The notes under the pieces are model-generated. The model made no database searches and was not told where the DNA came from. It saw nothing but the letters and a program-made list of their open reading frames with translations. The position numbers and the translations under genes are program-made. Of a stretch of DNA of 64,000 bases, positions 1 to 64,000 are shown piece after piece. The stretch is from Pecten maximus. Lineage: Eukaryota. The stretch spans positions 30,659,465 to 30,723,464 of the forward strand of contig NC_047022.1 of NCBI RefSeq assembly GCF_902652985.1, in the 5' to 3' direction. How positions within the stretch are numbered: the first letter of the stretch is position 1; each line of letters starts with the position of its first letter.

Positions 1-559
1 AGAATGCAAAAAATCGAAAATGAAAAACAACAAGCTAAAATGATGGCCGATCTAATGAAAGCACTGATAAATAAGAACTAATAAGTTTCTACTGTATGAT
101 AGTGTAGTGCATACTAGCTATGTCCATGTAAGACAAATTGTTGTGTTTGACAAAACTATATAAGAACACATTTGATGGAAACATATTTTATATGTTAATT
201 TAAAATGAAATAAATAGAAACAAATGTACAACTTTCATTGTTGACTTTGTTTATCACTGATTCAGAACATTTTGAAATAATTTTCCAATTTAAAATATCG
301 GATGCATTGCAAGTATCATCCCGATATGTAACTCTGCAAAGTTGGGGGTTCCACACCGAAGAACTGGCTAGTCTGGTTACCATATAAACAGCTGTGACAA
401 TTAGTCGGAAGCGTTTCCTACCAGATAGTATTTGCCAAAAGGCTGCAAATACAACTTCAGGTTTTTCTTAATTAATCAAGAAAGGAAAACAGGGCAACGA
501 TTTTCTGGAATGTCCATTAGATGCATATACGAACAGCGGACATCTTTTTATGAAATAGT

Positions 560-1486
560 GCCTGGTTCGCCGTAACAACCCCTCCTCTGTATGGTGTGAT
601 GAGGTACGGCGTCGGCGGATAAGCCGGGTCCCCATACACCGCATAAATATCTCCAGTCAGCGTTAATTGTCATGTACTGGCGCATCTGTTGCTGAAGCTG
701 ACTCTCTCGCAACATGTCTTTTCCCTTCTATATAGGACCAAACATGTTTGCAACAAGGCCGTTAGGTGTAACTACACTTTGATATTTAAATGCATGCAAT
801 CTCTTATGACCATTGTATATCAGTTTCTGGTGCTGTGTGGGTCTACATACCGGCCGCACAGTTCCATTGACAAAACCCCAACAGTTAGGAAGAGGCCCCT
901 CACGTGCTCGGACGGCATTAACAAACTCATCCAGATTTTGCTCTGACAACCATGATCTATTCAGATCCCTTAACAAGTGTCCGTGAGTATCATGTAGAAA
1001 GTCCAAAAGTTCATTGATAATGAAAGACATAGCTGTGGACGATCTTCCAAAGAGAGAATACAAATCACTAAGACGGTTAGGGCATATCAAGCGTCTTAAA
1101 AGAATGCAGATGCCTTCAAGGCCGGAACATGTCGTCCTATTCGGACATTCAATTTTAGATGGTATTTGTAGAGCATGACACAACAATGGAATATCGTCCT
1201 TCTCAAACCGAAGCAAAGTTTTGCATTTCTCGTTCGTAATTTCTTCAAAATTAAACAATGGTTGTTCAGTCTCGAGCTCACCTCCTTTCAATGATAATAG
1301 CATAAGATCATCATCTTCTCCAATAGCAGCAAGCAGACGATAAGCGGCCATTCTGTCCTGAGCGCTACACTTTGTCATTGAATAAAATCCACCAATAAAA
1401 GCAGTTCTTCCTTTACACATACTCGTACACGTATATGCTTTGTAATACCAAAAAAATGGATGGATAGTATTGCAACAGCAATACAA
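560..1486 (-). pseudogene. Harbinger/PIF-type DDE transposase (DDE_Tnp_4, HARBI1-like) remnant
   Basis: The 252-aa ORF 1486-728 contains the DDE_Tnp_4 core (..LPNCWGFVNGTVRPVCRP..YNGHKRLHAFKYQSVVTPNGLVANMFGP). The expected continuation GDPAYPPTPYLITPY (HARBI1 LGDSGYPL.PWLLTPY motif) is present at about 633-589 but in a different frame, after an in-frame stop. This is a frameshifted, decayed copy. Confidence 0.6.
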
Positions 1487-1499
1487 AGTCCCCTGGCTG

Positions 1500-1990
1500 A
1501 CCTAGGAGTGCACCTATTTATTTCCCATTTTTTTAACTACATGTTATACTGATCATGTATACCAAGTTTCGTTAAAATCGGAGTAGTACTTTAAGTTTAG
1601 GAGGAGTTGTGCAGACAAGCTTCAACCAATGAGAAGCCGGCCGCCATTTTGAAAAATGTATTTTTGAAAAAAAAAATGTGGGATGCACAACTACATCTTA
1701 TACTGATCATGTATACCAAGTTTCGTTAAAATCAGAGTATTACTTTAGGAGGAGTTGTCCGGACAAGCCTCAACCAATGAGAAGCCAGCGGCCATTTTGA
1801 AAAATGTTTTTTTCGAAAATAAAATGTGGGATGCACAACTGCATGTTATACTGATCATGTATACCAAGTTTAGTTAAAATCTGAATAGTACTTTTGAAGG
1901 ATTTGTCCGGACAACTGCGTGATAGACAGACAGACAGACAGTCGGCCGGCCGGACGGACGGAGGGTAAACCTATAGTCCCCCCGTTTTTC
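1500..1990. repeat. HINE/pearl-like element body: ~160-bp unit x ~2.7, then (GACA)5, (GGAC/GGCC)n microsatellite and a small hairpin
   Basis: Direct repeats starting atgtgggatgcacaact.. at ~1678, 1818 and 1690-1850. The tail is gacagacagacagacagaca gtcggccggccggacggacgg followed by the hairpin ccgttt-ttc-aaacgg. Confidence 0.5.
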
Positions 1991-2099
1991 AAACGGCAAT
2001 GGACTAATAAGCATTACGTGTACGTGTACGTGTAGGTGTAGGCTACCAGTACCTGTACCCGTAAATGTAAGGTTGCTTAACCTCTCTATTTACCCAAGC

Positions 2100-2440
2100 A
2101 TGCTAAAGACTAAAGTCCATAATGCCTCTTGTTTATTGAGAAGAATTCGTTTAAATATTTCATACTATTTGACCCCTGTGACCTTAAATGTAAGTCAAGG
2201 TCATTCATTTGAACACACTTGGTAGCCCTTGACCCCAGTATGTAACTGGCCCAATATGAAGTCCCTGGGACCCTTGATTACTGAGAAGAAGTTGTTTCTA
2301 GATTTTAGCCTTTTTGACCCATGTGACCTTGGATATAGGTTAATGTCATCAATTTGTACAAACTTGGTAGTCCTTCACCTCTATATCCCACAGGGCCAAT
2401 ATCAGGTCTCTGTGCCTCATGGTTATTGAGAAGAAGCAGA
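2100..2440. repeat. ~110-bp tandem repeat x3 (motifs ..ttattgagaagaa.., ..gaccc..gtgacctt..)
   Basis: There are three consecutive related units. The same family recurs at 17340-17620. Confidence 0.5.
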
Positions 2441-2458
2441 GTGAGTGAGAGTTTGAAA

Positions 2459-3667
2459 TAACAAGAGGCGAATAGGGCCTGAATCACTCACCTGGATACA
2501 TGTAATTCAGTAATTATTGCAAAATAATTTAATTCAAGTTATACCAGGTATTTTAAATATTTTCCTACTTTTGAACTGCCTCTCCCAACAATGGTTCAAA
2601 CCACAGGTGCACAAAATCCTGTTATTCTTGAAAAAGAAACATTTTTATTATTTTCTTTGCCATATTTCCCCTATAAGGCCCCCTTTGTCCCACCGTAAGA
2701 GGGCCATATCCTTCGTTTATACAACAACAGATCTCATTTGGATAATTATTCTCCAAACCATATTTCATCAACATCCATTCAAGTATTCAGGACTAGTAGG
2801 GATTTAAAGGATTTACCTCAATTTCCCCTAATGGGCCCAGCCCTTCCGGCCCCAGGGGAGCCACACCCTCTGTTTATACAATGCTTAATCTCCTTTGCCC
2901 AATAACAACCCAGCCCAAATTTCATCAAAATCCATTCAAGTTCAAGTTTTTTATTAACTTTCAGGTGTTCAGGACTAGTAGCAGTTTAAAGGATTTACCT
3001 CAGTTTCCCCTCTTGGGCCCCGCCCCTCCAGCCCAGGTAAGCCAAATTCTCAGTTTAATCAAAATGTGAACTACAAGGTTGTAGTCACTTGTAGAATTGT
3101 TGTGTATGGTGTAAGAGAGGAAGACGGAGTCCAAGTCGTTGTATCTTGGTTTATTTACGTGTGTAGAACTGCTCAGTCCAGTCCTTGGAAACCGACTACA
3201 TAATATAGTAACATCTAACCTTTTATAGTCCTAAGTCCTAGGTATGAGTATACATGTATATGATTGATTGATTGATACATGATAATATGGAAGACGGCTG
3301 TCATATAGCCTAAGACAATATTAGATAACCATGTACAACATGTACCATTAATATCAGATCAACTACGTCAACAGGTAAACAGAATTGGTGCCAAAGGGCA
3401 AATGTGTTATATAAAAATACAGATCTAGGAATAAAATCTGATATATATTTTTAACTAAATTTTAAAATAATTTATTATATTTCATTCGTCCCTTTGTCAA
3501 AAATGATTTCAAATTAGATATAATTTCGACATCATATAAGTACGTTTGATCTCCTTTGCCCAATAATGCTCCAGCCCAAATTTCATCAAAATCTGTTCAG
3601 GACTAGTAGGGATTTAAAGAAATGTTGACGGACAACAGATGCTGTGCCATAGCATAATGGCAAAAAG
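2459..3667 (+). mobile_element. HINE/pearl-like non-autonomous element, subfamily A (head-array-tail)
   Basis: The head is aacaagaggcgaatagggcctgaatcactcacctgg. Internal units resemble ..gatttacctcaatttcccctaatgggcccagccc.. (2700-3060, 3540-3600). The tail gatttaaagaaatgttgacggacaacag..tgccatagcataatggcaaaaag has the same array-tail junction as the element ending at 25077. Bases 3060-3540 look like an internal insertion. Confidence 0.5.
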
Positions 3668-6600
3668 TTGACGCTGGAAGGACAGACGCCGTTCCACTGG
3701 CAGGGGAGCTAATAGTCAATTCGAAAACAGCCTTACCTGTAATTGATGGTGCAGTCCAAACTTTTAAAGATGTTGTCATATCCACAGTGTCTCCAGTCTT
3801 CTCATTTCCATCATATACTGATGTTTCTTGTAAGTCCTTCGCTTCATCAGTTTTCTTTTTTGTCATTTTTTCCTTGTCTGATTTGACTTTCTCATTAGTA
3901 GTTGCCCATTTCTTCCTTTCTTCATTATGCTTAATCCATTTTTTACTTTTACTTCCATGTTCTTCGTTTACTTTTTTCTTTCTTTCATCCTTGTCTTTAC
4001 TGCTGTCCATAGTATCCTTATTTTTTCTACTAGTTCTGACATGTTCACTGTATCTAGGCTTACTTTTATGGCATGTCCAATCTTTTGTCCCTCTTCTGTC
4101 TATTTCGATCTTTTCCTCTTGTTCTTCATTTCTATCATTTCTAAATCTGTCTTTACTATCATGACTTCTTCCCCTGTACCTTCTCTGCATATCTTGACTT
4201 GGACTTCTGCTGAAACTCCTCTGTCTATCCCGTCTCGTACTTCTTCTAAAACTCCTCTGTCTATCCCGTCTCATACTTCTGCTGAAACTCCTTCGTCTAC
4301 TTCGACTCATACTTCTGCTGAAACTCCTTCGTCTACTTCGACTCCTACTTCTTCTGAAATTCATCGGTCTATCCCGACTCAAACTTCCGCTGAAACTCCT
4401 CTGTCTATCCCGACTCCTACTTCTGCTAAAACTCCTTCGTCTACTTTGACTCAAACTTCTGCTGATACTCCTTCGTCTTCGTCGACTTCTACTTCTGCTG
4501 GAACTCCTTCGTCTTTGTCGACTTCTACTTCTGCTGGAACTCCTTCGTCTTTGTCGACTTCTACTTCTGCTGGAACTTCTTCGTCTTTGTTGACTTCTAT
4601 TTCTGCTGGAACTTCTTCGTGTTCTTTGCTTCAACCTTTGATTGGATTGTTTGTGGCTACCAATGTCAATATGCATACATATTGCTGATTCTGTGTCAAG
4701 ATTATCTAATTTTCTGTATGAAAACAAATCACCTGTAAAACCACAATGGGAAATACGGTCACCCATGCGACCCCCACCAAGACTACCTCTCCCACCCACA
4801 TCGGAACCACCTCTCCCATCCACACCGAGACCACCTCTCCCACCCACACCGGGACCGCCTCTCCCACCCACACCGGGGCCGCCTCTCCCACCCACACCGG
4901 GGCCGCCGCTCCCACCCACACCGGGACCGCCTCTCCCACCCACACCGGAGCCACCTCTCCCAACCACACCGGGGCCACCTCTCCCACCCACACCGGGGCC
5001 ACCTCTCCCACCCACACCGGGACCACCTCTTCCACCCCAGCCACGACCACACCTCTCTCCGACCCACACCGGGGCCACCTCTCCCACCCACACCGGGGCC
5101 ACCTCTCCCACCCACACCGGGGCCACCTCTCCCACCCACATCGGAACCACCTCTCCCACCCACACCGGGACCATCTCTCCCACCCACACCGGGACCACCT
5201 CTTCCACCCCAGCCATGACCACCTCTCCCACCCACACCAGGACCATCCCTAAAACCACCGCCGTAACCGCCCCTATCACCTCTAAAACCTCTACCTTGAC
5301 CATCTCTGCCAACACTACCTTCCCTAAAACTTTGACGAATGGAACTTCTTGAACCACAATTATACTCGTAATTTCCACTACCTCTACTGCCAAAACTTTC
5401 ATTTTGAGAAATAACTACACCACCAAAACCACCTCCAAAATACTGGGTAGTTTCTTCTGATTCAGTTGGCACTGTCTGGAGAGTATTCAAAGCTGCTGGT
5501 TTTGCAACAAATCCATATTCTTGCAATTTGGTAAGTGCACTGCTTGGTGTTGAAACACCTTGATAAGTTGAAGCTGCTTGCTTTGAAACTCCAGAGTTTA
5601 AACCTAGTGATGGTAAAGTGTTTAGTTCTGTTTGCATTGGAGCACCAAAGCAACTTGGAATACTACTCGGAGCTGCTAATGTTGTCAACCCAAAGCCAAA
5701 CCCCTGTGCTGGCACATCGCGTAGTGCAGCATGCAATGGACCTCCAAATGCAGATGTTTGATTTACAGTTAACCCAGAGCCCAAATCTTGTGTTGGTACA
5801 TTGTTTGTTGCTCTTTGAAGTGAAGTGTAAAATGAGAATGATGGACTTGGTAAACTGCTAGAAGTCGCTAGTTCTGAAGCGCCAAACAAGCCTAACCCTT
5901 GTCTTGGTACATCACTATGGGCTGTTTGAAGTGAAGCACCAAATGAAAATCCTTGATTCTGTAAACTGCTAGAAACGGCAGGTTTTGAAGCCGCAAAAGA
6001 GCCAAAACCATTTGTTGGGACATTGTTTGGGGTTGTTTGAAGAGAAGATTGTTGCCTTATCAAACTACTAGAAGCTGCTGTTTTTGAAGCCCCAAAAGAG
6101 CCAAAACCACCATGTGTTGGTACATCATTTTGTGTTGTTTGAAGTGAAGCACCAAATGAAGTCCCAAAATCAAACCCCTGTGTTGGTACATCTTTCAGTT
6201 TTGTTTGCGGTGATGCACCAAATTTTTGACAGACAGCAGCTCCAGATTTTGTTCTCCTCTTCCCTTGTTGGTAAGGAGGAGAGGTAGGCGTATAAAATGG
6301 ACTTGCTGGCTGATAAACAGCAGCAGTAGGTTTGTACATTGGGCTGCTTGGTGAATAGGATGGGCTGGTTGGTGAATAGGATGGGCTGGTTGGTGAATAT
6401 GATGGGCTGGTTGGTGAATATTTTGGAGATGTTGTTGTATATTCTAGTGACATTGGTGATAAGGCTGGGGTGGCTGGTGAATAATGGGGGTCCAGTGATG
6501 ATAAAAAATTGTCGGATAATTTAGAAGTTAGATCATAATCTAAATCAATTTCAATGTCTTCATCCACTATTTGGGAGGCTGTCCTTTTTCTGCTTGCATC

Positions 6601-7676
6601 TGTAGTTTTCCATACATTTTTATTACAATCCCCCGTGTTCAAAAGTTCAGTGGTTGAGTCTACCATCAATTGTTCCTCCTGCTCCTCTGCCTCCTCCTGC
6701 TCCTCCTCCTCAACCTGCTCCTGCTCCTCATCCTCCTCCGCCGCCTCCTCCTCCTGCTCCTCCTCCTCCTCCTCCTCTGCCTCCTCCTCCTCCTCCTCAT
6801 CCGCCTCATATATAATTCTTTTAGCACCACCTTTACCTAGCCCTTTCCCAGATTTCCTTGGTGCTCCCATTTTTGTGGATGACCTAATATCAGCAACAAC
6901 AGCAGATTTCCTTTCAAATTCTTCTTCAAATTCATCACAGGAACTGTCCTCCTCACTTTCATCAGTTTCAATGTGCTCTTTAGCAGGTACAGAAGAACGT
7001 CTGGCAGCTTTGGTTGCAATCTGTTTTCTTGGAATAAATGAAGATTCCCTTTCTGATGTTTCTTCAAATTCATCACAGGAACTGTCCTCCTCACTTTCAT
7101 CAGTTTCACTGTGCTCTTCAGCAGGTACAGAAGAACGTGGATTTCTGGTTAAAACATGTTCTCTTGAAACAGACAAATGCCTTTGTAGCTGACCAAGTTG
7201 TTTTTGTTGCTGTTGTTCCCATTGCAGAGGTTGCTGTTGTTGTTGCTGTTGTTGCTGCTGCTCCTGTTGAAGTTGTAATCGCTGAAGTTGTTGTTGCTGT
7301 TTTTCCCATTGCAGCGGTTGCTGTTGCTGTTGTTGTTGTTGCTGTTGCTCCTGTTGAAGTTGTAGTCGATGAAGTTGTTGTTGTTGATGTTGTTCCCATT
7401 GCAGCAGTTGTTGTTGCTGCTGCTGTTGTTGTTTTTGTTGTTGCTGCTGTTGTTGTTTTGTTGTTGCTGCTGTTGTTGTTGTTGAAGTTGTTGTTGATTA
7501 AGTTGTTGTTGTTCCCATTGCAGCGGTTGCTGTTGCTGTTGCTGCTGCTGTGGAAATTGCTCTTGTTCATATTGATGCAGTTTTGGCTTTAGAATTTGTC
7601 CTGGCTTAGCAATGCCCTGAAAAATATAGATTTTGATAACTTCTGGAGAAGACACATTTGATATGTTCTTTGACAT
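3603..7676 (-). CDS. Large low-complexity mosaic protein (polyQ, histone-tail-like peptides plus acidic tracts, CTD heptads, FG repeats, GGRGGPGV repeats, RS domain, KE-rich tail). Two frame slips inside repeats make it ~1300 aa if repaired.
   Basis: Three overlapping track ORFs on the minus strand (7676-7149, 7176-4783, 5402-3603) form one continuous open region. Repeat periods are multiples of 3 (24-nt octapeptide, 21-nt heptad), which supports protein coding. Frame 0 stays open upstream of 7176 (..[27 protein letters not shown]..). The slips lie at ~7480 (CAG/CAA run) and ~5035 (+4 nt in one octapeptide unit). The stop at 3603 lies in a HINE tail. Confidence 0.55.
4750..5400 (-). repeat. 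Coding 24-nt tandem array encoding about 27 copies of GGRGGPGV (RGG-type), with a frame slip near 5035
   Basis: The plus-strand unit is ctcccacccacaccggggccgcct. One variant unit at 5021-5070 carries +4 nt relative to its paralog at 5196-5240, and this shifts the frame between the 797-aa and 599-aa track ORFs. Confidence 0.6.
6271..6441 (-). other. RNA polymerase II CTD-type heptads (YSPTSPS x3 plus [28 protein letters not shown] variants)
   Basis: Residues ~246-302 of the 797-aa ORF. The 21-nt repeat is visible at 6340-6420 on the plus strand as ggtgaatag(g/t)atgggctg(g/c)ttg. Confidence 0.6.
6817..6882 (-). other. H3(9-17)-like STKMGAPRK fused to an H4(6-17)-identical [12 protein letters not shown] peptide, then RIIYEA and poly-E
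   Basis: Residues 99-123 of the 797-aa [14 protein letters not shown] matches the histone H4 N-terminal tail at 11 of 11 positions. Confidence 0.6.
6982..7032 (-). other. Histone H3 tail-like peptide [17 protein letters not shown] (cf. H3 16-31 PRKQLATKAARKSAPA; K27 position is R)
   Basis: Translation of the 797-aa ORF, residues 49-65. A shorter copy ([10 protein letters not shown]) lies ~35 aa upstream, in a 120-bp tandem duplication that also encodes [12 protein letters not shown]. Confidence 0.6.
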
Positions 7677-7937
7677 AGGAAATAGCTTAAATGATCCTAT
7701 ATCATGTCACAAATAAAATACAAATGAAATTACACAGATTTTAAGACATTATATTGAACTGATAGGGCTGCCAATGCTGGAGGTCCCTCGTAGGGATTGT
7801 TCAGAGTGGGAGATTAAGCTCTACATCATTTTATAAATGAATATTAAATTGTTTCTGTGCACTGGTTTTTATCACATTATTCCATCAAATTGTTTCATCA
7901 CTTAAATTTAACATAATTTAGATCTACCTGATTATCA

Positions 7938-8370
7938 AAGAAGAGGCCCATGGACCTAAACAGTCATCTGACTCTAAAGACCCTTGTACTATTGTAGTAT
8001 ACATACTCAGTAGCAAGTACAGTGGCACTGTTAGCCATGGTGGCCATCTTGGACTTTGGGACCAACCCGAAAAATAACAACACTTGGTCAGGACTATCTC
8101 AAGATCATTTCAGGTAAGTTAGAGCTGAATCCCACTTGTGAAACTTGAGAAGAAGTTTGAAATAGGAGTTGTTTAGGAAGACCATGATTGCACAATCATG
8201 TTACAAAATGGCCGTCGTGTCTGCCATGTCAAAGTTTTTACGATGCTGAAAAATAACAACACTGTGTTTGCTTCCCTTCCTTAACATCCTCACCAATTTG
8301 GCACAAAATGGCACCAGTGGAACTGGAGAAAAAGTTTAAAATGTGTTTTCAAGATAGCTGCCATCTAATA
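7938..8370 (+). mobile_element. HINE-like element fragment, subfamily B (head plus ~2 units, no tail)
   Basis: The head is aagaagaggcccatggacctaaacagtcatctgactc. The ~190-bp units match the array at 18600-19930. Confidence 0.5.
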
Positions 8371-8586
8371 ATGTAATAGTGCTATGACATATTCATGACA
8401 TGGCCCTATCATATGACATGGCAGAATGGGCCAGTTATGTAATAACATGGAATAAATTATTATAAATTACAGAGTTATAATCATACTTATTGACACTGCA
8501 AGGTGAATTAAGTATGGCTATTCAGAAATGGGTTTAGACACAATAGAATACACCCAGGTGTTGGCATTATGCCCTATTAGAAATGA

Positions 8587-8690
8587 TCATGTTACCTTGT
8601 AAGGAATCGTAGACGATTTCAGGGTTTGTATTGTAGAAGGTACTCCGCCTCGCAGACGCATTACCAGGAAGATAGGATTATTCTGCAGAT
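8587..8690 (-). CDS. Ubiquitin-like domain, C-terminal exon (..[16 protein letters not shown], then VPSTIQTLKSSTIPYKVT-stop)
   Basis: The acceptor is ttttttccgcag|ATCTGCAG. It is in phase with exon 12418-12236 (G + AT = D). The peptide matches the ubiquitin C-terminus ..STLHLVLRLRGG. The 3' end is uncertain: there is an alternative donor AAG|gtaaca at ~8596. Confidence 0.6.
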
Positions 8691-9570
8691 CTGCGGAAAA
8701 AATATTATTCAGATGATAACCACACGTCACTGAGATACCGATGTAATAACCTATACAATTACATTCTTCCTGCTTAATTTTTTTTAATCTTTTATTTTTT
8801 GTTTTTTTTTTTAATTTTAAAGACATTTATGTAATTTATCACAAATTAATATAATCTTTTACCCTGGTTTGTGTGAGTCATGGAATCTAAAGTTATCCTA
8901 TATGAGGATTGCTGAGTATTGCAGCATAAGAATTTGTCCTGGGGGTAGAGATCTCCCCTACCTCACTCCAAAGGAAGTGTAAGATTAATAAACACTTGAA
9001 ATTCAAGTTGGCTGCATCCATAATCAATTATTAGGATTCATTACATATTCGCCTGTTTGTTCAAATCCTAGAAATTTAATGCATTTTCAGCTACTGTCAA
9101 ATTAACCTTCTTCCCTTTAAATACACAGTAACTGCAAAATGCCTATCCCGCTTATAATTTGTAAATGAAATGTTTCTTTATAATGCATTTCAAATCAAAT
9201 ATGAAGGCTGTGGAATTTGTTTGATGGAAAACATGGAGAATTGTCAATATACTGATGATTATAAAAAATTACTATTAATTATTGAATCAGTTGATGTTAA
9301 TCAATTATTTAACTAATTATATCCCAATATTCAAATACGTTCCACATTATGGATGTTACCGTACTTTGGGATATTTTGGATGTTGTTGTATTTTGGTTTA
9401 TTTGGCGCCTGGGGTGAATGAGCCAAAATTAAACACACCAAAATTTCACAAAAAAAAATTGTCAAAACAATATCCGGATTATAGCAACCGTCTTTCCGTT
9501 CATTAACTACATACCCATTACTAGCTTCCGCGACCTGTGTTGATGTGTGTTGGAATATTGTTTTTTGATA

Positions 9571-10510
9571 ACAATAGGTCCAGAGAGCCTGTATCGCTCA
9601 CCTGGTTTCGCATGAAACAAGAATGATGCTTAAGAATATTTGTCGCTAGTAATGCTATGTCAATATCATAAGCATCTCATATGGGTACAATCACATGTAC
9701 ATTGGTTTTATTGTAATTCTAAAAATGTGAGGTTTTTATGCCAAAAGGTGCATTAATCCATGAAATGAAATCGACTTTTGGCGCAACCCCATATAGATGC
9801 TACCATACAAATGTGAGTGATATCCATTGCTTAGTTTTAGAAAAGAAGTTGTTTAAACCAATTGACTCCTTTTGACCCTGCCCTCTGCCCCTGGGGGTCA
9901 GCTCCTTCCTTTATACAATTTTGAATCCCTACCCCAAAAGGATGCTACCTGTCAAATATGTGAGATATCCATTGCTTAGTAGCAAAGAAGAAGTCATTTA
10001 TATCAATTCTGCCAAAATGACCCCTTTTGGCCCCACCCCTCAGCCCCCAGGGGGTCATCCCTGTCATTTGTACAATTTTGAATCCCTACTCGAAGGGGAT
10101 GCTACCAGTCAAATATGAGAGATATTGATTGCTTAGTTTCAAAGAAGAAGTCATTTATATCAATTCTGCCAAATTGACCCCTTTTGGCCCCACCCCTCAG
10201 CCCCCAGGGGGTCATCCCTGTCATTTGTATAATTTTGAATCCCTACTCCAAGGGGATGCTCACTATCAAATATGAGCAATATCCATTGCTTGGTTTCAGA
10301 GGAGAAGTTATTTAATATATCAATTTAGCCAAATTGACCCCTTTTGGCCCAGCCCCTCAGACCCCCGGGGGGTCAGCCCAACCATTTGTACAATTTGAGT
10401 CCCCATCCCACAGGGATGCTTCTGACCAAATTTGGTCAAATTCTGATCTGTGGTTATGAAGAAGAAGACAATTGTTGATGGACGGACGGCCGACCAGGTG
10501 AGCTAAAAAC
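9571..10510 (+). mobile_element. HINE/pearl-like element, subfamily A
   Basis: The head is ..ggtccagagagcctgtatcgctcacctgg. The body is ~4.5 units of ~150 bp (..ttgaccccttttggccccacccctcagcccccagggggtca..). The tail is gttgatggacggacggccgaccaggtgagctaaaaacg. Confidence 0.6.
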
Positions 10511-11319
10511 GCGTCAATAAAGGTATGTTTTCATCTAAATGTGTCATAAAATTCATTCACATTGTTTTCATATTGATTGTTTTATTAGCTGTGTTCAAGG
10601 ACAAGTCGCATCTTGATCGATCGATTCACTTGTGTACAAAGGGAAGACTGTTTTCCTGTGCAACCAGGTGAGACGAAATACAAAAGACTTTCATAGCGTA
10701 ATGAACAAACATATCAATTACATAACTACTGGTAAGTGCCCAAATTTAACACACCGATATTTAACCACCCTATTTTGAGCAAAAAACGCCAAAATATCCC
10801 AAAGTACAGTAGTAGTGAATCACCAACAGAACCAGGATAGAATCCAATGTACTTAATATATAATCCTCCTGGACCCAGTTTTATCAACGTTCCTTATCTT
10901 ACAAATGTAACCCTTTCATCCCTAGTGACCATATTGGACTTCAAATTATGAATGAGTGGCACAGTCCATTAAGTTTCTTAGGGTTGAAAGGGTTAAGGAA
11001 ATCCCTGAACTTGAAATTTTCCATAAGAAAGCATTATTGGAATAAGGAAGAATCTTAATAGTTAAAGGGTCTTTACTTAAACGCTGCAATGCTTTCCAAT
11101 GGGAAATTTCCTTAAGTTAAGGAATAATGATGAAACTAGACTGTAGAGGTCTGGTACTCTGTAATAATGCTATAATTAATTATGGCTTGAATAAATTAGA
11201 CTCCAGATTTGTTAAATGAACTAGATTACTGAAATGTCAGCGAGGGGCCCGCAATGTGCCATTTTCTATACCTGAACTTAACCAAAGTCATACACTGACA
11301 TAGAATTATTACTTATATG

Positions 11320-12110
11320 CTGCAAATATACAAATTACACTATGACCTTGACCTTAACATTAGCAACTTTTTAAATTCCTATTGCACATCTGTATATCAA
11401 AGAGCATTACCATGCATGTGATATCTGGAATATTTTGCATTGTTTAAGGATTTTGTATGATGTACTTGAAAGCACATTCCTGTTATATTTTCAGTAACAG
11501 TGACCTTGACCTTGACCTTAAGGACATTTTAAACCAATAATGTGCATCAGCATTTCCTAGCGTATTATCATGTTGAGTTTGAACTTCTGTATAGGGCCTT
11601 AGATGATAATTTTTGACAACATATTTTGGGTTGTGGTTTAAGTTACATTTAGCTTAGGTTTTTAAACCCCTTTTGCACGTCAGTATAACACCAAGATTAC
11701 ATTTCAATGAAAAACAGCACAAAAAAACATTTAAGTCGAATGTCTGGATGGCCAGTCAGACTAACAGATTACTGGCAAACCTGAAGTACCCTAACCCTAT
11801 CCCTCTGACATAGAAGCCAACAAAACACATAATAACTAATACACTTTTGACAGTAGAATATGGAGCTAAAACCTGTGAACACTTGACTGCTAGCTAAAAT
11901 AAGTGTGACATTGACATTAATTTTCAAAGCTGAAAAGCAATTGCAAGCAAGCACTTTTAAATTAAGAAAGAAGCATTGGATGAAGTATCAGTTTGATTGG
12001 CAAAAGCAAACTCAAGTTATTGCATGGAAACTGATTCTCTACATTTAGCAACAGTGACCTTGACCTTTGACACAGAAAAGCAAGCCCAAGCAAGCACTTT
12101 CAATAAGAAA
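11320..12110. repeat. ~190-bp dispersed/tandem repeat x3 containing (tgacct)n-like cagtgaccttgaccttgacc motifs
   Basis: Related units lie at 11330-11520, 11520-11700 and 11950-12100. The motif also occurs at 34305. Confidence 0.4.
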
Positions 12111-12235
12111 GCACTGTATGAAGTTTGAGTTCTATTGCCCCAAGGAAGCTTTTCCACCGAAATAAAAAGTGCTGACTGACAGACACAGTGATTACTATAG
12201 GACACCTGCACTTGTAGAGAGAAATATAAATTTAC

Positions 12236-12418
12236 CAAGATCTGATACAGTAACCTCATTCTTCAATGGAAAGCGGTCATGAATCAACCTCTGTTGGTCT
12301 TGGACAATTCCTTCTATCTTGTAGATTTTGTCCTTTAAATCAGCCACAGTATCCGTACTAGACACCGTCACACAAACAGTCTTACCAGTAAGTGTTTTTA
12401 CTTCGATTGTCGACAAGA
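12236..12418 (-). CDS. Ubiquitin-like domain, N-terminal exon ([60 protein letters not shown])
   Basis: The peptide has the beta-grasp ubiquitin pattern (cf. [58 protein letters not shown]). The acceptor is tttttctcattccag|TC and the donor is G|gtaaat (phase 1). Confidence 0.7.
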
Positions 12419-12902
12419 CTGGAATGAGAAAAACAGATTTTTTATGAGAATTGCTTAAATATAAAAGGACATCACTTCGGTTACATATACATCCGAGTAC
12501 CATTATATAATAGATGTTTGACAATTTTATTGGATTGGATTTCAAAAGTGGCTCCAAAATATCAATCAATAGAGTGCAGCATACAAACTAGGTATACAAT
12601 ATAAATTTTACCAATCTCTTTCAATCAGAATATATCATATGTTGAACAATATCTTCAAAAAAATGGATTTGACTTTGCATATTCAAAAGTATTTTTTTTG
12701 TTACATAATGCCACCTCATTTGAATGTTATACATTATTGTTTCAAGGTTTTTTTATTACTTTTATTACACACAGCAGACCCTAATTATATTTCTTTTTTT
12801 TTCACCTGGCTGATTGAATATCTGTCAAAAAAATGAGAAACAAATTTTGAAAATCCATGCTACAGCCACCTAATTTCTTATTGTTTCAGTAAAAAAACTT
12901 AC

Positions 12903-12990
12903 TAGGGAAACTTTTACGGAACTCTGTCAACACATTTTGGCTGATATCATCCTTGGAATAGGTGAAGAATTTTTCGACTGCTTCCATGAC
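12903..12990 (-). CDS. Linker exon VMEAVEKFFTYSKDDISQNVLTEFRKSFP, in phase between the last PARP4-like exon and the ubiquitin-like exons
   Basis: The acceptor is tgtttttgaag|GTC and the donor is A|gtaagt (phase 1). Joining to 12418 gives A + TC = Ile. Confidence 0.4.
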
Positions 12991-13439
12991 CTTCAAAAAC
13001 ATAAAACATTGACATCAGAAGTATATAATGCCAATAGTTTTTTTGGACAATTTTATAGTCATCCATGTATGTCTAGGGCTACCAACGTAAAAACACACAG
13101 CTAGATATGGAAACAACAGGTTCACAATGTACCATTATAATCTTTGCTGGTACCCAAACAATGGAAAAATGATAGTAACAAAAAAAAAATCCCCCAAAAA
13201 ACAATAACCAAAAATATTAGAGTATGCAGTATTCATGGGAAACATTCTCATTGAAAATTATATACCAATGTTATCAAAATCTTCTATTTGAATTTCACTG
13301 CTCAAGCTTCATGGTCACACCTGCTTCATTGAAAGAAAATACAATCACATTACTTTTAGTAATACTTATCAAATATATGGTCACATTGCTTCAGCTATTT
13401 AGGAATAGTAGAACTTTAATTAAGATATCTTTAACACTA

Positions 13440-13720
13440 CATTGCTGAGCTCTGAAACTCAAATTTGATCGCCTCCTGTCATCAGATTTTTCGGAAGTTG
13501 CTGCGCTGTAATCATAGTTCTTACATCATAAATCTACTCTCCAAGACTCAAATTTGGTCGCCTCTTGTCGTCATATTTTTCGGAAGTTGCAGCGCTGTAA
13601 TCATAGTTCTTACATCATAAATCTACTCTTCATGACTCAAATTTGTTCGCCTCCTCTAGCCGACAATATTTTTGATATTACATCACCGAGATCCGAGACT
13701 CAAATTTGGTCGCCTCCCAT
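13440..13720. repeat. ~100-bp tandem repeat x ~2.7 (..ctcaaatttg(a/g)tcgcctc(c/t)tg..cggaagttgc(t/a)gcgctgtaatcatagttcttacatcataaatctactct..)
   Basis: Direct repeats are visible in the sequence. Confidence 0.6.
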
Positions 13721-14444
13721 TGTGAGAGTTTTTGGAGGTTACTTAGTTATATCATTTAGGAATGAAATGTCTGTTAACACTTCAGCATCTTCATGCTCGT
13801 GAATCAAAACCTTTTTTTACATAGCATTCCATTATAGAAAATGGTTCTGTATACATGTTAAGCTAGCATCTGCCTTTGGCCTCAGGAAAGCCGAAGGGTT
13901 CATGGTTGTTTTTTCAACTACCATATTGATTACTCTTGCTGTATCTTACTGTATTTTCTAGTACTGTTTATATATCATGTGATTGTGTTTGTGCTCAATG
14001 TGTCTTGATGAAGGTGTGGATTGCCTCGAAAATTTGACATCTAGCCTTCATTGTCCATACTGCTGGAATTACTTCTCTGTTCCATATTAACATTTCAAGT
14101 AATTCGTATCCTGCAGACATACATTTGTAATTCGTATCCTGCAGACATACATTTGTAAGGATCCAGTGTTATCTAGAAAATTACTGACTATATTACATGT
14201 ACTTCTTTGACCCATATATTTATTTATATAATTATATATACATATACATATAGTCTCAGCATGAATGCATTCACATCATTTACATCTTAAGCTTGCTACT
14301 ACAATATTAAAACACTTTTACATTAGACCAGTCTCATTCACAAAACAAAGCATATTCTTGCATCACATACATTATACAAAACATACACGTGCAAAACTAA
14401 GCACACACACCCTCACACACAAGATTTAGGTCTAGGTACGTCAC

Positions 14445-14591
14445 CTTTTCCCTGAGGTCGTAGTTGGTATCAGTCTGAAGGCATGGTTTGTAATCTAAGA
14501 TAGACACATAGGCTCTGTTAGCTTCCAGTTGTGAAAAATTCTCTGCAATCAAGGCTTTCCTCAACAGCTCTTCCACAATTTCCACTGGTTC
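14445..14591 (-). CDS. PARP4: PARP4-like exon 28 (EPVEIVEELLRKALIAENFSQLEANRAYVSILDYKPCLQTDTNYDLREK)
   Basis: A 49-codon open exon with acceptor ctag| and donor AAG|gtgacg, in phase 0 with exon 27. The peptide lies in the region of human PARP4 beyond VWA and has no strong motif. Confidence 0.5.
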
Positions 14592-15139
14592 CTAGATCAT
14601 CATCAAGTAGAAAAAAACAGGATACCTAGCTGTGTCACACTCATATATGTTATCCTGCTAGACCACTATTTGTTAATACAAGGTCACCATAAATGTTAGT
14701 ACTGTACCAGCTATGAAAATATCAAAAGTAACCAAGAAAGAATGTAACAAATATTTCATGTTATGTATACTGTAAATCACTTATATTGCGCAAATATCTT
14801 ATTTCGCTAACTTCACTCTTCAGACATATTTGCGAAGATATGACTTACGATTGCTGACCTTGAAAAGTCTAGAAAAAATTGTGAATGATGAGCTATTGGA
14901 GTCATGAACTCAGTAAGACTCCTTCATTGGAAGTCAATCGCTTGGCTGCCATCCCAAGGTGTTGTTTTTGTATAAATAATCGTGAAACATTTGAATTCAC
15001 AATTAACTCTCCATGTGTATTAATACGAAAAATGAATCCCACATGAAATATCTGTTCAGTGAATCGCAGTATATATAAACAAGTGCAATCAATGATTGTG
15101 AAAGCTCACCGGCGGCAGCAATCACACTATGCATTCACT

Positions 15140-15678
15140 TTTATGTATGTATAAGCATGTCATTTTGAAATTGAACGTCACATAATATCGTTCCCAGACC
15201 TCTAATGGATGTATAAACCAAATAAGAAGGGTATGAACTTACAAGCTTTCCAAAACTTATCCCAAAAATATTTAAAGAGGGTTTTTGTGCCAAAAAAATA
15301 AGTCCACTAAATGGTAAAATGCCAAAAAAGATTGTATGATTTTGATATAACATCACTCCTGGACATCTAACGAATGCATAAACCAAATTAGAATGGTGTG
15401 AAAGCATAATTTTGGAATTACCCCAAAAACTTTAAAGTGGATTTTGGTACTAAAAAAGTTAAGTTCACAAAATGTAACGTAAAATGTAAAATGCGAAAAA
15501 ACCCAAAAAATGTTCTGCATGATTTTGCCATAATATTACTTCTAGACCTCTACTTTTGGACTTAGAAGCTTTCCAAAAACTGATCCCAAAAACTTTATAG
15601 TTTTGGGGTGGGACGCCAACGCGGACGCCGGGGTGACAGCATTACCTCTTGGTTACTTGTAACCGGTGAGCTAAAAAT
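15140..15678 (+). mobile_element. HINE-like element (2.5 units of ~150 bp plus tail)
   Basis: The tail ..tttggggtgggacgccaacgcggacgccggggtgacag.. is followed by the hairpin ggttac-ttg-taacc and ggtgagctaaaaatg. Confidence 0.45.
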
Positions 15679-15879
15679 GAAATTGTTGTTAATTCTTTTT
15701 TTAGTTAATTTGATATTTTCATGTTTGGTGCAATACAAACATCATGGTAACCTTGTGTTAACCAATAGAAGACTAGCTGATAATTTAACACAACTTCTAT
15801 TTATCTTAGTTCCTCATCAATCAGGAAACCACTAATGCTGATACACAATAAACATTTAATGTAATTCAGACTTGGTCTA

Positions 15880-16320
15880 ACAATTCAATGGAATAAAATT
15901 GCGGACATGTTTGTAGACCTTTGTTATGATGTCAGCCATTTTGGAATGAACACGGAAGCACAACAATATCAAAACATCCGGTGACGAATGCGCCTGCACA
16001 ATCTTTGTTTACCTATATATAAGTTCAGGTTCATTTAATCTTCACATTTTGCTAGTGTTATGCATTTCTCAAATCGTATGCATGCATGTTGAAAACATCT
16101 ACTGAATATATTTCAACATTTTCAAGAAAACTACCTAAAACGAAGATATTTTTACAAGTAAATTATTTGAAGCATAAGGCCATGGCTGTATTTCATTAAA
16201 ACAGGAAGTATATGGCGTTTTGGAGAATGTGGTTACCAAATATGGTTATATTTCTCAGTCTAGTTCTGGATTGCAATAACTGAACATTATAATGTTTGTT
16301 TAAAATTGACAGAATACAAT
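15880..16320 (+). repeat. Dispersed repeat copy 1 (~85% identical to 39700-40145, same orientation)
   Basis: Shared blocks are ..gcggacat(g/a)tttg(t/c)agacc..tgtcagcc(a/g)ttttggaatgaacacggaag..catccgg(t/a)gacgaatgcgcctgc..ttatgcatttctcaaatcgtatgcat.. Confidence 0.6.
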
Positions 16321-16843
16321 GATAACTCAGGTAATTTCAAACTACAGTTAGTCACAGCAGTAATAGAATTTTTCACTCAATCAGTCCTTGGTTATATGCT
16401 AAAATTGTTTTATTTTTTTCCTGATTTTTCTCAACTTGTTCTTCTGCTGAAGTATTTGATCAGGTATTGAATCTTGAGAGTGTCAAATCCTCAACATCTG
16501 AGCTCAGTTGTTCAAAAGATGATTAGGCTAATAAGAATTTAACAATTTCAAAATCGTGATTAAATCATTTTTGGTAAAACTATCTTGACAAAATTTCATG
16601 CAACAATCACACTTATCAGTCTCTTCCGACCTGCCCATTTCAAGGAATATACCTACCAGGTACACAGATTTGGAAGTAAGCAGAAATGAGAATTTCACTA
16701 ATCAAGTGATTATTATTATTATAAGCTAATCACCTGTAGAACAGCTGTGCCTTGCTAATAACTGTAAAATGTATCCATTAAATTAATATTGTAGCATGCA
16801 ACATCAGACAACTAATAACACAGGGCAGTTCAGGCCAACTTAC

Positions 16844-16951
16844 CTTTTCATCAAAAACATCTGGGTTCTGCCACCCAACATAATCTAAAATGTCCACTGT
16901 TTCCTCAGCTACAAGTTCATCAATAGACGGACCCTCCATTACCTTTTCATT
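16844..16951 (-). CDS. PARP4: PARP4-like exon 27 (NEKVMEGPSIDELVAEETVDILDYVGWQNPDVFDEK)
   Basis: Matches human PARP4 ..SELIAKEDVDFLPYMSWQGEPQ... The donor is AAG|gtaagt; the acceptor choice is uncertain. Confidence 0.6.
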
Positions 16952-17228
16952 CTATTAAGAGTAAAATGGTAAGAAAACACAATTTATCACATTTTCTTTG
17001 ACAAAAATGTTTAACTAGAACATGTTTTAAGCATGGATGCTCCTTGTCCCATGCACAATGTCACTGATTTTTCATAAATAGTAACAGTGACCGTGTTTAA
17101 CAAACTCCTACAATATATTATCATTCTTGAGCAGTGTATAAACTTTAAGTTTGATTTAAATTCCTAAAGTAATTAAGTCACTAATAGTAATGAAATAAAT
17201 TACTTTATCAACCTTGACCTTGGAACCT

Positions 17229-17620
17229 TACAAGAGGCCCATAGGCCTGATCTGTCACCTGAGTTCACACTGATAGAAGATGTACGTTTTGCTTTTAAAG
17301 CAATTAAACACATCTCTCACCTAAAATAGTTCAAGATTTGTTTATCCTAGCATGCTAATTGATTATTAACATGGCCCGGTATCATGGCCCTGGGCCTCTT
17401 GGTTATTGAGAAGTCCTTTGAAGAAATTTTACACTTTTCATCCCCGTAACTTTTAAAGTAGGTCAGTCATTCATTTGAACAAATTTGGTAGACCTTCATC
17501 CTATCATGCTACAGGCCCACTGCAATAACCCTCTGTCTCTTGGTTATTGAGATGAAGATTTTAACATATTTGGACCCGGTAACCTTGAAAGTACTTCCTC
17601 CCAGCACGCTAACGGATAAC
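17229..17620 (+). repeat. Head motif (acaagaggcccataggcctgatctgtcacctgag) followed by ttattgagaag-type units, related to 2100-2440
   Basis: Sequence similarity to the other heads and to the 2100-2440 units. Confidence 0.4.
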
Positions 17621-17678
17621 TTTCAGTACTAAGATATGTGACTTTACAGGAGAATGGTATTCAAAACATAAAACAAAC

Positions 17679-17780
17679 CTGATCTCTTTCCTCAATGGCC
17701 ACAAAGCTAGTGTAGGGGGTTACTATGGAGTACTCTGTACTCAGCTGTATAATGGTATTCTTCCTTTCCTGTTTCAGCAC
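17679..17780 (-). CDS. PARP4: PARP4-like exon 26 (VLKQERKNTIIQLSTEYSIVTPYTSFVAIEERDQ)
   Basis: Matches human PARP4 ..LITQFTSFVAVEKRDE... The acceptor is ttttttag| and the donor CAG|gtttgt is weak. Confidence 0.65.
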
Positions 17781-18310
17781 CTAAAAAAATGATCACTAGC
17801 TTGGTCAAGTACAAATGTAAGCTCTAATTTGGATTGGTATTGTCATTGTACTGTCATTTCTCCCTTGAGTACTGTATTGGTAATCTGTAGTTTAAAAGTT
17901 TCCATACCACTTTCAGGAAAACTGTCAAGTGGTTGAAATTAAAGTCATGTTAATAGTGTACATGTATCTATATGCATGGTAGAAAATGGAATTTTCACAT
18001 CAAGTTTCGTAACTCTGTAGTTATCTTGAATGGTTGACTTAGGGAAAATATTAAAAATAAAATCTTACCAATATTAAAAGATGAACAGAGGATAGATGAC
18101 AGAGGTCACTCTATAACATAAGCTACCTGGTCATTTCAACCAGGTGAGCAAAGACTTCATGGAACTCTAATTGCCATGGTAATCATTTACATGAGTTAAA
18201 TTCAGAGGCATGCCTAAGAAACCACTTCTAAGTTCACAAAATATTGAAATTATATGAGACATATCATATAAGCATAATTAGGACAGTTAGAACAGTGTCC
18301 GATTACCTAC

Positions 18311-18391
18311 CCGTTGTTTGATCTTATCCTCACAGAGGATTCCATCCTCATAGTCACGTATCAAGGCACGAGCTGTCAGCTGATGCAGCAT
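18311..18391 (-). CDS. PARP4: PARP4-like exon 25 (MLHQLTARALIRDYEDGILCEDKIKQR)
   Basis: Near-identical to human PARP4 TMIHKLAARALIRDYEDGILHENE. The acceptor is ttgtttttag| and the donor is CGG|gtaggt. Confidence 0.8.
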
Positions 18392-18580
18392 CTAAAAACA
18401 ACAAATATCTAATCAGAAATCAGACTCATGTAATTCATAAGAGGCTATTTATATCTAAATAATATGCCAGGAGAGGACTTTAAAACCTTTGAAGCCAACC
18501 TACTTCTGAACAGTGTGATGATAGAAAGGGTCGATTAGAATATAGCTTGATCAAAAGTGTGTGATGAAAAATTAACACCA

Positions 18581-20016
18581 AACAAGAGGCCCAGGGGCCT
18601 TAACGGTCATCTGACTCTAAATCAAAGACCCTTATACTATTGTAGTATGCATTCTCTGTAGCAGGTTTAGTGGCACTGTTGGCCATGATGGCCATCTTGG
18701 ATTTCTGACTGACCCAATAAATAACAACACTTGGTCAGAACCATCTCAGGATCATTTCTGGCAAGTAAGAGCTGAATCCCACTGGTGGAATTTGAGAAGA
18801 AGTTTGAAATAGGTATTTTTCAGGAAAAACCTTGATTGCGCAATCGTGTTAAAAAAATGGCACCGTTGCTGCCATTTCAAAGTTTTACGAAGCCGAAAAA
18901 TAACAACACTTTGTTGACTCTCTTTCCTTAACATCCTTACCAATTTTCAGCTCAATCGCACCAGTGGAACTGGAGAAGAAGTTTAAATGTGTTTTTCAAG
19001 ATGGCTGCCATGGCGGCCATCTTGGATTTCTGACTGACCCGATAAATAACAACACTTGGCCAGGACCATCTCAGGATCATTTCTGGTAAGTTACAGCTGA
19101 ATCCCACTCGTGGAATTTGAGAAGAAGTTTGAAATGGGTGTTGTTCAGGAAAACCATGATTGTGCAATTATTTTACAAAATGGCCACCATGATATGGCTG
19201 CCATGTCAAAGTTTTTACGAGGCCGAAAAATAACAACACTTTGTTGCCTCTCCTTCCTTAACATCCTCACCAATTTCCAGCTCAATGGCACCAGTGGAAC
19301 TGGAGAAGAAGTTTAAAATGTGTAATTCAAGATGGTTGCCAATGGCGGCCATCTTAGATTTCTGACCGACTTGAAAAATAACAACACTTGGTCAGGACCA
19401 TCTCAGGATCATTTCTGGTAAGTAAGAGCTCAATCCCACTCGTGGAATTTGAGAAGAAGTTTTAAATAGGTGTTGTTTAGAAGAACCATGATTGCGCAAT
19501 CATTTTACCAAATTATTGCCGTGGCTAGAATGTCAAAGTTTTTACGAAGCCGAAAAATAACAACACTGTATTGGCTCTCCTTCCTTAACATCCTCACCAA
19601 TTTCCATCTCAATCGCACCAGTCGAACTGGAGAAGAAGTTTAAAATGTGTTTTTCAAGATGGTTGCCATGGCGGCCATCTTTGATTTCTGACCGACCTGA
19701 AAAATAACAACACTTCCTCAGGACCATCCCAGGATCATTTCAGGCAAGTTTCAGCTCAATCTCACCAGTGGAACTTGAGAAGAAGTTTCAAATGTGTTTT
19801 CAAAATGGCGGCCATCTTGGATGTCAAACTGACCCGAAAACACTTGGTCAGGACCATCCCAGCATCATTTCAGGCAAGTTTCAGCTCAATCCCACTGGTG
19901 GAACTTGAGAAGAAGTTTGAAATGTGAAAAGTTTACGCACGGCGGACGGCGCACGACGACGGACGAAACATGATGACTATAGGTCATCCTGACCCTTCGG
20001 GTCAGATGACCTAAAA
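18581..20016 (+). mobile_element. HINE/pearl-like element, subfamily B (~7 units of ~190 bp)
   Basis: The head is aacaagaggcccaggggccttaacggtcatctgactc. The tail gcacggcggacggcgcacgacgacggacg is followed by a near-perfect palindrome aggtcatcctgaccc-ttcg-ggtcagatgacct and ctaaaaagag. Confidence 0.65.
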
Positions 20017-20200
20017 AGAGAGATGCTTTCAGTGTATATTTGGCAATCTGGCTTTTGCATTAAGCTGTGGTAGACAGATATTATTAAGTGTTAATTTGAT
20101 TTAAAAAATAAAAATACTTTTTTTTTTGCTTTTTATCTTTTATTTGCAAACTGGATGGGATGATGCTAACAGAAATAAGTGTTGATATAATATTGCTTAC

Positions 20201-20281
20201 TTCCCCTTGTGTAATGTTAAGTTCTGTCGTTGCCACCATGGTAGAAATCTCCATGTTATCAACAGATGCCTTCAGATAAGC
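20201..20281 (-). CDS. PARP4: PARP4-like exon 24 (AYLKASVDNMEISTMVATTELNITQGE)
   Basis: The acceptor is attttacag| and the donor is GAA|gtaagc, in phase 0 with both neighbours. It corresponds to the human PARP4 ..EFRTMVSTTELQKTTG region. Confidence 0.55.
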
Positions 20282-20952
20282 CTGTAAAATAAATCTGTAT
20301 GACAATCTGGAGCAGTGGTACAAAGGGTTACTTCCAATAGATATCAATTTTGATAAGTAACTTAAGAAGATATACAATTGCTGCACAATATTAATATGGT
20401 CAAAGGGTCAAACTCAGTATTAAGACCACTTTTACTCAGTCCCCCAGGTGATTTAATAGAGAGGTTTTACTGTACTTTTAGTTTTATATGCAGAATAATG
20501 AAAATTGCAACCAGGTAAAGAGAAGTAACATTACTTTACAATGGACAGATAAAGCACAATATGGCATTATCTCAAATCTTCCCATCAATTTCTTTCAGTC
20601 TGAAGTGTCTCCATTGTTTTATTTAGCACATTTTTTTATAAACAGCTTCACTGTTTCGTTGTTCTGTATGTTGACAAAGCTTATTTCCCGTTATTAACCC
20701 TGTCACAGAGACACTTGACTAAGGTGTATCATCAGTGTTAAACAATCGTTCCGATGACCTAGATGAATAAGGTCGTCCAATGTTTGATTTTGAGAATGAA
20801 AAACTACATTTCTTGTTGCCTTTACCATGTAAACAGATAACTAAATGGTATTCAGGGTATATTGATATATCGACTAGCGTATCAATATATCAAATTGACC
20901 TATCATATTGCAATATACTGATTTTTCAATAATACTGCTCACCCCTACCACC

Positions 20953-21845
20953 CATGTCCACTACAGTTCAGTAATAAGCCCAATCTAATTAAAATTAGAT
21001 GCTCCTATGGGACTTCCTTAGATCTTGTATTGAAGTGTATCGTAGAGTATTAATGTAGAGGAGCGGAAATTACAAGTCTAATTTTAATTAGATTGGTAAT
21101 AAGCCCATTCATGTCCATAACGGTTCAGAAGTAAGCCTATCCATGTCCATTACAGTTCAGTAATAAGCCCATCCATGTCCACTACAGTTCAGTAATAAGC
21201 CTATCCATGTCCATTACAGTTCAGTAATAAGCTCAGGCCATCCATGTCCATTAGTTCAGTAATAAGCCCACCCGTGTCCACTACAGTTCAGTAATAAGCC
21301 CATCCATGTCCACTACAGTTCAGTAATAAGCCTATACATGTCCACTACAGTTCAGTAATAAGCCCCATGGCCATTACAGTTCGGTAATAAGCTTATCCAT
21401 GTCAATTACAGTTCAGTAATAAGCCTATCCATGTCAATTACAGTACAGTAATAAGCCTATCCATGTCAATTACAGTTCAGTAATAAGCTCAGGCCATTCA
21501 TGTCCACTACAGTTCAGTGATAAGCCCATGGCCATTCATGTCCACTACAGTTCAGTAATAAGCCCATCAATGTCCACTACAGTTCAGTAATAAGCCCATC
21601 CATGTCCATTACAGTTCAGTAATAAGCCCATCCATGTCCATTAGTTCAGTAATAAGCCTATCCATGTCCACTACAGTTCAGTAATGAGTCCATCCATGTC
21701 CACTACAGTTCAGTAATAAGCCCACCCATGTCCACTACAGTTCAGTGATAAGCCCATGGCCATTCATGTCCATTAGTTCAGTAATGAACCCATCGATGTC
21801 CACTACAGTTCAGTAATAAACCCATCGATGTCTATTACAGTTCAT
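20953..21845. repeat. 32-bp tandem array (catgtccactacagttcagtaataagcccatc, ~25 copies), interrupted at 20983-21098 by a ~115-bp palindromic insertion
   Basis: The array is visible by direct repetition. The insertion is flanked by aatctaattaaaattagat / atctaattttaattagatt inverted repeats. Confidence 0.7.
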
Positions 21846-22078
21846 CAGAAATGCCACTTCATGTTTTTTTTATTGTCTTGGGATAATTAAGCCCATCCAC
21901 CTACTTTGAGACTGAGTTTATGAGTTGGCCTCCTGACCATATTGCAAATAACCATTATGATGGTACATGGATTTCTGTAGCAATATTTCAGATCTATTTC
22001 ACTTGGTCTTTTTATGAAGTCAAACACAACTCAACTCAATAGCAATGAAGAGCTAAATGCTTATTCAATAATTCTCAC

Positions 22079-22249
22079 CTGTGTACAGTTGGGTACAAAT
22101 CCGTATACAACCAGTCGTGACCCTGAAAACAGACTAGGAATGTGGTTTGGTGCCTGGAGAGGAGAGTCAGGTGTATCATTGTGTTGCTGCCACTCAACCT
22201 TTACACCTGAGATACCTGGACAACATGCCTTCTGAATCTGTGAGTTAAT
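22079..22249 (-). CDS. PARP4: PARP4-like exon 23 (INSQIQKACCPGISGVKVEWQQHNDTPDSPLQAPNHIPSLFSGSRLVVYGFVPNCTQ)
   Basis: Matches human PARP4 ..SVKWQQLNPDVPEALQAPAQVPSLFLNDRLLVYGFIPHCTQ. The acceptor is cttttcag| and the donor is CAG|gtgaga. Confidence 0.8.
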
Positions 22250-22964
22250 CTGAAAAGTAGGGGAAAATATTATAACTATTGACCTCTATACACTTCCGAG
22301 ATCTCAGAAACAACAACATGTAATTACATGCCAGCAGCCATCACTTTCAGTGTTATTACAAGCTCCAAATTCGATACCAGAAATACTGAGATGTAGAATA
22401 CAAAGACAATTTTAACAATCATGGGGATACCATGTATTATTATATATGTAGTACCTAGCTAATTATATTACTAGGACCAATCAAATTATTCATTTTTATT
22501 GTATTAATTAATTAAATTAACACAAATATTTTAAGATATTTCCTGTGTAAACCATCTTCACTGAGAAAACCCTCCAAACTTTGTCAATGTTAGCACCATT
22601 ACTCCTTTAATATCATGCCTATTTCTGTCTCCCTTATTGCCAGAAGATCTCTAACAATCATTTTTCCTTACTTAATATGAACAATGCTTTTCTCTCATAC
22701 ATTTGTATGCTGTAGGGATGAGATCAAATTAGAGTAAAATAGTCTGAAATTACACTTATGTTGTATCTGAACTTTTACAGTAAGCTTTGAAACACATATA
22801 TAGGAATTCAGTGTTTTAGCTGAAAATCCTCATGCCTGATGTTGCCAAGCCCGCACCAACTCCTGCTTGAAAAATGGCAGTAGTATAATGAGGTTTTAAT
22901 GGTGTTCATAAAACTTTAAAACACAGGCTGAAAACTCATACCACGAGGTATCTCTTATACTCAC

Positions 22965-23064
22965 CCTGGCCTCCCAGACAGAGCGAGTCTTGTAGTTGTA
23001 GTGGTAGTAGGTACCACCTCCTCGAGATGCCAGGCTCCGCATTAGGTGATGGTTCACGTTTGGT
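22965..23064 (-). CDS. PARP4: PARP4-like exon 22 (PNVNHHLMRSLASRGGGTYYHYNYKTRSVWEAR), VWA
   Basis: Matches human PARP4 ..GTSTSLIKGIARASGGTSEF... The phase (2 in, 0 out) is consistent. The acceptor atgaag| is weak; the donor is AGG|gtgagt. Confidence 0.65.
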
Positions 23065-23516
23065 CTTCATGTAAATGACATTACAAAATGTTAATAAATT
23101 AAAGTACTAAAAAATTTACACTCCTCTTAAGTTTGAGCTTCTTTCTCAATAAGAAATAGTATCAAATATAATATTTGGTATGTATCATACGGTCTGTATA
23201 AGCAATCATTGTTATGATGCAGTTATCATTTTTTCTTAATCAATATTTTCCTACCTTTTTTGTTAATATATTATAAGTAACAAATTCATATATTCTATAA
23301 TGTGCATGTCATTTCAAGCATTTTTGTGACATGCAGTGTATATACTGTTAGTGGAGGAAGACATTTTAATTCAAATACAAATGTCAAAATGCATTCAATT
23401 CATCATAAAAAGATCCTGGTTATTATCATTGAATAGGTACTATATTTACATGTGCAGCTTCCTGTTACCAAAGTCATTCAGATCTTTATTTTTTTTTAAT
23501 AATTGTATTGTTTGAT

Positions 23517-25077
23517 AAACAAGAGGCCCATGGGGCCTGTATCGCTCACATTGTTGGATTTGACCAAATATCAAAATAGTGTTCATGTTCAATTCATTTT
23601 ATTTGTCAACCTCAAACAATGCTTTTTATACTTAAAGTGTGGGTATCCCAACTGCTTTAAAGAAATAACGAAGTCCAGACTCACTGCTTTAAAGAAATAA
23701 CGAAGTCCAGACTCTCTAAATTTACAACATGACTAGATCCGATTTAAAGGAATTACCTTTATTTCCCCTATGGGGTCCCACAACTTTGGCCAAAGTAATC
23801 ATTAAATGCAAAATCTGTTTCGCTTTCCCCAAGGATGTTTCTGACCAAATTAAGTTAAAGTCCATTCATAACTTTATGACTAGTAGTGATTTAAAGGCAT
23901 TACCTCTATTTCCCCTATTGGGCCCCGCCCCTTTGGCCCCTTAGGGGTTAGAGTCACCATTTATGCAAAATCTGTTCCCCTTCCCCAAGGATGTTCCTGA
24001 CTGAATTGGGTTCAAATCCATTCATAACTTTATGACTAGTAGCGATTTAAAGGAATTACCTCTATTTCCCCTATTTGGCCCCGCCCCTTTGGCCCCTTGG
24101 GGGTAAGAGACACCATTTATGCAAAATCTGTTCCCCTTCTCCCAAGGATGTTTCTGACAAAATTGGGATCAAATCCATTCATAACTTTATGACTAGTAGT
24201 GATTCAAAGGAATTGCCTCAATTTCCCCTATTGGGCCCCGCCTCTCCGGCCCCTCAGGGGTCAGAGTCACCATTTATACAAAATCTGATCCCTCTACTGC
24301 CAAGGATGTTTGTGACCAAATTAAGTTCAAATCCATTCATAACTTTAGGTCTAGTAGTAATTTAAAGGCATTACCTCTATTTCCCCTATTCGGGCCCCGC
24401 CCCTTTGGCTCCTCTGGGATCAGAGTAACCATTTATGCAATATCTGTTTCCCTTCCCCCAAGGATGTTCCTGACTAAATTGAGTTCAAATCCATTCATAA
24501 CTTTATGACTAGTAGCGATTTAAAGGAATTTCCTCTATTTCCCCTATTGGGCCCCGCCCCTTTGGCCCCTACTGGGTCAGAGTCACCATTTAAGCAAAAT
24601 CTGTTCCACTTCCCTCAAGGATGTTTCTGACCAAATTGGGTTCAAATCAATTCATAACTTTATGACTAGTAGCAATTTAAAAGAATTCCCTCTATTTTCC
24701 CTATTAGGCCCCGCCCCTTGGGGTCAGAGTCACCATTTATGCAAAATCTGTTTCCCTTCCCCTAAGATGTTCCTGACTAAATTGGGTTCAAATCCATTCA
24801 TAACTTTATGACTAGTAGTGATTTAAAGGAATTGCCTCAATTTCCCCTATTGGGCCCCGCCCCTCTGGCCCTTTAGGGGTCAGAGTCACCATTTATGCAA
24901 AATCTGATCCCTTTCTGACAAGGATGTCTGTGACCAAATTTAGTCAAAATCCAATAAGAACTTTTAGACTAGTAGCGATTTGAAGCAAATGTTGACGGAC
25001 GACGGACGGACGACAGACGAAGGACGCTGCGCCATGACATAAGTTCACCGAACCTTCGGTCTAGGTGAGCTAAAAAT
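23517..25077 (+). mobile_element. HINE/pearl-like element, subfamily A (~8 units of ~150 bp)
   Basis: The head is aaacaagaggcccatggggcctgtatcgctcac. Units look like ..gatttaaaggaattacctctatttcccctattgggccccgcccctttggcccc... The tail is gcaaatgttgacggacgacggacggacgacagacgaaggacg, followed by a hairpin and ggtgagctaaaaatg. It ends 25 bp from the exon 21 donor. Confidence 0.65.
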
Positions 25078-25102
25078 GTAAAAAAAACAACATAATATTT
25101 AC

Positions 25103-25290
25103 CCAACACCAATGGTGGAGATTCTATTTTTAGCATTTCCTTTTCTGACAGTTGATAGCAGCACATCACTGTTGCTAAGGTAACCATCTGAGATGAGAAA
25201 GACACTCCTGCTGCCCTCTGCTGGACTGAGAAGGAACAAGGATTCTACTGGGTAATCAATGTTGCTTCCTCCTAAGTATGGCTGCGCAGC
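25103..25290 (-). CDS. PARP4: PARP4-like exon 21 (AAQPYLGGSNIDYPVESLFLLSPAEGSRSVFLISDGYLSNSDVLLSTVRKGNAKNRISTIGVG), VWA
   Basis: Matches human PARP4 ..ADLGGTEILAPLQNIY..LQLFVFTDGEVTD..FSFGIGEG. The acceptor is tgtttttcag| and the donor is GG|gtaaat (phase 2). Confidence 0.75.
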
Positions 25291-25418
25291 CTGAAAAACA
25301 TCGAAGTAGAATCATGTACATTTGTTTATCTGTACTTGACCGCATGTCATCCTGTTCTATTAGTGACCTTGACATTGGAAAATTGTTAAATCCTTTTGTA
25401 AGACTAGCACTGTCATTT

Positions 25419-26410
25419 AAACAAGAGATCTCAGAGGGATCTTGGCAGCCACAGCTAAATGATCTATTGGTTCTAGATGTCAGACTGATCTTCTTTCTAC
25501 TTTTCCCTTTTTTTCCTCTTAATGATCTGATGAAAAGGACAAGTGGAAACTGCATGTGAAGTTGGAGAAATATCCCTCTGGAACTTTTCAAGAAATAGCA
25601 ATAACAATCTTCATTTCTCAAAATCCATGATGGCCACTTGACGGCCGTTTTGTTTTTCTGATAAACAATTAAATGATTAAAATTGAATTGGCATAAAAAG
25701 GGACTAAGGGGAACCCTCACCTGAAGCTTGAGAAATATCCCTCTAGAACTTCTCAAGAAATAGCTATAAAAATGTTTAATTCCCATGATCCAAGATGGCT
25801 GCTTTTCAGCCATTTGGTTTTTCTGATCAAATATTTTTCTTAAAAGTGGCACAACAAGAGACCAAGGGGAACCTACACATGAAGTCTGAGAAATATCCCG
25901 CCAGAACTTTTCAAGAAACAGCGATAACAAACTTCAATTCTCGAAATTCAAGATGGTCACTTTGATGGCCATTTTGTTTTTCTGATCAAAAATCTATCTT
26001 TAATTGGCTCAACTAGGGACCAAAGGGAATCTATATATGAAGTTTGAGGAATATCCCTGCATTACTTTTCAAGAAATAGCCAATAACAATCTTCAATTCT
26101 CAAAATCCAAGATAGCCACCTGCCATTTTGGTTTTCTCATCAAAAATCTATCTTGAATGTGGCACAAGGGACCAAGGGACCTACACAGAAATAGCGATAA
26201 CAAACCTCAATTCTCCACTATCTGATAATGGTGAATTATTGAATAGCCCACTATCTGATGATGGTGAATTATTGAATAGCCCAATATCTGATGATGGTGA
26301 GTTATTGAATAGCCCAATATCTGATGATGGAGAGTTATTGATCGAAAAGCCCAATATCTGATGATGGTGAATTATTGAATAGCCCAATATCTGATGATAG
26401 TGAGCTAAAG
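25419..26410 (+). mobile_element. HINE/pearl-like element, subfamily C
   Basis: The head aaacaagagatctcagagggatcttggcagccac has the palindrome agatc-tcaga-gggatct. The body is ~3.5 units of ~190 bp (..gaaatatccctct(g/a)gaactt(t/c)tcaagaaatagc..). A 33-bp mini-array (26200-26395, attattgaatagcccaatatctgatgatggtga x6) precedes the tail gtgagctaaag. Confidence 0.55.
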
Positions 26411-26567
26411 ATGGTGTTTAGGAGATAACCTCTTTGTTCTTGGTAAGTTAAGTCTACCTGTAAAATATCTTAACTTTATATACTTCTAGCTGATTTCTCA
26501 CCTGTATAAATTTTATAACTCTGTCTCATTTTTATTGCCTCACCTGTATAAATTGTTTTTGTCTTAC

Positions 26568-26708
26568 CTGTATAAAGTCTGTGACTTTCTGTAGAGTCTG
26601 TTTCGTCTTTCTCTTGGGTACAGGGAAGAGCTCTGTGTAGGACGTTCCAAAACTGACCACATTGATGAAGGCTTTCTCAGGTAGCTTTTCAACAGCTAAT
26701 AGGAACAC
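26568..26708 (-). CDS. PARP4: PARP4-like exon 20 (VFLLAVEKLPEKAFINVVSFGTSYTELFPVPKRKTKQTLQKVTDFIQ), VWA
   Basis: Matches human PARP4 ..LILLLKSLPIGCYFNIYGFGSSYEACFP... The donor is CAG|gtaaga. A 24-bp tandem duplication creates a second in-frame donor CAG|gtgagg at 26544. Confidence 0.75.
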
Positions 26709-26865
26709 CTGTTGATTGACAGGAGACACCATCAAAACAGTTATATCACATACATACCGGGACACCAAGTCATAAAAGGTAGTTTTTATATTTTTGGTCA
26801 TCTTTTCTGAACTTTTAAAATGGTCAAGGTTTTCCACTTTGGCTATGCATGTTCTAGATACTGAC

Positions 26866-26985
26866 CTTTTTGGCATCTCGAGCTGACTGTCCTTTCATAG
26901 AATTTGACATGTCCAGCAAAAAAATGACCTCTGGATCCTCTTCTAATTCTGCCTCAAACTCAGGATAGAAAGCCAACATACAGGC
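26866..26985 (-). CDS. PARP4: PARP4-like exon 19 (ACMLAFYPEFEAELEEDPEVIFLLDMSNSMKGQSARDAKK), start of VWA with MIDAS-like D-x-S-x-S
   Basis: Matches human PARP4 ACMVSFYPNIPED..EFIFLMDRSGSM. The acceptor is ttcattcag| and the donor is AAG|gtcagt. Confidence 0.8.
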
Positions 26986-27451
26986 CTGAATGAACAGCAG
27001 AAAAATCAAGGGTAAAAAACAGGCATAGCTAGTATCACATAATTTCTACTCATCTTAAAAGTCTTTAAGATGTGAAAAGGAATATGAGCTCAATACATGA
27101 CGTGAAAAGGAATATGAGTTCAATTCATGATTTGTGTGACACATATACAGATGTCCAAAGATTTTCCTTAATTAATGTATACAGAACGATATGGCCAAAT
27201 ATTTAGCATTCCTAGTCTTCTCACGATCCCTTTTTACCTATCTGCCAGGATAACACTAGAAGATTTATTTTTTCTTCTCTTTGTTAGCCTTTGTACGAAG
27301 AACTGTTTGTTTTTTGATGAGGCATAAAACATCTTGTTAACTGTTCTGAATCAACTAGGCTTATCAACTCTAGAAAAAAATTATTAAGCAGGTCCACCTA
27401 TTTAGGATAAAAGAAAATCCCCAGTAGACTTGGTCTGATCGTGTCACTTAC

Positions 27452-27586
27452 CTGACTAGCCTTGGTGGGATGCCTCTCTACCCACATACGAGGTACATGG
27501 ATTTCAGCCAGATTAACCAGCAAAATAAACCCATCATCCAGTCTAGCATTCTTTGGGAGTTCTACCACAGCTTTAGTGGCTGTTTG
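27452..27586 (-). CDS. PARP4: PARP4-like exon 18 (QTATKAVVELPKNARLDDGFILLVNLAEIHVPRMWVERHPTKASQ)
   Basis: Matches human PARP4 ..AAYLPRMWVEKHPEKESEA. The acceptor is ctgtag| and the donor is CAG|gtaagt. Confidence 0.8.
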
Positions 27587-28242
27587 CTACAGAAAAAAAT
27601 AACCAAGGGTTTTAAACTTACAGTTCCATCTTAATGGTTTCATGATATGTCAATATCACCATTATAATTGTTTAGGCCGCAGACTTGGTACTTTTAAGTT
27701 AGCGAAAAAAACATATTCTCATGAAAATTCTGTAAACAGAACAAGATATCTAATAAACGCAAATGGTGTAAGGGCTATTATTCCTGGACCAGTTAAATAT
27801 CTACCCCACCCAAGGACTCCAGCTTTTGTTTAGGTGTACCACCTATATGTAATTGAAGTAAGAAGGTAAAAAAAACCAACTAATTGACAGAAGCGATTCA
27901 TTCTAGAATCTAGGGGTCAGGTAGATGTTTTAACGGAATAGCCCTTATCACCCTTGAAGTTATTATTGAAAACGACCCCTCTGTACAATCTTTGTGAAGA
28001 GTCTGATCGAGAAATTATCCTTCAATTTTGCAGATGACAGTGTCTGATATATATTAGATTGAAAATAAAATAGATATAAATATGATATTTATTTTAAGCT
28101 ATATGTTAGAATATATAGATTTGAATTTTATAAATAAAGTAGTCATCACCAAGATTAACCTTAATATACATACAGTAACTAATTCACCCCTAGTTTGAAA
28201 GCTACCTTGTGTCTGCTTGTAATACAAATTGAAAATGCTTAC

Positions 28243-28365
28243 CTTATATTTGATTTGATGGGTTGGTGACATCACACTGCGTATATTAAAAGGCATCTCC
28301 ACGGAAACCTGCAGTGACAGTGATGACCTTCCGCCATCCTGGATCTTAAGAGTGTCAAGGTCAAA
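28243..28365 (-). CDS. PARP4: PARP4-like exon 17 (FDLDTLKIQDGGRSSLSLQVSVEMPFNIRSVMSPTHQIKYK), VIT
   Basis: Matches human PARP4 ..KQSFSLTMSIEMPYVIEFIFSDTHELKQK. The acceptor is tctttcaag| and the donor is AAG|gtaagc. Confidence 0.8.
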
Positions 28366-28597
28366 CTTGAAAGATAAAATAAACCATACGGAAATTCTTA
28401 GGGAGGACCATTTGCTTTCAATATTTATCCAATAAGCCCATATCCACAAATAAGTCCCTCTTCATTTTTGCAGAATCATCTATTTTATTATAACAAACTT
28501 TCTTAATAATCTTTTACATTTGAGGAGAGGGCTTATTTGAGGATAAATACGGTAAAAAACCAATATATACAGAGATGATAATTTTGTGGACACTCAC

Positions 28598-28762
28598 CTG
28601 AGTCTTTTGTGCCAGTGCTGTGTCCTTGATCCAAGGCGCAACAGAAGCAGGCACCCTGAAGGTGATACTCTCCCCCTCCACCTGTAGCTCTGTGATGTAG
28701 GTGATCTTGATCAGGACATCAGATTTAGGTGGTAGGTTTCCTACACTCACTGTAAACACATC
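28598..28762 (-). CDS. PARP4: PARP4-like exon 16 (DVFTVSVGNLPPKSDVLIKITYITELQVEGESITFRVPASVAPWIKDTALAQKTQ), VIT
   Basis: Near-identical to human PARP4 DVFTVSVGNLPPKAKVLIKITYITEL..PATVAPWQQDKAL. The acceptor is catgacag| and the donor is CAG|gtgagt. Confidence 0.9.
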
Positions 28763-28927
28763 CTGTCATGCAAAGTCAACATACTGAGTTATATTATGGT
28801 ATTATGATTTATTTCACTGTAAGACAGGTGAGTGATGTTGATGTCATATAATACAAGTGTTGAAACATTTATGGTTGTACAGTCACTGTAAGCTATGAAG
28901 GAAGCTGGCTGACAAAGCTGTACTTAC

Positions 28928-29019
28928 CGGTTCTTCCTCATCCATGAGATATGCACCATGTCCTTTACTGATCGCTTCCTTGTACTCCTTGTGGGCAGTC
29001 TGTTTTTCCTTCACCTTAC
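28928..29019 (-). CDS. PARP4: PARP4-like exon 15 (KVKEKQTAHKEYKEAISKGHGAYLMDEEEP), VIT
   Basis: Matches human PARP4 ..QQEYLEAVTQGHGAYLM... The phase (1 in, 0 out) is consistent. The donor is CCG|gtaagt. Confidence 0.8.
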
Positions 29020-29156
29020 CTGTGATTTTAAGTTCAAATTCTAGTCATATTTATCATGAAAATATATTGGACCTGGAAATAAGTCATCAAGAATTAAGTA
29101 AATTTGAACACAGGAGATTGATTCTGTTCATACGAGATACCTGGTATTTATTATAC

Positions 29157-29685
29157 CAACAAGAGATCCCAGAGGGAACTCAGAACCCACCATTAAATGT
29201 TCCATATCAGTCAAATAAAAGGCTGAACTTTTCTCTTCTTTCCCTTCTTTCATTCTTCCCTCAAAACATTTATTAACACGATATAGCAGGAGCAACCTGC
29301 AATTGTCAAAATCCAAGATGGCTGCCTATCAGCCATGGTATTTTCTGTTCGCTCCTAAAATGTACTATGCACAACTAGGGACAAGGGGGAACTTGCATAT
29401 GAAATATGAGAAAGATTCCTTTAGGTCTTTCTGAGAAATATCCAAGATGGCCACCTGTGGGCCATGTTGTTTTCTGATCGGTCCCAAAATGCAGTATACA
29501 CAACTAAGTACCAAGGAGAACTTATATATGAAATTTGAGAAAGATTCCTTAAGTACTTTCTGAGAAATAGCAATAACAAGAGTTGTTTATGGAGGGACGG
29601 AGGGACGGACGATGGAGCATGGACAAGGGTGATTTGAATAGTCCACATGGCCATCAGATAATGGTTGACTAAAAACAAATAAGTC
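29157..29685 (+). mobile_element. HINE/pearl-like element, subfamily C
   Basis: The head is caacaagagatcccagagggaactcag. The ~180-bp units contain ..caaaatccaagatggctgcc... The tail is gtttatggagggacggagggacggacgatgg..gatttgaatagtccacatggccatc..gactaaaaac. Confidence 0.55.
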
Positions 29686-30383
29686 TCTACTTTATTGCAC
29701 ATTTAGCATCACCTATACTGACAAGACTAACTGTGATAATTTAGCATCACCTATACTGACAAGACTAACTGTGATAATTTAAAGTACACTAGAGGTACAC
29801 AACGCAAATTAATCTACAATATTGCAGCCTATCAATTGAAAAGCCTGGAAATTTAAACAACAGTTTTGTGGAAAGTTTATGAAAGCTACGGCATGATATC
29901 TATTAGGCACATTTCCCCCAAGTTAAAATGCTCTGATATGCTTTGAGGTTTAAGGCAGGTTTATTTTATAGCAATCTATAACTCTGATTAACTAGTGTTT
30001 TCCATTTCTTTTCCTTCATCACATATACAAAGAATCAAATTTACAACATCAGAAGAATGCTTCCAGAAGCCATGAAGTTATCATCAACATGGCAATTATG
30101 ATACAATAGTGATTGGAATCAGTTGAAAATTCCTGATCGATCTTCAGTTTTGTCTTTGCAATCTATTATCGATTACAATCAGTTGAATTTTAATTATCAT
30201 TCATTGGTATTTAAACAGTTTTTATACCCTTTGGTAGGGCTTACTGCACTGTTCCAGTCATCTAGGTGCTTTGTATTATATATGATATAAAGGACAACCA
30301 CAATCAAGTGATCAATTTAATCAGGACACCACTATCACGATACGACAATGAATATTTTTCACCAACTCTATGTGTGAGCTCAC

Positions 30384-30495
30384 CAATAATGTGTTTTCCA
30401 TTGATAAATGCTTCAAACCCACACACAGCTGCCGTGTCGTCCAAGGGAAAGATGTATTTGGCTTCGATCGCTGAGTCATTGTCATTTCTATATTT
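30384..30495 (-). CDS. PARP4: PARP4-like exon 14 (KYRNDNDSAIEAKYIFPLDDTAAVCGFEAFINGKHII), VIT
   Basis: Near-identical to human PARP4 ..IEAKYIFPLDDKAAVCGFEAFINGKHIVGE. The donor is G|gtgagc (phase 1). Confidence 0.85.
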
Positions 30496-30950
30496 CTGTA
30501 AGTACCACAACCTACAAGGAGAAAGGGCGTGCTTCCTGGGTTACTCCTATCACAATGGAATTGGCCTGATATTTCTCTGTATCAGTGTTGACAATACATA
30601 CATTGTAGGACAGTATTTGTCTGCAAATAAGCCTCGTCCGGAATGTAAATGTTTAGGGAGGACTTACCTGTGAACCAGTTTTAGCTTACTAATTTTCAAA
30701 ATTGATGATTCTGCAAAAATGATGAAGGGGCTTATTTGTGGACAGACGCTTATTTGCTGATAACTACAGTAGCCATAATGACGAAAAGATAGGCACCAGT
30801 GTTAGTGTTGAAATAAACAAAACACAAGGCCTTCCTATAACTTCAGCCTTGTCCATACTCATGCGAGTCTTTGATAAATTTGGATGAAAATAATGACAAT
30901 TACTGGAAAGAATATAACTACTGAAAATATTGATCTGGTAATATTAGGAG

Positions 30951-31120
30951 AATTCTCTTGTATTTTAGCTAACCTTGGCCACCATATCTAACTACAATGA
31001 TATACAGTACTGCAAATAATAAAATTCTCTTGTATTTTAGCTAACCTTGGCCACTATATCTAACTATAATGATATACAGTACTGCAAATAATAAAAATCT
31101 TAGCTAACCTTGGCCACCAT
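30951..31120. repeat. ~72-bp tandem duplication x ~2.4 that re-copies the 3' end and donor of exon 13 (..agctaaccttggccacca..)
   Basis: Direct repeats at 30951-31022, 31023-31093 and 31094-31120, each carrying ctaaccttggccac (revcomp GTGGCCAAG|gttag). Confidence 0.6.
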
Positions 31121-31236
31121 GTCCAGCATTCTGGCTCTCACATGGACACTCTTCAGAGGTACAGACTTTTTACCCCCTATCAGACCACCAGTGACTTTTT
31201 GGAGTGGGTCTGGAATGTCTTTCACATCTGATATAT
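31109..31236 (-). CDS. PARP4: PARP4-like exon 13 (ISDVKDIPDPLQKVTGGLIGGKKSVPLKSVHVRARMLDMVAK), entry into VIT region
   Basis: Matches human PARP4 ..ASGNLVPLEDVHIKGRIIDTVAQV... The acceptor is ttattccag|. It is in phase with exon 12 (G + AT = D). The donor is AAG|gttagc. Confidence 0.65.
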
Positions 31237-32339
31237 CTGGAATAATTATACACAGAAAAAAACATTAAAAAAAATGAAATATGAAAACTGTTCATTATAC
31301 TTGAACAGTTGTTCACCCATATACTTCTCCCTAAATGCTTTATGAAGGTTGAATTAGATTTGAAATCTACGACATCATACTTTAATAGTCAGCATAATTA
31401 GGATAACATTGAAATGCTGTAATAGTATGCAGCATTCATTCTGCAATACTCTGTTAGCTTTATTGAAATAAGCTAATGCTTATAAGCCTACTGGTAATTC
31501 CTGGTCATGGGTCTATTTGTGAAAAAAACTAAGAAAAATTTGCAACCAGCATACTTTCAAACTTCTTGGAATTTCCACCGGGATGATCACATGTGTTCCT
31601 GCCTATAACTAAAGTACATCCATACCTTACTTGATAAAATAATTCCTCCAAACTATAAAGTTATAACTGCTCTTTTTGTTGTCTAATTGAATTTTCAAAA
31701 GTTTTAATAATTAAGAAGTGACAGTCAAAAAATCTTTAACTGGAACTCATATACCACCTATTTAACTTGAAGTATTACTCCAGTCCCGGCCAAAATCCTT
31801 CTTTTTCTTAGTAATGAAAACTTGGATAATTTGAACTCAGATAATTAGAAAAACTTGGTTATCCTGAAGTAAAACTTAAGTAAAATGTACCGATTATCCC
31901 TAAGTTGAGAACATTATTTCTAAACTAAATGTGTTAACAAAATACTCATCGTACATCTCGGTAAATTGTTTACAATTTGTACAGACACAGGAAATATCCC
32001 ATTTTCGCTTCAGTTTATTATTAAATTACTTTCAACATACTTGACTATTATAAGCAGAAAAGCGGTGAGCCCAACATGGAGATTCATACAATGGTCCGAA
32101 TTATTTGAGAGCAATGTGTACATGTTTCGGTTATAGGGTAGCCGTCATCAGAACCTGGTTTTTTGGCGAGACCGCGTGTAAAGTACACTTGTATCCACAG
32201 TAGATTTGTCTGGATTGCAACAATTTTCCACCTTCCAGGACTTTGGGTCGTTTTTAGTACAAATGATAAATACAATTTTTTTTATAATTATTATCTAAAA
32301 TCAAATAGGCTTGTTTCTGTTAAAGGATTCTTTAAGATA

Positions 32340-33357
32340 TACAGTGGACCCGCGATAATCCGGACGCCGATAGTCCGGAAAACTCGCCCGGACGGACGGA
32401 AATGCAAGGGAACGGATTTCCGTAATGTTACTTGTACATGTACTCACCAGTCCCGAAATTCGGATTCCGATTCCGGAACCCCATTTTGGGAAAGGAACGT
32501 ATTTTTCTTTAGTAAATTTCCCGCAATAATCCGGACTATTTTTTCACCAGGAGGAGGGGAAAATGTCGGGCAAGTCACCCGTGTCGACAGCTGTACAGAC
32601 TATCACTTAATTGACACTGTGCATAGTCATAGCGACCGCTGCCAGGACATAGCCCCGATGTGTATACCTGTGTTGCAATGTAGCTCTGTTTTTATAACAG
32701 TACATTGCTTTTCTTTATTACCTAAATGCTACAGTATTAAAGGATTTTAAGCACAGTATAAACTGGTCTTGCTTTTATCAACTTGATGTACACTATCTAT
32801 TATAGTTATTTTACATACGGCAACTTTAAAAGGAACACATATTGCTATTTCGTAGTTCGCAAGAATTCATACACTAACATACAGTATGTGATATGATAAT
32901 TAATCAATCTCAAATACATGTAATAAATTCATGATCGGTAATTAACATCATTAACATTTAAACACTAAGGGGGGTTCGGTTACATTTGTATTGGGTAAAC
33001 AAGGATAAACAGGATATCGGCTTGTAACACCGTTACGTGTAACGAAATATAAAACAACTTTCACTTACATGTTCTTTTAAAAACATTATTTATTTTTTAG
33101 TTTCTACAAAATAAAACAAAACAAAAATCATATCAAAAACAATAGTATGTTTATTTTTTAAAAAGACTGACAATTAGACGTCTTTATGAAATAGAAGTAT
33201 GTCATTTAAACGTCCCGCATTGTATATAGTCAAGGGAGATAACTCTTACACGACAATTTTTAGACCTGGTAGACGAAACTCGGCAGTCCAGAAAACTCGT
33301 AATCTGGACGGTTTGGGCTGGGAACGAAGGTGTTCAGATTATCGAGGGTCCACTGTA
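32340..33357. mobile_element. Non-autonomous Tc1/mariner-type element (MITE) with TA target-site duplication
   Basis: TA|CAGTGGACCCGCGATAATCCGGACGCC... at 32340 and ...the reverse complement GGTCCACTG|TA at 33357 (23 of 27 TIR identity). An internal direct copy of the TIR motif (cccgcaataatccggac) lies at ~32520. There is no intact transposase ORF. Confidence 0.6.
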
Positions 33358-33568
33358 CATGTAACAAAACGTCTACCTTGAAACTAACTTAACTTGAGGA
33401 CTCGGAAAATTCTTAAGTTTTTTCACAATCCTGACAACTTCGAGTTAACGAGGTTTGACTGTATACTGATAATTCATGTCTAAATTTAGGGTCAAAATGC
33501 GAGAATCTCTACCACGAATTGAGAGGGAGAGTTGACACAGTTGACAAACTAAAGAAATGCATTCTTAC

Positions 33569-33722
33569 CAACATCAGCGAGGTTGTCGGAGAGGTGATCA
33601 TCGTCTGTGTCAGACTGGAGAGTGACAGAAGGGAGGGATACGTCAGGATCTTCTGGGAGAGAAAACTCAACAACATACCTCATTCTCTGTTGTTTCGGAC
33701 TGTACACCACAAATTCATTACC
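33569..33722 (-). CDS. PARP4: PARP4-like exon 12 (GNEFVVYSPKQQRMRYVVEFSLPEDPDVSLPSVTLQSDTDDDHLSDNLADV), end of PARP catalytic domain
   Basis: Matches human PARP4 DDEFVVYKTNQVKMKYIIKFSMPGD; the catalytic Glu is retained. The acceptor is catgcag| and the donor is GTTG|gtaaga (phase 1). Confidence 0.75.
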
Positions 33723-34624
33723 CTGCATGATCCAGGATTCCATAATGTAAAAATTTAAGGAGAACGTGTAAAACAATTTTCAGGTAAAAGGTCTCTTAAT
33801 CTCTTTAATATCTTTATCAAAAATAATTACTGTGAATACTGCAACAGAGAGCATGACTAATTCAATTTACTTTGATGCATCCGCTAGGGATTGAAACTGG
33901 CTTTCTAATCTTACGCTCAACTGATCAAGCTCAAGTGAAGTTCTAGATCTCTAGCAAGCAAAACAGTACATTGCAACTCATATTTACCAGGACTACAACA
34001 CAAATAAATGTGACAAACTTCTAGTCATAGTTTGACCATCAAAACTACAAATCAATGTCTCTGTGAAAGGGGTCAAAAGGTAACAATCAGCATAGAGCTA
34101 TTGCCTTAATTTAAAGTTGAAAGTCATAGCTATTATCAGCGACCAAACATGAAGGTCAAAGAATCACTGACTCCTGATACATCATAAAGGTCAATTGAAA
34201 AGGCGTATTGTCTAAAACTTAGTCAAAGCATGAAATTAAACAAGCATGCTGGTATTTCTAAAAGCAATACATGTCCCCTAGCTACCAGCCACCACTAAAA
34301 ACAGTAACAATGACCTTGACCTTGACCCAAAACCCCTGAAACTCGAACTTGATCTGTAGCTACTCATACTTTCACCAACATACCTTGAAGTATGGTTGAG
34401 AAAAGTGCAGAAAACTGAGTAGACGGACTGACTGTTTCATCAGTAGGGGACCAATAAGGCTTGATGGACAGATGCAAGTATTTTTACTAGTCAAACAGGC
34501 AATCAGATAAATTTTATTCACTTTGAGAAGAATCTCAAAAACAAAATTGAATGTTTGAAGCAAAATGTACTTCATCTATTTCTTAAGATGGAGGCAATAA
34601 AACAAATTAACATTGCATACTGAC

Positions 34625-34808
34625 CTCAAAATGACTGTTAACCTCAGCTGACCTTTTGACCCCATGGGTGCTATGGTAGCCAGTGGGAGGGGCTGTGAGA
34701 GTGTAGTCTGTGCTAGTGTAGGGACATTGACGTCCCAATGCCACATCGCACACCAGCAGCAGGCGACAGCCATAGACAGTACTTGGAACTGAGTACTTTA
34801 TGCAAGTG
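34625..34808 (-). CDS. PARP4: PARP4-like exon 11 (STCIKYSVPSTVYGCRLLLVCDVALGRQCPYTSTDYTLTAPPTGYHSTHGVKRSAEVNSHFE), PARP catalytic
   Basis: Matches human PARP4 ..SIKYSHPGETDGTRLLLICDVALGKC..APPGYDSVHGVSQTASVTTDFED. The acceptor is ggttttccag| and the donor is GAG|gtcagt. Confidence 0.8.
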
Positions 34809-36338
34809 CTGGAAAACCAAAATGGTATAAGTTAAAATTTAAAACTAAAATTTGATAAAATTTGAAGTGACAATTGAGATAATGGTTATAGGCCATGGAC
34901 AAACTCTGAGTATTACTAATTTGACATGAACTTAAGGTTCCACAATTTGGACTTATATGTATGAATGCTCATTAAGTATGTACATCTTTGAGTGTACATT
35001 GTAATTGCAGCAAATGTTTTTAAATAGCACTAAAGCCTTTTAAGCTTGAAATGTTGAGTTACTAAATGTATTTTAAAAGATATGATAGCTATGCAGATAA
35101 TCAAAAACTGCTTATCTTGCAAAGAAATAACATATTTGTTTTGGCAATAAGTGATTTGAATACAAATGATACATGTACATACTTTATATCCAAGCTTTAA
35201 TCAAAGTACTGGAAGTACTGTAAACGAACATTATTGTTTAATGCAAAATCAGTAATCTTCTTAGTTTTAAGTTGATAAATTTACTGATATCGGTTTAGGA
35301 ATTAATTGCAAATAATTTGAAATGTTTGCAGCTGTTCTGATTTGATTGTACACATGCATGTTTCTGTAAGGTCCTAATTGAAATTGGAAGTTTGTTGATC
35401 TATCTTGGATCGATGAAAATAAAATATGTCTTCTTTCTTTCGGGAAGGCATCATCAGTTATAATACAGCTAGGACTCTGTGACCTTATTGATGCCAACTT
35501 CTAATATGCACTAAATTTTGGCTAGTTCCATCGTTAGTTTAGCATACATAGTTGTATTTCAACTAAATATGATGAAACACACATAAAGAATTACTGAAAA
35601 CCAAAACCAGAGCTGCTAATCAAGGCCCGAATTAGGAATGTATCCTATTGAAACTGTACTCAAGCATTTATGGTACTTCAAAACAAAAAAAACCTGACTC
35701 CTTTTGTTCAGGAATCATTTGATGTTAATAAATCTGTATATGAGAAGATAAACTTCGGTTATAATTACAGTATAAAGAATAACAACCAGATAAAGACTAT
35801 CTTCATTGAATAATTCAGCAAACAGGAAAAGAAAACTTCAAGATTCATTTTCAACTTCAAACCTGATCACAAAGATTACAGTCCATTCGATGGGATGACA
35901 CATTCCCTATTTATTGTCCTTTTCCAATGTTGATCATCCAATCATACTGAACCACACAATTCAGCAATGTAATTGCACAAATCACACCTTTATGTGGTGA
36001 GAACATTTTTGTGGGTGCTATAAGATTCCATAACTGTATGCAAATTTGTGAAGCATTCCATATCTATGTAATTATATACCGTACGTGTATATATTTACAC
36101 ATATCAAAATTGGAATGACACAGGAGATTTGCAAGTTTAAGTTCACCATCAGTCATGGGAGGTTTATGTAAAATGTTATATTTACCGGGGTAATTAGTAA
36201 TTTTGAGAATATATTTATGAAGCTCTATTCTGTACATTCTACCAGTTCTTAGAGAATGGACACAATTTTATGTTCTCCAATGTCAAAATTAATCATATGT
36301 AAAATATTAGGGGTTTATTCGCCATTCTAGGCCTGATT

Positions 36339-38640
36339 GCCGTCATAGTAAAATTACCAAAATGGACTTGAAATCAATATTTTTAAGAGAATGATCTATG
36401 ACTTGAATATTTCATAAAAATAATGTAATACATCGTTTATTCACTTCATTCAGATCTTCAGACACCACATAATTTGTGAAGTCATATATAGAAATATATG
36501 AACCATTTTGTTATTATTTATAGTTCACACAAGTAAGCACTAGATGTAAGCAGTAAGTATATGTACCGCTATCTACTGGCATGACTTTGAGTACAGTAAA
36601 CTACACTCGCTTTGTGGATATTGACAGGATAACATATATTTACATACTAATTCAATTTTAGAATTGTAACTGAAATCTTGTAACAGCATGGCACAAATAG
36701 TCATCTGAACATGTGTTGTATATTGAAAAATTATTTAAGGTAAATTTTCAGTTTATCAATTCATTGATTACTCCGTGTTTGAAGTATGGTGTAGTGAGAA
36801 TATCAAGTCTTGATCATGACTTGATGAAAATTTTAAATTAACAAATTATTAAAATGAATTTGTTTGAAAAATAACACAAGTTCCACAGCAATATTATATA
36901 GAGAATCAATCGCAATATATCAAAAGTTATAAAACTACAAATAACAATTAACGGCTGAATATCAAATTAAGTGAATATCACAAGTCTTTTTGCATTTGTT
37001 TTTACATAATCCGGATTTCGGTTTTCTGGCTTTAAAAAAAAACGAGAAGTATTTTAATTGCCGTTATAGTTGAATTACCAAAATGGACCTGAAATCAGTA
37101 TTTTTAAAAAAAGAATGATCTATGACTTGAATATTTCATAAAAATAATTTAATACATCGTTTATTCACTTCATTCAGATCTTCAGACACCGCATAATTTG
37201 TGAAGTCATATATAGAAATATATGAACCATTTTTGTTATTGATTTATAGTTCACACAAGTAAGTACGAGATGTAAGCAGTACGTATATGTACCGCTATCT
37301 ACCGGCATGACTGAGTACAGTAGACTACACTCGCTTTGTGGATATTGACAGTATAACATATATTTACATACTAATTCAATTTTAGAATTATAACTGAAAT
37401 CTTGTAACAGCATGGCACAAATAGTCATCTGAACATGTGTTGTATATTGAAAAATTATTTAAGGTAAATTTTCAGTTTATCAATTCATTGATTACTCCGT
37501 GTTTGAAGTATGGTGTAGTGAGAATATCAAGTCTTGATCATGACTTGATGAAAATTTTAAATTAACAAATTATTAAAATGAATTTGTTTGAAAAATAACA
37601 CAAGTTCCACAGCAATATTATATAGAGAATCAATCGCAATATATCAAAAGTTATAAAACTACAAATAACAATTAACGGCTGAATATCAAATTAAGTGAAT
37701 ATCACAAGTCTTTTTGCATTTGTTTTTACATAATCCGGATTTCGGTTTTCTGGCTTTAAAAAAAAACGAGAAGTATTTTAATTGCCGTTATAGTTGAATT
37801 ACCAAAATGGACCTGAAATCAGTATTTTTAAAAAAAAATGATCTATGACTTGAATATTTCATAAAAATAATTTAATACATCGTTTATTCACTTCATTCAG
37901 ATCTTCAGACACCGCATAATTTGTGAAGTCATATATAGAAATATATGAACCATTTTTGTTATTGATTTATAGTTCACACAAGTAAGTACGAGATGTAAGC
38001 AGTACGTATATGTACCGCTATCTACCGGCATGACTGAGTACAGTAGACTACACTCGCTTTGTGGATATTGACAGTATAACATATATTTACATACTAATTC
38101 AATTTTAGAATTATAACTGAAATCTTGTAACAGCATGGCACAAATAGTCATCTGAACATGTGTTGTATATTGAAAAATTATTTAGGTAAATATTTAATTA
38201 ACTCATTTGCGTGACTTTTAGAATTGTAACTGAAATCTTGTAACAGCATGGCACAAATAGTCATCTGAACATGTGTTGTATATATATACCGTAATTGAAA
38301 AATTATTTAGGTAAATATTAACTCATTTGCTTGACTTCAATTTTCAATTTATCAATTCATTGATTACTGTGTTTGAAGTATGGTGTAGCGAGAATTTCAA
38401 GTCTTGATCATGACTTGATGAACGTTCTAAATTAACAAATTATCAAAATGAATTTGTTTGAAAAATAACACAAGTTCCACAGCAATATTATATAGAGAAT
38501 CGATCACACTATTTCAGAAGTTATAAAACTACAAATAATAATTAATGGCTGAATGTGAAATTAAGTGAATATCACAAGTCTTTTTGCATTTGTTTTTAGA
38601 TAATCCGGATTTCCGTTTTCCGTCTTTGAAAAAAAATTAC
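36339..38640. repeat. Macro-tandem repeat, ~723-bp unit x ~3.2 (copies 2 and 3 nearly identical, copy 1 diverged, 3' partial copies degenerate)
   Basis: Units begin at gccgt(c/t)atagt..attaccaaaatggac at 36339, 37060 and 37783. The identical 84-aa track ORFs at 37174-37428 and 37897-38151 are artefacts of this duplication. Confidence 0.8.
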
Positions 38641-39699
38641 GTAGGCGTATTGCATAGTAAACGTAGCCATGTGTACAGTGTACATATGTAACAGCTGATT
38701 TCAATCAGACTGACTTAACATGAACTTAACACCGTCTCAGTAGTTCGTCACAATCGAAAATTTGATCGTGAATTCGGTATTTTGCAAATTCTTTCAAAAT
38801 ACTTCCAGGTAAAGGAAAAAATGGATATGGTCTCTATACACACACCAAAGATTAATAGATCCTATATTGGGTCCATTCTCTCTTAAAAATATCGATTTGG
38901 GTCCACTATCGGCCATTTCGGTAATTTAACTCTAACGACAATCGGGCCGCGATTCGCAAATGAAAAATTAATTTAAAATTCGTAAACCTCTAATATTTTA
39001 CATATGATAAATTAGGCATTGAAAAACATATATGTGGGTCAATTTTCTGAAAATAATGCCAATTTATATTATAATTAAGCCCCATTTTTCTTCGTTTCGG
39101 TATTTCCAAGTCTGCTTCACCTGTGATCCGTTTCAGTAAATATTCTCGACTTTGCCGAAATAAAAACAAGCTATATAATTGTTCATTTTAAACATGACAA
39201 CTGCCGACCACACGTATCTAAAAGTGTTATTGTTGATATCATCTGAATATTGCCGTAGTTATCTGTCACTTCGATTGTAAACCCTTTGCCAAAGTCATGG
39301 AAGAATCGACCAATCAAATTGGTTTAACGTTTGATTTCCGTAATCTTGCAGTTACCTCCCTTACAACAGTAAATACGTTCTAAGTATCGCCTACAACAAC
39401 CAATCCCGTGCACATGGCAACAAGATATTATCATTTGCATTTGATTTATTGGTCTTTTTCGTCAAAGGAAAATGGAATATGGAAATCGATGACAATGTTA
39501 ACGCTATGACCAGTCACCCTGACCACAAATGCCACCTAGTATCCACCTTTCTCGCAAACATGTACTGTACAGTAACCTATATAGTATGATACAATGTATC
39601 GTCTCGTATGCCGTTGTTGATATATTTCTTTCTCTAAATTATATAAATACTCATCTAGTTGATAATTATGTAACATTCTAGAATATATATAATACACAT

Positions 39700-40145
39700 T
39701 TAAGTAAATAGCGGACATATTTGCAGACCGATGCTATAATGTCAGCCGTTTTGGAATGAACACGGAAGAGCAAAACTTTCTAAACATCCGGAGACGAATG
39801 CGCCTGCGCAATATTTGTTTACATAAATATAGGCCCTATTGACCTGGAGTTATTCGCAAAGTTCAGGTGCAGTCTTCACATTTCGCTAGCGTTATGCATT
39901 TCTCAAATCGTATGCATCTTGAAAACATCTACTGAATACATTTCAACATTTTCGGTAAAACTACTACATAAAACGAAGATGTTTTTGCAAGTAAATTATT
40001 TGAAGCGTAAGGCAATGGGGGCAGCCATATTTCATTGAAACAGACAGTAGATGGCGTATTGGTGAATGTGGCTACCAAATATGGTCATATTTCTCAGTCC
40101 AGTTCTTGATGGCAATAACCGAACATTAATGTTCGTTTAAAAAAG
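39700..40145 (+). repeat. Dispersed repeat copy 2 (paralog of 15880-16320)
   Basis: See 15880-16320. Confidence 0.6.
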
Positions 40146-40240
40146 GCAAAAATTGTAAAAGGATGAAATAGTTTTGGGTGACTTTTGGTCACAAAATTAT
40201 TTGCAAAAATTATTGCTTTATCATTGCAAGTGTGTTAAAA

Positions 40241-43200
40241 GGAAGGTTTACCTGTACTAGGACTTCAAGTATGTTATAAGGAAGGTTTACCTGTACTAGG
40301 ACTTCAAGTATGTTATAAGGAAGGTTTACCTGTACTAGGACTTCATGTATGTTATAAGGAAGGTTTACCTGTACTAGGACTTCAAGTATGTTATAAGGAA
40401 GGTTTACCTGTACTAGGACTTCAAATATGTTATAAGGAAGGTTTACCTGTACTAGGACATAAGTAGGTTATAAGGTAGGTTTACCTGTACTAGGACTTCA
40501 TGTATGTTATAAGGAAGGTTTACCTGTACTAGGACTTCAAGTATGTAATAAGGAAGGTTTACCTGTACAAGGACATAAGTAGGTTATAAGGTAGGTTTAC
40601 CTGTACTAGGACTTCATGTATGTTATAAGGAAGGTTTACCTGTACTAGGACATAAGTAGGTTATAAGGTAGGTTTACCTGTACTAGGACTTCATGTATGT
40701 TATAATGAAGGTTTACCTGTACTAGGACATAAGTATGTTATAAGGAAGGTTTACCTGTACTAGGACTTCAAGTATGTTATAAGGTAGGTTTACCTGTACT
40801 AGGACTTCAAGTATGTTATAAGGAAGGTTTACCTGTACTAGGACATAAGTAGGTTATAAGGTAGGTTTACCTGTACTAGGACTTCATGTATGTTATAATG
40901 AAGGTTTACCTGTACTAGGACTTCATGTATGTTATAAGGAAGGTTTACCTGTACTAGGACATAAGTAGGTTATAAGGAAGGTTTACCTGTACTAGGACAT
41001 AAGTAGGTTATAAGGTAGGTTTACCTGTACTAGGACATAAGTAGGTTATAAGAAAGGTTTACACGTACTAAGATTTAAGTATGTTATAAGGAAGGTTTAC
41101 CTGTACTAGGATTTAAGTATGTTATAAGGAAGGTTTACCTGTACTAGGACATAAGTAGGTTATAAGGAAGGTTTACCTGTACTAGGATTTAAGTATGTTA
41201 TAAGGAAGGTTTACCTGTACTAGGACATAAGTAGGTTATAAGGAAGGTTTACCTGTACTAGGACTTCATGTATGTTATAAGGAAGGTTTACCTGTACTAG
41301 GACATAAGTAGGTTATAATGTAGGTTTACCTGTACTAGGACTTCATGTATGTTATAAGGTAGGTTACCTGTACTAGGATTCAAGTATGTAATAAGGAAGG
41401 TTTACCTGTACTAGGACTTCATGTATGTTATAAGGTAGGTTTACCTGTACTAGGATTTAAGTATGTTATAAGGAAGGTTTACCTGTACTAGGATTTAAGT
41501 ATGTTATAAGGAAGGTTTACCTGTACTAGGACTTCATGTATGTTATAAGGAAGGTTTACCTGTACAGTGTACAAGGACTTCAAGTATGTTATAAGGAAGG
41601 TTTACCTGTACAAGGACTTCAAGTATGTTATAAGGTAGGTTTACCTGTACTAGGATTCATTTATGTTATAAGGAAGGTTTACCTGTACTAGGATTTAAGT
41701 ATGTTATAAGGAAGGTTTACCTGTACTAGGACTTCATGTATGTTATAAGGAAGGTTTACCTGTACAAGGACTTCAAGTATGTTATAAGGAAGGTTTACCT
41801 GTGCAAGGACTTCAAGTATGTTATAAGGAAGGTTTACCTGTACTAGGACATAAGTAGGTTATAAGGAAGGTTTACTTGTACTAGGACTTCAAGTATGTTA
41901 TAAGGAAGGTTTACCTGTACTAGGATTTAAGTATGTTATAAGGAAGGTTTACCTGTACTAGGACATAAGTAGGTTATAAGGAAGGTTTACCTGTACTAGG
42001 ACATAAGTAGGTTATAAGGTAGGTTTACCTGTACTAGGACATAAGTATGTTATAAGGAAGGTTTACATGTACTAGGATTTAAGTATGTTATAAGGAAGGT
42101 TTACCTGTACTAGGACTTCATGTATGTTATAAGGAAGGTTTACCTGTACTAGGACTTTAAGTATGTTATAAGGAAGGTTTACCTGTACTAGGACTTCATG
42201 TATGTTATAAGGAAGGTTTACCTGTACTAGGATTTAAGTATGTTATAAGGAAGGTTTACCTGTACTAGGACATAAGTAGGTTATAAGGAAGGTTTACCTG
42301 TACTAGGACTTCATGTATGTTATAAGGAAGGTTTGCCTGTACTAGGACATAAGTAGGTTATAATGTAGGTTTACCTGTACTAGGACTTCATGTATGTTAT
42401 AAGGTAGGTTTACCTGTACTAGGACTTCAAGTATGTTATAAGGAAGGTTTACCTGTACTAGGATTTAAGTATGTTATAAGGAAGGTTTACCTGTACAAGG
42501 ACTTCAAGTATGTTATAAGGAAGGTTTACCTGTACAAGGACTTCAAGTATGTTATAAGGAAGGTTTACCTGTACTAGGACTTCATGTATGTTATAAGGAA
42601 GGTTTACCTGTACTAGGACTTCATGTATGTTATAAGGAAGGTTTACCTGTACTAGGATTTAAGTATGTTATAAGGAAGGTTTACCTGTACTAGGACATAA
42701 GTAGGTTATAAGGAAGGTTTACCTGTACTAGGACATAAGTAGGTTATAAGGTAGGTTTACCTGTACTAGGACATAAGTATGTTATAAGGTAGGTTTACCT
42801 GTACTAGGACATAAGTAGGTTATAAGGAAGGTTTACCTGTACTAGGACTTCATGTATGTTATAAGGTAGGTTTACCTGTACAAGGACTTCAAGTATGTTA
42901 TAAGGTAGGTTTACCTGTACTAGGACTTCATATATACGGTAGGTTTACCTGTACTAGGACTTCATGTATGTTATAAGGAAGGTTTACCTGTACTAGGATT
43001 CATGTATGTTATAAGGTAGGTTTACCTGTACTAGGACATAAGTGGGTTATAAGGTAGGTTTACCTGTACAAGGACTTCATGTATGTTATAAGGAAGGTTT
43101 ACATGTACTAGGACTTTAAGTATGTTATAAGGAAGGTTTACCTGTACTAGGACATAAGTAGGTTATAAGGTAGGTTTACCTGTACTAGGACATAAGTAGG

Positions 43201-43465
43201 TTATAAGGAAGGTTTACCTGTACTAGGATTTAAGTATGTTATAAGGAAGGTTTACCTGTACTAGGACATAAGTAGGTTATAAGGAAGGTTTACCTGTACT
43301 AGGACTTCAAGTATGTTATAAGGTAGGTTTACCTGTACTAGGACATAAGTATGTTATAAGGTAGGTTGACCTTTACTAGGACATAAGTAGGTTATAAGGA
43401 AGGTTTACCTGTACTAGGATTTAAGTATGTTATAAGGTAGGTTTACCTGTACTAGGACATAAACC
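40241..43465. repeat. Satellite array, 39-bp monomer (ggtttacctgtactaggacttcaagtatgttataaggaa) x ~83, with variant classes
   Basis: Direct tandem repetition. The variable core alternates acttcaagtatg / acttcatgtatg / acataagtaggt / atttaagtatg. Confidence 0.9.
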
Positions 43466-43624
43466 CGTACTTAGACTTTCAAGTATGTCAAAAACAAGTT
43501 TTTTAATTAAGTAAAAACAAACACTAGTACTGGCCTCCTTTATAGCTCACACTATACCCTGCCATACTAAAAGCTTAGAAAACAGAAGCAATATAATGTT
43601 TCAGCCTGATTAACTTCAATCTAC

Positions 43625-43723
43625 CTTGCAGAATCGGAGAAATATATTCCACATCCTAACATGCCTCTGTCTGTTCTGTTGATCCCGTGGACACTTTCCA
43701 CAAGGTTAGGTAGCAACAACCCC
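43625..43723 (-). CDS. PARP4: PARP4-like exon 10 (GLLLPNLVESVHGINRTDRGMLGCGIYFSDSA), PARP catalytic (nicotinamide-stacking Tyr in GIYF)
   Basis: Matches human PARP4 ..RGLLLPKVVEDRGVQRTDVGNLGSGIYFSDSLS. The acceptor is cttttag| and the donor is AG|gtagat (phase 2). Confidence 0.75.
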
Positions 43724-43909
43724 CTAAAAGAATCGCATACCATTGAGTTATGTTGACGTAATTTAGAAGAAAATGATAAGCAGTGTTATAACTTATGTAC
43801 AATTTTTTTTATGACTTCTAATATCTAAATATTTAAAATCATTATAGAATTTGATGAAAATATTCACTACATTTTCCTTGAATTAATCAATAAAGAATGA
43901 TATACTCAC

Positions 43910-44038
43910 CTGGACATTATCCCTAGAAAGTTATGTGTGGATGATGCATGCATCAATCTCTTAACATTTCCAACGTCTGTCTGGAATTCTAATTCCTCTA
44001 GAGTACGACCGACACTGTAGATGTTCCTCACCTTAACA
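43910..44038 (-). CDS. PARP4: PARP4-like exon 9 (VKVRNIYSVGRTLEELEFQTDVGNVKRLMHASSTHNFLGIMS), PARP catalytic with H-A-S in place of the canonical H-G-S
   Basis: Matches human PARP4 VDVLQIFRVGRVNETTEFLSKLGNVRPLLHGSPVQNIVGILCRG. A long C-rich polypyrimidine tract precedes the acceptor (minus-strand revcomp of 44040-44110). The donor is AG|gtgagt. Confidence 0.8.
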
Positions 44039-44822
44039 CTGTTAACACACAGAAACTTTTGTTATTGTTGTATGGGGGTGGGGTCAGGATGAAAGAGGGG
44101 GGCAGGGGAAGGGGGGAAGGAAGTTTGAATTGTTTCTCTATCTTTATTATAGTTCAACAGTTTCTTCCTCTATACTTTCCCTATTGGCTGCCAGATAATA
44201 GATAACACTTACTAGTAGTATTATGCCTCCTAAATTGTACAGATAATTGAAATAAAACAAGGGTAGCCAAATTTGACATTTTGTGACAGTTAAATGCACC
44301 TTCTGGGACAAACATAACCAAATTTGATTTGTCACATCACTCTAGTGTTCATCGAATTGCAATTATGTTTTACTTAATTCAGTCCTCAACCGTATTGTAT
44401 GCGGCTGATTTGGACCATTTTATTTTTCCTCTTTTCTCCCAGAAAGGACAATATTTACATTTCTTAATTTTGTCATTTTGCTCCAAATAAATGACATTTA
44501 AACTTAATAGATGCCCTTTTGCAACATAAGATACCTTCTAGGGTGAAAGAACAAAACAACAAAAATTGCTCCACCTCCAAAACCAGGCACGTCCTTAAAT
44601 GACACAGGTTGTTAATAGGACATTAAACAAAATAAACCAAACCGAACCAACAAACCAGCTATTTTGTACAGCTAGGGAAACAATCAATATCTAATGTTCA
44701 AGAACATCACTTATCTTTGATTTTCCCCACAAAACTAAATTATTTTGATAGTTATAAATCTTGTGCTCTATATTAACCTCAGAATGATTCTAGGAATAAT
44801 TGAGGATAACAAATTATCATAC

Positions 44823-44983
44823 CTCTCTGATGTACTTGTCACCATATCTGATACATGTTTAAACTCTGCTGATGATTGGTCGAGACAGGTCAGATGACAA
44901 CGAAGAGCTCTATATTTAGCATAGGTAGTTGCCTCATTGGACCAGTCTGTAGCCTCACTAACACCTAGGATGTCATTTACAAG
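44823..44983 (-). CDS. PARP4: PARP4-like exon 8 (LVNDILGVSEATDWSNEATTYAKYRALRCHLTCLDQSSAEFKHVSDMVTSTSE)
   Basis: Matches human PARP4 ..CQLIRDMVNV..LAKYRALRCKIEHVEQNTEEF... The acceptor is gtttttgtttccag| and the donor is AG|gtatga (phase 2). Confidence 0.8.
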
Positions 44984-45048
44984 CTGGAAACAAAAACACA
45001 ATCCAATTTTTTGAAAAGATAGAAAAAGGTGTTGTCACTGATTTAACA

Positions 45049-46003
45049 ATAAAGCCGCCCATGGGCCTTAACGGTCACCTGAGATTTGAATTATTTCAGT
45101 TAATTTAATTGACCCTTTTTGGCCCAACCCATCAGTTAAAGGGGTCAGTCAGGGCAAACATGTGCATACCAACAAACAGTCATCTCATGCTGATAATGTT
45201 AACCAAGTTAGAATGAATTCCAATGAAAATCCAACAAATAATTGTCAAAAATGTGATTTCCCTATATAAACTATAGTAAAATTTACCCCCTCCCAAGTGG
45301 CAAACATTTGACCCCAGGGTCATGAAATTCACAATTTTGGTAAAGCACCTTAAGACCCTTCCATCTATGAAGAATGTTTGATTCCACCATATCTTGGAGT
45401 AGAGAATAAGATTTTTGAAGTTTTAAGTCAATTTGACCCTTTTTGCCCCTGCCCCAAGGCCCTGGGGGTCAGTCAGGGCCAACATGTGCATACCAAAAAA
45501 CAGTCATCCCATGCTGATAATGGTAACCAAGTTAAAATGAATTCTAATAGAAATCCAACAAATAATTGTCAAAAATGTGATTTCCCTATATAAACTATAG
45601 TAAAGTTTACCCCCTCCCCAGGGGCAAACATGAGACCCCAGGGTCATGAAATTCACAATTTTGGTAAAGCCCCTTAAGACCCTTCCATCTATGAAGAATG
45701 TTTGATTCCACCATATCTTGGAGTAGAGAATAAGATTTTTGAAGTTTTAGTCAATTTTACCCTTTTTGGCCCAATCCATCAGGCCCCTGGGGGGTGGGGA
45801 CCATATAATTCACAAGTTTGGTTGACTTTCAGCCATAGTAGTTTTCTGCCAAACTTCATTGAATTTGTTGTGGCGGTTTTTGAGAAGAAGTTGAAAATGT
45901 AAATTGTTTACAGACTCACGACACATGACGGACGACGCACGACGCCGGACAAAAGGCAATTAGAATAGGTCACTTGAGACTTTGTCTCAGGTGACCTAAA
46001 AAC
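45049..46003 (+). mobile_element. HINE/pearl-like element, subfamily A
   Basis: The head is aataaagccgcccatgggccttaacggtcacctgag. The units contain ..ttgaccctttttgg(c)cccaacccatcag..ggggtcagtcagggc... The tail is gtttacagactcacgacacatgacggacgacgcacgacgccggac, followed by the palindrome aggtcacttgagac-tttg-tctcaggtgacct and aaaaac. Confidence 0.6.
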
Positions 46004-46353
46004 AGTCCAGAAAAACAACTTGTCATAAAATGTTCATTTGCAGCACCAATAATTCTGGACTAAAAACTGGCATGTGTTAATTTGTTTGTCTTTGACTAAT
46101 AAGTTTATAAGCATGCCTCTCTGCCCATCAAATTCTTTGTTTTATAAAGAAATGTGAGAAGTGAGCTGCTACTGGGAATAAAATCTGTGATCCCCATCAT
46201 CATCTTGGTCAGCCACTTTACTGATTGAGCTGAAGGGAAATTCTCTGCTGCAAAGTTAGATTGGACCTGTACACTGATGTACAATTATCACCTGGAGTGG
46301 TCAATGTCATCAAATGTAAATGTGACATGTTGGGGTTTGTAAATATCACTGAC

Positions 46354-46530
46354 CTGACACTGGTCCTGTTTGGTGGAGATGTCTTTCAGTGACATGGTAT
46401 CCTTTCTGAAGCTGCGTTTATAAGGCATGGCAGAGTAGAACTCCTTCAATAAACTTTTTATTGTGGTGGCGTCTGCTCCTTTCATCACTGCTGCCTTCAG
46501 TTGTAGAAGTATTGCCTCTGCCTCCTCAAT
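46354..46530 (-). CDS. PARP4: PARP4-like exon 7 (IEEAEAILLQLKAAVMKGADATTIKSLLKEFYSAMPYKRSFRKDTMSLKDISTKQDQCQ)
   Basis: Matches human PARP4 ..KAEGILLLVKAALKNGETAEQLQKMMTEFYRLIPHKGTMPKEVNLGLLAKKADLCQ. The acceptor is ccttgacag| and the donor is CAG|gtcagt. Confidence 0.8.
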
Positions 46531-46714
46531 CTGTCAAGGCAAAAGTATCAAACACAGTAAAGTACATTATATTTATGTAGGTTTATAATATAATGTTAAC
46601 TATTTTTTTTTTGAAAATTCATTCACTTTTTCTTTTGCAAACTAAAGTCTCTTCATATGTTTAGCTAATATATATACCATATTTGATCTAAAAAGCACAC
46701 CTGCCCCAAAAAGC

Positions 46715-47120
46715 ATGCCCCACTTTTTTTCAGGAAAAAAGGATGGGTGTGTTACGCCATTTGATTTGACCCTTTTTGGCCCCACCCCTCAGCCATTGGG
46801 GGTCTGTCAGGGCCAACATGTGCAAACCATCAAACTTTCATTCCAAACTGCTAATTCTAACCAAGTTAGATTTGATTCCAATAAAAACTTTGAAAATCAT
46901 ATTCAAACATGAGATTTCCCTATATCAACTTTTTGTAGAGTATACCCCCTCCTCAGGGGCAAACGTGAGAACCAAGGGTCATGGAATTCACAATTTCGGT
47001 AAAACACCTAAGACCATTCCATCTATGAAAATTAAGTTTTTGATTCTACCTTATTTGGGTCTTCAGAAAAAGATTTTCAAAATTTCATTCTATTTGAATT
47101 TGTCTCAGGTGATCTAAAAA
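46715..47120 (+). mobile_element. HINE-like fragment (subfamily A-type units plus tail ..tgtctcaggtgatctaaaaatt)
   Basis: Similarity to 45100-46003. Confidence 0.45.
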
Positions 47121-47228
47121 TTGGAGGTTAGATGAGTTTTCATTAGAAACAGCTATGAAATCAAGTTTTACTCTGTGGTATCTTATCAACCACAAAAGTT
47201 ATAACATATCTGATGTATGAATTGTCAC

Positions 47229-47393
47229 CTTTTCCTGTTTGATGTGCTGAAGTTTCATGTCTAGTTGCGTCTCAGCTTCATGACTGGCCTCTGCCCAGAC
47301 CAGTTCCACCAACCGACCAACATCTGGACCGATCTCTGTTGTCAGGGTACACAACTCTCCCAACAACTGCCACAGATAGGACAACATATGTAC
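47229..47393 (-). CDS. PARP4: PARP4-like exon 6 (VHMLSYLWQLLGELCTLTTEIGPDVGRLVELVWAEASHEAETQLDMKLQHIKQEK)
   Basis: Matches human PARP4 ..SQEVSDLVEMIWAEALGHLEHMLLKPVN... The acceptor is ctaaag| and the donor is AAG|gtgaca. Confidence 0.75.
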
Positions 47394-47497
47394 CTTTAGT
47401 TAGTTAATGTGTACATGGACGAATTGTCCATGCAATCCTTGAAACACTGAAATAACTGGTTTTGCTAAAATTTAACATATACATATATGGAGGTGAA

Positions 47498-47525
<28 letters not shown>
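47498..47525. repeat. Homopolymer (G)28 in the intron between exons 5 and 6
   Basis: Plus strand reads aggtgaa(g)28ttagc. Confidence 0.9.
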
Positions 47526-47528
<3 letters not shown>

Positions 47529-48032
47529 GCAAAAATCAACTTTCTTTAATTCCCTGTACACTTGTTCTTCACTATATAGGAATTTTAAAATGCAAAACCC
47601 CAGCTTCTCATTGACTAAATTACAGTGAAATTCTCTGGGCTACATATACATTTATATCATATCAGTCTTGAAAGTCTTTTCCATATCATACATAGACTGA
47701 CATCAGATAAATGTCACTATTTCATAAACTAATATGCCTTGTTCTACATGTCAGATACTTAGGAACATGATAAGCTAATACAGCATTTCTAATTGAGCTT
47801 AATTGAGTTTGAGTTGACTACACATTATATCAAACATGATGTAGATAATGTCAGATGTATGATATGATTCCATAGGGTTGCAAATAAGGGACTCTTCCAT
47901 TTGACATTAAAATCCACAACTTATACGAAAATATAATATTATATGGTATCAAAAAATAAGTCATTAGTATATAAAGAAAACTCCACAGCTCCATGTCTGA
48001 GAGAAGACTTTCTATGATGACACACTACCTAC

Positions 48033-48203
48033 CATTCGGAGTTTGGTAGAACCCATGGCATTGTCAGTTAGCACAGGGTTATCCCATATGGACATGTTAT
48101 AGGGATGTGAGGTGTATCGGCGGTACAACTGTTCATATCCACTGAGAGCTTCATCAGAAGTGTGCACATACCAGGCTACAGGAGCGTCCTTGTTGTCACT
48201 TGT
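48033..48203 (-). CDS. PARP4: PARP4-like exon 5 (TSDNKDAPVAWYVHTSDEALSGYEQLYRRYTSHPYNMSIWDNPVLTDNAMGSTKLRM)
   Basis: A 57-codon open exon in phase 0 with its neighbours. The donor is ATG|gtaggt. Similarity to human PARP4 (..KKTSEDASEYFENYIEEL..) is only loose. Confidence 0.55.
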
Positions 48204-49480
48204 CTGTTTAAAAAATCACATCAACAGATTTCTGTATGTTAACAATCTGCTATGTTTATTACTTTTGAGAGAGCTACATTCATGCAGTAATATTGAAAAA
48301 AATATAACTTTTAAGTTTTAAGTTTGTAAAATTGAAGAAACAATAGAATTCATGCATTTACATGAACACCAATATCTAAACTAATGATAATTTCCATTAA
48401 TTACCTTAGGTAAACATACTTTTGACAACATATAAGAATTAAAAAGTTTGATAAGACAGCTTAATAAGTGAGTTCTGATAAACAATTCTCAGAAATACAA
48501 GGTAATCTAAAGAACTGATAAAAAATATTTTGTATATATTTTTTTTCTTATTCTGACTGCTAATTATACCTGGTACCTTCTGAAGTTGAGTTACATTGGA
48601 CAATTTCAAATGAAAATTTTATTTCAACTAAGGGAGGGAGATGATCAGGAAGGGAAGAATTTTTTCTAGAGCAAATTACTGTATCTCCCCTTAGATTTTG
48701 TTTATTTGAGTCGCATGCAAAGTGTGTTGCTCAGTAGAAAATGTCGCTCACTCACTTTTCTCCCCCATCAGATTTAAAAATAGTTTGAAAGTATGTTTTG
48801 TGCAATTGAGAACTTTACATAAAAAGATTGTGAAGGATTATCTAATGACTTGTGTATAATTTCCTTATTAGTGCAGTACTGGTAAAAAGTAATTATACTC
48901 CCTATGAAATTAGGACAGTCTAAATATATTATTTTTTGTCTTCAGTCTCATGGCCCACACTCACCCAAAAAAACAAAAAGAAAACCGGAAAATGTAGCAA
49001 TTTGTAAACGTACAGTGGTACCTCTATATACTACCTCTTGTATGCATCTGTTTTTCTTGTTCACTGATGTTTTTCAAAGATAAATTACTCTCTCTCAATG
49101 ACCACCCCTCTCAGTGCTTATATCAAAACCAAAAAATATAATAATGATTAAAAATAAGTAATCTCTGAAGACATGCATGTAACAGATTTCTGATTTTCCA
49201 GTAAACTGAAGAGATATACAATATGAAGTTAAAGTTTATTTTGTTTGATGTACTATTAACAGCCAGGGTCATGTAAGAGTGTGCCATGTTTACGGGGTGG
49301 AGGAAAGCCAGAGAACCCTGGGAAAAACCAACGGCCTATGGCCAGTACCAGGCAACATGGGTTTCAAATTCCTGACCCAGAGATGGAAGGCTGGTGATAT
49401 ATAGCCACTTTAGCCCCATGAAATTTAGTCTAAAGAATAAAGATATGATGTGTTTGACAGTATTATCTATCTGTCTGTAC

Positions 49481-49582
49481 CTTTTTCTGTGCCAATGACC
49501 CGGCCTGGGAGTACAGTCTGAAAGGAAGGTCAACATCAGATTGGCTGGCATGTATCTCCAGGAGCTGGACAGACTCTTTTGA
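49481..49582 (-). CDS. PARP4: PARP4-like exon 4 (SKESVQLLEIHASQSDVDLPFRLYSQAGSLAQKK)
   Basis: Matches human PARP4 ..EAVVVELQCSRDSRDCPFLISSHFLLDDG. The acceptor is ctatttttcag| and the donor is AAG|gtacag. Confidence 0.6.
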
Positions 49583-50191
49583 CTGAAAAATAGCACATAT
49601 AAAATACTTTAATTAGATTATGAACCTTAGGAACATTGTCTTCAGGCTATGTAACATGTGATATATTTGTAATAACCTATATAATGTGAATTGCGTGAAG
49701 CACTTTTGTAAGGCTAAGCAAGATATGAAACACATTTATTATGGGCAATGGGAAACTTTTTATATTATGCTACATAGAACAGAAGGTTCCATGCACTCAT
49801 TTCTTGTTAGAACTATTTAAGATATTGTCCTCATAATCCAACATTTACCTTCAAAACATTTATTTCTCTGCAAATGTAGTATTACCTGGTACCCCAAATA
49901 TCATCATCTGAGTTGGCATGTAAAATAAATCCTTACACTTTTCACTTTTAAACATGAAATATAAATCTAACTATGTCATTCTCCAAACAGGAACTACGAA
50001 GTATGCTCTCAGCAGAGGTATTTGATCTTGAGTTACCATATTGAAATGATGACAACATTCTTTAATTTCTCCTATGTACAGGTCACAGGAGAAATCTCAC
50101 AATTTTTTCTATATTAAGTGGCTATGATTACCCACTTATATTCAGTAGGCTTTATATGTTTATTAAGATATTACCAGTAGTTACCAATCTA

Positions 50192-53100
50192 GGATACAAG
50201 TGGGGATTTCTGCGGATAAAACTGAGGATTTCTGAGGATAGAAGTGGGGATTTATGAGGATACAACTGGGGATTTTTCAAGGATACAACTGGGGATTTAT
50301 GACGATACAACTGGCGATTTATGAGGAAACAACTGGGGATTTCTGAGGATACAACTGGCAATTTATGACGATACAACCGGGGATTTATGAGGATACAACT
50401 GGCGATTTATGAGGATACAACTGGGGATTTCTAAGGATACAACTGGGGATTTATGAGGATACAATTGGGGATTTCTGAGGATACAACTGGCGATTTATGA
50501 GGATACAACTGGGGATTTATGAGGATACAACTGGCGATTTCTGACGATACAACTGGGGATTTATGAGGATACAACTGGCGATTTCTGACGATACAACTGG
50601 GGATTTATGAGGATACAACTGGAGATTTCTAAGGATACAACTGGCGATTTATGAGGATACAACTGGCGATTTCTAAGGATACAACTGGCAATTTATGACG
50701 ATACAACCGGGGATTTATGAGGATACAACCGGCGATTTATGAGGATACAACTGGGGATTTATGAGGATACAACTGGGGATTTATGAGGATACAACTGGGG
50801 ATTTATGAGGATACAACTGGGGATTTATGAGGATACAACTGGGGATTTCTGAGGATACAACTGGGGATTTCTGAGGATACAACTGGGGATTTATGAGGAT
50901 ACAAGTGGGGATTTATGAGGATACAACTGGCGATTTATGAGGATACAACTGGCGATTTCTAAGGATACAAGTGGGGATTTCTAAGGATACAACTGGGGAT
51001 TTCAAAGGATACAAGTGGGGATTTCTGAGGATACAACTGGCGATTTATGAGGATACAACTGGCGATTTATGAGGATACAACTGGCGATTTATGAGGATAC
51101 AACTGGTGATTTATGAGGATACAACTGGCGATTTCTGAGGATACAACTGGGGATTTATGAGGATACAATTGGCGATTTCTGACGATACAATTGGGGATTT
51201 CTGAGGATACAACTGGCGATTTATGAGGATACAACTGGGGATTTATGAGGATACAACTGGCGATTTCTGACGATACAACTGGGGATTTATGAGGATACAA
51301 CTGGGGATTTATGACGATACAACTGGGGATTTATGAGGATACAACTGGAGATTTATGAGGATACAACTGGGGATTTCTAAGGATACAACTGGGGATTTCT
51401 GAAGATACAATTGGGGATTTCTGAGGATACAACTGGGTGGGGATTTATGAGGATACATGTGGGAATTTCTGAGGATACAATTAGGGATTTATGAGGATAC
51501 AATTGGGGATTTCTGAGGATACAACTGGCGATTTATGAGGATACAACTGGCAATTCATGACGATACAACCGGGGATTTATGACAATACAACTGGCGATTT
51601 ATGACGATACAACTGGGGATTTCTGAGGATACAACTGGCAATTTATGACGATACAACCGGGGATTTATGAGGATACAACTGGCGATTTATGAGGATACAA
51701 CTGGGGATTTCTAAGGATACAACTGGGGATTTATGAGGATACAATTGGCGATTTCTGAGGATACAACTGGCGATTTATGAGGATACAACTGGGGATTTAT
51801 GAGGATACAATTGGGGATTTCTGAGGATACAACTGGCGATTTATGAGGATACAACTGGGGATTTATGAGGATACAACTGGCGATTTCTGACGATACAACT
51901 GGGGATTTATGAGGATACAACTGGCGATTTCTGACGATACAACTGGGGATTTATGAGGATACAACTGGAGATTTCTAAGGATACAACTGGCGATTTATGA
52001 GGATACAACTGGCGATTTCTAAGGATACAACTGGCAATTTATGACGATACAACCGGGGATTTATGAGGATACAACCGGCGATTTATGAGGATACAACTGG
52101 GGATTTATGAGGATACAACTGGGGATTTATGAGGATACAACTGGGGATTTATGAGGATACAACTGGGGATTTCTGAGGATACAACTGGGGATTTATGAGG
52201 ATACAAGTGGGGATTTATGAGGATACAACTGGCGATTTCTAAGGATACAAGTGGGGATTTCTGAGGATACAACTGGGGATTTCAAAGGATACAAGTGGGG
52301 ATTTCTGAGGATACAACTGGGGATTTCTGAGGATACAACTGGGGATTTATGAGGATACAACTGGCGATTTATGAGGATACAACTGGTGATTTATGAGGAT
52401 ACAACTGGGGATTTATGAGGATACAACTGGCGATTTCTGAGGATACAACTGGGGATTTATGAGGATACAATTGGCGATTTCTGACGATACAATTGGCGAT
52501 TTCTGAGGATACAACTGGCGATTTATGAGGATACAACTGGGGATTTATGAGGATACAACTGGCGATTTCTGACGATACAACTGGGGATTTATGAGGATAC
52601 AACTGGGGATTTATGACGATACAACTGGCGATTTATGAGGATACAACTGGAGATTTATGAGGATACAACTGGGGATTTCTAAGGATACAACTGGGGATTT
52701 CTGAAGATACAATTGGGGATTTCTGAGGATACAACTGGGGATTTATGAGGATACATGTGGGAATTTCTGAGGATACAATTAGGGATTTATGAGGATACAA
52801 TTGGGGATTTCTGAGGATACAACTGGGGATTTATGAGGATACAACTGGGGATTTATGAGGATACAACTGGGGATTTCTGAGGATACAACTGGGGATTTAT
52901 GAGGATACAAGTGGGGATTTATGAGGATACAAGTGGGGATTTATGAGGATACAACTGGCGATTTCTAAGGATACAAGTGGGGATTTCAAAGGATACAAGT
53001 GGGGATTTCTGAGGATACAACTGGGGATTTCTGAGGATACAACTGGGGATTTATGAGGATACAACTGGCGATTTATGAGGATACAACTGGTGATTTATGA

Positions 53101-53650
53101 GGATACAACTGGGGATTTATGAGGATACAACTGGCGATTTCTGAGGATACAACTGGGGATTTATGAGGATACAATTGGCGATTTCTGACGATACAATTGG
53201 CGATTTCTGAGGATACAACTGGCGATTTATGAGGATACAACTGGGGATTTATGAGGATACAACTGGCGATTTCTGACGATACAACTGGGGATTTATGAGG
53301 ATACAACTGGGGATTTATGACGATACAACTGGCGATTTATGAGGATACAACTGGAGATTTATGAGGATACAACTGGGGATTTCTAAGGATACAACTGGGG
53401 ATTTCTGAAGATACAATTGGGGATTTCTGAGGATACAACTGGGGATTTATGAGGATACATGTGGGAATTTCTGAGGATACAATTAGGGATTTATGAGGAT
53501 ACAATTGGGGATTTCTGAGGATACATGTGGGAATTTCTGAGGATAGAAGTGTGAATTTCTGAGGATACATGTGGGAATTTCTGAGGATACAATTAGGGAT
53601 TTATGAGGATACAAGTGGGAGTTTCTGAAGGTACAAGTGGAGATTTCTGA
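50192..53650. repeat. Satellite array, 22-bp monomer (gaggatacaactggggatttat; variants ctggcgatttctgac, ttggggatttctgag, gtggggatttatgag) x ~157
   Basis: Direct tandem repetition. The 66-nt (3-monomer) periodicity gives many minus-strand track ORFs of 69-80 aa (YPHKSPVVSSEIASCILINPQL..), which are artefacts. Confidence 0.9.
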
Positions 53651-53789
53651 CTTTCCTGTAAACTGGACCTTGAACCTAAGGGGATTATATCTGATGGTAA
53701 TGCACTTACAGACAAAATTGTTCATATCATTCAGTCATCAAAGTATACTATCTAATGATAATTCCTACATACTGTCAGCGTTGACCTAC

Positions 53790-53933
53790 TTTTAACACAG
53801 CCCATTTGGCTACAGCATATTCTTCCTCATTAAACTCGGGGCTATCTGGGTCTCCGAGAGGCCAGCACTCTGCAATGTTCAAGTTTAGATGGATTTTCCG
53901 TCTCTTCTTTCTTATCAATCCCTGCTGCTTGTC
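53790..53933 (-). CDS. PARP4: PARP4-like exon 3 (DKQQGLIRKKRRKIHLNLNIAECWPLGDPDSPEFNEEEYAVAKWAVLK)
   Basis: Matches human PARP4 ..LPQDFEVAKYNTLEKV. The acceptor is tttctttcttacag| and the donor is |gtaggt. Coordinates are +/- 1: the printed sequence has gttccaag near 53880 where the ORF-track translation implies gttcaag. Confidence 0.6.
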
Positions 53934-54816
53934 TGTAAGAAAGAAAAGATAATGATCAGTAACAGCGAGGCCTATAGTCTCAAACAAAGGTCACATAGCT
54001 ATAACGAGGTCAGAGTTCAAACAAAGGCTTGATGCATACACCAAGACAAGAGTCAAAATAACAGTTAAACAGTTACAGTGAAGCCTATAATCTCATTAAC
54101 AAAGGTCAGGTAGTTGTAACAAAGTCAAAGTTTTGATAAAGTTTGATAGATGCAGAGGGGTCAGAGTTCAGACAAAGGTCAGATAGCTGTGGAAGGTCAG
54201 AGTTTAAATACTGTAGGTTTCACAGGGAGGTCAAAGTTCACAAAAGGTCAGAAAGTTATAACAAGTCATAGTTTAAAGCTTGATAGAAGTAGAGGGGTCA
54301 GACTTCAAACAAAGGTCAGTTGTTTATAACAAGGTCAGAGATTTAACAAGGTTTGATAGTAAAGGTGGTCAAAGTTCAAACAAAGGTCAGATATCTATAG
54401 CAAGGTAAGAGTTCAAACAAAGGTTCTGTAGTTATACCGATATAAAGAGTTCAACTCAATGTCAAATAATGAGGTTAAACAAATATGAAAAAGATGTTGT
54501 TTCAATAAAGCTGTACTAGAACATGGACGAAAGTAGAACAAATTTCAGATGATACATAAACTTAGTTATCACAACAATCATCTGGAATCAAACTACAAAC
54601 TGTAGCTTATATATACAGTGGACTATTTTGTTTGCTTCATTAGTTTGTTATTGCACCAAATGAAGTCGCAAGTATTTCTGTATGTTGATTGGAACTTGCT
54701 ACCATGGAAGCAATTGATAAAGCCTTACTACACAGAAATACATAAAAGCAAGAAAACCCAAGTCAATATGAGGTTGATAGGATGATTGAGGACCCATAAG
54801 TAAAACATTGATTTAC

Positions 54817-55021
54817 CAGTGCTCAATATTTTTCCTTTCTGAAAGTTCTTGCCATCCATGGCCTCTCCAGCCAGGTATGGAGTCATGGAGAGCCTCTGGC
54901 TTTGCTGCAGACTGTCATCAATAAATTCTGCCCTCAACACAGGCACTCCAGAGCGTCTTGCCTGTCGAACCTTGTATGTAGTCTTCTCCAACATATCGTT
55001 AAACAAAACCAAACAGGATAC
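54817..55021 (-). CDS. PARP4: PARP4-like exon 2 (VSCLVLFNDMLEKTTYKVRQARRSGVPVLRAEFIDDSLQQSQRLSMTPYLAGEAMDGKNFQKGKILST), BRCT
   Basis: Matches human PARP4 ..CTHIILDNADVLSQYQLNSIQKNHVHIANPDFIWKSIREKRLLDVKNY. The acceptor is ttttgccttcag| and the donor is ACTG|gtaaat (phase 1). Confidence 0.7.
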
Positions 55022-55609
55022 CTGAAGGCAAAACACAATGGAGTTGTAACAAGGGAAAATAATAATAAATGAAGAATAAGAAACATTATTTGTGTCATAA
55101 TTATTTGATATTAAACAAAAGTAATTATATTTGATGCATGATTTGATTTATAATTATTTGATATTAATCAAAAGTAAAATTTAAGTTTATATAAAACACA
55201 AATTGGAAAAAATGCAATGAAATATGACTTGAAATTAAAGAACGATGGATTACCACAAGCCTTACACTACTAGTGTAAATTAACATTTCACTATCAAATA
55301 TACATGTGTACTAAAGTGGAGCTTCTAGGTCTTTCCAACACCTACCTACTAACACATACAAAAATAGAACTAGCAATCATTGGCACCAAAAGTGAAATGC
55401 AAGCTATATTTATGCTGTGGACATGTAGTATAGCTAGTTGTTATTTTTCCCCTACATGACTCTGCCTATTGTCACAGGTAGGTTTTGCCAAATGTATAGT
55501 CTGAGTGTTCTGTCACTGTTGTGGAATCAATAATCAATGTATGGTTATTTTTAGTTGTATTTACAAAGAAAACATCCTAAGGAGAAGTCTATGTCTTGTT
55601 TACCAAAGA

Positions 55610-57242
55610 TATACAAGAGATCCCAGAGGGATCTTGGCGCCCACCATTGAATGATCTTTATAGGTTCCATGTCAGATGGAACTTTTCTCTACTTTTCCCT
55701 TCCTCTAAGTCTTACTAATCTGTGTAAATTCAGAAACAGCCCTCTAGTACTTTTCAAACAAGGGGAACCTACATATAAAATTTAAGATTTAGCAATAATG
55801 GCCGTCTGTCGGCCATGTTGTTTTCGGATTGGTCCCAAAATGCAACACCAGGGACCAAGGGGAACCTACATATGAAATTTGAGAAAGATCCCTTCAGTAC
55901 CTTCTGTAAAATAGCGATAACAAACTTCAATTGTCAAAATACAAGATGGCTGCCTGTTGGCCAGGTTGTTTTCTGACTGGTCTCAAAATGCAATATGCAT
56001 AACTAGGCACCAAGGGAAACCTACATATGAAATTTGAGAAAGATCCCTTCATTACTTTCTGAGAAATAGCGATAACAAACTTCAGTTGTCAAAATCCAAG
56101 ATGGCTGCCTGTCGGCCATGTTATTTTCCGATTGGTCTCAAAATGCGATATGCATAACTAGGCACCAAGGGGAACCTACATATGAAATTTGAGAAAGATC
56201 CCTTCAGTACTTTCTGAGAAATAGCGATAACAAACTTCAATTGTCAAAATCCAAGATGGCTGCCTGTCGGCCATGTTGTTTTCCGATTGGTCTCAAAATG
56301 CAATATGCATAACTAGGCACCAAAGGGAACCTACATATGAAATTTGAGAAAGATCCCTTCAGCACTTTCTGAGAAATAGCGATAACAAACTTCAATTGTC
56401 AAAATCCAAGATGGCTGCCTGTCGGCCATGTTGTTTTCGATAGGTCTCAAAATGTGATATGCATAACTAGTCACCAAGGGGAACCTACATATAAAATTTG
56501 AGAAAGATCCCTTCAGCACTTTCTGGGAAATAGCGATAACAAACTTCAATTGTCAAAATCCAAGATGGCTGCCTGTCGGCCATGTTGTTTTCCAATAGGT
56601 CTCAAAATGCTTTATGCATAATTAGGCACCAAGGGGAACCCTACATATGAAATTTGAGAAAGATCTCCTCAGTGCATTCTGAGAAATAGCGATAACAAAC
56701 TTCAATTGTCAAAATCCAAGATGGCTGCCTGTCGGCCATGTTGTTTTCCGATTGGTCTCAAAATGCGATATGCATAACTAGGCACCAAGGGGAACCTACA
56801 TATGAAATTTGAGAAAGATCCCTTTCAGTACTTTCTGAGAAATAGCGATAACAAACTTCAGTTGTCAAAATCCAAGATGGCTGCCTGTCGGCCATGTTGT
56901 TTTCTGATTGGTCTCAAAATGCAATATGCATAACTAGGCACCAAGGGAACCTACATATGAAATTTGAGAAAGATCCTTTCAGTACTTTCTGAGAAATAGC
57001 GATAACAAACTTCAATTGTCAAAATCCAAGATGGCTGCCTGTCGGCCATGTTGTTTTCCGATAGGTCTCAAAATGCGATATGCATAACTAGGCACCAAGG
57101 GGAACCTACATATGAAATTTGAGAAAGATCCCTTCAGCACTTTCTGAGAAATAGTGATAACAAGAATTGTTTACGGACGGACGGACGGACGACGGACCAC
57201 GGACGCAGGGCGATTTGAATAGCCCACCATCATGCTAAAAAA
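55610..57242 (+). mobile_element. HINE/pearl-like element, subfamily C (~8 units of ~180 bp) in PARP4-like intron 1
   Basis: The head atacaagagatcccagagggatcttggcgcccac has the palindrome gatccc-agag-ggatc. The units contain ..ggaacctacatatgaaatttgagaaagatccc..caaaatccaagatggctgcctgtcggccatgttgttttc... The tail is gtttacggacggacggacggacgacggaccacggacgcagggcgatttgaatagcccaccatcatgctaaaaaa. Confidence 0.65.
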
Positions 57243-57728
57243 TACTTATGATTTTTACTACTAATTTGCATTTATGTAAATATGGCACCATCCCCTGGAT
57301 ACCCATCTTATTGCTTTTTTTTTCAATACCAGTTAAGCATGTCACTATCTAACAAATTTTGATTCAGTCTGCGAAAAATCTGAAAGTCACATGAAATAAG
57401 TTACAATATAGTGGCATGGTATTTTCTAGAGTGGGTTTTTCATGAAAACCAAAATCCCTTATCTGTGCTCCAATAAACACTAAAACTGAAAAGGAAACTT
57501 TCAGAATATTATATGACAAATGTCATTTTGTGAGATGTCTTAATATTTAACTTAATGCAAGTCAGAATGAACCCTACAATGCATATAAGATACATACTGC
57601 AAAATTACATATGCATGCGAAAATGCTAGATACAATGTAATTGTGTGTCCCCTCTTTGAAAGGGATTCCCATCCTGTTGTTGACAAAGTACACATCCAGC
57701 TATTGCAGAAGTACAGCACATACTCTAC

Positions 57729-57863
57729 CTTCTTTGTTATTATATAAGACACAGTTCCGCCATTTTCTGTAATCTTCTTTCGCCACCTGGCTTTTTCCTT
57801 GAATGGCATCATGGAGTTGAACTCCAGCACAACAGTCAGACGTCGGAAGATGAAGGAATTCAT
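57729..57863 (-). CDS. PARP4: PARP4-like exon 1 with start codon (MNSFIFRRLTVVLEFNSMMPFKEKARWRKKITENGGTVSYIITKK), BRCT N-terminus
   Basis: The start is ATG at 57863-57861. The peptide matches human PARP4 MVMGIFANCIFCLKVKYLPQQQKKKLQTDIKENGGKF. The donor is AAG|gtagag. Confidence 0.6.
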
Positions 57864-59619
57864 GGTTTTCTTTTCTAAAGGATTTTCTAGATGGTGAAAA
57901 TGGAAAAGAAAGCAACATTAACATTTGAAATTAATAATTTCATCTAGAAGTCATCTGAACAGTTTTGTGAAAACCAGAAACAGGTTCTACAACATATTAG
58001 ACAGGTTGCGAAAATCACCAACTTGCATATAATATGCAAACTTGTGTATAATACGCCACTTGGAGTATGGATTTATTACTAAAAATTGTCAAAATCGTTA
58101 ATTTTGCAATATACTATTTAAAGGTACATTAAATTACAACAAGGTAAATAATATGTTACTTAAATTTACAACAAGGTAAATAATATGTTACTTTAAATTA
58201 TTTTAAGTGATTTTGGCTATTTCTAGTGACAAAACTAAACCTCAATTGTGGTATAATAGGCAAGTTTGCGTATTCTACAAAAGTTGGTGGTGTTGTCTAT
58301 GTCTATATGGTACTCGCCAACTTCAACAATTTGAAGGAGAACTGCCAGAGGGGAGTGAAAATGGAGAAAGTTTTTTGTTTGTTTTTTTCGGCATAGCCGT
58401 ATAATTTTCTTTTGGCCCCGGATATGACGCGACAGGTGGCGTTACTGGTCAAGATGAAGTATGTGATTGGTCAATGTAGCGGTAAATGCAAAATGCAGAT
58501 ATGCAGTTAAAGACGAAACAAAATTAAGATTGAATGCAAGCTGAATAAGTGGATGTATCCATTCAAATGACACATTAATAAAATCATATTCCTGATTAAA
58601 TGCAGTCTTATTATCACCAAAAATGATTCAAACTGATATAATTTTGTTATCCGTGCTGAAACGCATTTATTAATTAGTTCGTTAATTTATTTCACCAGCA
58701 GTTTTACATTATAACCACCAGCATTAAAACTATGCCGTTTCTCTTTTTTAAAGATATTTCTTGTTTTAAAATAATTTTTTCTATGTAAATTAAGATAACT
58801 AAGCTTGATAAAATATTTGACTCTACATGGTGATGGCATAATGGCAGTAGATGGCTGATTTAAATGAGTCTGGTGGGACAGGAGAGGTTTTCCCAAACCT
58901 GTTCGTGATATACATGTACAATGTACATGTAGAACTGAAACCGAAAGTTGTTCAAATTATATAATATATTATATCGTATAGATCTATATATATTATAGGC
59001 AAACTCATTTATTAGTTTACGTGTTAATAAAAACAACCCTAAATATGCATTTCTAAACCGACGTTTGACATACGTTCACAATGCTACGGGCTTACAATGT
59101 AATTAAGATCTATCATGTACCTTGAACTTCCGTGGGTGGGTCTTTTTGTTTTGGAAGATAGTTATTCTTCCATTTCGGCCAAGTAACCTGCAGGACATCG
59201 CGTTTGTCAACGTCTATCATCTTTTCAGGTGGTCGAGGTACCCTCACACTATTCGATAAAATATCAGCATGGTGTTGTCAGTGCCGGACATGAAGCAATC
59301 TAGCTTACTTAAGCTAAATTCATGTATACATAGAATTGACACAAGCAAACACATGCAGACAGCACCGGATATAATAACAAAACATACTGCCACCTAGCGA
59401 TGGAAAAAGTATCGGGATTGTCTCCCCTAGACCATGGATTGGCCTATCCTCATTAACAACGTTTAGTATGTAATAAAATCAGAGACCTATATTAGTATAT
59501 AGGTCTCTGATAAAATGAGGAATTAAAAAAAAAATGCAACTCAATCTTTAAGCAATTCACATTAAACATTTCTAGCAAAAAGCATTTCGAATTTAAAATG
59601 GAAAATTTACTATTTATTT

Positions 59620-59800
59620 TACAAGTTGGGCCCGGATGGAAGCGCGCGGGGGTTTTACAGTGGGAAGAAACCAGAATACCCGGGGAAACCCAAGTGGTCG
59701 GGCAGGTGACCCCATACCTTTTCACGTCCGATCGGGGAATTGAACCCCGGCCGCCTTGGTGAAAGGCAAGTGTGTTAATTACCACTGTGCCACCCGACCA
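59620..59800 (-). mobile_element. tRNA-derived SINE-like element (tRNA-like head with A and B boxes, not a functional tRNA)
   Basis: The minus strand reads ..ggtggcacagtggtaattaacac.. (A-box like TGGCNNAGTGG) and ..ggccggggttcaattccccgatcgg.. (B-box GGTTCAATTCC). No acceptor-stem pairing was found. Confidence 0.45.
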
Positions 59801-60210
59801 CCCAGCTATTTCACATTTATCAGTAAACATTTGGCATACTGAAGCATTTCACATTTAGCTGTAAACAATTAGCATCAAGCATTTCGCATTTAGCAGTTAA
59901 CATTTAGCTTAAAGCATTTCGCATATAGCATTTCGTACTGGCTTTCCATTATAGGAATACGACAAATGTAGTTACGTTAACGTTGGAGGTAGTATTTAGA
60001 CCTTATACTGAACCAGCCGGCTGTACTTTTGCACTTGATGTATTAATTAAACATCACGAGATACACGTTATAGCCCGTGATTCCTCTGATCATCTAGAGC
60101 CAGAGGAACTCAGGCTAGATACACGTGTGCCCAGTTATAACATTACGTAGATCTGTTCAGTATGTATATGTAGAGTATGACCTTAACATATACTACTAAC
60201 CGTACATGTA

Positions 60211-60452
60211 TGGCGCGGGAAGGATGTCACAATTAAATATTTTTGCCTAGGCAAAAATCGAATATTGCTTAGGCAAAAATATTTCTGCCTAGGCAATATT
60301 CGATTTTTGCCTAGGCAAAATTGATTTTGTTTCGATAATTGCCTAGGCAAAAATCGAATTTTGCCTAAGAAGAAATCGAATTTTACCTAAGCAAAATTAT
60401 TTTTGCATAATTTTAAGCAAAAATATTTAATTATGACATCCTTCCCACGCCA
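60211..60452. mobile_element. Small MITE with ~37-bp TIRs and an internal array of perfect palindromes tttttgcctaggcaaaaa
   Basis: The left end is tggcgcgggaaggatgtcacaattaaatatttttgcc. The right end is ggcaaaaatatttaattatgacatccttcccacgcca, its reverse complement (35 of 37). The flanks are ..atgTA and TAtac.. (TA TSD). Five or more internal copies of ttgcctaggcaaaa(a)t(c/a)gaat are present. Confidence 0.6.
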
Positions 60453-61159
60453 TATACATGTACGTTTAATAAATTGATTATATGGCTCAGGGTAGGGACT
60501 TAAATTATCCAAGTACACGGATGTACATAATGTAATACATGAAAAAAAAACAGCCACAATATACAACTCGGCTTGGCAGAACTCTTTTGCTTGATCGGTT
60601 GAGTGTGAGACTAGTCACTCAAAAGAAGATAACATGCACTCGGGCGAATCATTCTTCAAACATTTTATCGAACACCCGTTATTAAACATACATTTGTCTA
60701 TAGATAGGAATGCTTAATTTAGTAAATCCCCCTTTAATCATGAAATGCTTTTTAGTGAAAAAACAAAAACAAACTTAAAATGAAAATGAAAATAACCTTT
60801 ATTTTTCGTCGTTTACATGGTTAACAAGCAATATAAGCTCTGTATAGCTTTTATTACGGCGCCACTGAGGGAACAAATATAGTTTTGAATGTTGGAGGAA
60901 AACCCAAGGTGGGAAACCAACGTGCCATCGTCGGGGAAACAACGAACCCAGCAAACATCATCCCCTGCCTCGACTCGAATCCATGTTCTAGGGGAGAGTG
61001 GTTATAAGGAATTGATAGAACACGAGGAAACTGGGGGCCTAATTGTTTTTATTTTGTCCATACCATGGTTAGAAATGAACATATTCCTATGTAAATAACA
61101 GCTAAGGCTTACAATCAAGACAAATGGTCGCGTCATAGATAGAATGGTTGCCTATTATG

Positions 61160-61167
61160 ACGTCACC
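61160..61167. promoter_or_regulatory. Perfect CRE palindrome TGACGTCA ~75 bp upstream of the 61241 ATG
   Basis: The sequence is ..tattatgacgtcaccattgg... A second half-site, cgcgtcatag, lies at ~61128. Confidence 0.3.
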
Positions 61168-61240
61168 ATTGGAGCTACTTGACGACGCATAGGTTGCCGA
61201 CACACGAAAGTTTGGCGTATTGTGTCACCTCGGTATAAAG

Positions 61241-62527
61241 ATGTCGTCGGACAGCGATTCCGATAACGAGGAATTCCAGATAAAGCGTTACATGAACACA
61301 GATTTCGGACAGAGCATAAAACAGGCAAAAACTCTCCAAAATCACTACAGCGGGATCAAACCGCAGCCTGGATTTTATGAACTTTGCGACCGGAAGCACT
61401 GGTCATTGGGAACGAAATCGTACTGCGGCAAACATTGGGATGTTGAAGGAGTGACCCCTCTGGCTCGGTCAACTCGACGCTTGACCCTTCATAATGTCAA
61501 CACAGAGGTCGACAAAGAGAAAGCCAGGAAAATTCAAAAAGAGGATTCCGAGAAAAGAGAAGCAAGTCAAACTCTGTGTCCCATGAACAAAGAATTTAAC
61601 GATACCGTACACTTCAGCGAGAAAAAGATGAGAGCAGAAGCAGCGTCTATGAGAAACTACCAGGCAAAGATCAAGGATGACATGCAACTTCAGTTACTGA
61701 ATTTTACACATGCTGGTTTAGTCGCTTTGGAAACGGAAGAAGAGCGTTTTAATCAGATCAAGTTGCTACGAGCAATGCTGAATAACGTTAACAAGTCTGC
61801 AAGTATTGAAGATTTAGTTGATGCAATGTCTGAAACGAACGAGAAGAGGAATCACATCAACAGAGACCTAGAGGAAGCGTTCGGAAGGTTGGTCGAGGAA
61901 GAAAAGGACTTGGATGATGATTACAGGCAAGCCATGATGGAAATGCTTGACGAATCTCTTATAAGGGTTATCTTGAATATGGATAGGGATGTAACGAAGA
62001 AGATGTTTGAGGATGAAAAGAAGGAACGAGTGATGGAACAGAATAATTTGCTCAAAGACAAGAAGAGAGCCAAAGCAATGAAAAACTTTGAGGAGGTCCT
62101 GGATGATATGAGACGAATATATCAGCAAGTCTTAGATGAGGAAGAAAGAATCGAAGAAAGCTACAAAGATAAAGTAAGGGAGGTAAAAACTAGGATGCAG
62201 GAAGAACTAGTTAGAAAATTCGCCGCAAAATGGGCCGAGAAGGCGTGCGCTGATGAAAAAACGCGCCGTATTCAAGAATTCGAAAACCCTGGTACCAAGA
62301 AAAATGTGGCCTGGGAGTCAATGAAGAATCTGATGAGTAGGGTACAACGACAGATGATTTTGTCCAAGTTTGACGGGAAATGGATTGATTTCAAAGAAGA
62401 GGCCAAAAAGGAGAAAGCAAAACGGCACGAAACGCTAGTTCCGGAAACTGAACAGGACAAGAAGATCAGGCAAATTAGAACACGATCACGGCGGCCATCT
62501 TGTGTTGTGAGAGGCGATGATGATTAG
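61241..62527 (+). CDS. Intronless ORF, 428 aa from the first ATG: acidic Ser-rich N-terminus (SSDSDSDNEE), tandem C-x3-HW / C-x2-HW motif, long K/E/R-rich predicted coiled-coil; family not recognised
   Basis: The track ORF 61220-62527 begins with an alternative start codon; the first ATG is at 61241. It is a single uninterrupted frame in a segment with higher GC and no tandem repeats. A 1.1-kb AT-rich downstream segment contains ATTAAA at ~62924 and AATAAA at ~63676. Confidence 0.5.
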   Translation: MSSDSDSDNEEFQIKRYMNTDFGQSIKQAKTLQNHYSGIKPQPGFYELCDRKHWSLGTKSYCGKHWDVEGVTPLARSTRRLTLHNVNTEVDKEKARKIQKEDSEKREASQTLCPMNKEFNDTVHFSEKKMRAEAASMRNYQAKIKDDMQLQLLNFTHAGLVALETEEERFNQIKLLRAMLNNVNKSASIEDLVDAMSETNEKRNHINRDLEEAFGRLVEEEKDLDDDYRQAMMEMLDESLIRVILNMDRDVTKKMFEDEKKERVMEQNNLLKDKKRAKAMKNFEEVLDDMRRIYQQVLDEEERIEESYKDKVREVKTRMQEELVRKFAAKWAEKACADEKTRRIQEFENPGTKKNVAWESMKNLMSRVQRQMILSKFDGKWIDFKEEAKKEKAKRHETLVPETEQDKKIRQIRTRSRRPSCVVRGDDD

Positions 62528-64000
62528 TCTGAATCTGTTCTAAAATATGAAGAATTTTTTTTCTATGCTGACAGATATTATAATTTTTTCAATGCTGATA
62601 AGAATCTTTTTGTTTGTGGTTATGTACCTCTTTTTTTTGATAATGCCGATAAGTATTCCATTTTTCTATTCTGATAAGCATTTCATTGTTTCCATACGGA
62701 CAAGCATTCACCTATTTCATTCCACGGTGAATATTTCCATTTTCTATTACTTTCCTTTGACGTCTTGTTAAATGTTCCGTTTTGTTTTCGCGGATAAATG
62801 CTAATTTCCATTTTTATTTCTTTTCAGATATTAAGTAGTTCTTTTTCTATGCAAATGGATAGCAGTTTATTCTATCTGTGAATTAGACTTCTCTCTTTAA
62901 TATTTCTAAAGACCGTGATATTTATATTAAACCAATGCCAAATCTAATGTTTATCATTCATTTTTGCCTGCGTCCAAATCTTGCTGTTAACGTCATTACT
63001 AAATGTTTACGCACTCATTAACACGTATTGTACTTAGAATAATGTTCAAAGTATATGAGGAACGTTAACTCAACAATTTGAAAATTATCTCCTTATGGTA
63101 AAATATTTAGCGGGACTAAGATATCTTAAGCTATGTCGAGACCCTGAATACTTGAATTTAACCTTTTGGCTGCAACGCTGATGGCCAAAGGTGTTAAGAC
63201 AAGTGAGCCCTCCATCAGACTGTCACGTCGTTAATTGAGTTCAAACAAAGATGGGATATTCGCGCTCATGAATTCTGATATCGAGGATTTGTTTTTCTAA
63301 TTTATTTTCATTTCAAAATATTTTATTCAATCAAATATTTGAATTAATTAACATACAATATTTCATAATAGAGATAGAATCTAGATATAAGAAATGGATT
63401 GGACAACAGGCTAAGCCTATACAGGTCCTTTCCATTCTTCCGTTATCATAAATATTATAAATGATTTTAATGCTATAGTTGTATTTCTAATTTAGTTACT
63501 CGCCACTATTATAACGATGTACTTAGCCCCTCTTTTCTCTTTGCAAAACTTAAAACATATTTCTAGATTGATGCGTAAAGAGGATTATCTATAACGCAGA
63601 TAATGGTATTTCTGTTGAAGATAATTGGTTCGATGCAAAGACTTCTTGAAGACGTTGTTGAATTAAAGGGTATCTTTTAATAAACAATACATATTATAAC
63701 CCCTTTATTTTACTTAAAATGTCAATCACTATTCGCATGTATCTTACATTTATAGCATAGTTTTGTGTTTAATTATGCAACTCGTTCCTTCCGAGTTTCG
63801 AAACACATCCTTCCATAATAAGTTTCGGCAGCAAGGTTTTCCCTGGTCCATGATGATTTTCCTACAGAATATTGGTACTCCACTGGAACGAGCTTTGCCC
63901 TCTTGTATTGATAACGTGAATTTTGATTTCGTATAAGCTTGAATTTATCGGAATATTTCGACGAGATCAATCGGATACCCATTCCTGAATTTGAAATTAA

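Follow-up and report, generated by a model that had tools for sequence, protein, structure and literature searches.

A Pecten maximus PARP4-like gene with a predicted C-terminal ubiquitin-like domain and a candidate alternative last exon made of low-complexity look-alike segments

PARP4, the vault PARP (clade 5), is the least understood PARP, and the disordered C-terminal region of the human protein is under positive selection in primates, a signature of a host-virus arms race. Human PARP4 consists of BRCT, PARP regulatory and catalytic, VIT and vWA domains in this order, and a disordered segment then links its ITIH-like region to a helical MVP-interacting domain at residues 1570-1724 (PMC10450202). 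It has no ubiquitin-like domain, and the surveys of PARP architecture consulted here noted ubiquitin-related domains only in Acanthamoeba clade-5 PARPs, not in animals (PMC4245714); actin and 14-3-3 are also appended to clade-5 PARPs according to earlier surveys. Ubiquitin followed by more polypeptide is familiar from UBA52, RPS27A and polyubiquitin, in which the fold ends in RLRGG and the ubiquitin is N-terminal and released. Short copies of other conserved host segments are known as mimics, such as the histone mimic ARSK of influenza NS1; to our knowledge, known histone-tail and CTD mimics each carry one motif.

The window analyzed here is a stretch of 64,000 nucleotides of Pecten maximus contig NC_047022.1 (positions 30,659,465 to 30,723,464), and coordinates below are counted from its first letter. 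Exons of a PARP4-like gene were placed in it by tblastn with mollusc PARP4-like proteins, which gave the following model.

8587..57863, minus strand: PARP4-like gene, 30-exon model, CDS of 4,062 nt, 1,353 aa
12236..12418, minus strand: exon 1 of the ubiquitin-like domain (Ubl), …ILSTIEVKTLTGKTVCVTV…VSDL, ending in phase 1
8587..8690, minus strand: exon 2 of the Ubl, DLQNNPIFLVMRLRGG plus the tail VPSTIQTLKSSTIPYK(VT*), with TGA at 8589-8587

The gene spans 49 kb with a mean intron of 1.6 kb. Its 29 introns agree in phase throughout, and neither an internal stop nor a frameshift occurs in the 4 kb of exons. The translation runs from BRCT (PF00533, 35.1 bits against a cutoff of 21.3, residues 3-83) through PARP_reg (24.7 bits) and the PARP catalytic domain (PF00644, 94.5 bits) to VIT (PF08487, 113.8 bits) and vWA (PF13768, 78.8 bits), both C-terminal of the catalytic domain, and then to a post-vWA region, a helical linker and the Ubl. 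The motifs LMHASS, GIYFSD and NEFVVY could be read directly midway along the protein, so that the catalytic domain carries a predicted H-Y-E triad. The closest database relative was the PARP4-like protein of Solemya velum (60% identity). With its consistent phases, open frame and Pfam domains, the model bears out the first-pass annotation of this DNA, which had taken the upstream gene as PARP4-like and the Ubl as its own part.

The gene thus shares the domain order of human PARP4 up to the vWA domain. A search of PDB sequences aligned the post-vWA region with human residues 1098-1213 (E = 1e-29), and homology ends at residue 1213, a position inside the ITIH-like region or at its end, and upstream of the human disordered segment (PMC10450202). 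This agrees with the analogy, drawn earlier, between the human disordered region and a C-terminal tail in this gene. No MVP-interacting domain was detected here, and the same search gave no match past human residue 1213. In contrast to human PARP4, this gene inserts a helical linker of about 80 aa and the Ubl, and its candidate tail of about 1,335 aa is modular, of low complexity and unrelated.

The Ubl matches PF00240 at 52.7-54.9 bits (cutoff 25.4), is about 45-50% identical to ubiquitin, and aligns with the Ubls of seven relatives; the position and phase of the intron after its exon 1 are identical in loci L004-L006. Judged by these matches, the PARP4-like gene ends in a true ubiquitin-like domain. 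It reads ...RLRGGVPSTIQTLKSSTIPYKVT*, and the read-through product continues for 18 residues after RLRGG. Nothing close to this Ubl was found in the collections searched, in which this species and its close relatives have neither proteins nor transcripts.

Relatives were examined among rotifer-like transcripts, one rotifer-like genomic locus (L002) and a gastropod model. The rotifer-like sequences, with the order VIT-vWA-Ubl-tail (transcripts P0193, P0206, P0209, P0212 and P0222, and locus L002), and the Batillaria attramentaria model (KAG5699378.1) share the post-vWA region, the helical linker, a ubiquitin-derived domain ending (L)RLRGG, and a further ORF. In all relatives with known post-Ubl sequence (P0193, P0206, P0208, P0209, P0212, P0222 and P0091, and locus L002), the ORF runs past the Ubl, with tails of 10-390 aa. 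The Gly-Gly codons of L002 are parted by an intron of 62 nt, after which comes a separate, spliced tail exon encoding 390 aa, largely of low complexity, as the candidate tail described below would be. Since most relatives' tails are short (10-150 aa), an end at TGA 8587 would be equally ordinary. The Batillaria model also carries a ribosomal P-stalk-like motif, EEMGFCLFD. These sequences show an internal ubiquitin-derived domain, with variable tails behind it, in animal PARP4-like genes (this gene, the Batillaria model and the rotifer-like sequences).

The first-pass annotation had called the Ubl cleavable by a DUB. As in the ubiquitin fusions, RLRGG leads directly into more polypeptide, in this gene with Val-Pro, and Val at P1' is compatible with cleavage; unlike in those fusions, the Ubl here is internal and lies C-terminal to an enzyme of 1,260 aa. 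The relatives differ, with RLRGG-Pro in six of the seven and RLRA, without GG, in the Batillaria model. Work by Bachmair, Finley and Varshavsky in 1986 is said to have found the ubiquitin GG-Pro bond to be poorly cleaved. Because of the Pro in six relatives and the missing GG in the seventh, cleavage after the GG is doubtful.

Downstream of the Ubl stop, only 0.9 kb away and on the same strand, lies the low-complexity mosaic. Signals that could connect the two were scored with a splice-site PWM trained on the 29 introns of the PARP4-like gene itself.

8590..8598, minus strand: candidate 5' splice site AAG/GTAACA, exon end 8596, phase 0, 7.1 bits
7617..8595, minus strand: candidate intron of 979 nt, or else 3'UTR or intergenic spacer
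7674..7676, minus strand: ATG opening the low-complexity ORF, context tttcctATGt (poor)
7667..7686, minus strand: first-pass acceptor (ctatttcctatgtcaaag/AAC), exon start 7667, 0.2 bits
7616..7635, minus strand: stronger acceptor TCAAAATCTATATTTTTCAG/GGC, exon start 7616, phase 0 in frame A, 9.3 bits

The donor proposed near 8596 is present and comparable to the gene's own, its 7.1 bits standing against 8.3 +/- 2.5 for real donors (leave-one-out) and within the top 5% of all same-strand GT sites; the near-identical AAG/GTGACA is in use at 47228, and exon decoys of equal strength occur at 9 per 3,927 nt. With its first intron base at 8595, the donor sits two codons ahead of the TGA. Reading through past this gene's internal exons gives a stop after a median of 9 codons, and within two codons in 4 of the 29. 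The acceptor named by the first-pass annotation, in contrast, is no better than a random AG: the AG at 7669-7668 is equalled by 46% of same-strand AGs and is not a credible site. The acceptor at 7616, 51 nt beyond it, falls in the top 0.8% of AG sites on the strand, and only about 15 untrained AG sites in the 64 kb match its strength. It is in phase with both donor 8596 and the low-complexity ORF, in line with the earlier claim of a phase 0 junction, the phase of the donor agreeing with the frame in which that ORF's first part is read. By a rough post-hoc estimate, chance would produce such a donor with odds of about 2% and such an in-phase acceptor with odds of about 0.8%. Two other donors within the spacer, at 7927 (9.0 bits) and 8293 (7.5 bits), could serve acceptor 7616 from a separate first exon. 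On these signals, an in-phase splice from 8596 to 7616 into the low-complexity ORF is feasible.

The low-complexity mosaic named by the first-pass annotation is not one ORF and is divided among three frames (7676 to about 7455, about 7450 to about 5068, and about 5040 to 3603) with two indels between them.

7455..7616, minus strand: frame A, start of the polyQ / PLQWEQQQ repeats; unshifted stop at 7151-7149
7451..7454, minus strand: frameshift 1, an A4 run against A5 in a sister repeat copy (-1), frame A to B
5068..7450, minus strand: frame B
7450 to 7177, minus strand: polyQ repeats of frame B
7137-7060 and 6999-6922, minus strand: two acidic repeats of frame B
7035-6982, minus strand: H3(15-31)-like module of frame B
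6870-6817, minus strand: first Met of frame B and H4-like module
6807-6670, minus strand: polyE of frame B
6483-6271, minus strand: Pol II CTD-like heptads of frame B
6222-5419, minus strand: FG repeats of frame B
5310 onward, minus strand: start of the RGG array in frame B
5245-4770, minus strand: VGGRGGPG array, 24-nt period
5040..5067, minus strand: frameshift 2, an array unit of 52 nt where its sister at 5235 has 48 nt (AG and GT added, +4 nt), frame B to C
3603..5040, minus strand: frame C, rest of the VGGRGGPG array, RS array and K-rich end
4713..4752, minus strand: strong internal acceptors just past the RGG array, exon starts 4732 (10.9 bits) and 4713 (9.6 bits)
4620-4203, minus strand: RS array, 36-nt period
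3731..3739, minus strand: strong donor CAG/GTAAGG, first intron base 3736, 11.4 bits, phase 1 in frame C
3605-3603, minus strand: mosaic stop, within an interspersed repeat (3546-3639)
3471..3476, minus strand: first AATAAA outside ORFs after the Ubl stop, 127 nt past the mosaic stop

As assembled, the frame through the appended exon changes at 7451-7454 and at about 5067-5040, and it could be continuous if both indels are assembly errors. Because of this split by indels of 1 nt and 4 nt, an mRNA spliced at 7616 would gain only 155 residues as assembled, their polyQ giving way to poly-N before the stop at 7151-7149. This stop precedes the histone-like, CTD-like, FG, RGG and RS modules, which would therefore be left untranslated if the frameshift at 7451-7454 is not an error of the assembly. 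A donor at 5294 (AAG/GTAGAG) joined to acceptor 4732 would drop the array and connect frame B to frame C in frame. The ORF may also splice onward from donor 3736; downstream of that donor lie a decayed Harbinger-like transposase and repeats.

Coding behaviour of the mosaic shows in the lengths of its ORFs (797 and 599 aa), in the periods of its tandem arrays, which are divisible by 3 in four of four (36, 24, 3 and 87), as is true of only a handful of the other arrays in the window, and in the match of its CTD module to RPB1 (E = 1e-68, best stretch 48.6 bits). About 13 of 17 residues are identical to H3 15-31 in one segment, and 11 of 11 to H4 7-17 in another. Most PDB matches of these histone-like segments were H3 (15-31) and H4 (4-17) peptides or chains, with E-values of 0.13-4 owing to the shortness of the segments; the single best match was occludin (E = 0.04). 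The mosaic shares with known mimics short H3, H4 and YSPTSPS look-alikes inside a non-histone, non-RPB1 ORF, and differs in that several motif classes are strung together in one candidate host ORF. None of the rotifer-like and Batillaria relatives carries histone-like, CTD-like, RGG or RS modules; the tails of PARP4-like relatives showed no significant similarity to the mosaic (best E = 0.3), and no homologue was found among 1.84 billion representative proteins (three matches, all E >= 5e-5), a set from which this species and its close relatives are absent.

We consider it somewhat short of an even chance that the mosaic is an alternative last exon of the PARP4-like gene, reached by the splice from 8596 to 7616. 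The Ubl-coding exon (8690-8587) would then be a composite last exon. Its read-through form would end at TGA 8587 and encode the 1,353-aa BRCT-PARP-VIT-vWA-Ubl protein with the 18-residue tail; in the alternative form, the internal donor at 8596 would be joined over the 979-nt repeat-containing intron to acceptor 7616, appending the lineage-specific low-complexity ORF in phase 0 after …TIPYK. We infer this junction and its use from the signals above. The tail would lie beyond the end of human PARP4 homology, on the same side as the human disordered linker. If both indels are assembly errors, the long isoform would have about 2,690 aa with a disordered tail of about 1,335 aa, whose modules copy modified or low-complexity segments (H3 15-31-like, H4 tail-like, Pol II CTD heptads, FG, RGG and RS); if the indels are real, it would end at 7149.

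The single transcription unit suggested by the first-pass annotation keeps a usable donor, the in-phase acceptor at 7616 and a spacer with neither AATAAA nor ATTAAA (8586-7617), and loses its named acceptor and, to the two indels, its unbroken frame. Within the 970-nt spacer lies a single fragment of an interspersed repeat (7936-8364), sharing 83-85% identity with copies that occupy 18579-19923 in a PARP4-like intron; the first-pass annotation, too, had reported only one fragment there, labelled a truncated HINE. The missing canonical signal speaks against two genes, in which the PARP4-like gene would end at TGA 8587, be polyadenylated at a non-canonical signal within a few hundred bases, and be followed by an independent orphan gene with a spacer promoter and a start at ATG 7676; the hexamer's absence over 970 nt is, however, not significant (1.65 expected, P = 0.18), and AATAAG (8491) and AATAAT (8461) follow the Ubl stop. 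A TATAAA lies at 7835; in sequence this rich in AT, chance alone would yield roughly one per kb. The in-frame stop at 7709-7707 lies 10 codons before ATG 7676, the first codon that could then be used, as would suit an independent ORF. This ATG is the only start codon for the opening of the ORF, the next Met in the corrected frame not coming before 6870, but its context is poor (C at -3, T at +4) and it lies upstream of a top-1% acceptor. The usually short tails of relatives, and the lack of a mosaic homologue in any PARP4-like tail, fit two genes, whereas a 3'UTR, terminator and promoter would be tight in 0.9 kb, half of it repeat fragment, given a 49-kb gene. On balance we find two genes unlikely.

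The same low standing is given to a mosaic that is decaying or never functional, as a pseudogene or an expanding coding-derived repeat tract, yielding no full-length protein, in whatever way it is transcribed, with the PARP4-like protein in effect ending at the Ubl or soon behind it. The two frameshifts within 4 kb, against none in the 4 kb of PARP4-like exons, a stop codon inside an interspersed repeat, the lack of a homologue, and repeat units that are nearly identical and so recently expanded all suit such decay, but each indel falls inside repeats, at an A-run or at runs of dinucleotides, the kind of place in which assembly errors cluster, and the second can be skipped in frame through 5294 and 4732. 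Low-complexity composition leaves several frames open on both strands, yet the non-repetitive CTD/FG section is open in this frame alone, the array periods are all multiples of 3, and about 1,335 corrected codons contain no in-frame stop despite about 120 Gln codons one mutation away from one. Translation from ATG 6870, which would make the polyQ and acidic part a leader and give an H4-tail-like N-terminus as in real histone H4, strikes us as quite improbable. This ATG is optimal in its context (acaaaaATGG, with A at -3, G at +4), stands directly ahead of the full match to H4 residues 7-17, and lies downstream of frameshift 1, so that no correction is needed there. It would nevertheless leave out the H3-like module and about 190 open, repeat-structured codons whose phase continues that of the same repeats in frame A, put the start behind an unfavourable leader of at least 750 nt with upstream ATGs, and lack promoter support.

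Returning to the alternative last exon, the look-alikes permit a wider analogy, to which we give little probability: the C-terminus of invertebrate PARP4-like proteins might carry copied host segments that are both abundant and conserved (ubiquitin, the ribosomal P-stalk-like EEMGFCLFD of Batillaria and, in this gene, H3/H4 tails, Pol II CTD heptads, FG, RGG and RS), so that an ADP-ribosyltransferase could be fused to a row of baits or substrates. Parallels would be the decoys integrated into plant immune receptors, or a platform for automodification in cis, and such a tail would fit the arms-race signature of the human disordered region. If the splice is not real, what remains would be a PARP4-like gene of the ordinary kind and, behind it, an orphan low-complexity ORF that is probably decaying. 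With a real splice and an intact frame, a single enzyme would have a most unusual tail, about 1,335 residues of concatenated look-alikes, and the role of the PARP4 tail as bait, substrate or cargo would become directly testable.

The window is intron-rich, AT-rich animal DNA whose best protein relatives are molluscan. Exons of its PARP4-like gene were located with stop-to-stop fragments of the minus strand and by tblastn with the PARP4-like proteins of Solemya, Mytilus, Batillaria, and Pomacea, and splice pairs were picked by phase continuity. The gene model is listed here with the two indels that part the three successive reading frames (A, B, and C) of the downstream low-complexity mosaic (7616 to 3603, minus strand).

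57863 down to 8587, minus strand: PARP4-like exon chain, 29 introns, coding sequence of 4,062 nt
12418-12236 and 8690-8587, minus strand: the two exons of the ubiquitin-like domain (Ubl), continuous in frame with exon 12990-12903 upstream
7451-7454, minus strand: frameshift 1, A4 against A5 in the sister copy, one A missing from the A-run
5067, minus strand: frameshift 2, a 52-nt unit against its 48-nt sister at 5235, longer by 4 nt (one additional AG and one additional GT)

The PARP4-like coding sequence contains no internal stop, its Pfam domains follow in the order BRCT, PARP_reg, PARP, VIT, VWA, and ubiquitin, and the H-Y-E catalytic motifs can be read in it. The Pfam ubiquitin match bears out the terminal Ubl of the first-pass annotation, whose ORF terminates with …RLRGGVPSTIQTLKSSTIPYKVT*; queried against public proteins, the Ubl retrieved generic ubiquitins only, at no more than 51% identity. 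The closest database protein to the whole model, Solemya velum PARP4-like, is only 60% identical, which indicates that Pecten maximus and its close relatives are missing from the searched collections.

Introns of this gene hold two large satellite arrays (40227-43462 and 50191-53650), with units of 38/77 nt (~84 copies) and 22 nt (~157 copies), and both show a strong plus-strand GC skew of +0.3 to +0.44. An AT-rich intron (28-31% GC; region 36576-38309) seems to contain a tandem duplication of ~723 bp, since the 84-aa ORFs at 37174-37428 and 37897-38151 are identical. Interspersed elements in tandem, with units of ~155-160 and 332 nt, also recur in introns, such elements being located at 18682-19793, 7936-8364, 23806-24985, 25557-26187, 55798-57163, and 9860-10467, and many intronic copies translate to the motif '…KSKMAA…'.

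Candidate splice sites for joining the Ubl exon to the mosaic were scored with a position weight matrix derived from the 29 introns of this same gene. The donor proposed in the first-pass annotation, AAG|GTAACA with its exon end at 8596, scored 7.1 bits, in the range of the real donors (8.3 ± 2.5 bits, leave-one-out) and among the top 5% of GT sites on the minus strand; the similar AAG|GTGACA at 47228 is a donor used by the gene. Read-through of the 8596 donor meets a stop 2 codons on, which is the pattern shown by the gene's internal exons (median of 9 codons to the stop, with 2 or fewer in 4 of 29). The acceptor named together with this donor, near 7670, did not hold up, as its exon start at 7667 scored 0.2 bits, the same as a random AG. 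Fifty-one bases past it lies a stronger acceptor, TCAAAATCTATATTTTTCAG|GGC (exon start 7616), with 9.3 bits, in the top 0.8% of AG sites, a strength equaled by ~15 untrained sites in the 64 kb. This site is in phase 0, matching both the 8596 donor and the downstream frame, so the claimed phase continuity is preserved through it. The predicted junction 8596|7616 reads …TIPYK|… (12 residues on the mosaic side not shown), across an intron of 979 nt. Extending the alignment of the window with P0193, a rotifer-like relative, past the GG over this hypothetical junction gave only a gapped match too short for meaning.

As had been noticed, the interval between Ubl exon and mosaic holds one interspersed-repeat fragment (7936-8364), with other copies in a PARP4-like intron; it comes from the 332-nt family. 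Neither AATAAA nor ATTAAA was found in this interval, which is weak evidence with 1.65 expected (P = 0.18), and the next poly(A) hexamer outside ORFs is at 3476, 127 nt beyond the mosaic stop.

Comparison of the three minus-strand frames showed that the PLQWEQQQ repeat passes from frame A to frame B and the VGGRGGPG repeat from frame B to frame C, so the mosaic is not a single ORF; the first-pass annotation had overlooked its frameshifts. In the assembled sequence, splicing at 7616 would append 155 residues and then reach a stop at 7151-7149, ahead of all histone-like, CTD-like, FG, RGG, and RS modules, and correction of both indels leaves ~1,335 codons from 7616 without a stop. The mosaic's four tandem arrays all have periods that are multiples of three (36, 24, 3, and 87 nt), which most other arrays in the window do not, the non-repetitive CTD/FG part is open in this frame only, and the CTD module matches RPB1 with E = 1e-68. 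These features indicate that the mosaic is coding sequence or of very recent coding origin. A plus-strand reading was dropped, the ORFs there being merely fragmentary.

No donor of at least 5 bits in 7616-7455, and no in-phase acceptor after it, was found for a splice rescue of frameshift 1. Frameshift 2 could be bypassed by splicing from a donor at 5294 to an acceptor at 4732 (10.9 bits), directly after the RGG array, which connects frames B and C in frame. Because this splice would excise the entire 24-nt array, the RGG array might be an 'exitron' removed by alternative splicing. Two acceptor-like sites (10.9 and 9.6 bits), among the strongest in the window, lie right behind the array at 4713-4752 on the minus strand. 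The mosaic stop at 3603 is located in a repeat, and the mosaic exon may be spliced onward, given a donor of 11.4 bits at 3736. Other candidate exons were not seen between 3600 and 1, and tblastn with the C-terminal helical domain of the rotifer-like locus L002 found no exon downstream of the mosaic resembling the MVP-interacting domain. Also downstream, at ~300-1400 on the minus strand, is a decayed Harbinger/PIF-like transposase ORF with internal stops (…NGHKRLHAFKYQSVVTPNGLVANMFGPI*…).

The best reading, tentative and at somewhat less than an even chance, is that the Ubl exon would act as a composite last exon of the PARP4-like gene, with a short isoform that ends at TGA 8587 and a longer one that splices from 8596 to 7616 into the mosaic. 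The proposed single transcription unit has partial support: signal strength and family architecture speak for it, but the as-assembled frame, which closes at 7151-7149, does not. A pair of separate genes, in which translation of the mosaic begins at ATG 7676, would be unlikely, as that ATG is poor in context and lies upstream of the strong 7616 acceptor. It is similarly improbable that the mosaic is a decaying non-functional ORF, whatever its transcription; the 4 kb of PARP4-like exons are frameshift-free and the mosaic is not, which leaves room for real decay, but both indels sit within repeats, in homopolymer or dinucleotide runs where assemblies are prone to err. A translation start at ATG 6870, where frame B has its first Met, is considered very unlikely. 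The context of this ATG is optimal (acaaaaATGG), and 6870-6817 on the minus strand encodes Met and a 17-residue stretch that matches residues 7-17 of histone H4 at 11/11 positions; a protein made from this start would have an N-terminal H4-like tail.

Relatives of the gene were found with a profile of the post-vWA region, which matched a group of short, transcript-like contigs together with a single genomic locus. Behind their PARP4-like C-terminal region come a helical linker and a ubiquitin-derived domain, after which the ORF continues. The contigs share 64% identity with a Brachionus PARP4-like fragment and are thus probably of rotifer origin. All rotifer-like sequences continue past LRLRGG with Pro and then 10-150 residues, RLRGGP being present in each of the six Ubls that keep RLRGG (P0193, P0206, P0208, P0209, P0212, and P0222). 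In L002 (4280-4350), a 62-nt GT-AG intron falls between the Gly-Gly codons, and the 390 aa encoded by the tail exon after it include poly-Pro, an FG-like motif, and acidic Cys/Phe repeats and close with a helical part. The tails of most relatives are short, and no relation of the mosaic to them was detectable (best E = 0.3). One mosaic segment looked strikingly like the L002 tail CLDFEETQSERES, but with E = 0.3 and no collinearity it was not counted. An exhaustive HMMER search with the masked mosaic against 1.84 billion representatives returned three marginal matches only.

Three genomic loci from ENA (L004-L006) have a PARP4-like exon and Ubl exon 1 with intron position and phase as in the window; this comparison spans a 10-kb flank, with Ubl exon 2 and anything after it lying outside. 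In the Solemya velum locus (L001, JBHNWI010000380.1), neither Ubl nor mosaic was seen within 10 kb downstream, which is uninformative as synteny. The annotated PARP4-like model of that locus ends directly after vWA, and a post-vWA-homologous exon at 56042-56140 lies on the opposite strand, so the locus may be inverted or misassembled, or a second paralogue may be involved. Among PARP4-like database proteins, P0088, P0134, and P0138 carry Pfam actin and synaptobrevin (Saccostrea, partial) or 14-3-3 after VIT-vWA, reminiscent of the extra C-terminal domains that clade-5 PARPs are reported to carry (PMC4245714), and some of these additions may be gene-model fusions.

In human PARP4, homology to the window gene ends at residue 1213. 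The structured ITIH-like region is connected to the MVP-interacting domain by a disordered segment that follows it, and primate positive selection has been reported inside this segment at residues 1504-1521 (PMC10450202). Surveys of PARPs mention ubiquitin-related domains for Acanthamoeba clade-5 PARPs only (PMC4245714; PMC2964712).

The Ubl of the window is followed by GG-Val, whereas 6 of 7 relatives have GG-Pro and the model from the gastropod Batillaria attramentaria (P0091, KAG5699378.1) has no GG. Since the GG-Pro bond is cleaved poorly, a role of the Ubl as a resident domain is likelier than one as a release site, and the earlier proposal of a DUB-cleavable Ubl is weak. From the ORF found after the Ubl across relatives, we conclude that this sub-family as a rule has an internal Ubl with a variable tail, and L002 provides a precedent for a tail exon joined by splicing. 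In Batillaria, the Ubl is followed by RLRA-EEESDEEMGFCLFDSDDD…, which resembles the tail conserved at the C-terminus of ribosomal stalk P proteins (…EESDDDMGFGLFD). If that likeness holds, EEESDEEMGFCLFDSDDD would be one more conserved host tail copied onto a PARP4-like C-terminus.

Follow-up and report, generated by a model that had tools for sequence, protein, structure and literature searches.

Histone-tail look-alikes in the putative disordered tail of a scallop PARP4-like gene: a possible bait array

Look-alikes of the histone H3 and H4 tails in the genome of the scallop Pecten maximus are interpreted here, with moderate confidence, as a short part of the disordered C-terminal tail of a PARP4-like gene, whose mosaic tail would serve as an array of baits or mimics. 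The predicted protein would have a conserved BRCT-PARP-VIT-VWA core, then a ubiquitin-like domain (Ubl) ending in RLRGG, and then the product of a single exon of ~1,337 codons. This exon may be viewed as a mosaic of look-alikes of the unstructured tails found on abundant proteins of the nucleus (H3 16-31, H4 7-17, the RNA polymerase II CTD, FG, RGG and RS), with polyQ, polyE and K/E-rich stretches as putative spacers between the modules. Each module, replicating a conserved tail of the host, would act as a bait for proteins that dock on such a tail or modify it; the candidate targets come either from pathogens (effectors and proteases) or from the host (enzymes, readers and transport receptors). 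Targets would be brought to PARP4/vault and then sequestered or ADP-ribosylated; alternatively, cleavage of the tether may alter PARP4 location.

In the window, i.e., the whole 64,000-nucleotide stretch of DNA analyzed, the histone-like peptides lie in a single exon of ~4 kb (7616-3603, minus strand; hereafter, the giant exon), which forms one open frame of 1,337 codons after two single-base edits. Its modules follow in the order polyQ, H3/H4 look-alikes, polyE, Pol II CTD heptads, FG, RGG and RS repeats, and a K/E tail:

7201-7616, minus strand: exon start and polyQ repeats; acceptor tttttcag/GGC at 7616, repeat unit Q8-PLQWE-Q4..
7033-7138, minus strand: copy 1 of an in-frame tandem duplication with a 138-nt period, encoding RSSVPA and a 20-residue acidic block
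6982-7032, minus strand: H3(16-31) look-alike, a 17-residue peptide; changes L20I and K27R, plus an additional residue preceding PA
6895-7000, minus strand: copy 2 of the duplication, 90% identical to copy 1
6853-6885, minus strand: 11-residue H3(8-18) look-alike, weak (7/11 identical), abutting the H4 look-alike
6817-6852, minus strand: H4 look-alike, a 12-residue peptide whose last 11 residues (6817-6849) are exactly H4 7-17
6802-6822, minus strand: KRIIYEA, by eye a possible H4 44-52 (KRISGLIYE) minus SGL
6670-6801, minus strand: polyE/acidic run of ~44 residues
6265-6429, minus strand: RNA polymerase II CTD heptads, YSPTSPS three times and then degenerate, amplified as 21-nt units
5419-6225, minus strand: FG-repeat region in non-repetitive DNA, stop-free in frame
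4761-5295, minus strand: RGG repeats, GGRGGPGV, 24-nt unit, ~20 copies
4203-4620, minus strand: RS repeats, a 12-residue repeat with a 36-nt unit, 11.6 copies
3603-4202, minus strand: K/E-rich tail, with the stop codon at 3603-3605

The exon has coding character. Between 6660 and 5401 the frame contains no stops, versus 10-44 in the other five frames, and its open run of 420 codons can be set against a longest run of 214 among 2000 shuffles. GC3 (0.20-0.33) is lower than GC1 and GC2 in all segments except the polyQ/polyE runs; the main tandem-repeat periods (87, 138, 21, 24 and 36) are all multiples of 3, and most modules have expanded in place via in-frame tandem duplication. The CTD heptads match Pfam PF05001 in four stretches (25.4 bits; cutoff 20.3) and RPB1 in the PDB (E=1e-58), with no Rpb1 catalytic core attached: their neighbors in the same exon are the unique acidic region and the FG repeats. 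An AF2 model of a 260-residue stretch predicts a disordered tail in which the polyE run is the sole helix.

The peptides that had been singled out in the first-pass annotation are all present as described, in one frame on the minus strand. The look-alikes are real; the strand, the gene and the neighboring look-alikes had been missed. Alignment bears out the 11/13 match of the 17-residue peptide to H3 16-28, the two differences being L20I and K27R, and the identity to the H4 tail over 11 residues, which are the final 11 of the 12-residue peptide, likewise stands. The two weaker comparisons hold in part: RIIYEA, noted to follow the H4-like peptide, is readable as H4 44-52 with a 3-residue gap but is weak standing alone, and STKMGAPRK, likened to H3 9-17, agrees at 6/9 positions in a different register, H3 10-18. 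The latter match is weak because its opening RSS may be no more than the beginning of a third repeat unit. In the H3-like peptides the K9-equivalent residue is Ser and the K27 equivalent is Arg; the retained lysines are H3 K18 and K23 and H4 K8, K12 and K16, with the Lys of PRK at the H4 K5 position. With both methyl-lysine positions replaced and acetyl-lysine positions kept, the earlier focus on PRC2 and K27 receives no special support. The peptides have acidic flanks, as had been reported, and these include the polyE run. Pfam finds no histone match in the segment, the match is confined to tail residues and the AF2 model has no histone fold; the peptides do not belong to a histone gene. On the plus strand, an S-rich ORF (6554-7192) is an antisense shadow of the acidic sense sequence.

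The tandem duplication, given earlier as 120 bp, has copies of 106 nt each and an actual period of 138 nt. Since its duplicated core consists of RSSVPA plus the acidic block and the 11-residue H3-like part lies between the copies, RSSVPA is all that the supposed second, shorter H3-like copy shares. The codon differences between the copies are all nonsynonymous, so purifying selection is not visible within this duplication.

The histone match is beyond chance, as shuffles, a six-frame k-mer control and a PDB search concur. Local alignment scores are 58 for H3 and 63 for H4, relative to shuffle means of 28 +/- 5 and 25 +/- 4; the observed score was attained by 1/5000 shuffles for H3 and 0/5000 for H4. 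From the exon's own composition, the calculated probability of the exact H4 11-mer anywhere in the exon is ~1e-9. A six-frame scan for 6-mers of histone tails and of the CTD, covering the window and nine other PARP4 loci, gives seven clustered histone-tail matches in the window and elsewhere only one stray H2B 6-mer (in locus L009), while all CTD 6-mers fall within the giant exon. When the 134-aa segment was searched with phmmer against 177,635 PDB sequences, the best 60 matches listed were mostly histone H3, each individually weak (E 0.2-1.7).

A PARP4-like core gene and the Ubl exons lie upstream of the giant exon on the same strand:

14445-59220, minus strand: PARP4-like core gene, with the start exon, a putative BRCT exon, the PARP exons (regulatory and catalytic), VIT and VWA exons, and further conserved exons past VWA
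12236-12418, minus strand: Ubl exon 1, LSTIEVKTLTGKT..QQRLI..; an internal exon with a phase-1 acceptor and without a start codon
8596-8690, minus strand: Ubl exon 2, ..LQNNPIFLVMRLRGG VPSTIQ..; phase-0 donor, joined in frame to the giant exon

The best database matches of the core exons are PARP4 proteins (E=1e-155). Pfam recognizes the PARP catalytic exon at 34610-34831 (PF00644, 29.4 bits; cutoff 26.7) as well as VIT (45.6 bits) and VWA_3 (29.2 bits); the BRCT exon of the window alone has no Pfam match, and the near-identical P0173, a partial PARP4-like protein of Pecten maximus, has precomputed PF00533 and PF16589 matches. P0173 maps to 12 exons, three of them at 100%, with aligned blocks at 79-100%. 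The spliced Ubl domain scores 57.3 bits on PF00240 (cutoff 25.4); its C-terminal end, RLRGG, is read as ..LVMRLRGG/V across the junction between Ubl exon 2 and the giant exon, which has consensus splice sites and is in frame. The three conserved exons before the Ubl end in phase 0 and Ubl exon 1 has a phase-1 acceptor; the phases from the VWA side to the Ubl exon do not fit, so at least one linking exon is missing. We infer that the giant exon is physically linked to the PARP4 reading frame. An MVP-binding (MINT) domain was not found within the window, where no reference MINT sequence was compared, nor was any conserved exon past the giant exon; the gene may continue beyond the window start.

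Pieces of host proteins also occur in other PARP4 tails. In another eukaryote, locus L002 encodes BRCT-PARP, VIT-VWA and ubiquitin (LRLRGG) and, in frame past an intron, FG, polyP, polyQ and K-rich stretches; BLASTP finds no significant similarity between the Pecten and L002 tails, which resemble each other in architecture only. In the PARP4-like tail of the oyster Saccostrea, one exon encodes a synaptobrevin piece (39.4 bits; cutoff 26.4) and a separate exon encodes an actin piece (35.3 bits; cutoff 27). Four assemblies (L004-L007) encode actin 6-72 downstream of the PARP4 VIT-VWA, interrupted at codon 41/42, an intron site of actin itself, and in a fifth (L009) an ORF with an Actin match stands at the locus end. 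With pN/pS of 0.12-0.27 at pS 0.6-0.9 across L004-L007, the actin 6-72 pieces are clearly under purifying selection in these four assemblies. Past the conserved PARP4 core, the tails show no similarity between taxa. A proposed mimicry of ribosomal P-stalk tails by the oyster and ark-clam tails (EESEEEDVDMAFALFD, EDEDLEFGLFGD) was dropped: the PDB search gave EF-hand proteins, and L005 lacks the FGLFD exon that should follow SDDDMG.

In the scallop window, actin-like or synaptobrevin-like pieces were not found, and from a panel of 18 conserved proteins ubiquitin alone was recovered. An exhaustive phmmer search of 1.84 billion representatives with a 260-aa query (H3/H4, polyE and a unique stretch) gave no homolog, its sole match, P0134, being rejected as a spurious zinc-finger match. 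No relatives of the 134-aa segment were found among the viral or metagenome contigs scanned, and for three window ORFs no exact match is on record. The first homolog search, with a 659-aa query, was swamped by Rpb1 CTD matches and is uninformative on orthologs.

Vertebrate PARP4 has a hypervariable exon (human exon 30; Daugherty et al., 2014, PMC4038475) that is its largest, disordered, located after VWA and unalignable between lineages; in mammals this exon is under positive selection (dN/dS 1.75), and a role at the interface with pathogens has been suggested for it (PMC4038475). The scallop exon is placed correspondingly within a PARP4-like gene, and disorder is predicted for it too. Whereas the mammalian exon encodes ~360 aa with no reported resemblance to other proteins, that of the scallop encodes ~1,337 aa, follows a Ubl and contains recognizable histone, CTD, FG, RGG and RS copies. 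Perina et al. (2014, PMC4245714) recorded PARP4-like proteins to which 14-3-3, actin or ubiquitin-related domains are appended; these are annotations at the level of domains, interpreted by the authors as a connection with the cytoskeleton. The arrangement is alike, a PARP4-type core and then a conserved host piece (here actin, synaptobrevin and ubiquitin), but the scallop pieces are short unstructured tails of nuclear proteins, arrayed inside one exon.

Known histone mimics, e.g., the ARSK tail of influenza NS1 and the ARKT of G9a, comprise 4-6 residues centered on a methyl-lysine. The scallop tail shares with them a (near-)identical histone-tail stretch embedded in a non-histone protein (11/11 for H4 7-17, 11/13 for H3 16-28); it differs in that the matches span 11-17 residues, involve both H3 and H4, lack K9/K27 and lie beside look-alikes of other proteins. 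In plant NLR integrated decoys and the NLRP1/CARD8 protease "tripwires" (PMC11781737), a copy of a pathogen's host target is likewise fused to a defense protein and an attack on the copy is sensed or absorbed; by contrast, the immune role of PARP4 is hypothetical, drawn solely from its evolution, and the copies would be disordered tails, not folded domains. Cytoplasmic MX2 condensates are described as mimics of nuclear pores (bioRxiv 10.1101/2023.06.22.545931), an FG-rich fake entry site for nuclear-replicating viruses; MX2 recruits genuine FG nucleoporins, whereas in the scallop it is the PARP4 tail that would supply the FG repeats.

A broader proposal, which we regard as rather doubtful, is that PARP4 tails constitute a general animal system of integrated baits, in which the "fake nucleus" of the scallop would lure effectors, proteases or incoming nuclear-replicating viruses to the vault. 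The "fake nucleus" set would comprise the H3 and H4 tails, the Pol II CTD, FG, RGG and RS; more generally, the linker would capture and keep, lineage by lineage, conserved host proteins that pathogens touch (actin, synaptobrevin, ubiquitin, 14-3-3). Another vault protein, TEP1, has a TIR-like NADase domain, and its bacterial homologues act in antiphage defense. What vaults and PARP4 do has been debated since the 1980s, positive selection on the disordered PARP4 exon being the sole strong clue; the scallop modules, together with the actin, synaptobrevin and ubiquitin pieces of relatives, indicate what a PARP4 tail might imitate, and make the question directly testable. If the bait reading is true, the integrated-decoy principle would reach a new enzyme family and would cover disordered motifs as well, with relevance to disease of farmed bivalves, e.g., herpes-like virus and Vibrio; if the general system is true, the vault would have a concrete role, that of trapping or sensing effectors. 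Should the bait reading fail, the locus still clearly exemplifies how host tail sequences are captured at the level of an exon and amplified in frame.

Four other explanations have to be weighed against the bait array, two of which concern the status of the exon itself. As assembled, it contains two 1-nt frame breaks, one in an A-run within 7446-7469, inside CAA/CAG repeats, and the other within 5047-5064, in a GA-run inside the 24-nt RGG array; the frame is restored by A5 at the former and by one base fewer in GAGAGAGG at the latter. The histone-like segment and the exon start (frame of 7616) are in different frames in the assembly, and should both breaks prove genuine, translation of the main ORF would not include the segment. 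Splicing around them is ruled out, as neither site has a GT..AG of workable size. That the exon is dead or dying, with real frameshifts, a tail untranslated in this lineage or haplotype and look-alikes that are relics, is nevertheless quite unlikely. Two such breaks in 4 kb, the lack of the exact ORFs in the contig collection and the absence of any protein from the giant exon in either protein library all point that way; however, both breaks fall in the most error-prone contexts, 904 and 603 consecutive stop-free codons lie on either side, and each break has, on both of its sides, repeat units for an identical peptide, which makes the intended frame continuous. Moreover, the library matches to Rpb1 and PARP4 are all shorter than ~1,150 aa, which suggests a length limit under which a full-length model could be invisible. 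We infer that the giant exon is translated in the animal. Some fusions, e.g., UBA52 and RPS27A, join ubiquitin to another protein, and RLRGG followed by Val is a site that deubiquitinases can cleave. By analogy, the Ubl and the giant exon could be a ubiquitin-fusion gene of their own 3' of PARP4, with an unseen short first exon, whose disordered protein is freed by cleavage after RLRGG. The phase mismatch between the last recognized PARP4 exon and Ubl exon 1 would fit this arrangement, but it is very improbable: Ubl exon 1 has a good internal acceptor in place of a start codon, L002 joins PARP4 VIT-VWA, ubiquitin and an FG tail in frame, and ubiquitin-related domains have been recorded in PARP4-like proteins (PMC4245714).

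The other two explanations accept the exon and question the baits. A fast-evolving low-complexity exon could gather fragments and repeats by slippage, unequal crossing-over and gene capture, leaving peptides that are functionless leftovers; we consider this neutral origin unlikely. It is consistent with the young tandem arrays (85-96% identity) that dominate the exon, with the exclusively nonsynonymous differences between the 138-nt copies, with the failure to detect an ortholog and with the dissimilarity of the tails between taxa. Yet the exact 11-residue H4 match and the 11/13 H3 match persist though third positions match the AT-rich surroundings (GC3 0.21), the non-repetitive DNA keeps a clean frame for 1.26 kb, the look-alikes derive exclusively from tails of a single functional class and not from random gene pieces, and the actin fragments captured in related tails are under purifying selection. 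H3/H4 tails and RGG/RS regions are karyopherin import signals and FG repeats bind transport receptors, so the tail might steer PARP4 or vaults to the nucleus or nuclear pore, or else offer in-cis sites of Ser-ADP-ribosylation or acetylation, e.g., PRKS. The kept modules (basic NLS-like patches plus FG, RGG and RS), the recurrence of FG repeats past the ubiquitin domain in L002 and the retention of acetylatable lysines with loss of K9 and K27 speak for such an address label, which is distinctly unlikely all the same: an ordinary NLS needs neither 11/11 identity to H4 nor Pol II heptads, and the cytoplasmic proteins copied in other PARP4 tails (actin, synaptobrevin) are a misfit with a nuclear address. 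As for the bait array, the decoy or mimic reading already offered in the first-pass annotation is made more plausible by the mosaic of copied tails 3' of a PARP4-like gene and weakened by the missing ortholog and the out-of-frame segment of the assembly; judged from sequence, such a role is partly supported.

At its distal end, within the K/E-rich tail, the giant exon also contains a strong alternative donor, CAG/GTAAGG, near 3737.

The two histone look-alikes proposed in the first-pass annotation are real and are encoded on the minus strand, a correction to the first reading. Minus-strand translation of 6400-7600 gives a single open frame that holds both the H3-like (6982-7032) and the H4-like (6817-6852) peptides. 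On alignment, the former matches H3 16-28 at 11 of 13 positions, differing by L20I and K27R, and the latter is identical to H4 7-17 over all 11 residues, as had been claimed. In local alignment, the segment scores 58 against H3 and 63 against H4, compared with shuffled-segment means of 28 and 25; one of 5000 shuffles reaches the first score and none of 5000 the second. A six-frame scan of the window and nine further PARP4 loci with histone-tail and CTD 6-mers found seven histone-tail 6-mers clustered in the window and one stray H2B 6-mer elsewhere. Shuffles and scan thus speak against chance. In an unbiased PDB search with phmmer, the best 60 matches are mostly H3 entries, each of them weak (E 0.2-1.7).

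Other parts of the first reading required adjustment. STKMGAPRK resembles H3, if weakly, and aligns to residues 10-18 rather than 9-17. The tandem duplication is present with a period of 138 nt, not 120 bp (copies 6895-7000 and 7033-7138, 90% identical), and is not the source of a second H3-like copy: the copies carry RSSVPA and an acidic block and leave out the H3-like core. The acetylatable lysines are retained (H3 K18 and K23; H4 K8, K12 and K16) and a Lys is present at the H4 K5 position. Because the K9 equivalent is replaced, as is K27, the emphasis on PRC2 and K27 gains no special support.

In conceptual translation, the exon encodes a mosaic tail in which the histone-like peptides form a single module.

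Modules of the giant exon (7616-3603, minus strand), in order
1, polyQ repeats, 87-nt units
2, H3/H4 look-alikes, after polyQ
3, polyE, ~44 residues
4, unique stretch, ~75 residues
5, RNA polymerase II CTD heptads, perfect YSPTSPS x3, then degenerate
6, FG repeats, ~270 residues
7, GGRGGPGV (RGG) repeats, ~20 copies, 24-nt units
8, RS repeats, 36-nt units
9, K/E-rich tail, last part of the exon

The CTD part scores above the Pfam cutoff for the Rpb1 repeat (25.4 vs 20.3 bits) and matches RPB1 in the PDB with E=1e-58. An AF2 single-sequence model of 260 residues around the peptides has a mean pLDDT of 54, with the polyE helix as the sole confident element, consistent with disorder.

The stop-to-stop frame through the peptides spans 904 codons (7497-4786) and overlaps a second frame of 603 codons (5414-3606) in the RGG array. 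Within the non-repetitive 1.26 kb at 6660-5401 there are 0 in-frame stops vs 10-44 in the five other frames; its open run of 420 codons exceeds the longest across 2000 shuffles, 214. GC3 is 0.20-0.33 in exon segments outside the polyQ and polyE runs, and all main repeat periods are multiples of three. Frame, GC3 and repeat periods all point to DNA that codes for protein or did so until very recently.

The exon starts at an acceptor (tttttcag/GGC at 7616) that is one frame off from the histone-like part. A first 1-nt break lies in an A-run within the CAA/CAG repeats (7446-7469, minus strand), and a second, of opposite sign, in GAGAGAGG within the RGG array (5047-5064, minus strand). The encoded repeat peptide does not change across either break: it is QQPLQWE.. 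on both sides of the first and GGRGGPGV on both sides of the second. With one A inserted and one base deleted, the exon reads as a single 1,337-codon frame with its stop at 3603-3605. Splicing around the breaks is ruled out, there being no intron of workable size at either site. Given the contexts of the breaks and the otherwise spotless frame, assembly error is favoured over very recent mutation.

Twelve window exons between 59220 and 34625 align with the Pecten maximus protein annotated as "PARP4-like, partial" (P0173), with identity reaching 100%; therefore, most of the window is one PARP4-like gene. PARP catalytic, VIT, VWA and conserved post-VWA exons lie on the same strand, upstream of two exons encoding a ubiquitin-like domain (Ubl).

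Ubl exons upstream of the giant exon
12418-12236, minus, first Ubl exon
8690-8596, minus, second Ubl exon

Spliced via consensus sites, these pass the Pfam ubiquitin cutoff of 25.4 bits with a score of 57.3; the Ubl closes with LVMRLRGG-V, and its donor is in phase with the giant-exon acceptor. Phase 0 at the ends of the three exons before the Ubl does not fit the phase-1 acceptor of the first Ubl exon, so at least one small exon is missing from the chain. The mosaic tail appears to belong to the PARP4-like gene. A strong donor (CAG/GTAAGG, 3728-3743, minus) lies ~130 nt ahead of the giant-exon stop; given this donor, the gene may continue to more exons past the window start, e.g., an MVP-binding domain.

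Comparable tails exist elsewhere. A eukaryotic metagenome contig (L002, 4202-9811) encodes BRCT-PARP, VIT-VWA and a ubiquitin ending in LRLRGG-P, followed by a GTAAGT..CAG intron and then, in frame, FG repeats, polyP, polyQ and K-rich sequence; its architecture, ubiquitin and then an FG-containing tail, is that of the scallop locus. Two pieces in the tail of Saccostrea cucullata PARP4-like P0163 exceed their Pfam cutoffs, one from the synaptobrevin SNARE motif (39.4 vs 26.4 bits) and one from the actin N-terminal/D-loop region (35.3 vs 27 bits). In four of five further, unannotated assemblies, actin ~6-72 lies on the same strand as the PARP4 VIT-VWA, a few kb downstream, interrupted precisely where actin has its classical codon 41/42 intron.

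Host-protein pieces at other PARP4 loci
L001 16007-16108 and 16545-16715, P0163 synaptobrevin and actin pieces, each its own small exon
L004 16085-16186, 17705-17794, actin fragment
L005 14177-14278, 15459-15551, actin fragment
L006 18224-18331, 20143-20238, actin fragment
L007 14236-14364, 15544-15639, actin fragment
L009 21651-21785, ORF with actin hit at the locus end

With pS of 0.6-0.9, pN of 0.09-0.19 and pN/pS of 0.12-0.27 in L004-L007, the captured actin fragments are, on these ratios, old and have been kept by selection. The scallop window itself yielded neither an actin nor a synaptobrevin piece. The Mytilus galloprovincialis P0111 and M. californianus P0114 proteins, in which Rpb1 CTD heptad repeats accompany MATH/TRAF-like domains, are a further bivalve family with Pol II CTD look-alikes.

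Among 1.84 billion representative proteins, the stretch comprising the H3/H4 and unique modules has no homolog, its one match being a spurious zinc finger, and it has no relatives in the viral and metagenome contigs scanned. This absence is weak evidence because the Rpb1 and PARP4 matches listed from the word-indexed library are all below ~1,150 aa, full-length proteins being 1,700-1,970 aa; the protein libraries seem short of long proteins, and a full-length model could be absent.

PARP4-like proteins of amoebae, Capsaspora, Salpingoeca, lancelet and sea urchin have appended 14-3-3, actin or ubiquitin-related domains, taken as a cytoskeleton link (Perina et al., 2014, PMC4245714). The largest exon of mammalian PARP4 encodes ~360 disordered residues with a dN/dS of 1.75 and has been proposed as a host-pathogen interface (Daugherty et al., 2014, PMC4038475); the scallop tail occupies its position. 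The vault protein TEP1 has a TIR-like NADase domain whose bacterial family members are an antiphage defence system (2026 preprint), and MX2 is reported to build cytoplasmic condensates that imitate nuclear pores (2023-24 preprint, bioRxiv 10.1101/2023.06.22.545931). Both histone mimicry and host-protein pieces appended to PARP4 tails are known already, and the scallop tail is a variant on the two; no publication was found that describes a PARP4 tail with histone, CTD, FG, RGG or RS look-alikes.

The decoy or mimic reading of the first-pass annotation is partly borne out: the look-alikes are confirmed, and their function is read from sequence context. Molecular mimicry is the most likely function, because PARP4 tails repeatedly hold conserved host-protein pieces, with selection shown for actin, and because each of the scallop pieces copies an unstructured tail used as a docking site; the mosaic tail also occupies the place of the fast-evolving exon of mammalian PARP4. 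A neutral patchwork, to be set beside the selection on actin, is unlikely. A dead exon, to be set beside both the frame breaks and the intact frame around them, is somewhat less probable still, on a par with an address label for the nucleus or the pore; a separate ubiquitin-fusion gene, to be weighed with the phase mismatch and the L002 architecture, is the most doubtful. Under mimicry, the tail would show baits to proteins that recognise histone, CTD, FG, RGG and RS tails, and the bound proteins would be brought to PARP4 or the vault. The targets could be pathogen effectors or host factors, the latter including transport receptors, acetyltransferases, CTD and SR kinases and PRMTs. The scallop tail gives a concrete, testable idea of what PARP4 and vaults do.

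The window holds other features. Upstream of the PARP4 start, a K/E-rich ORF of 428 aa without introns (61241-62527, plus) has no Pfam match and no record on exact look-up. Downstream of the giant exon, a 252-aa ORF (728-1486, minus) with a weak DDE_Tnp_4 match is probably a PIF/Harbinger-type transposase remnant. The PARP4 introns contain tandem copies ~723 bp apart (36400-38300) that hold two identical open frames of 94 aa (37177-37458 and 37900-38181), and two large satellites with strong GC skew, at 40227-43458 (38/77-nt unit, ~84 copies) and 50191-53650 (22-nt unit, ~157 copies).
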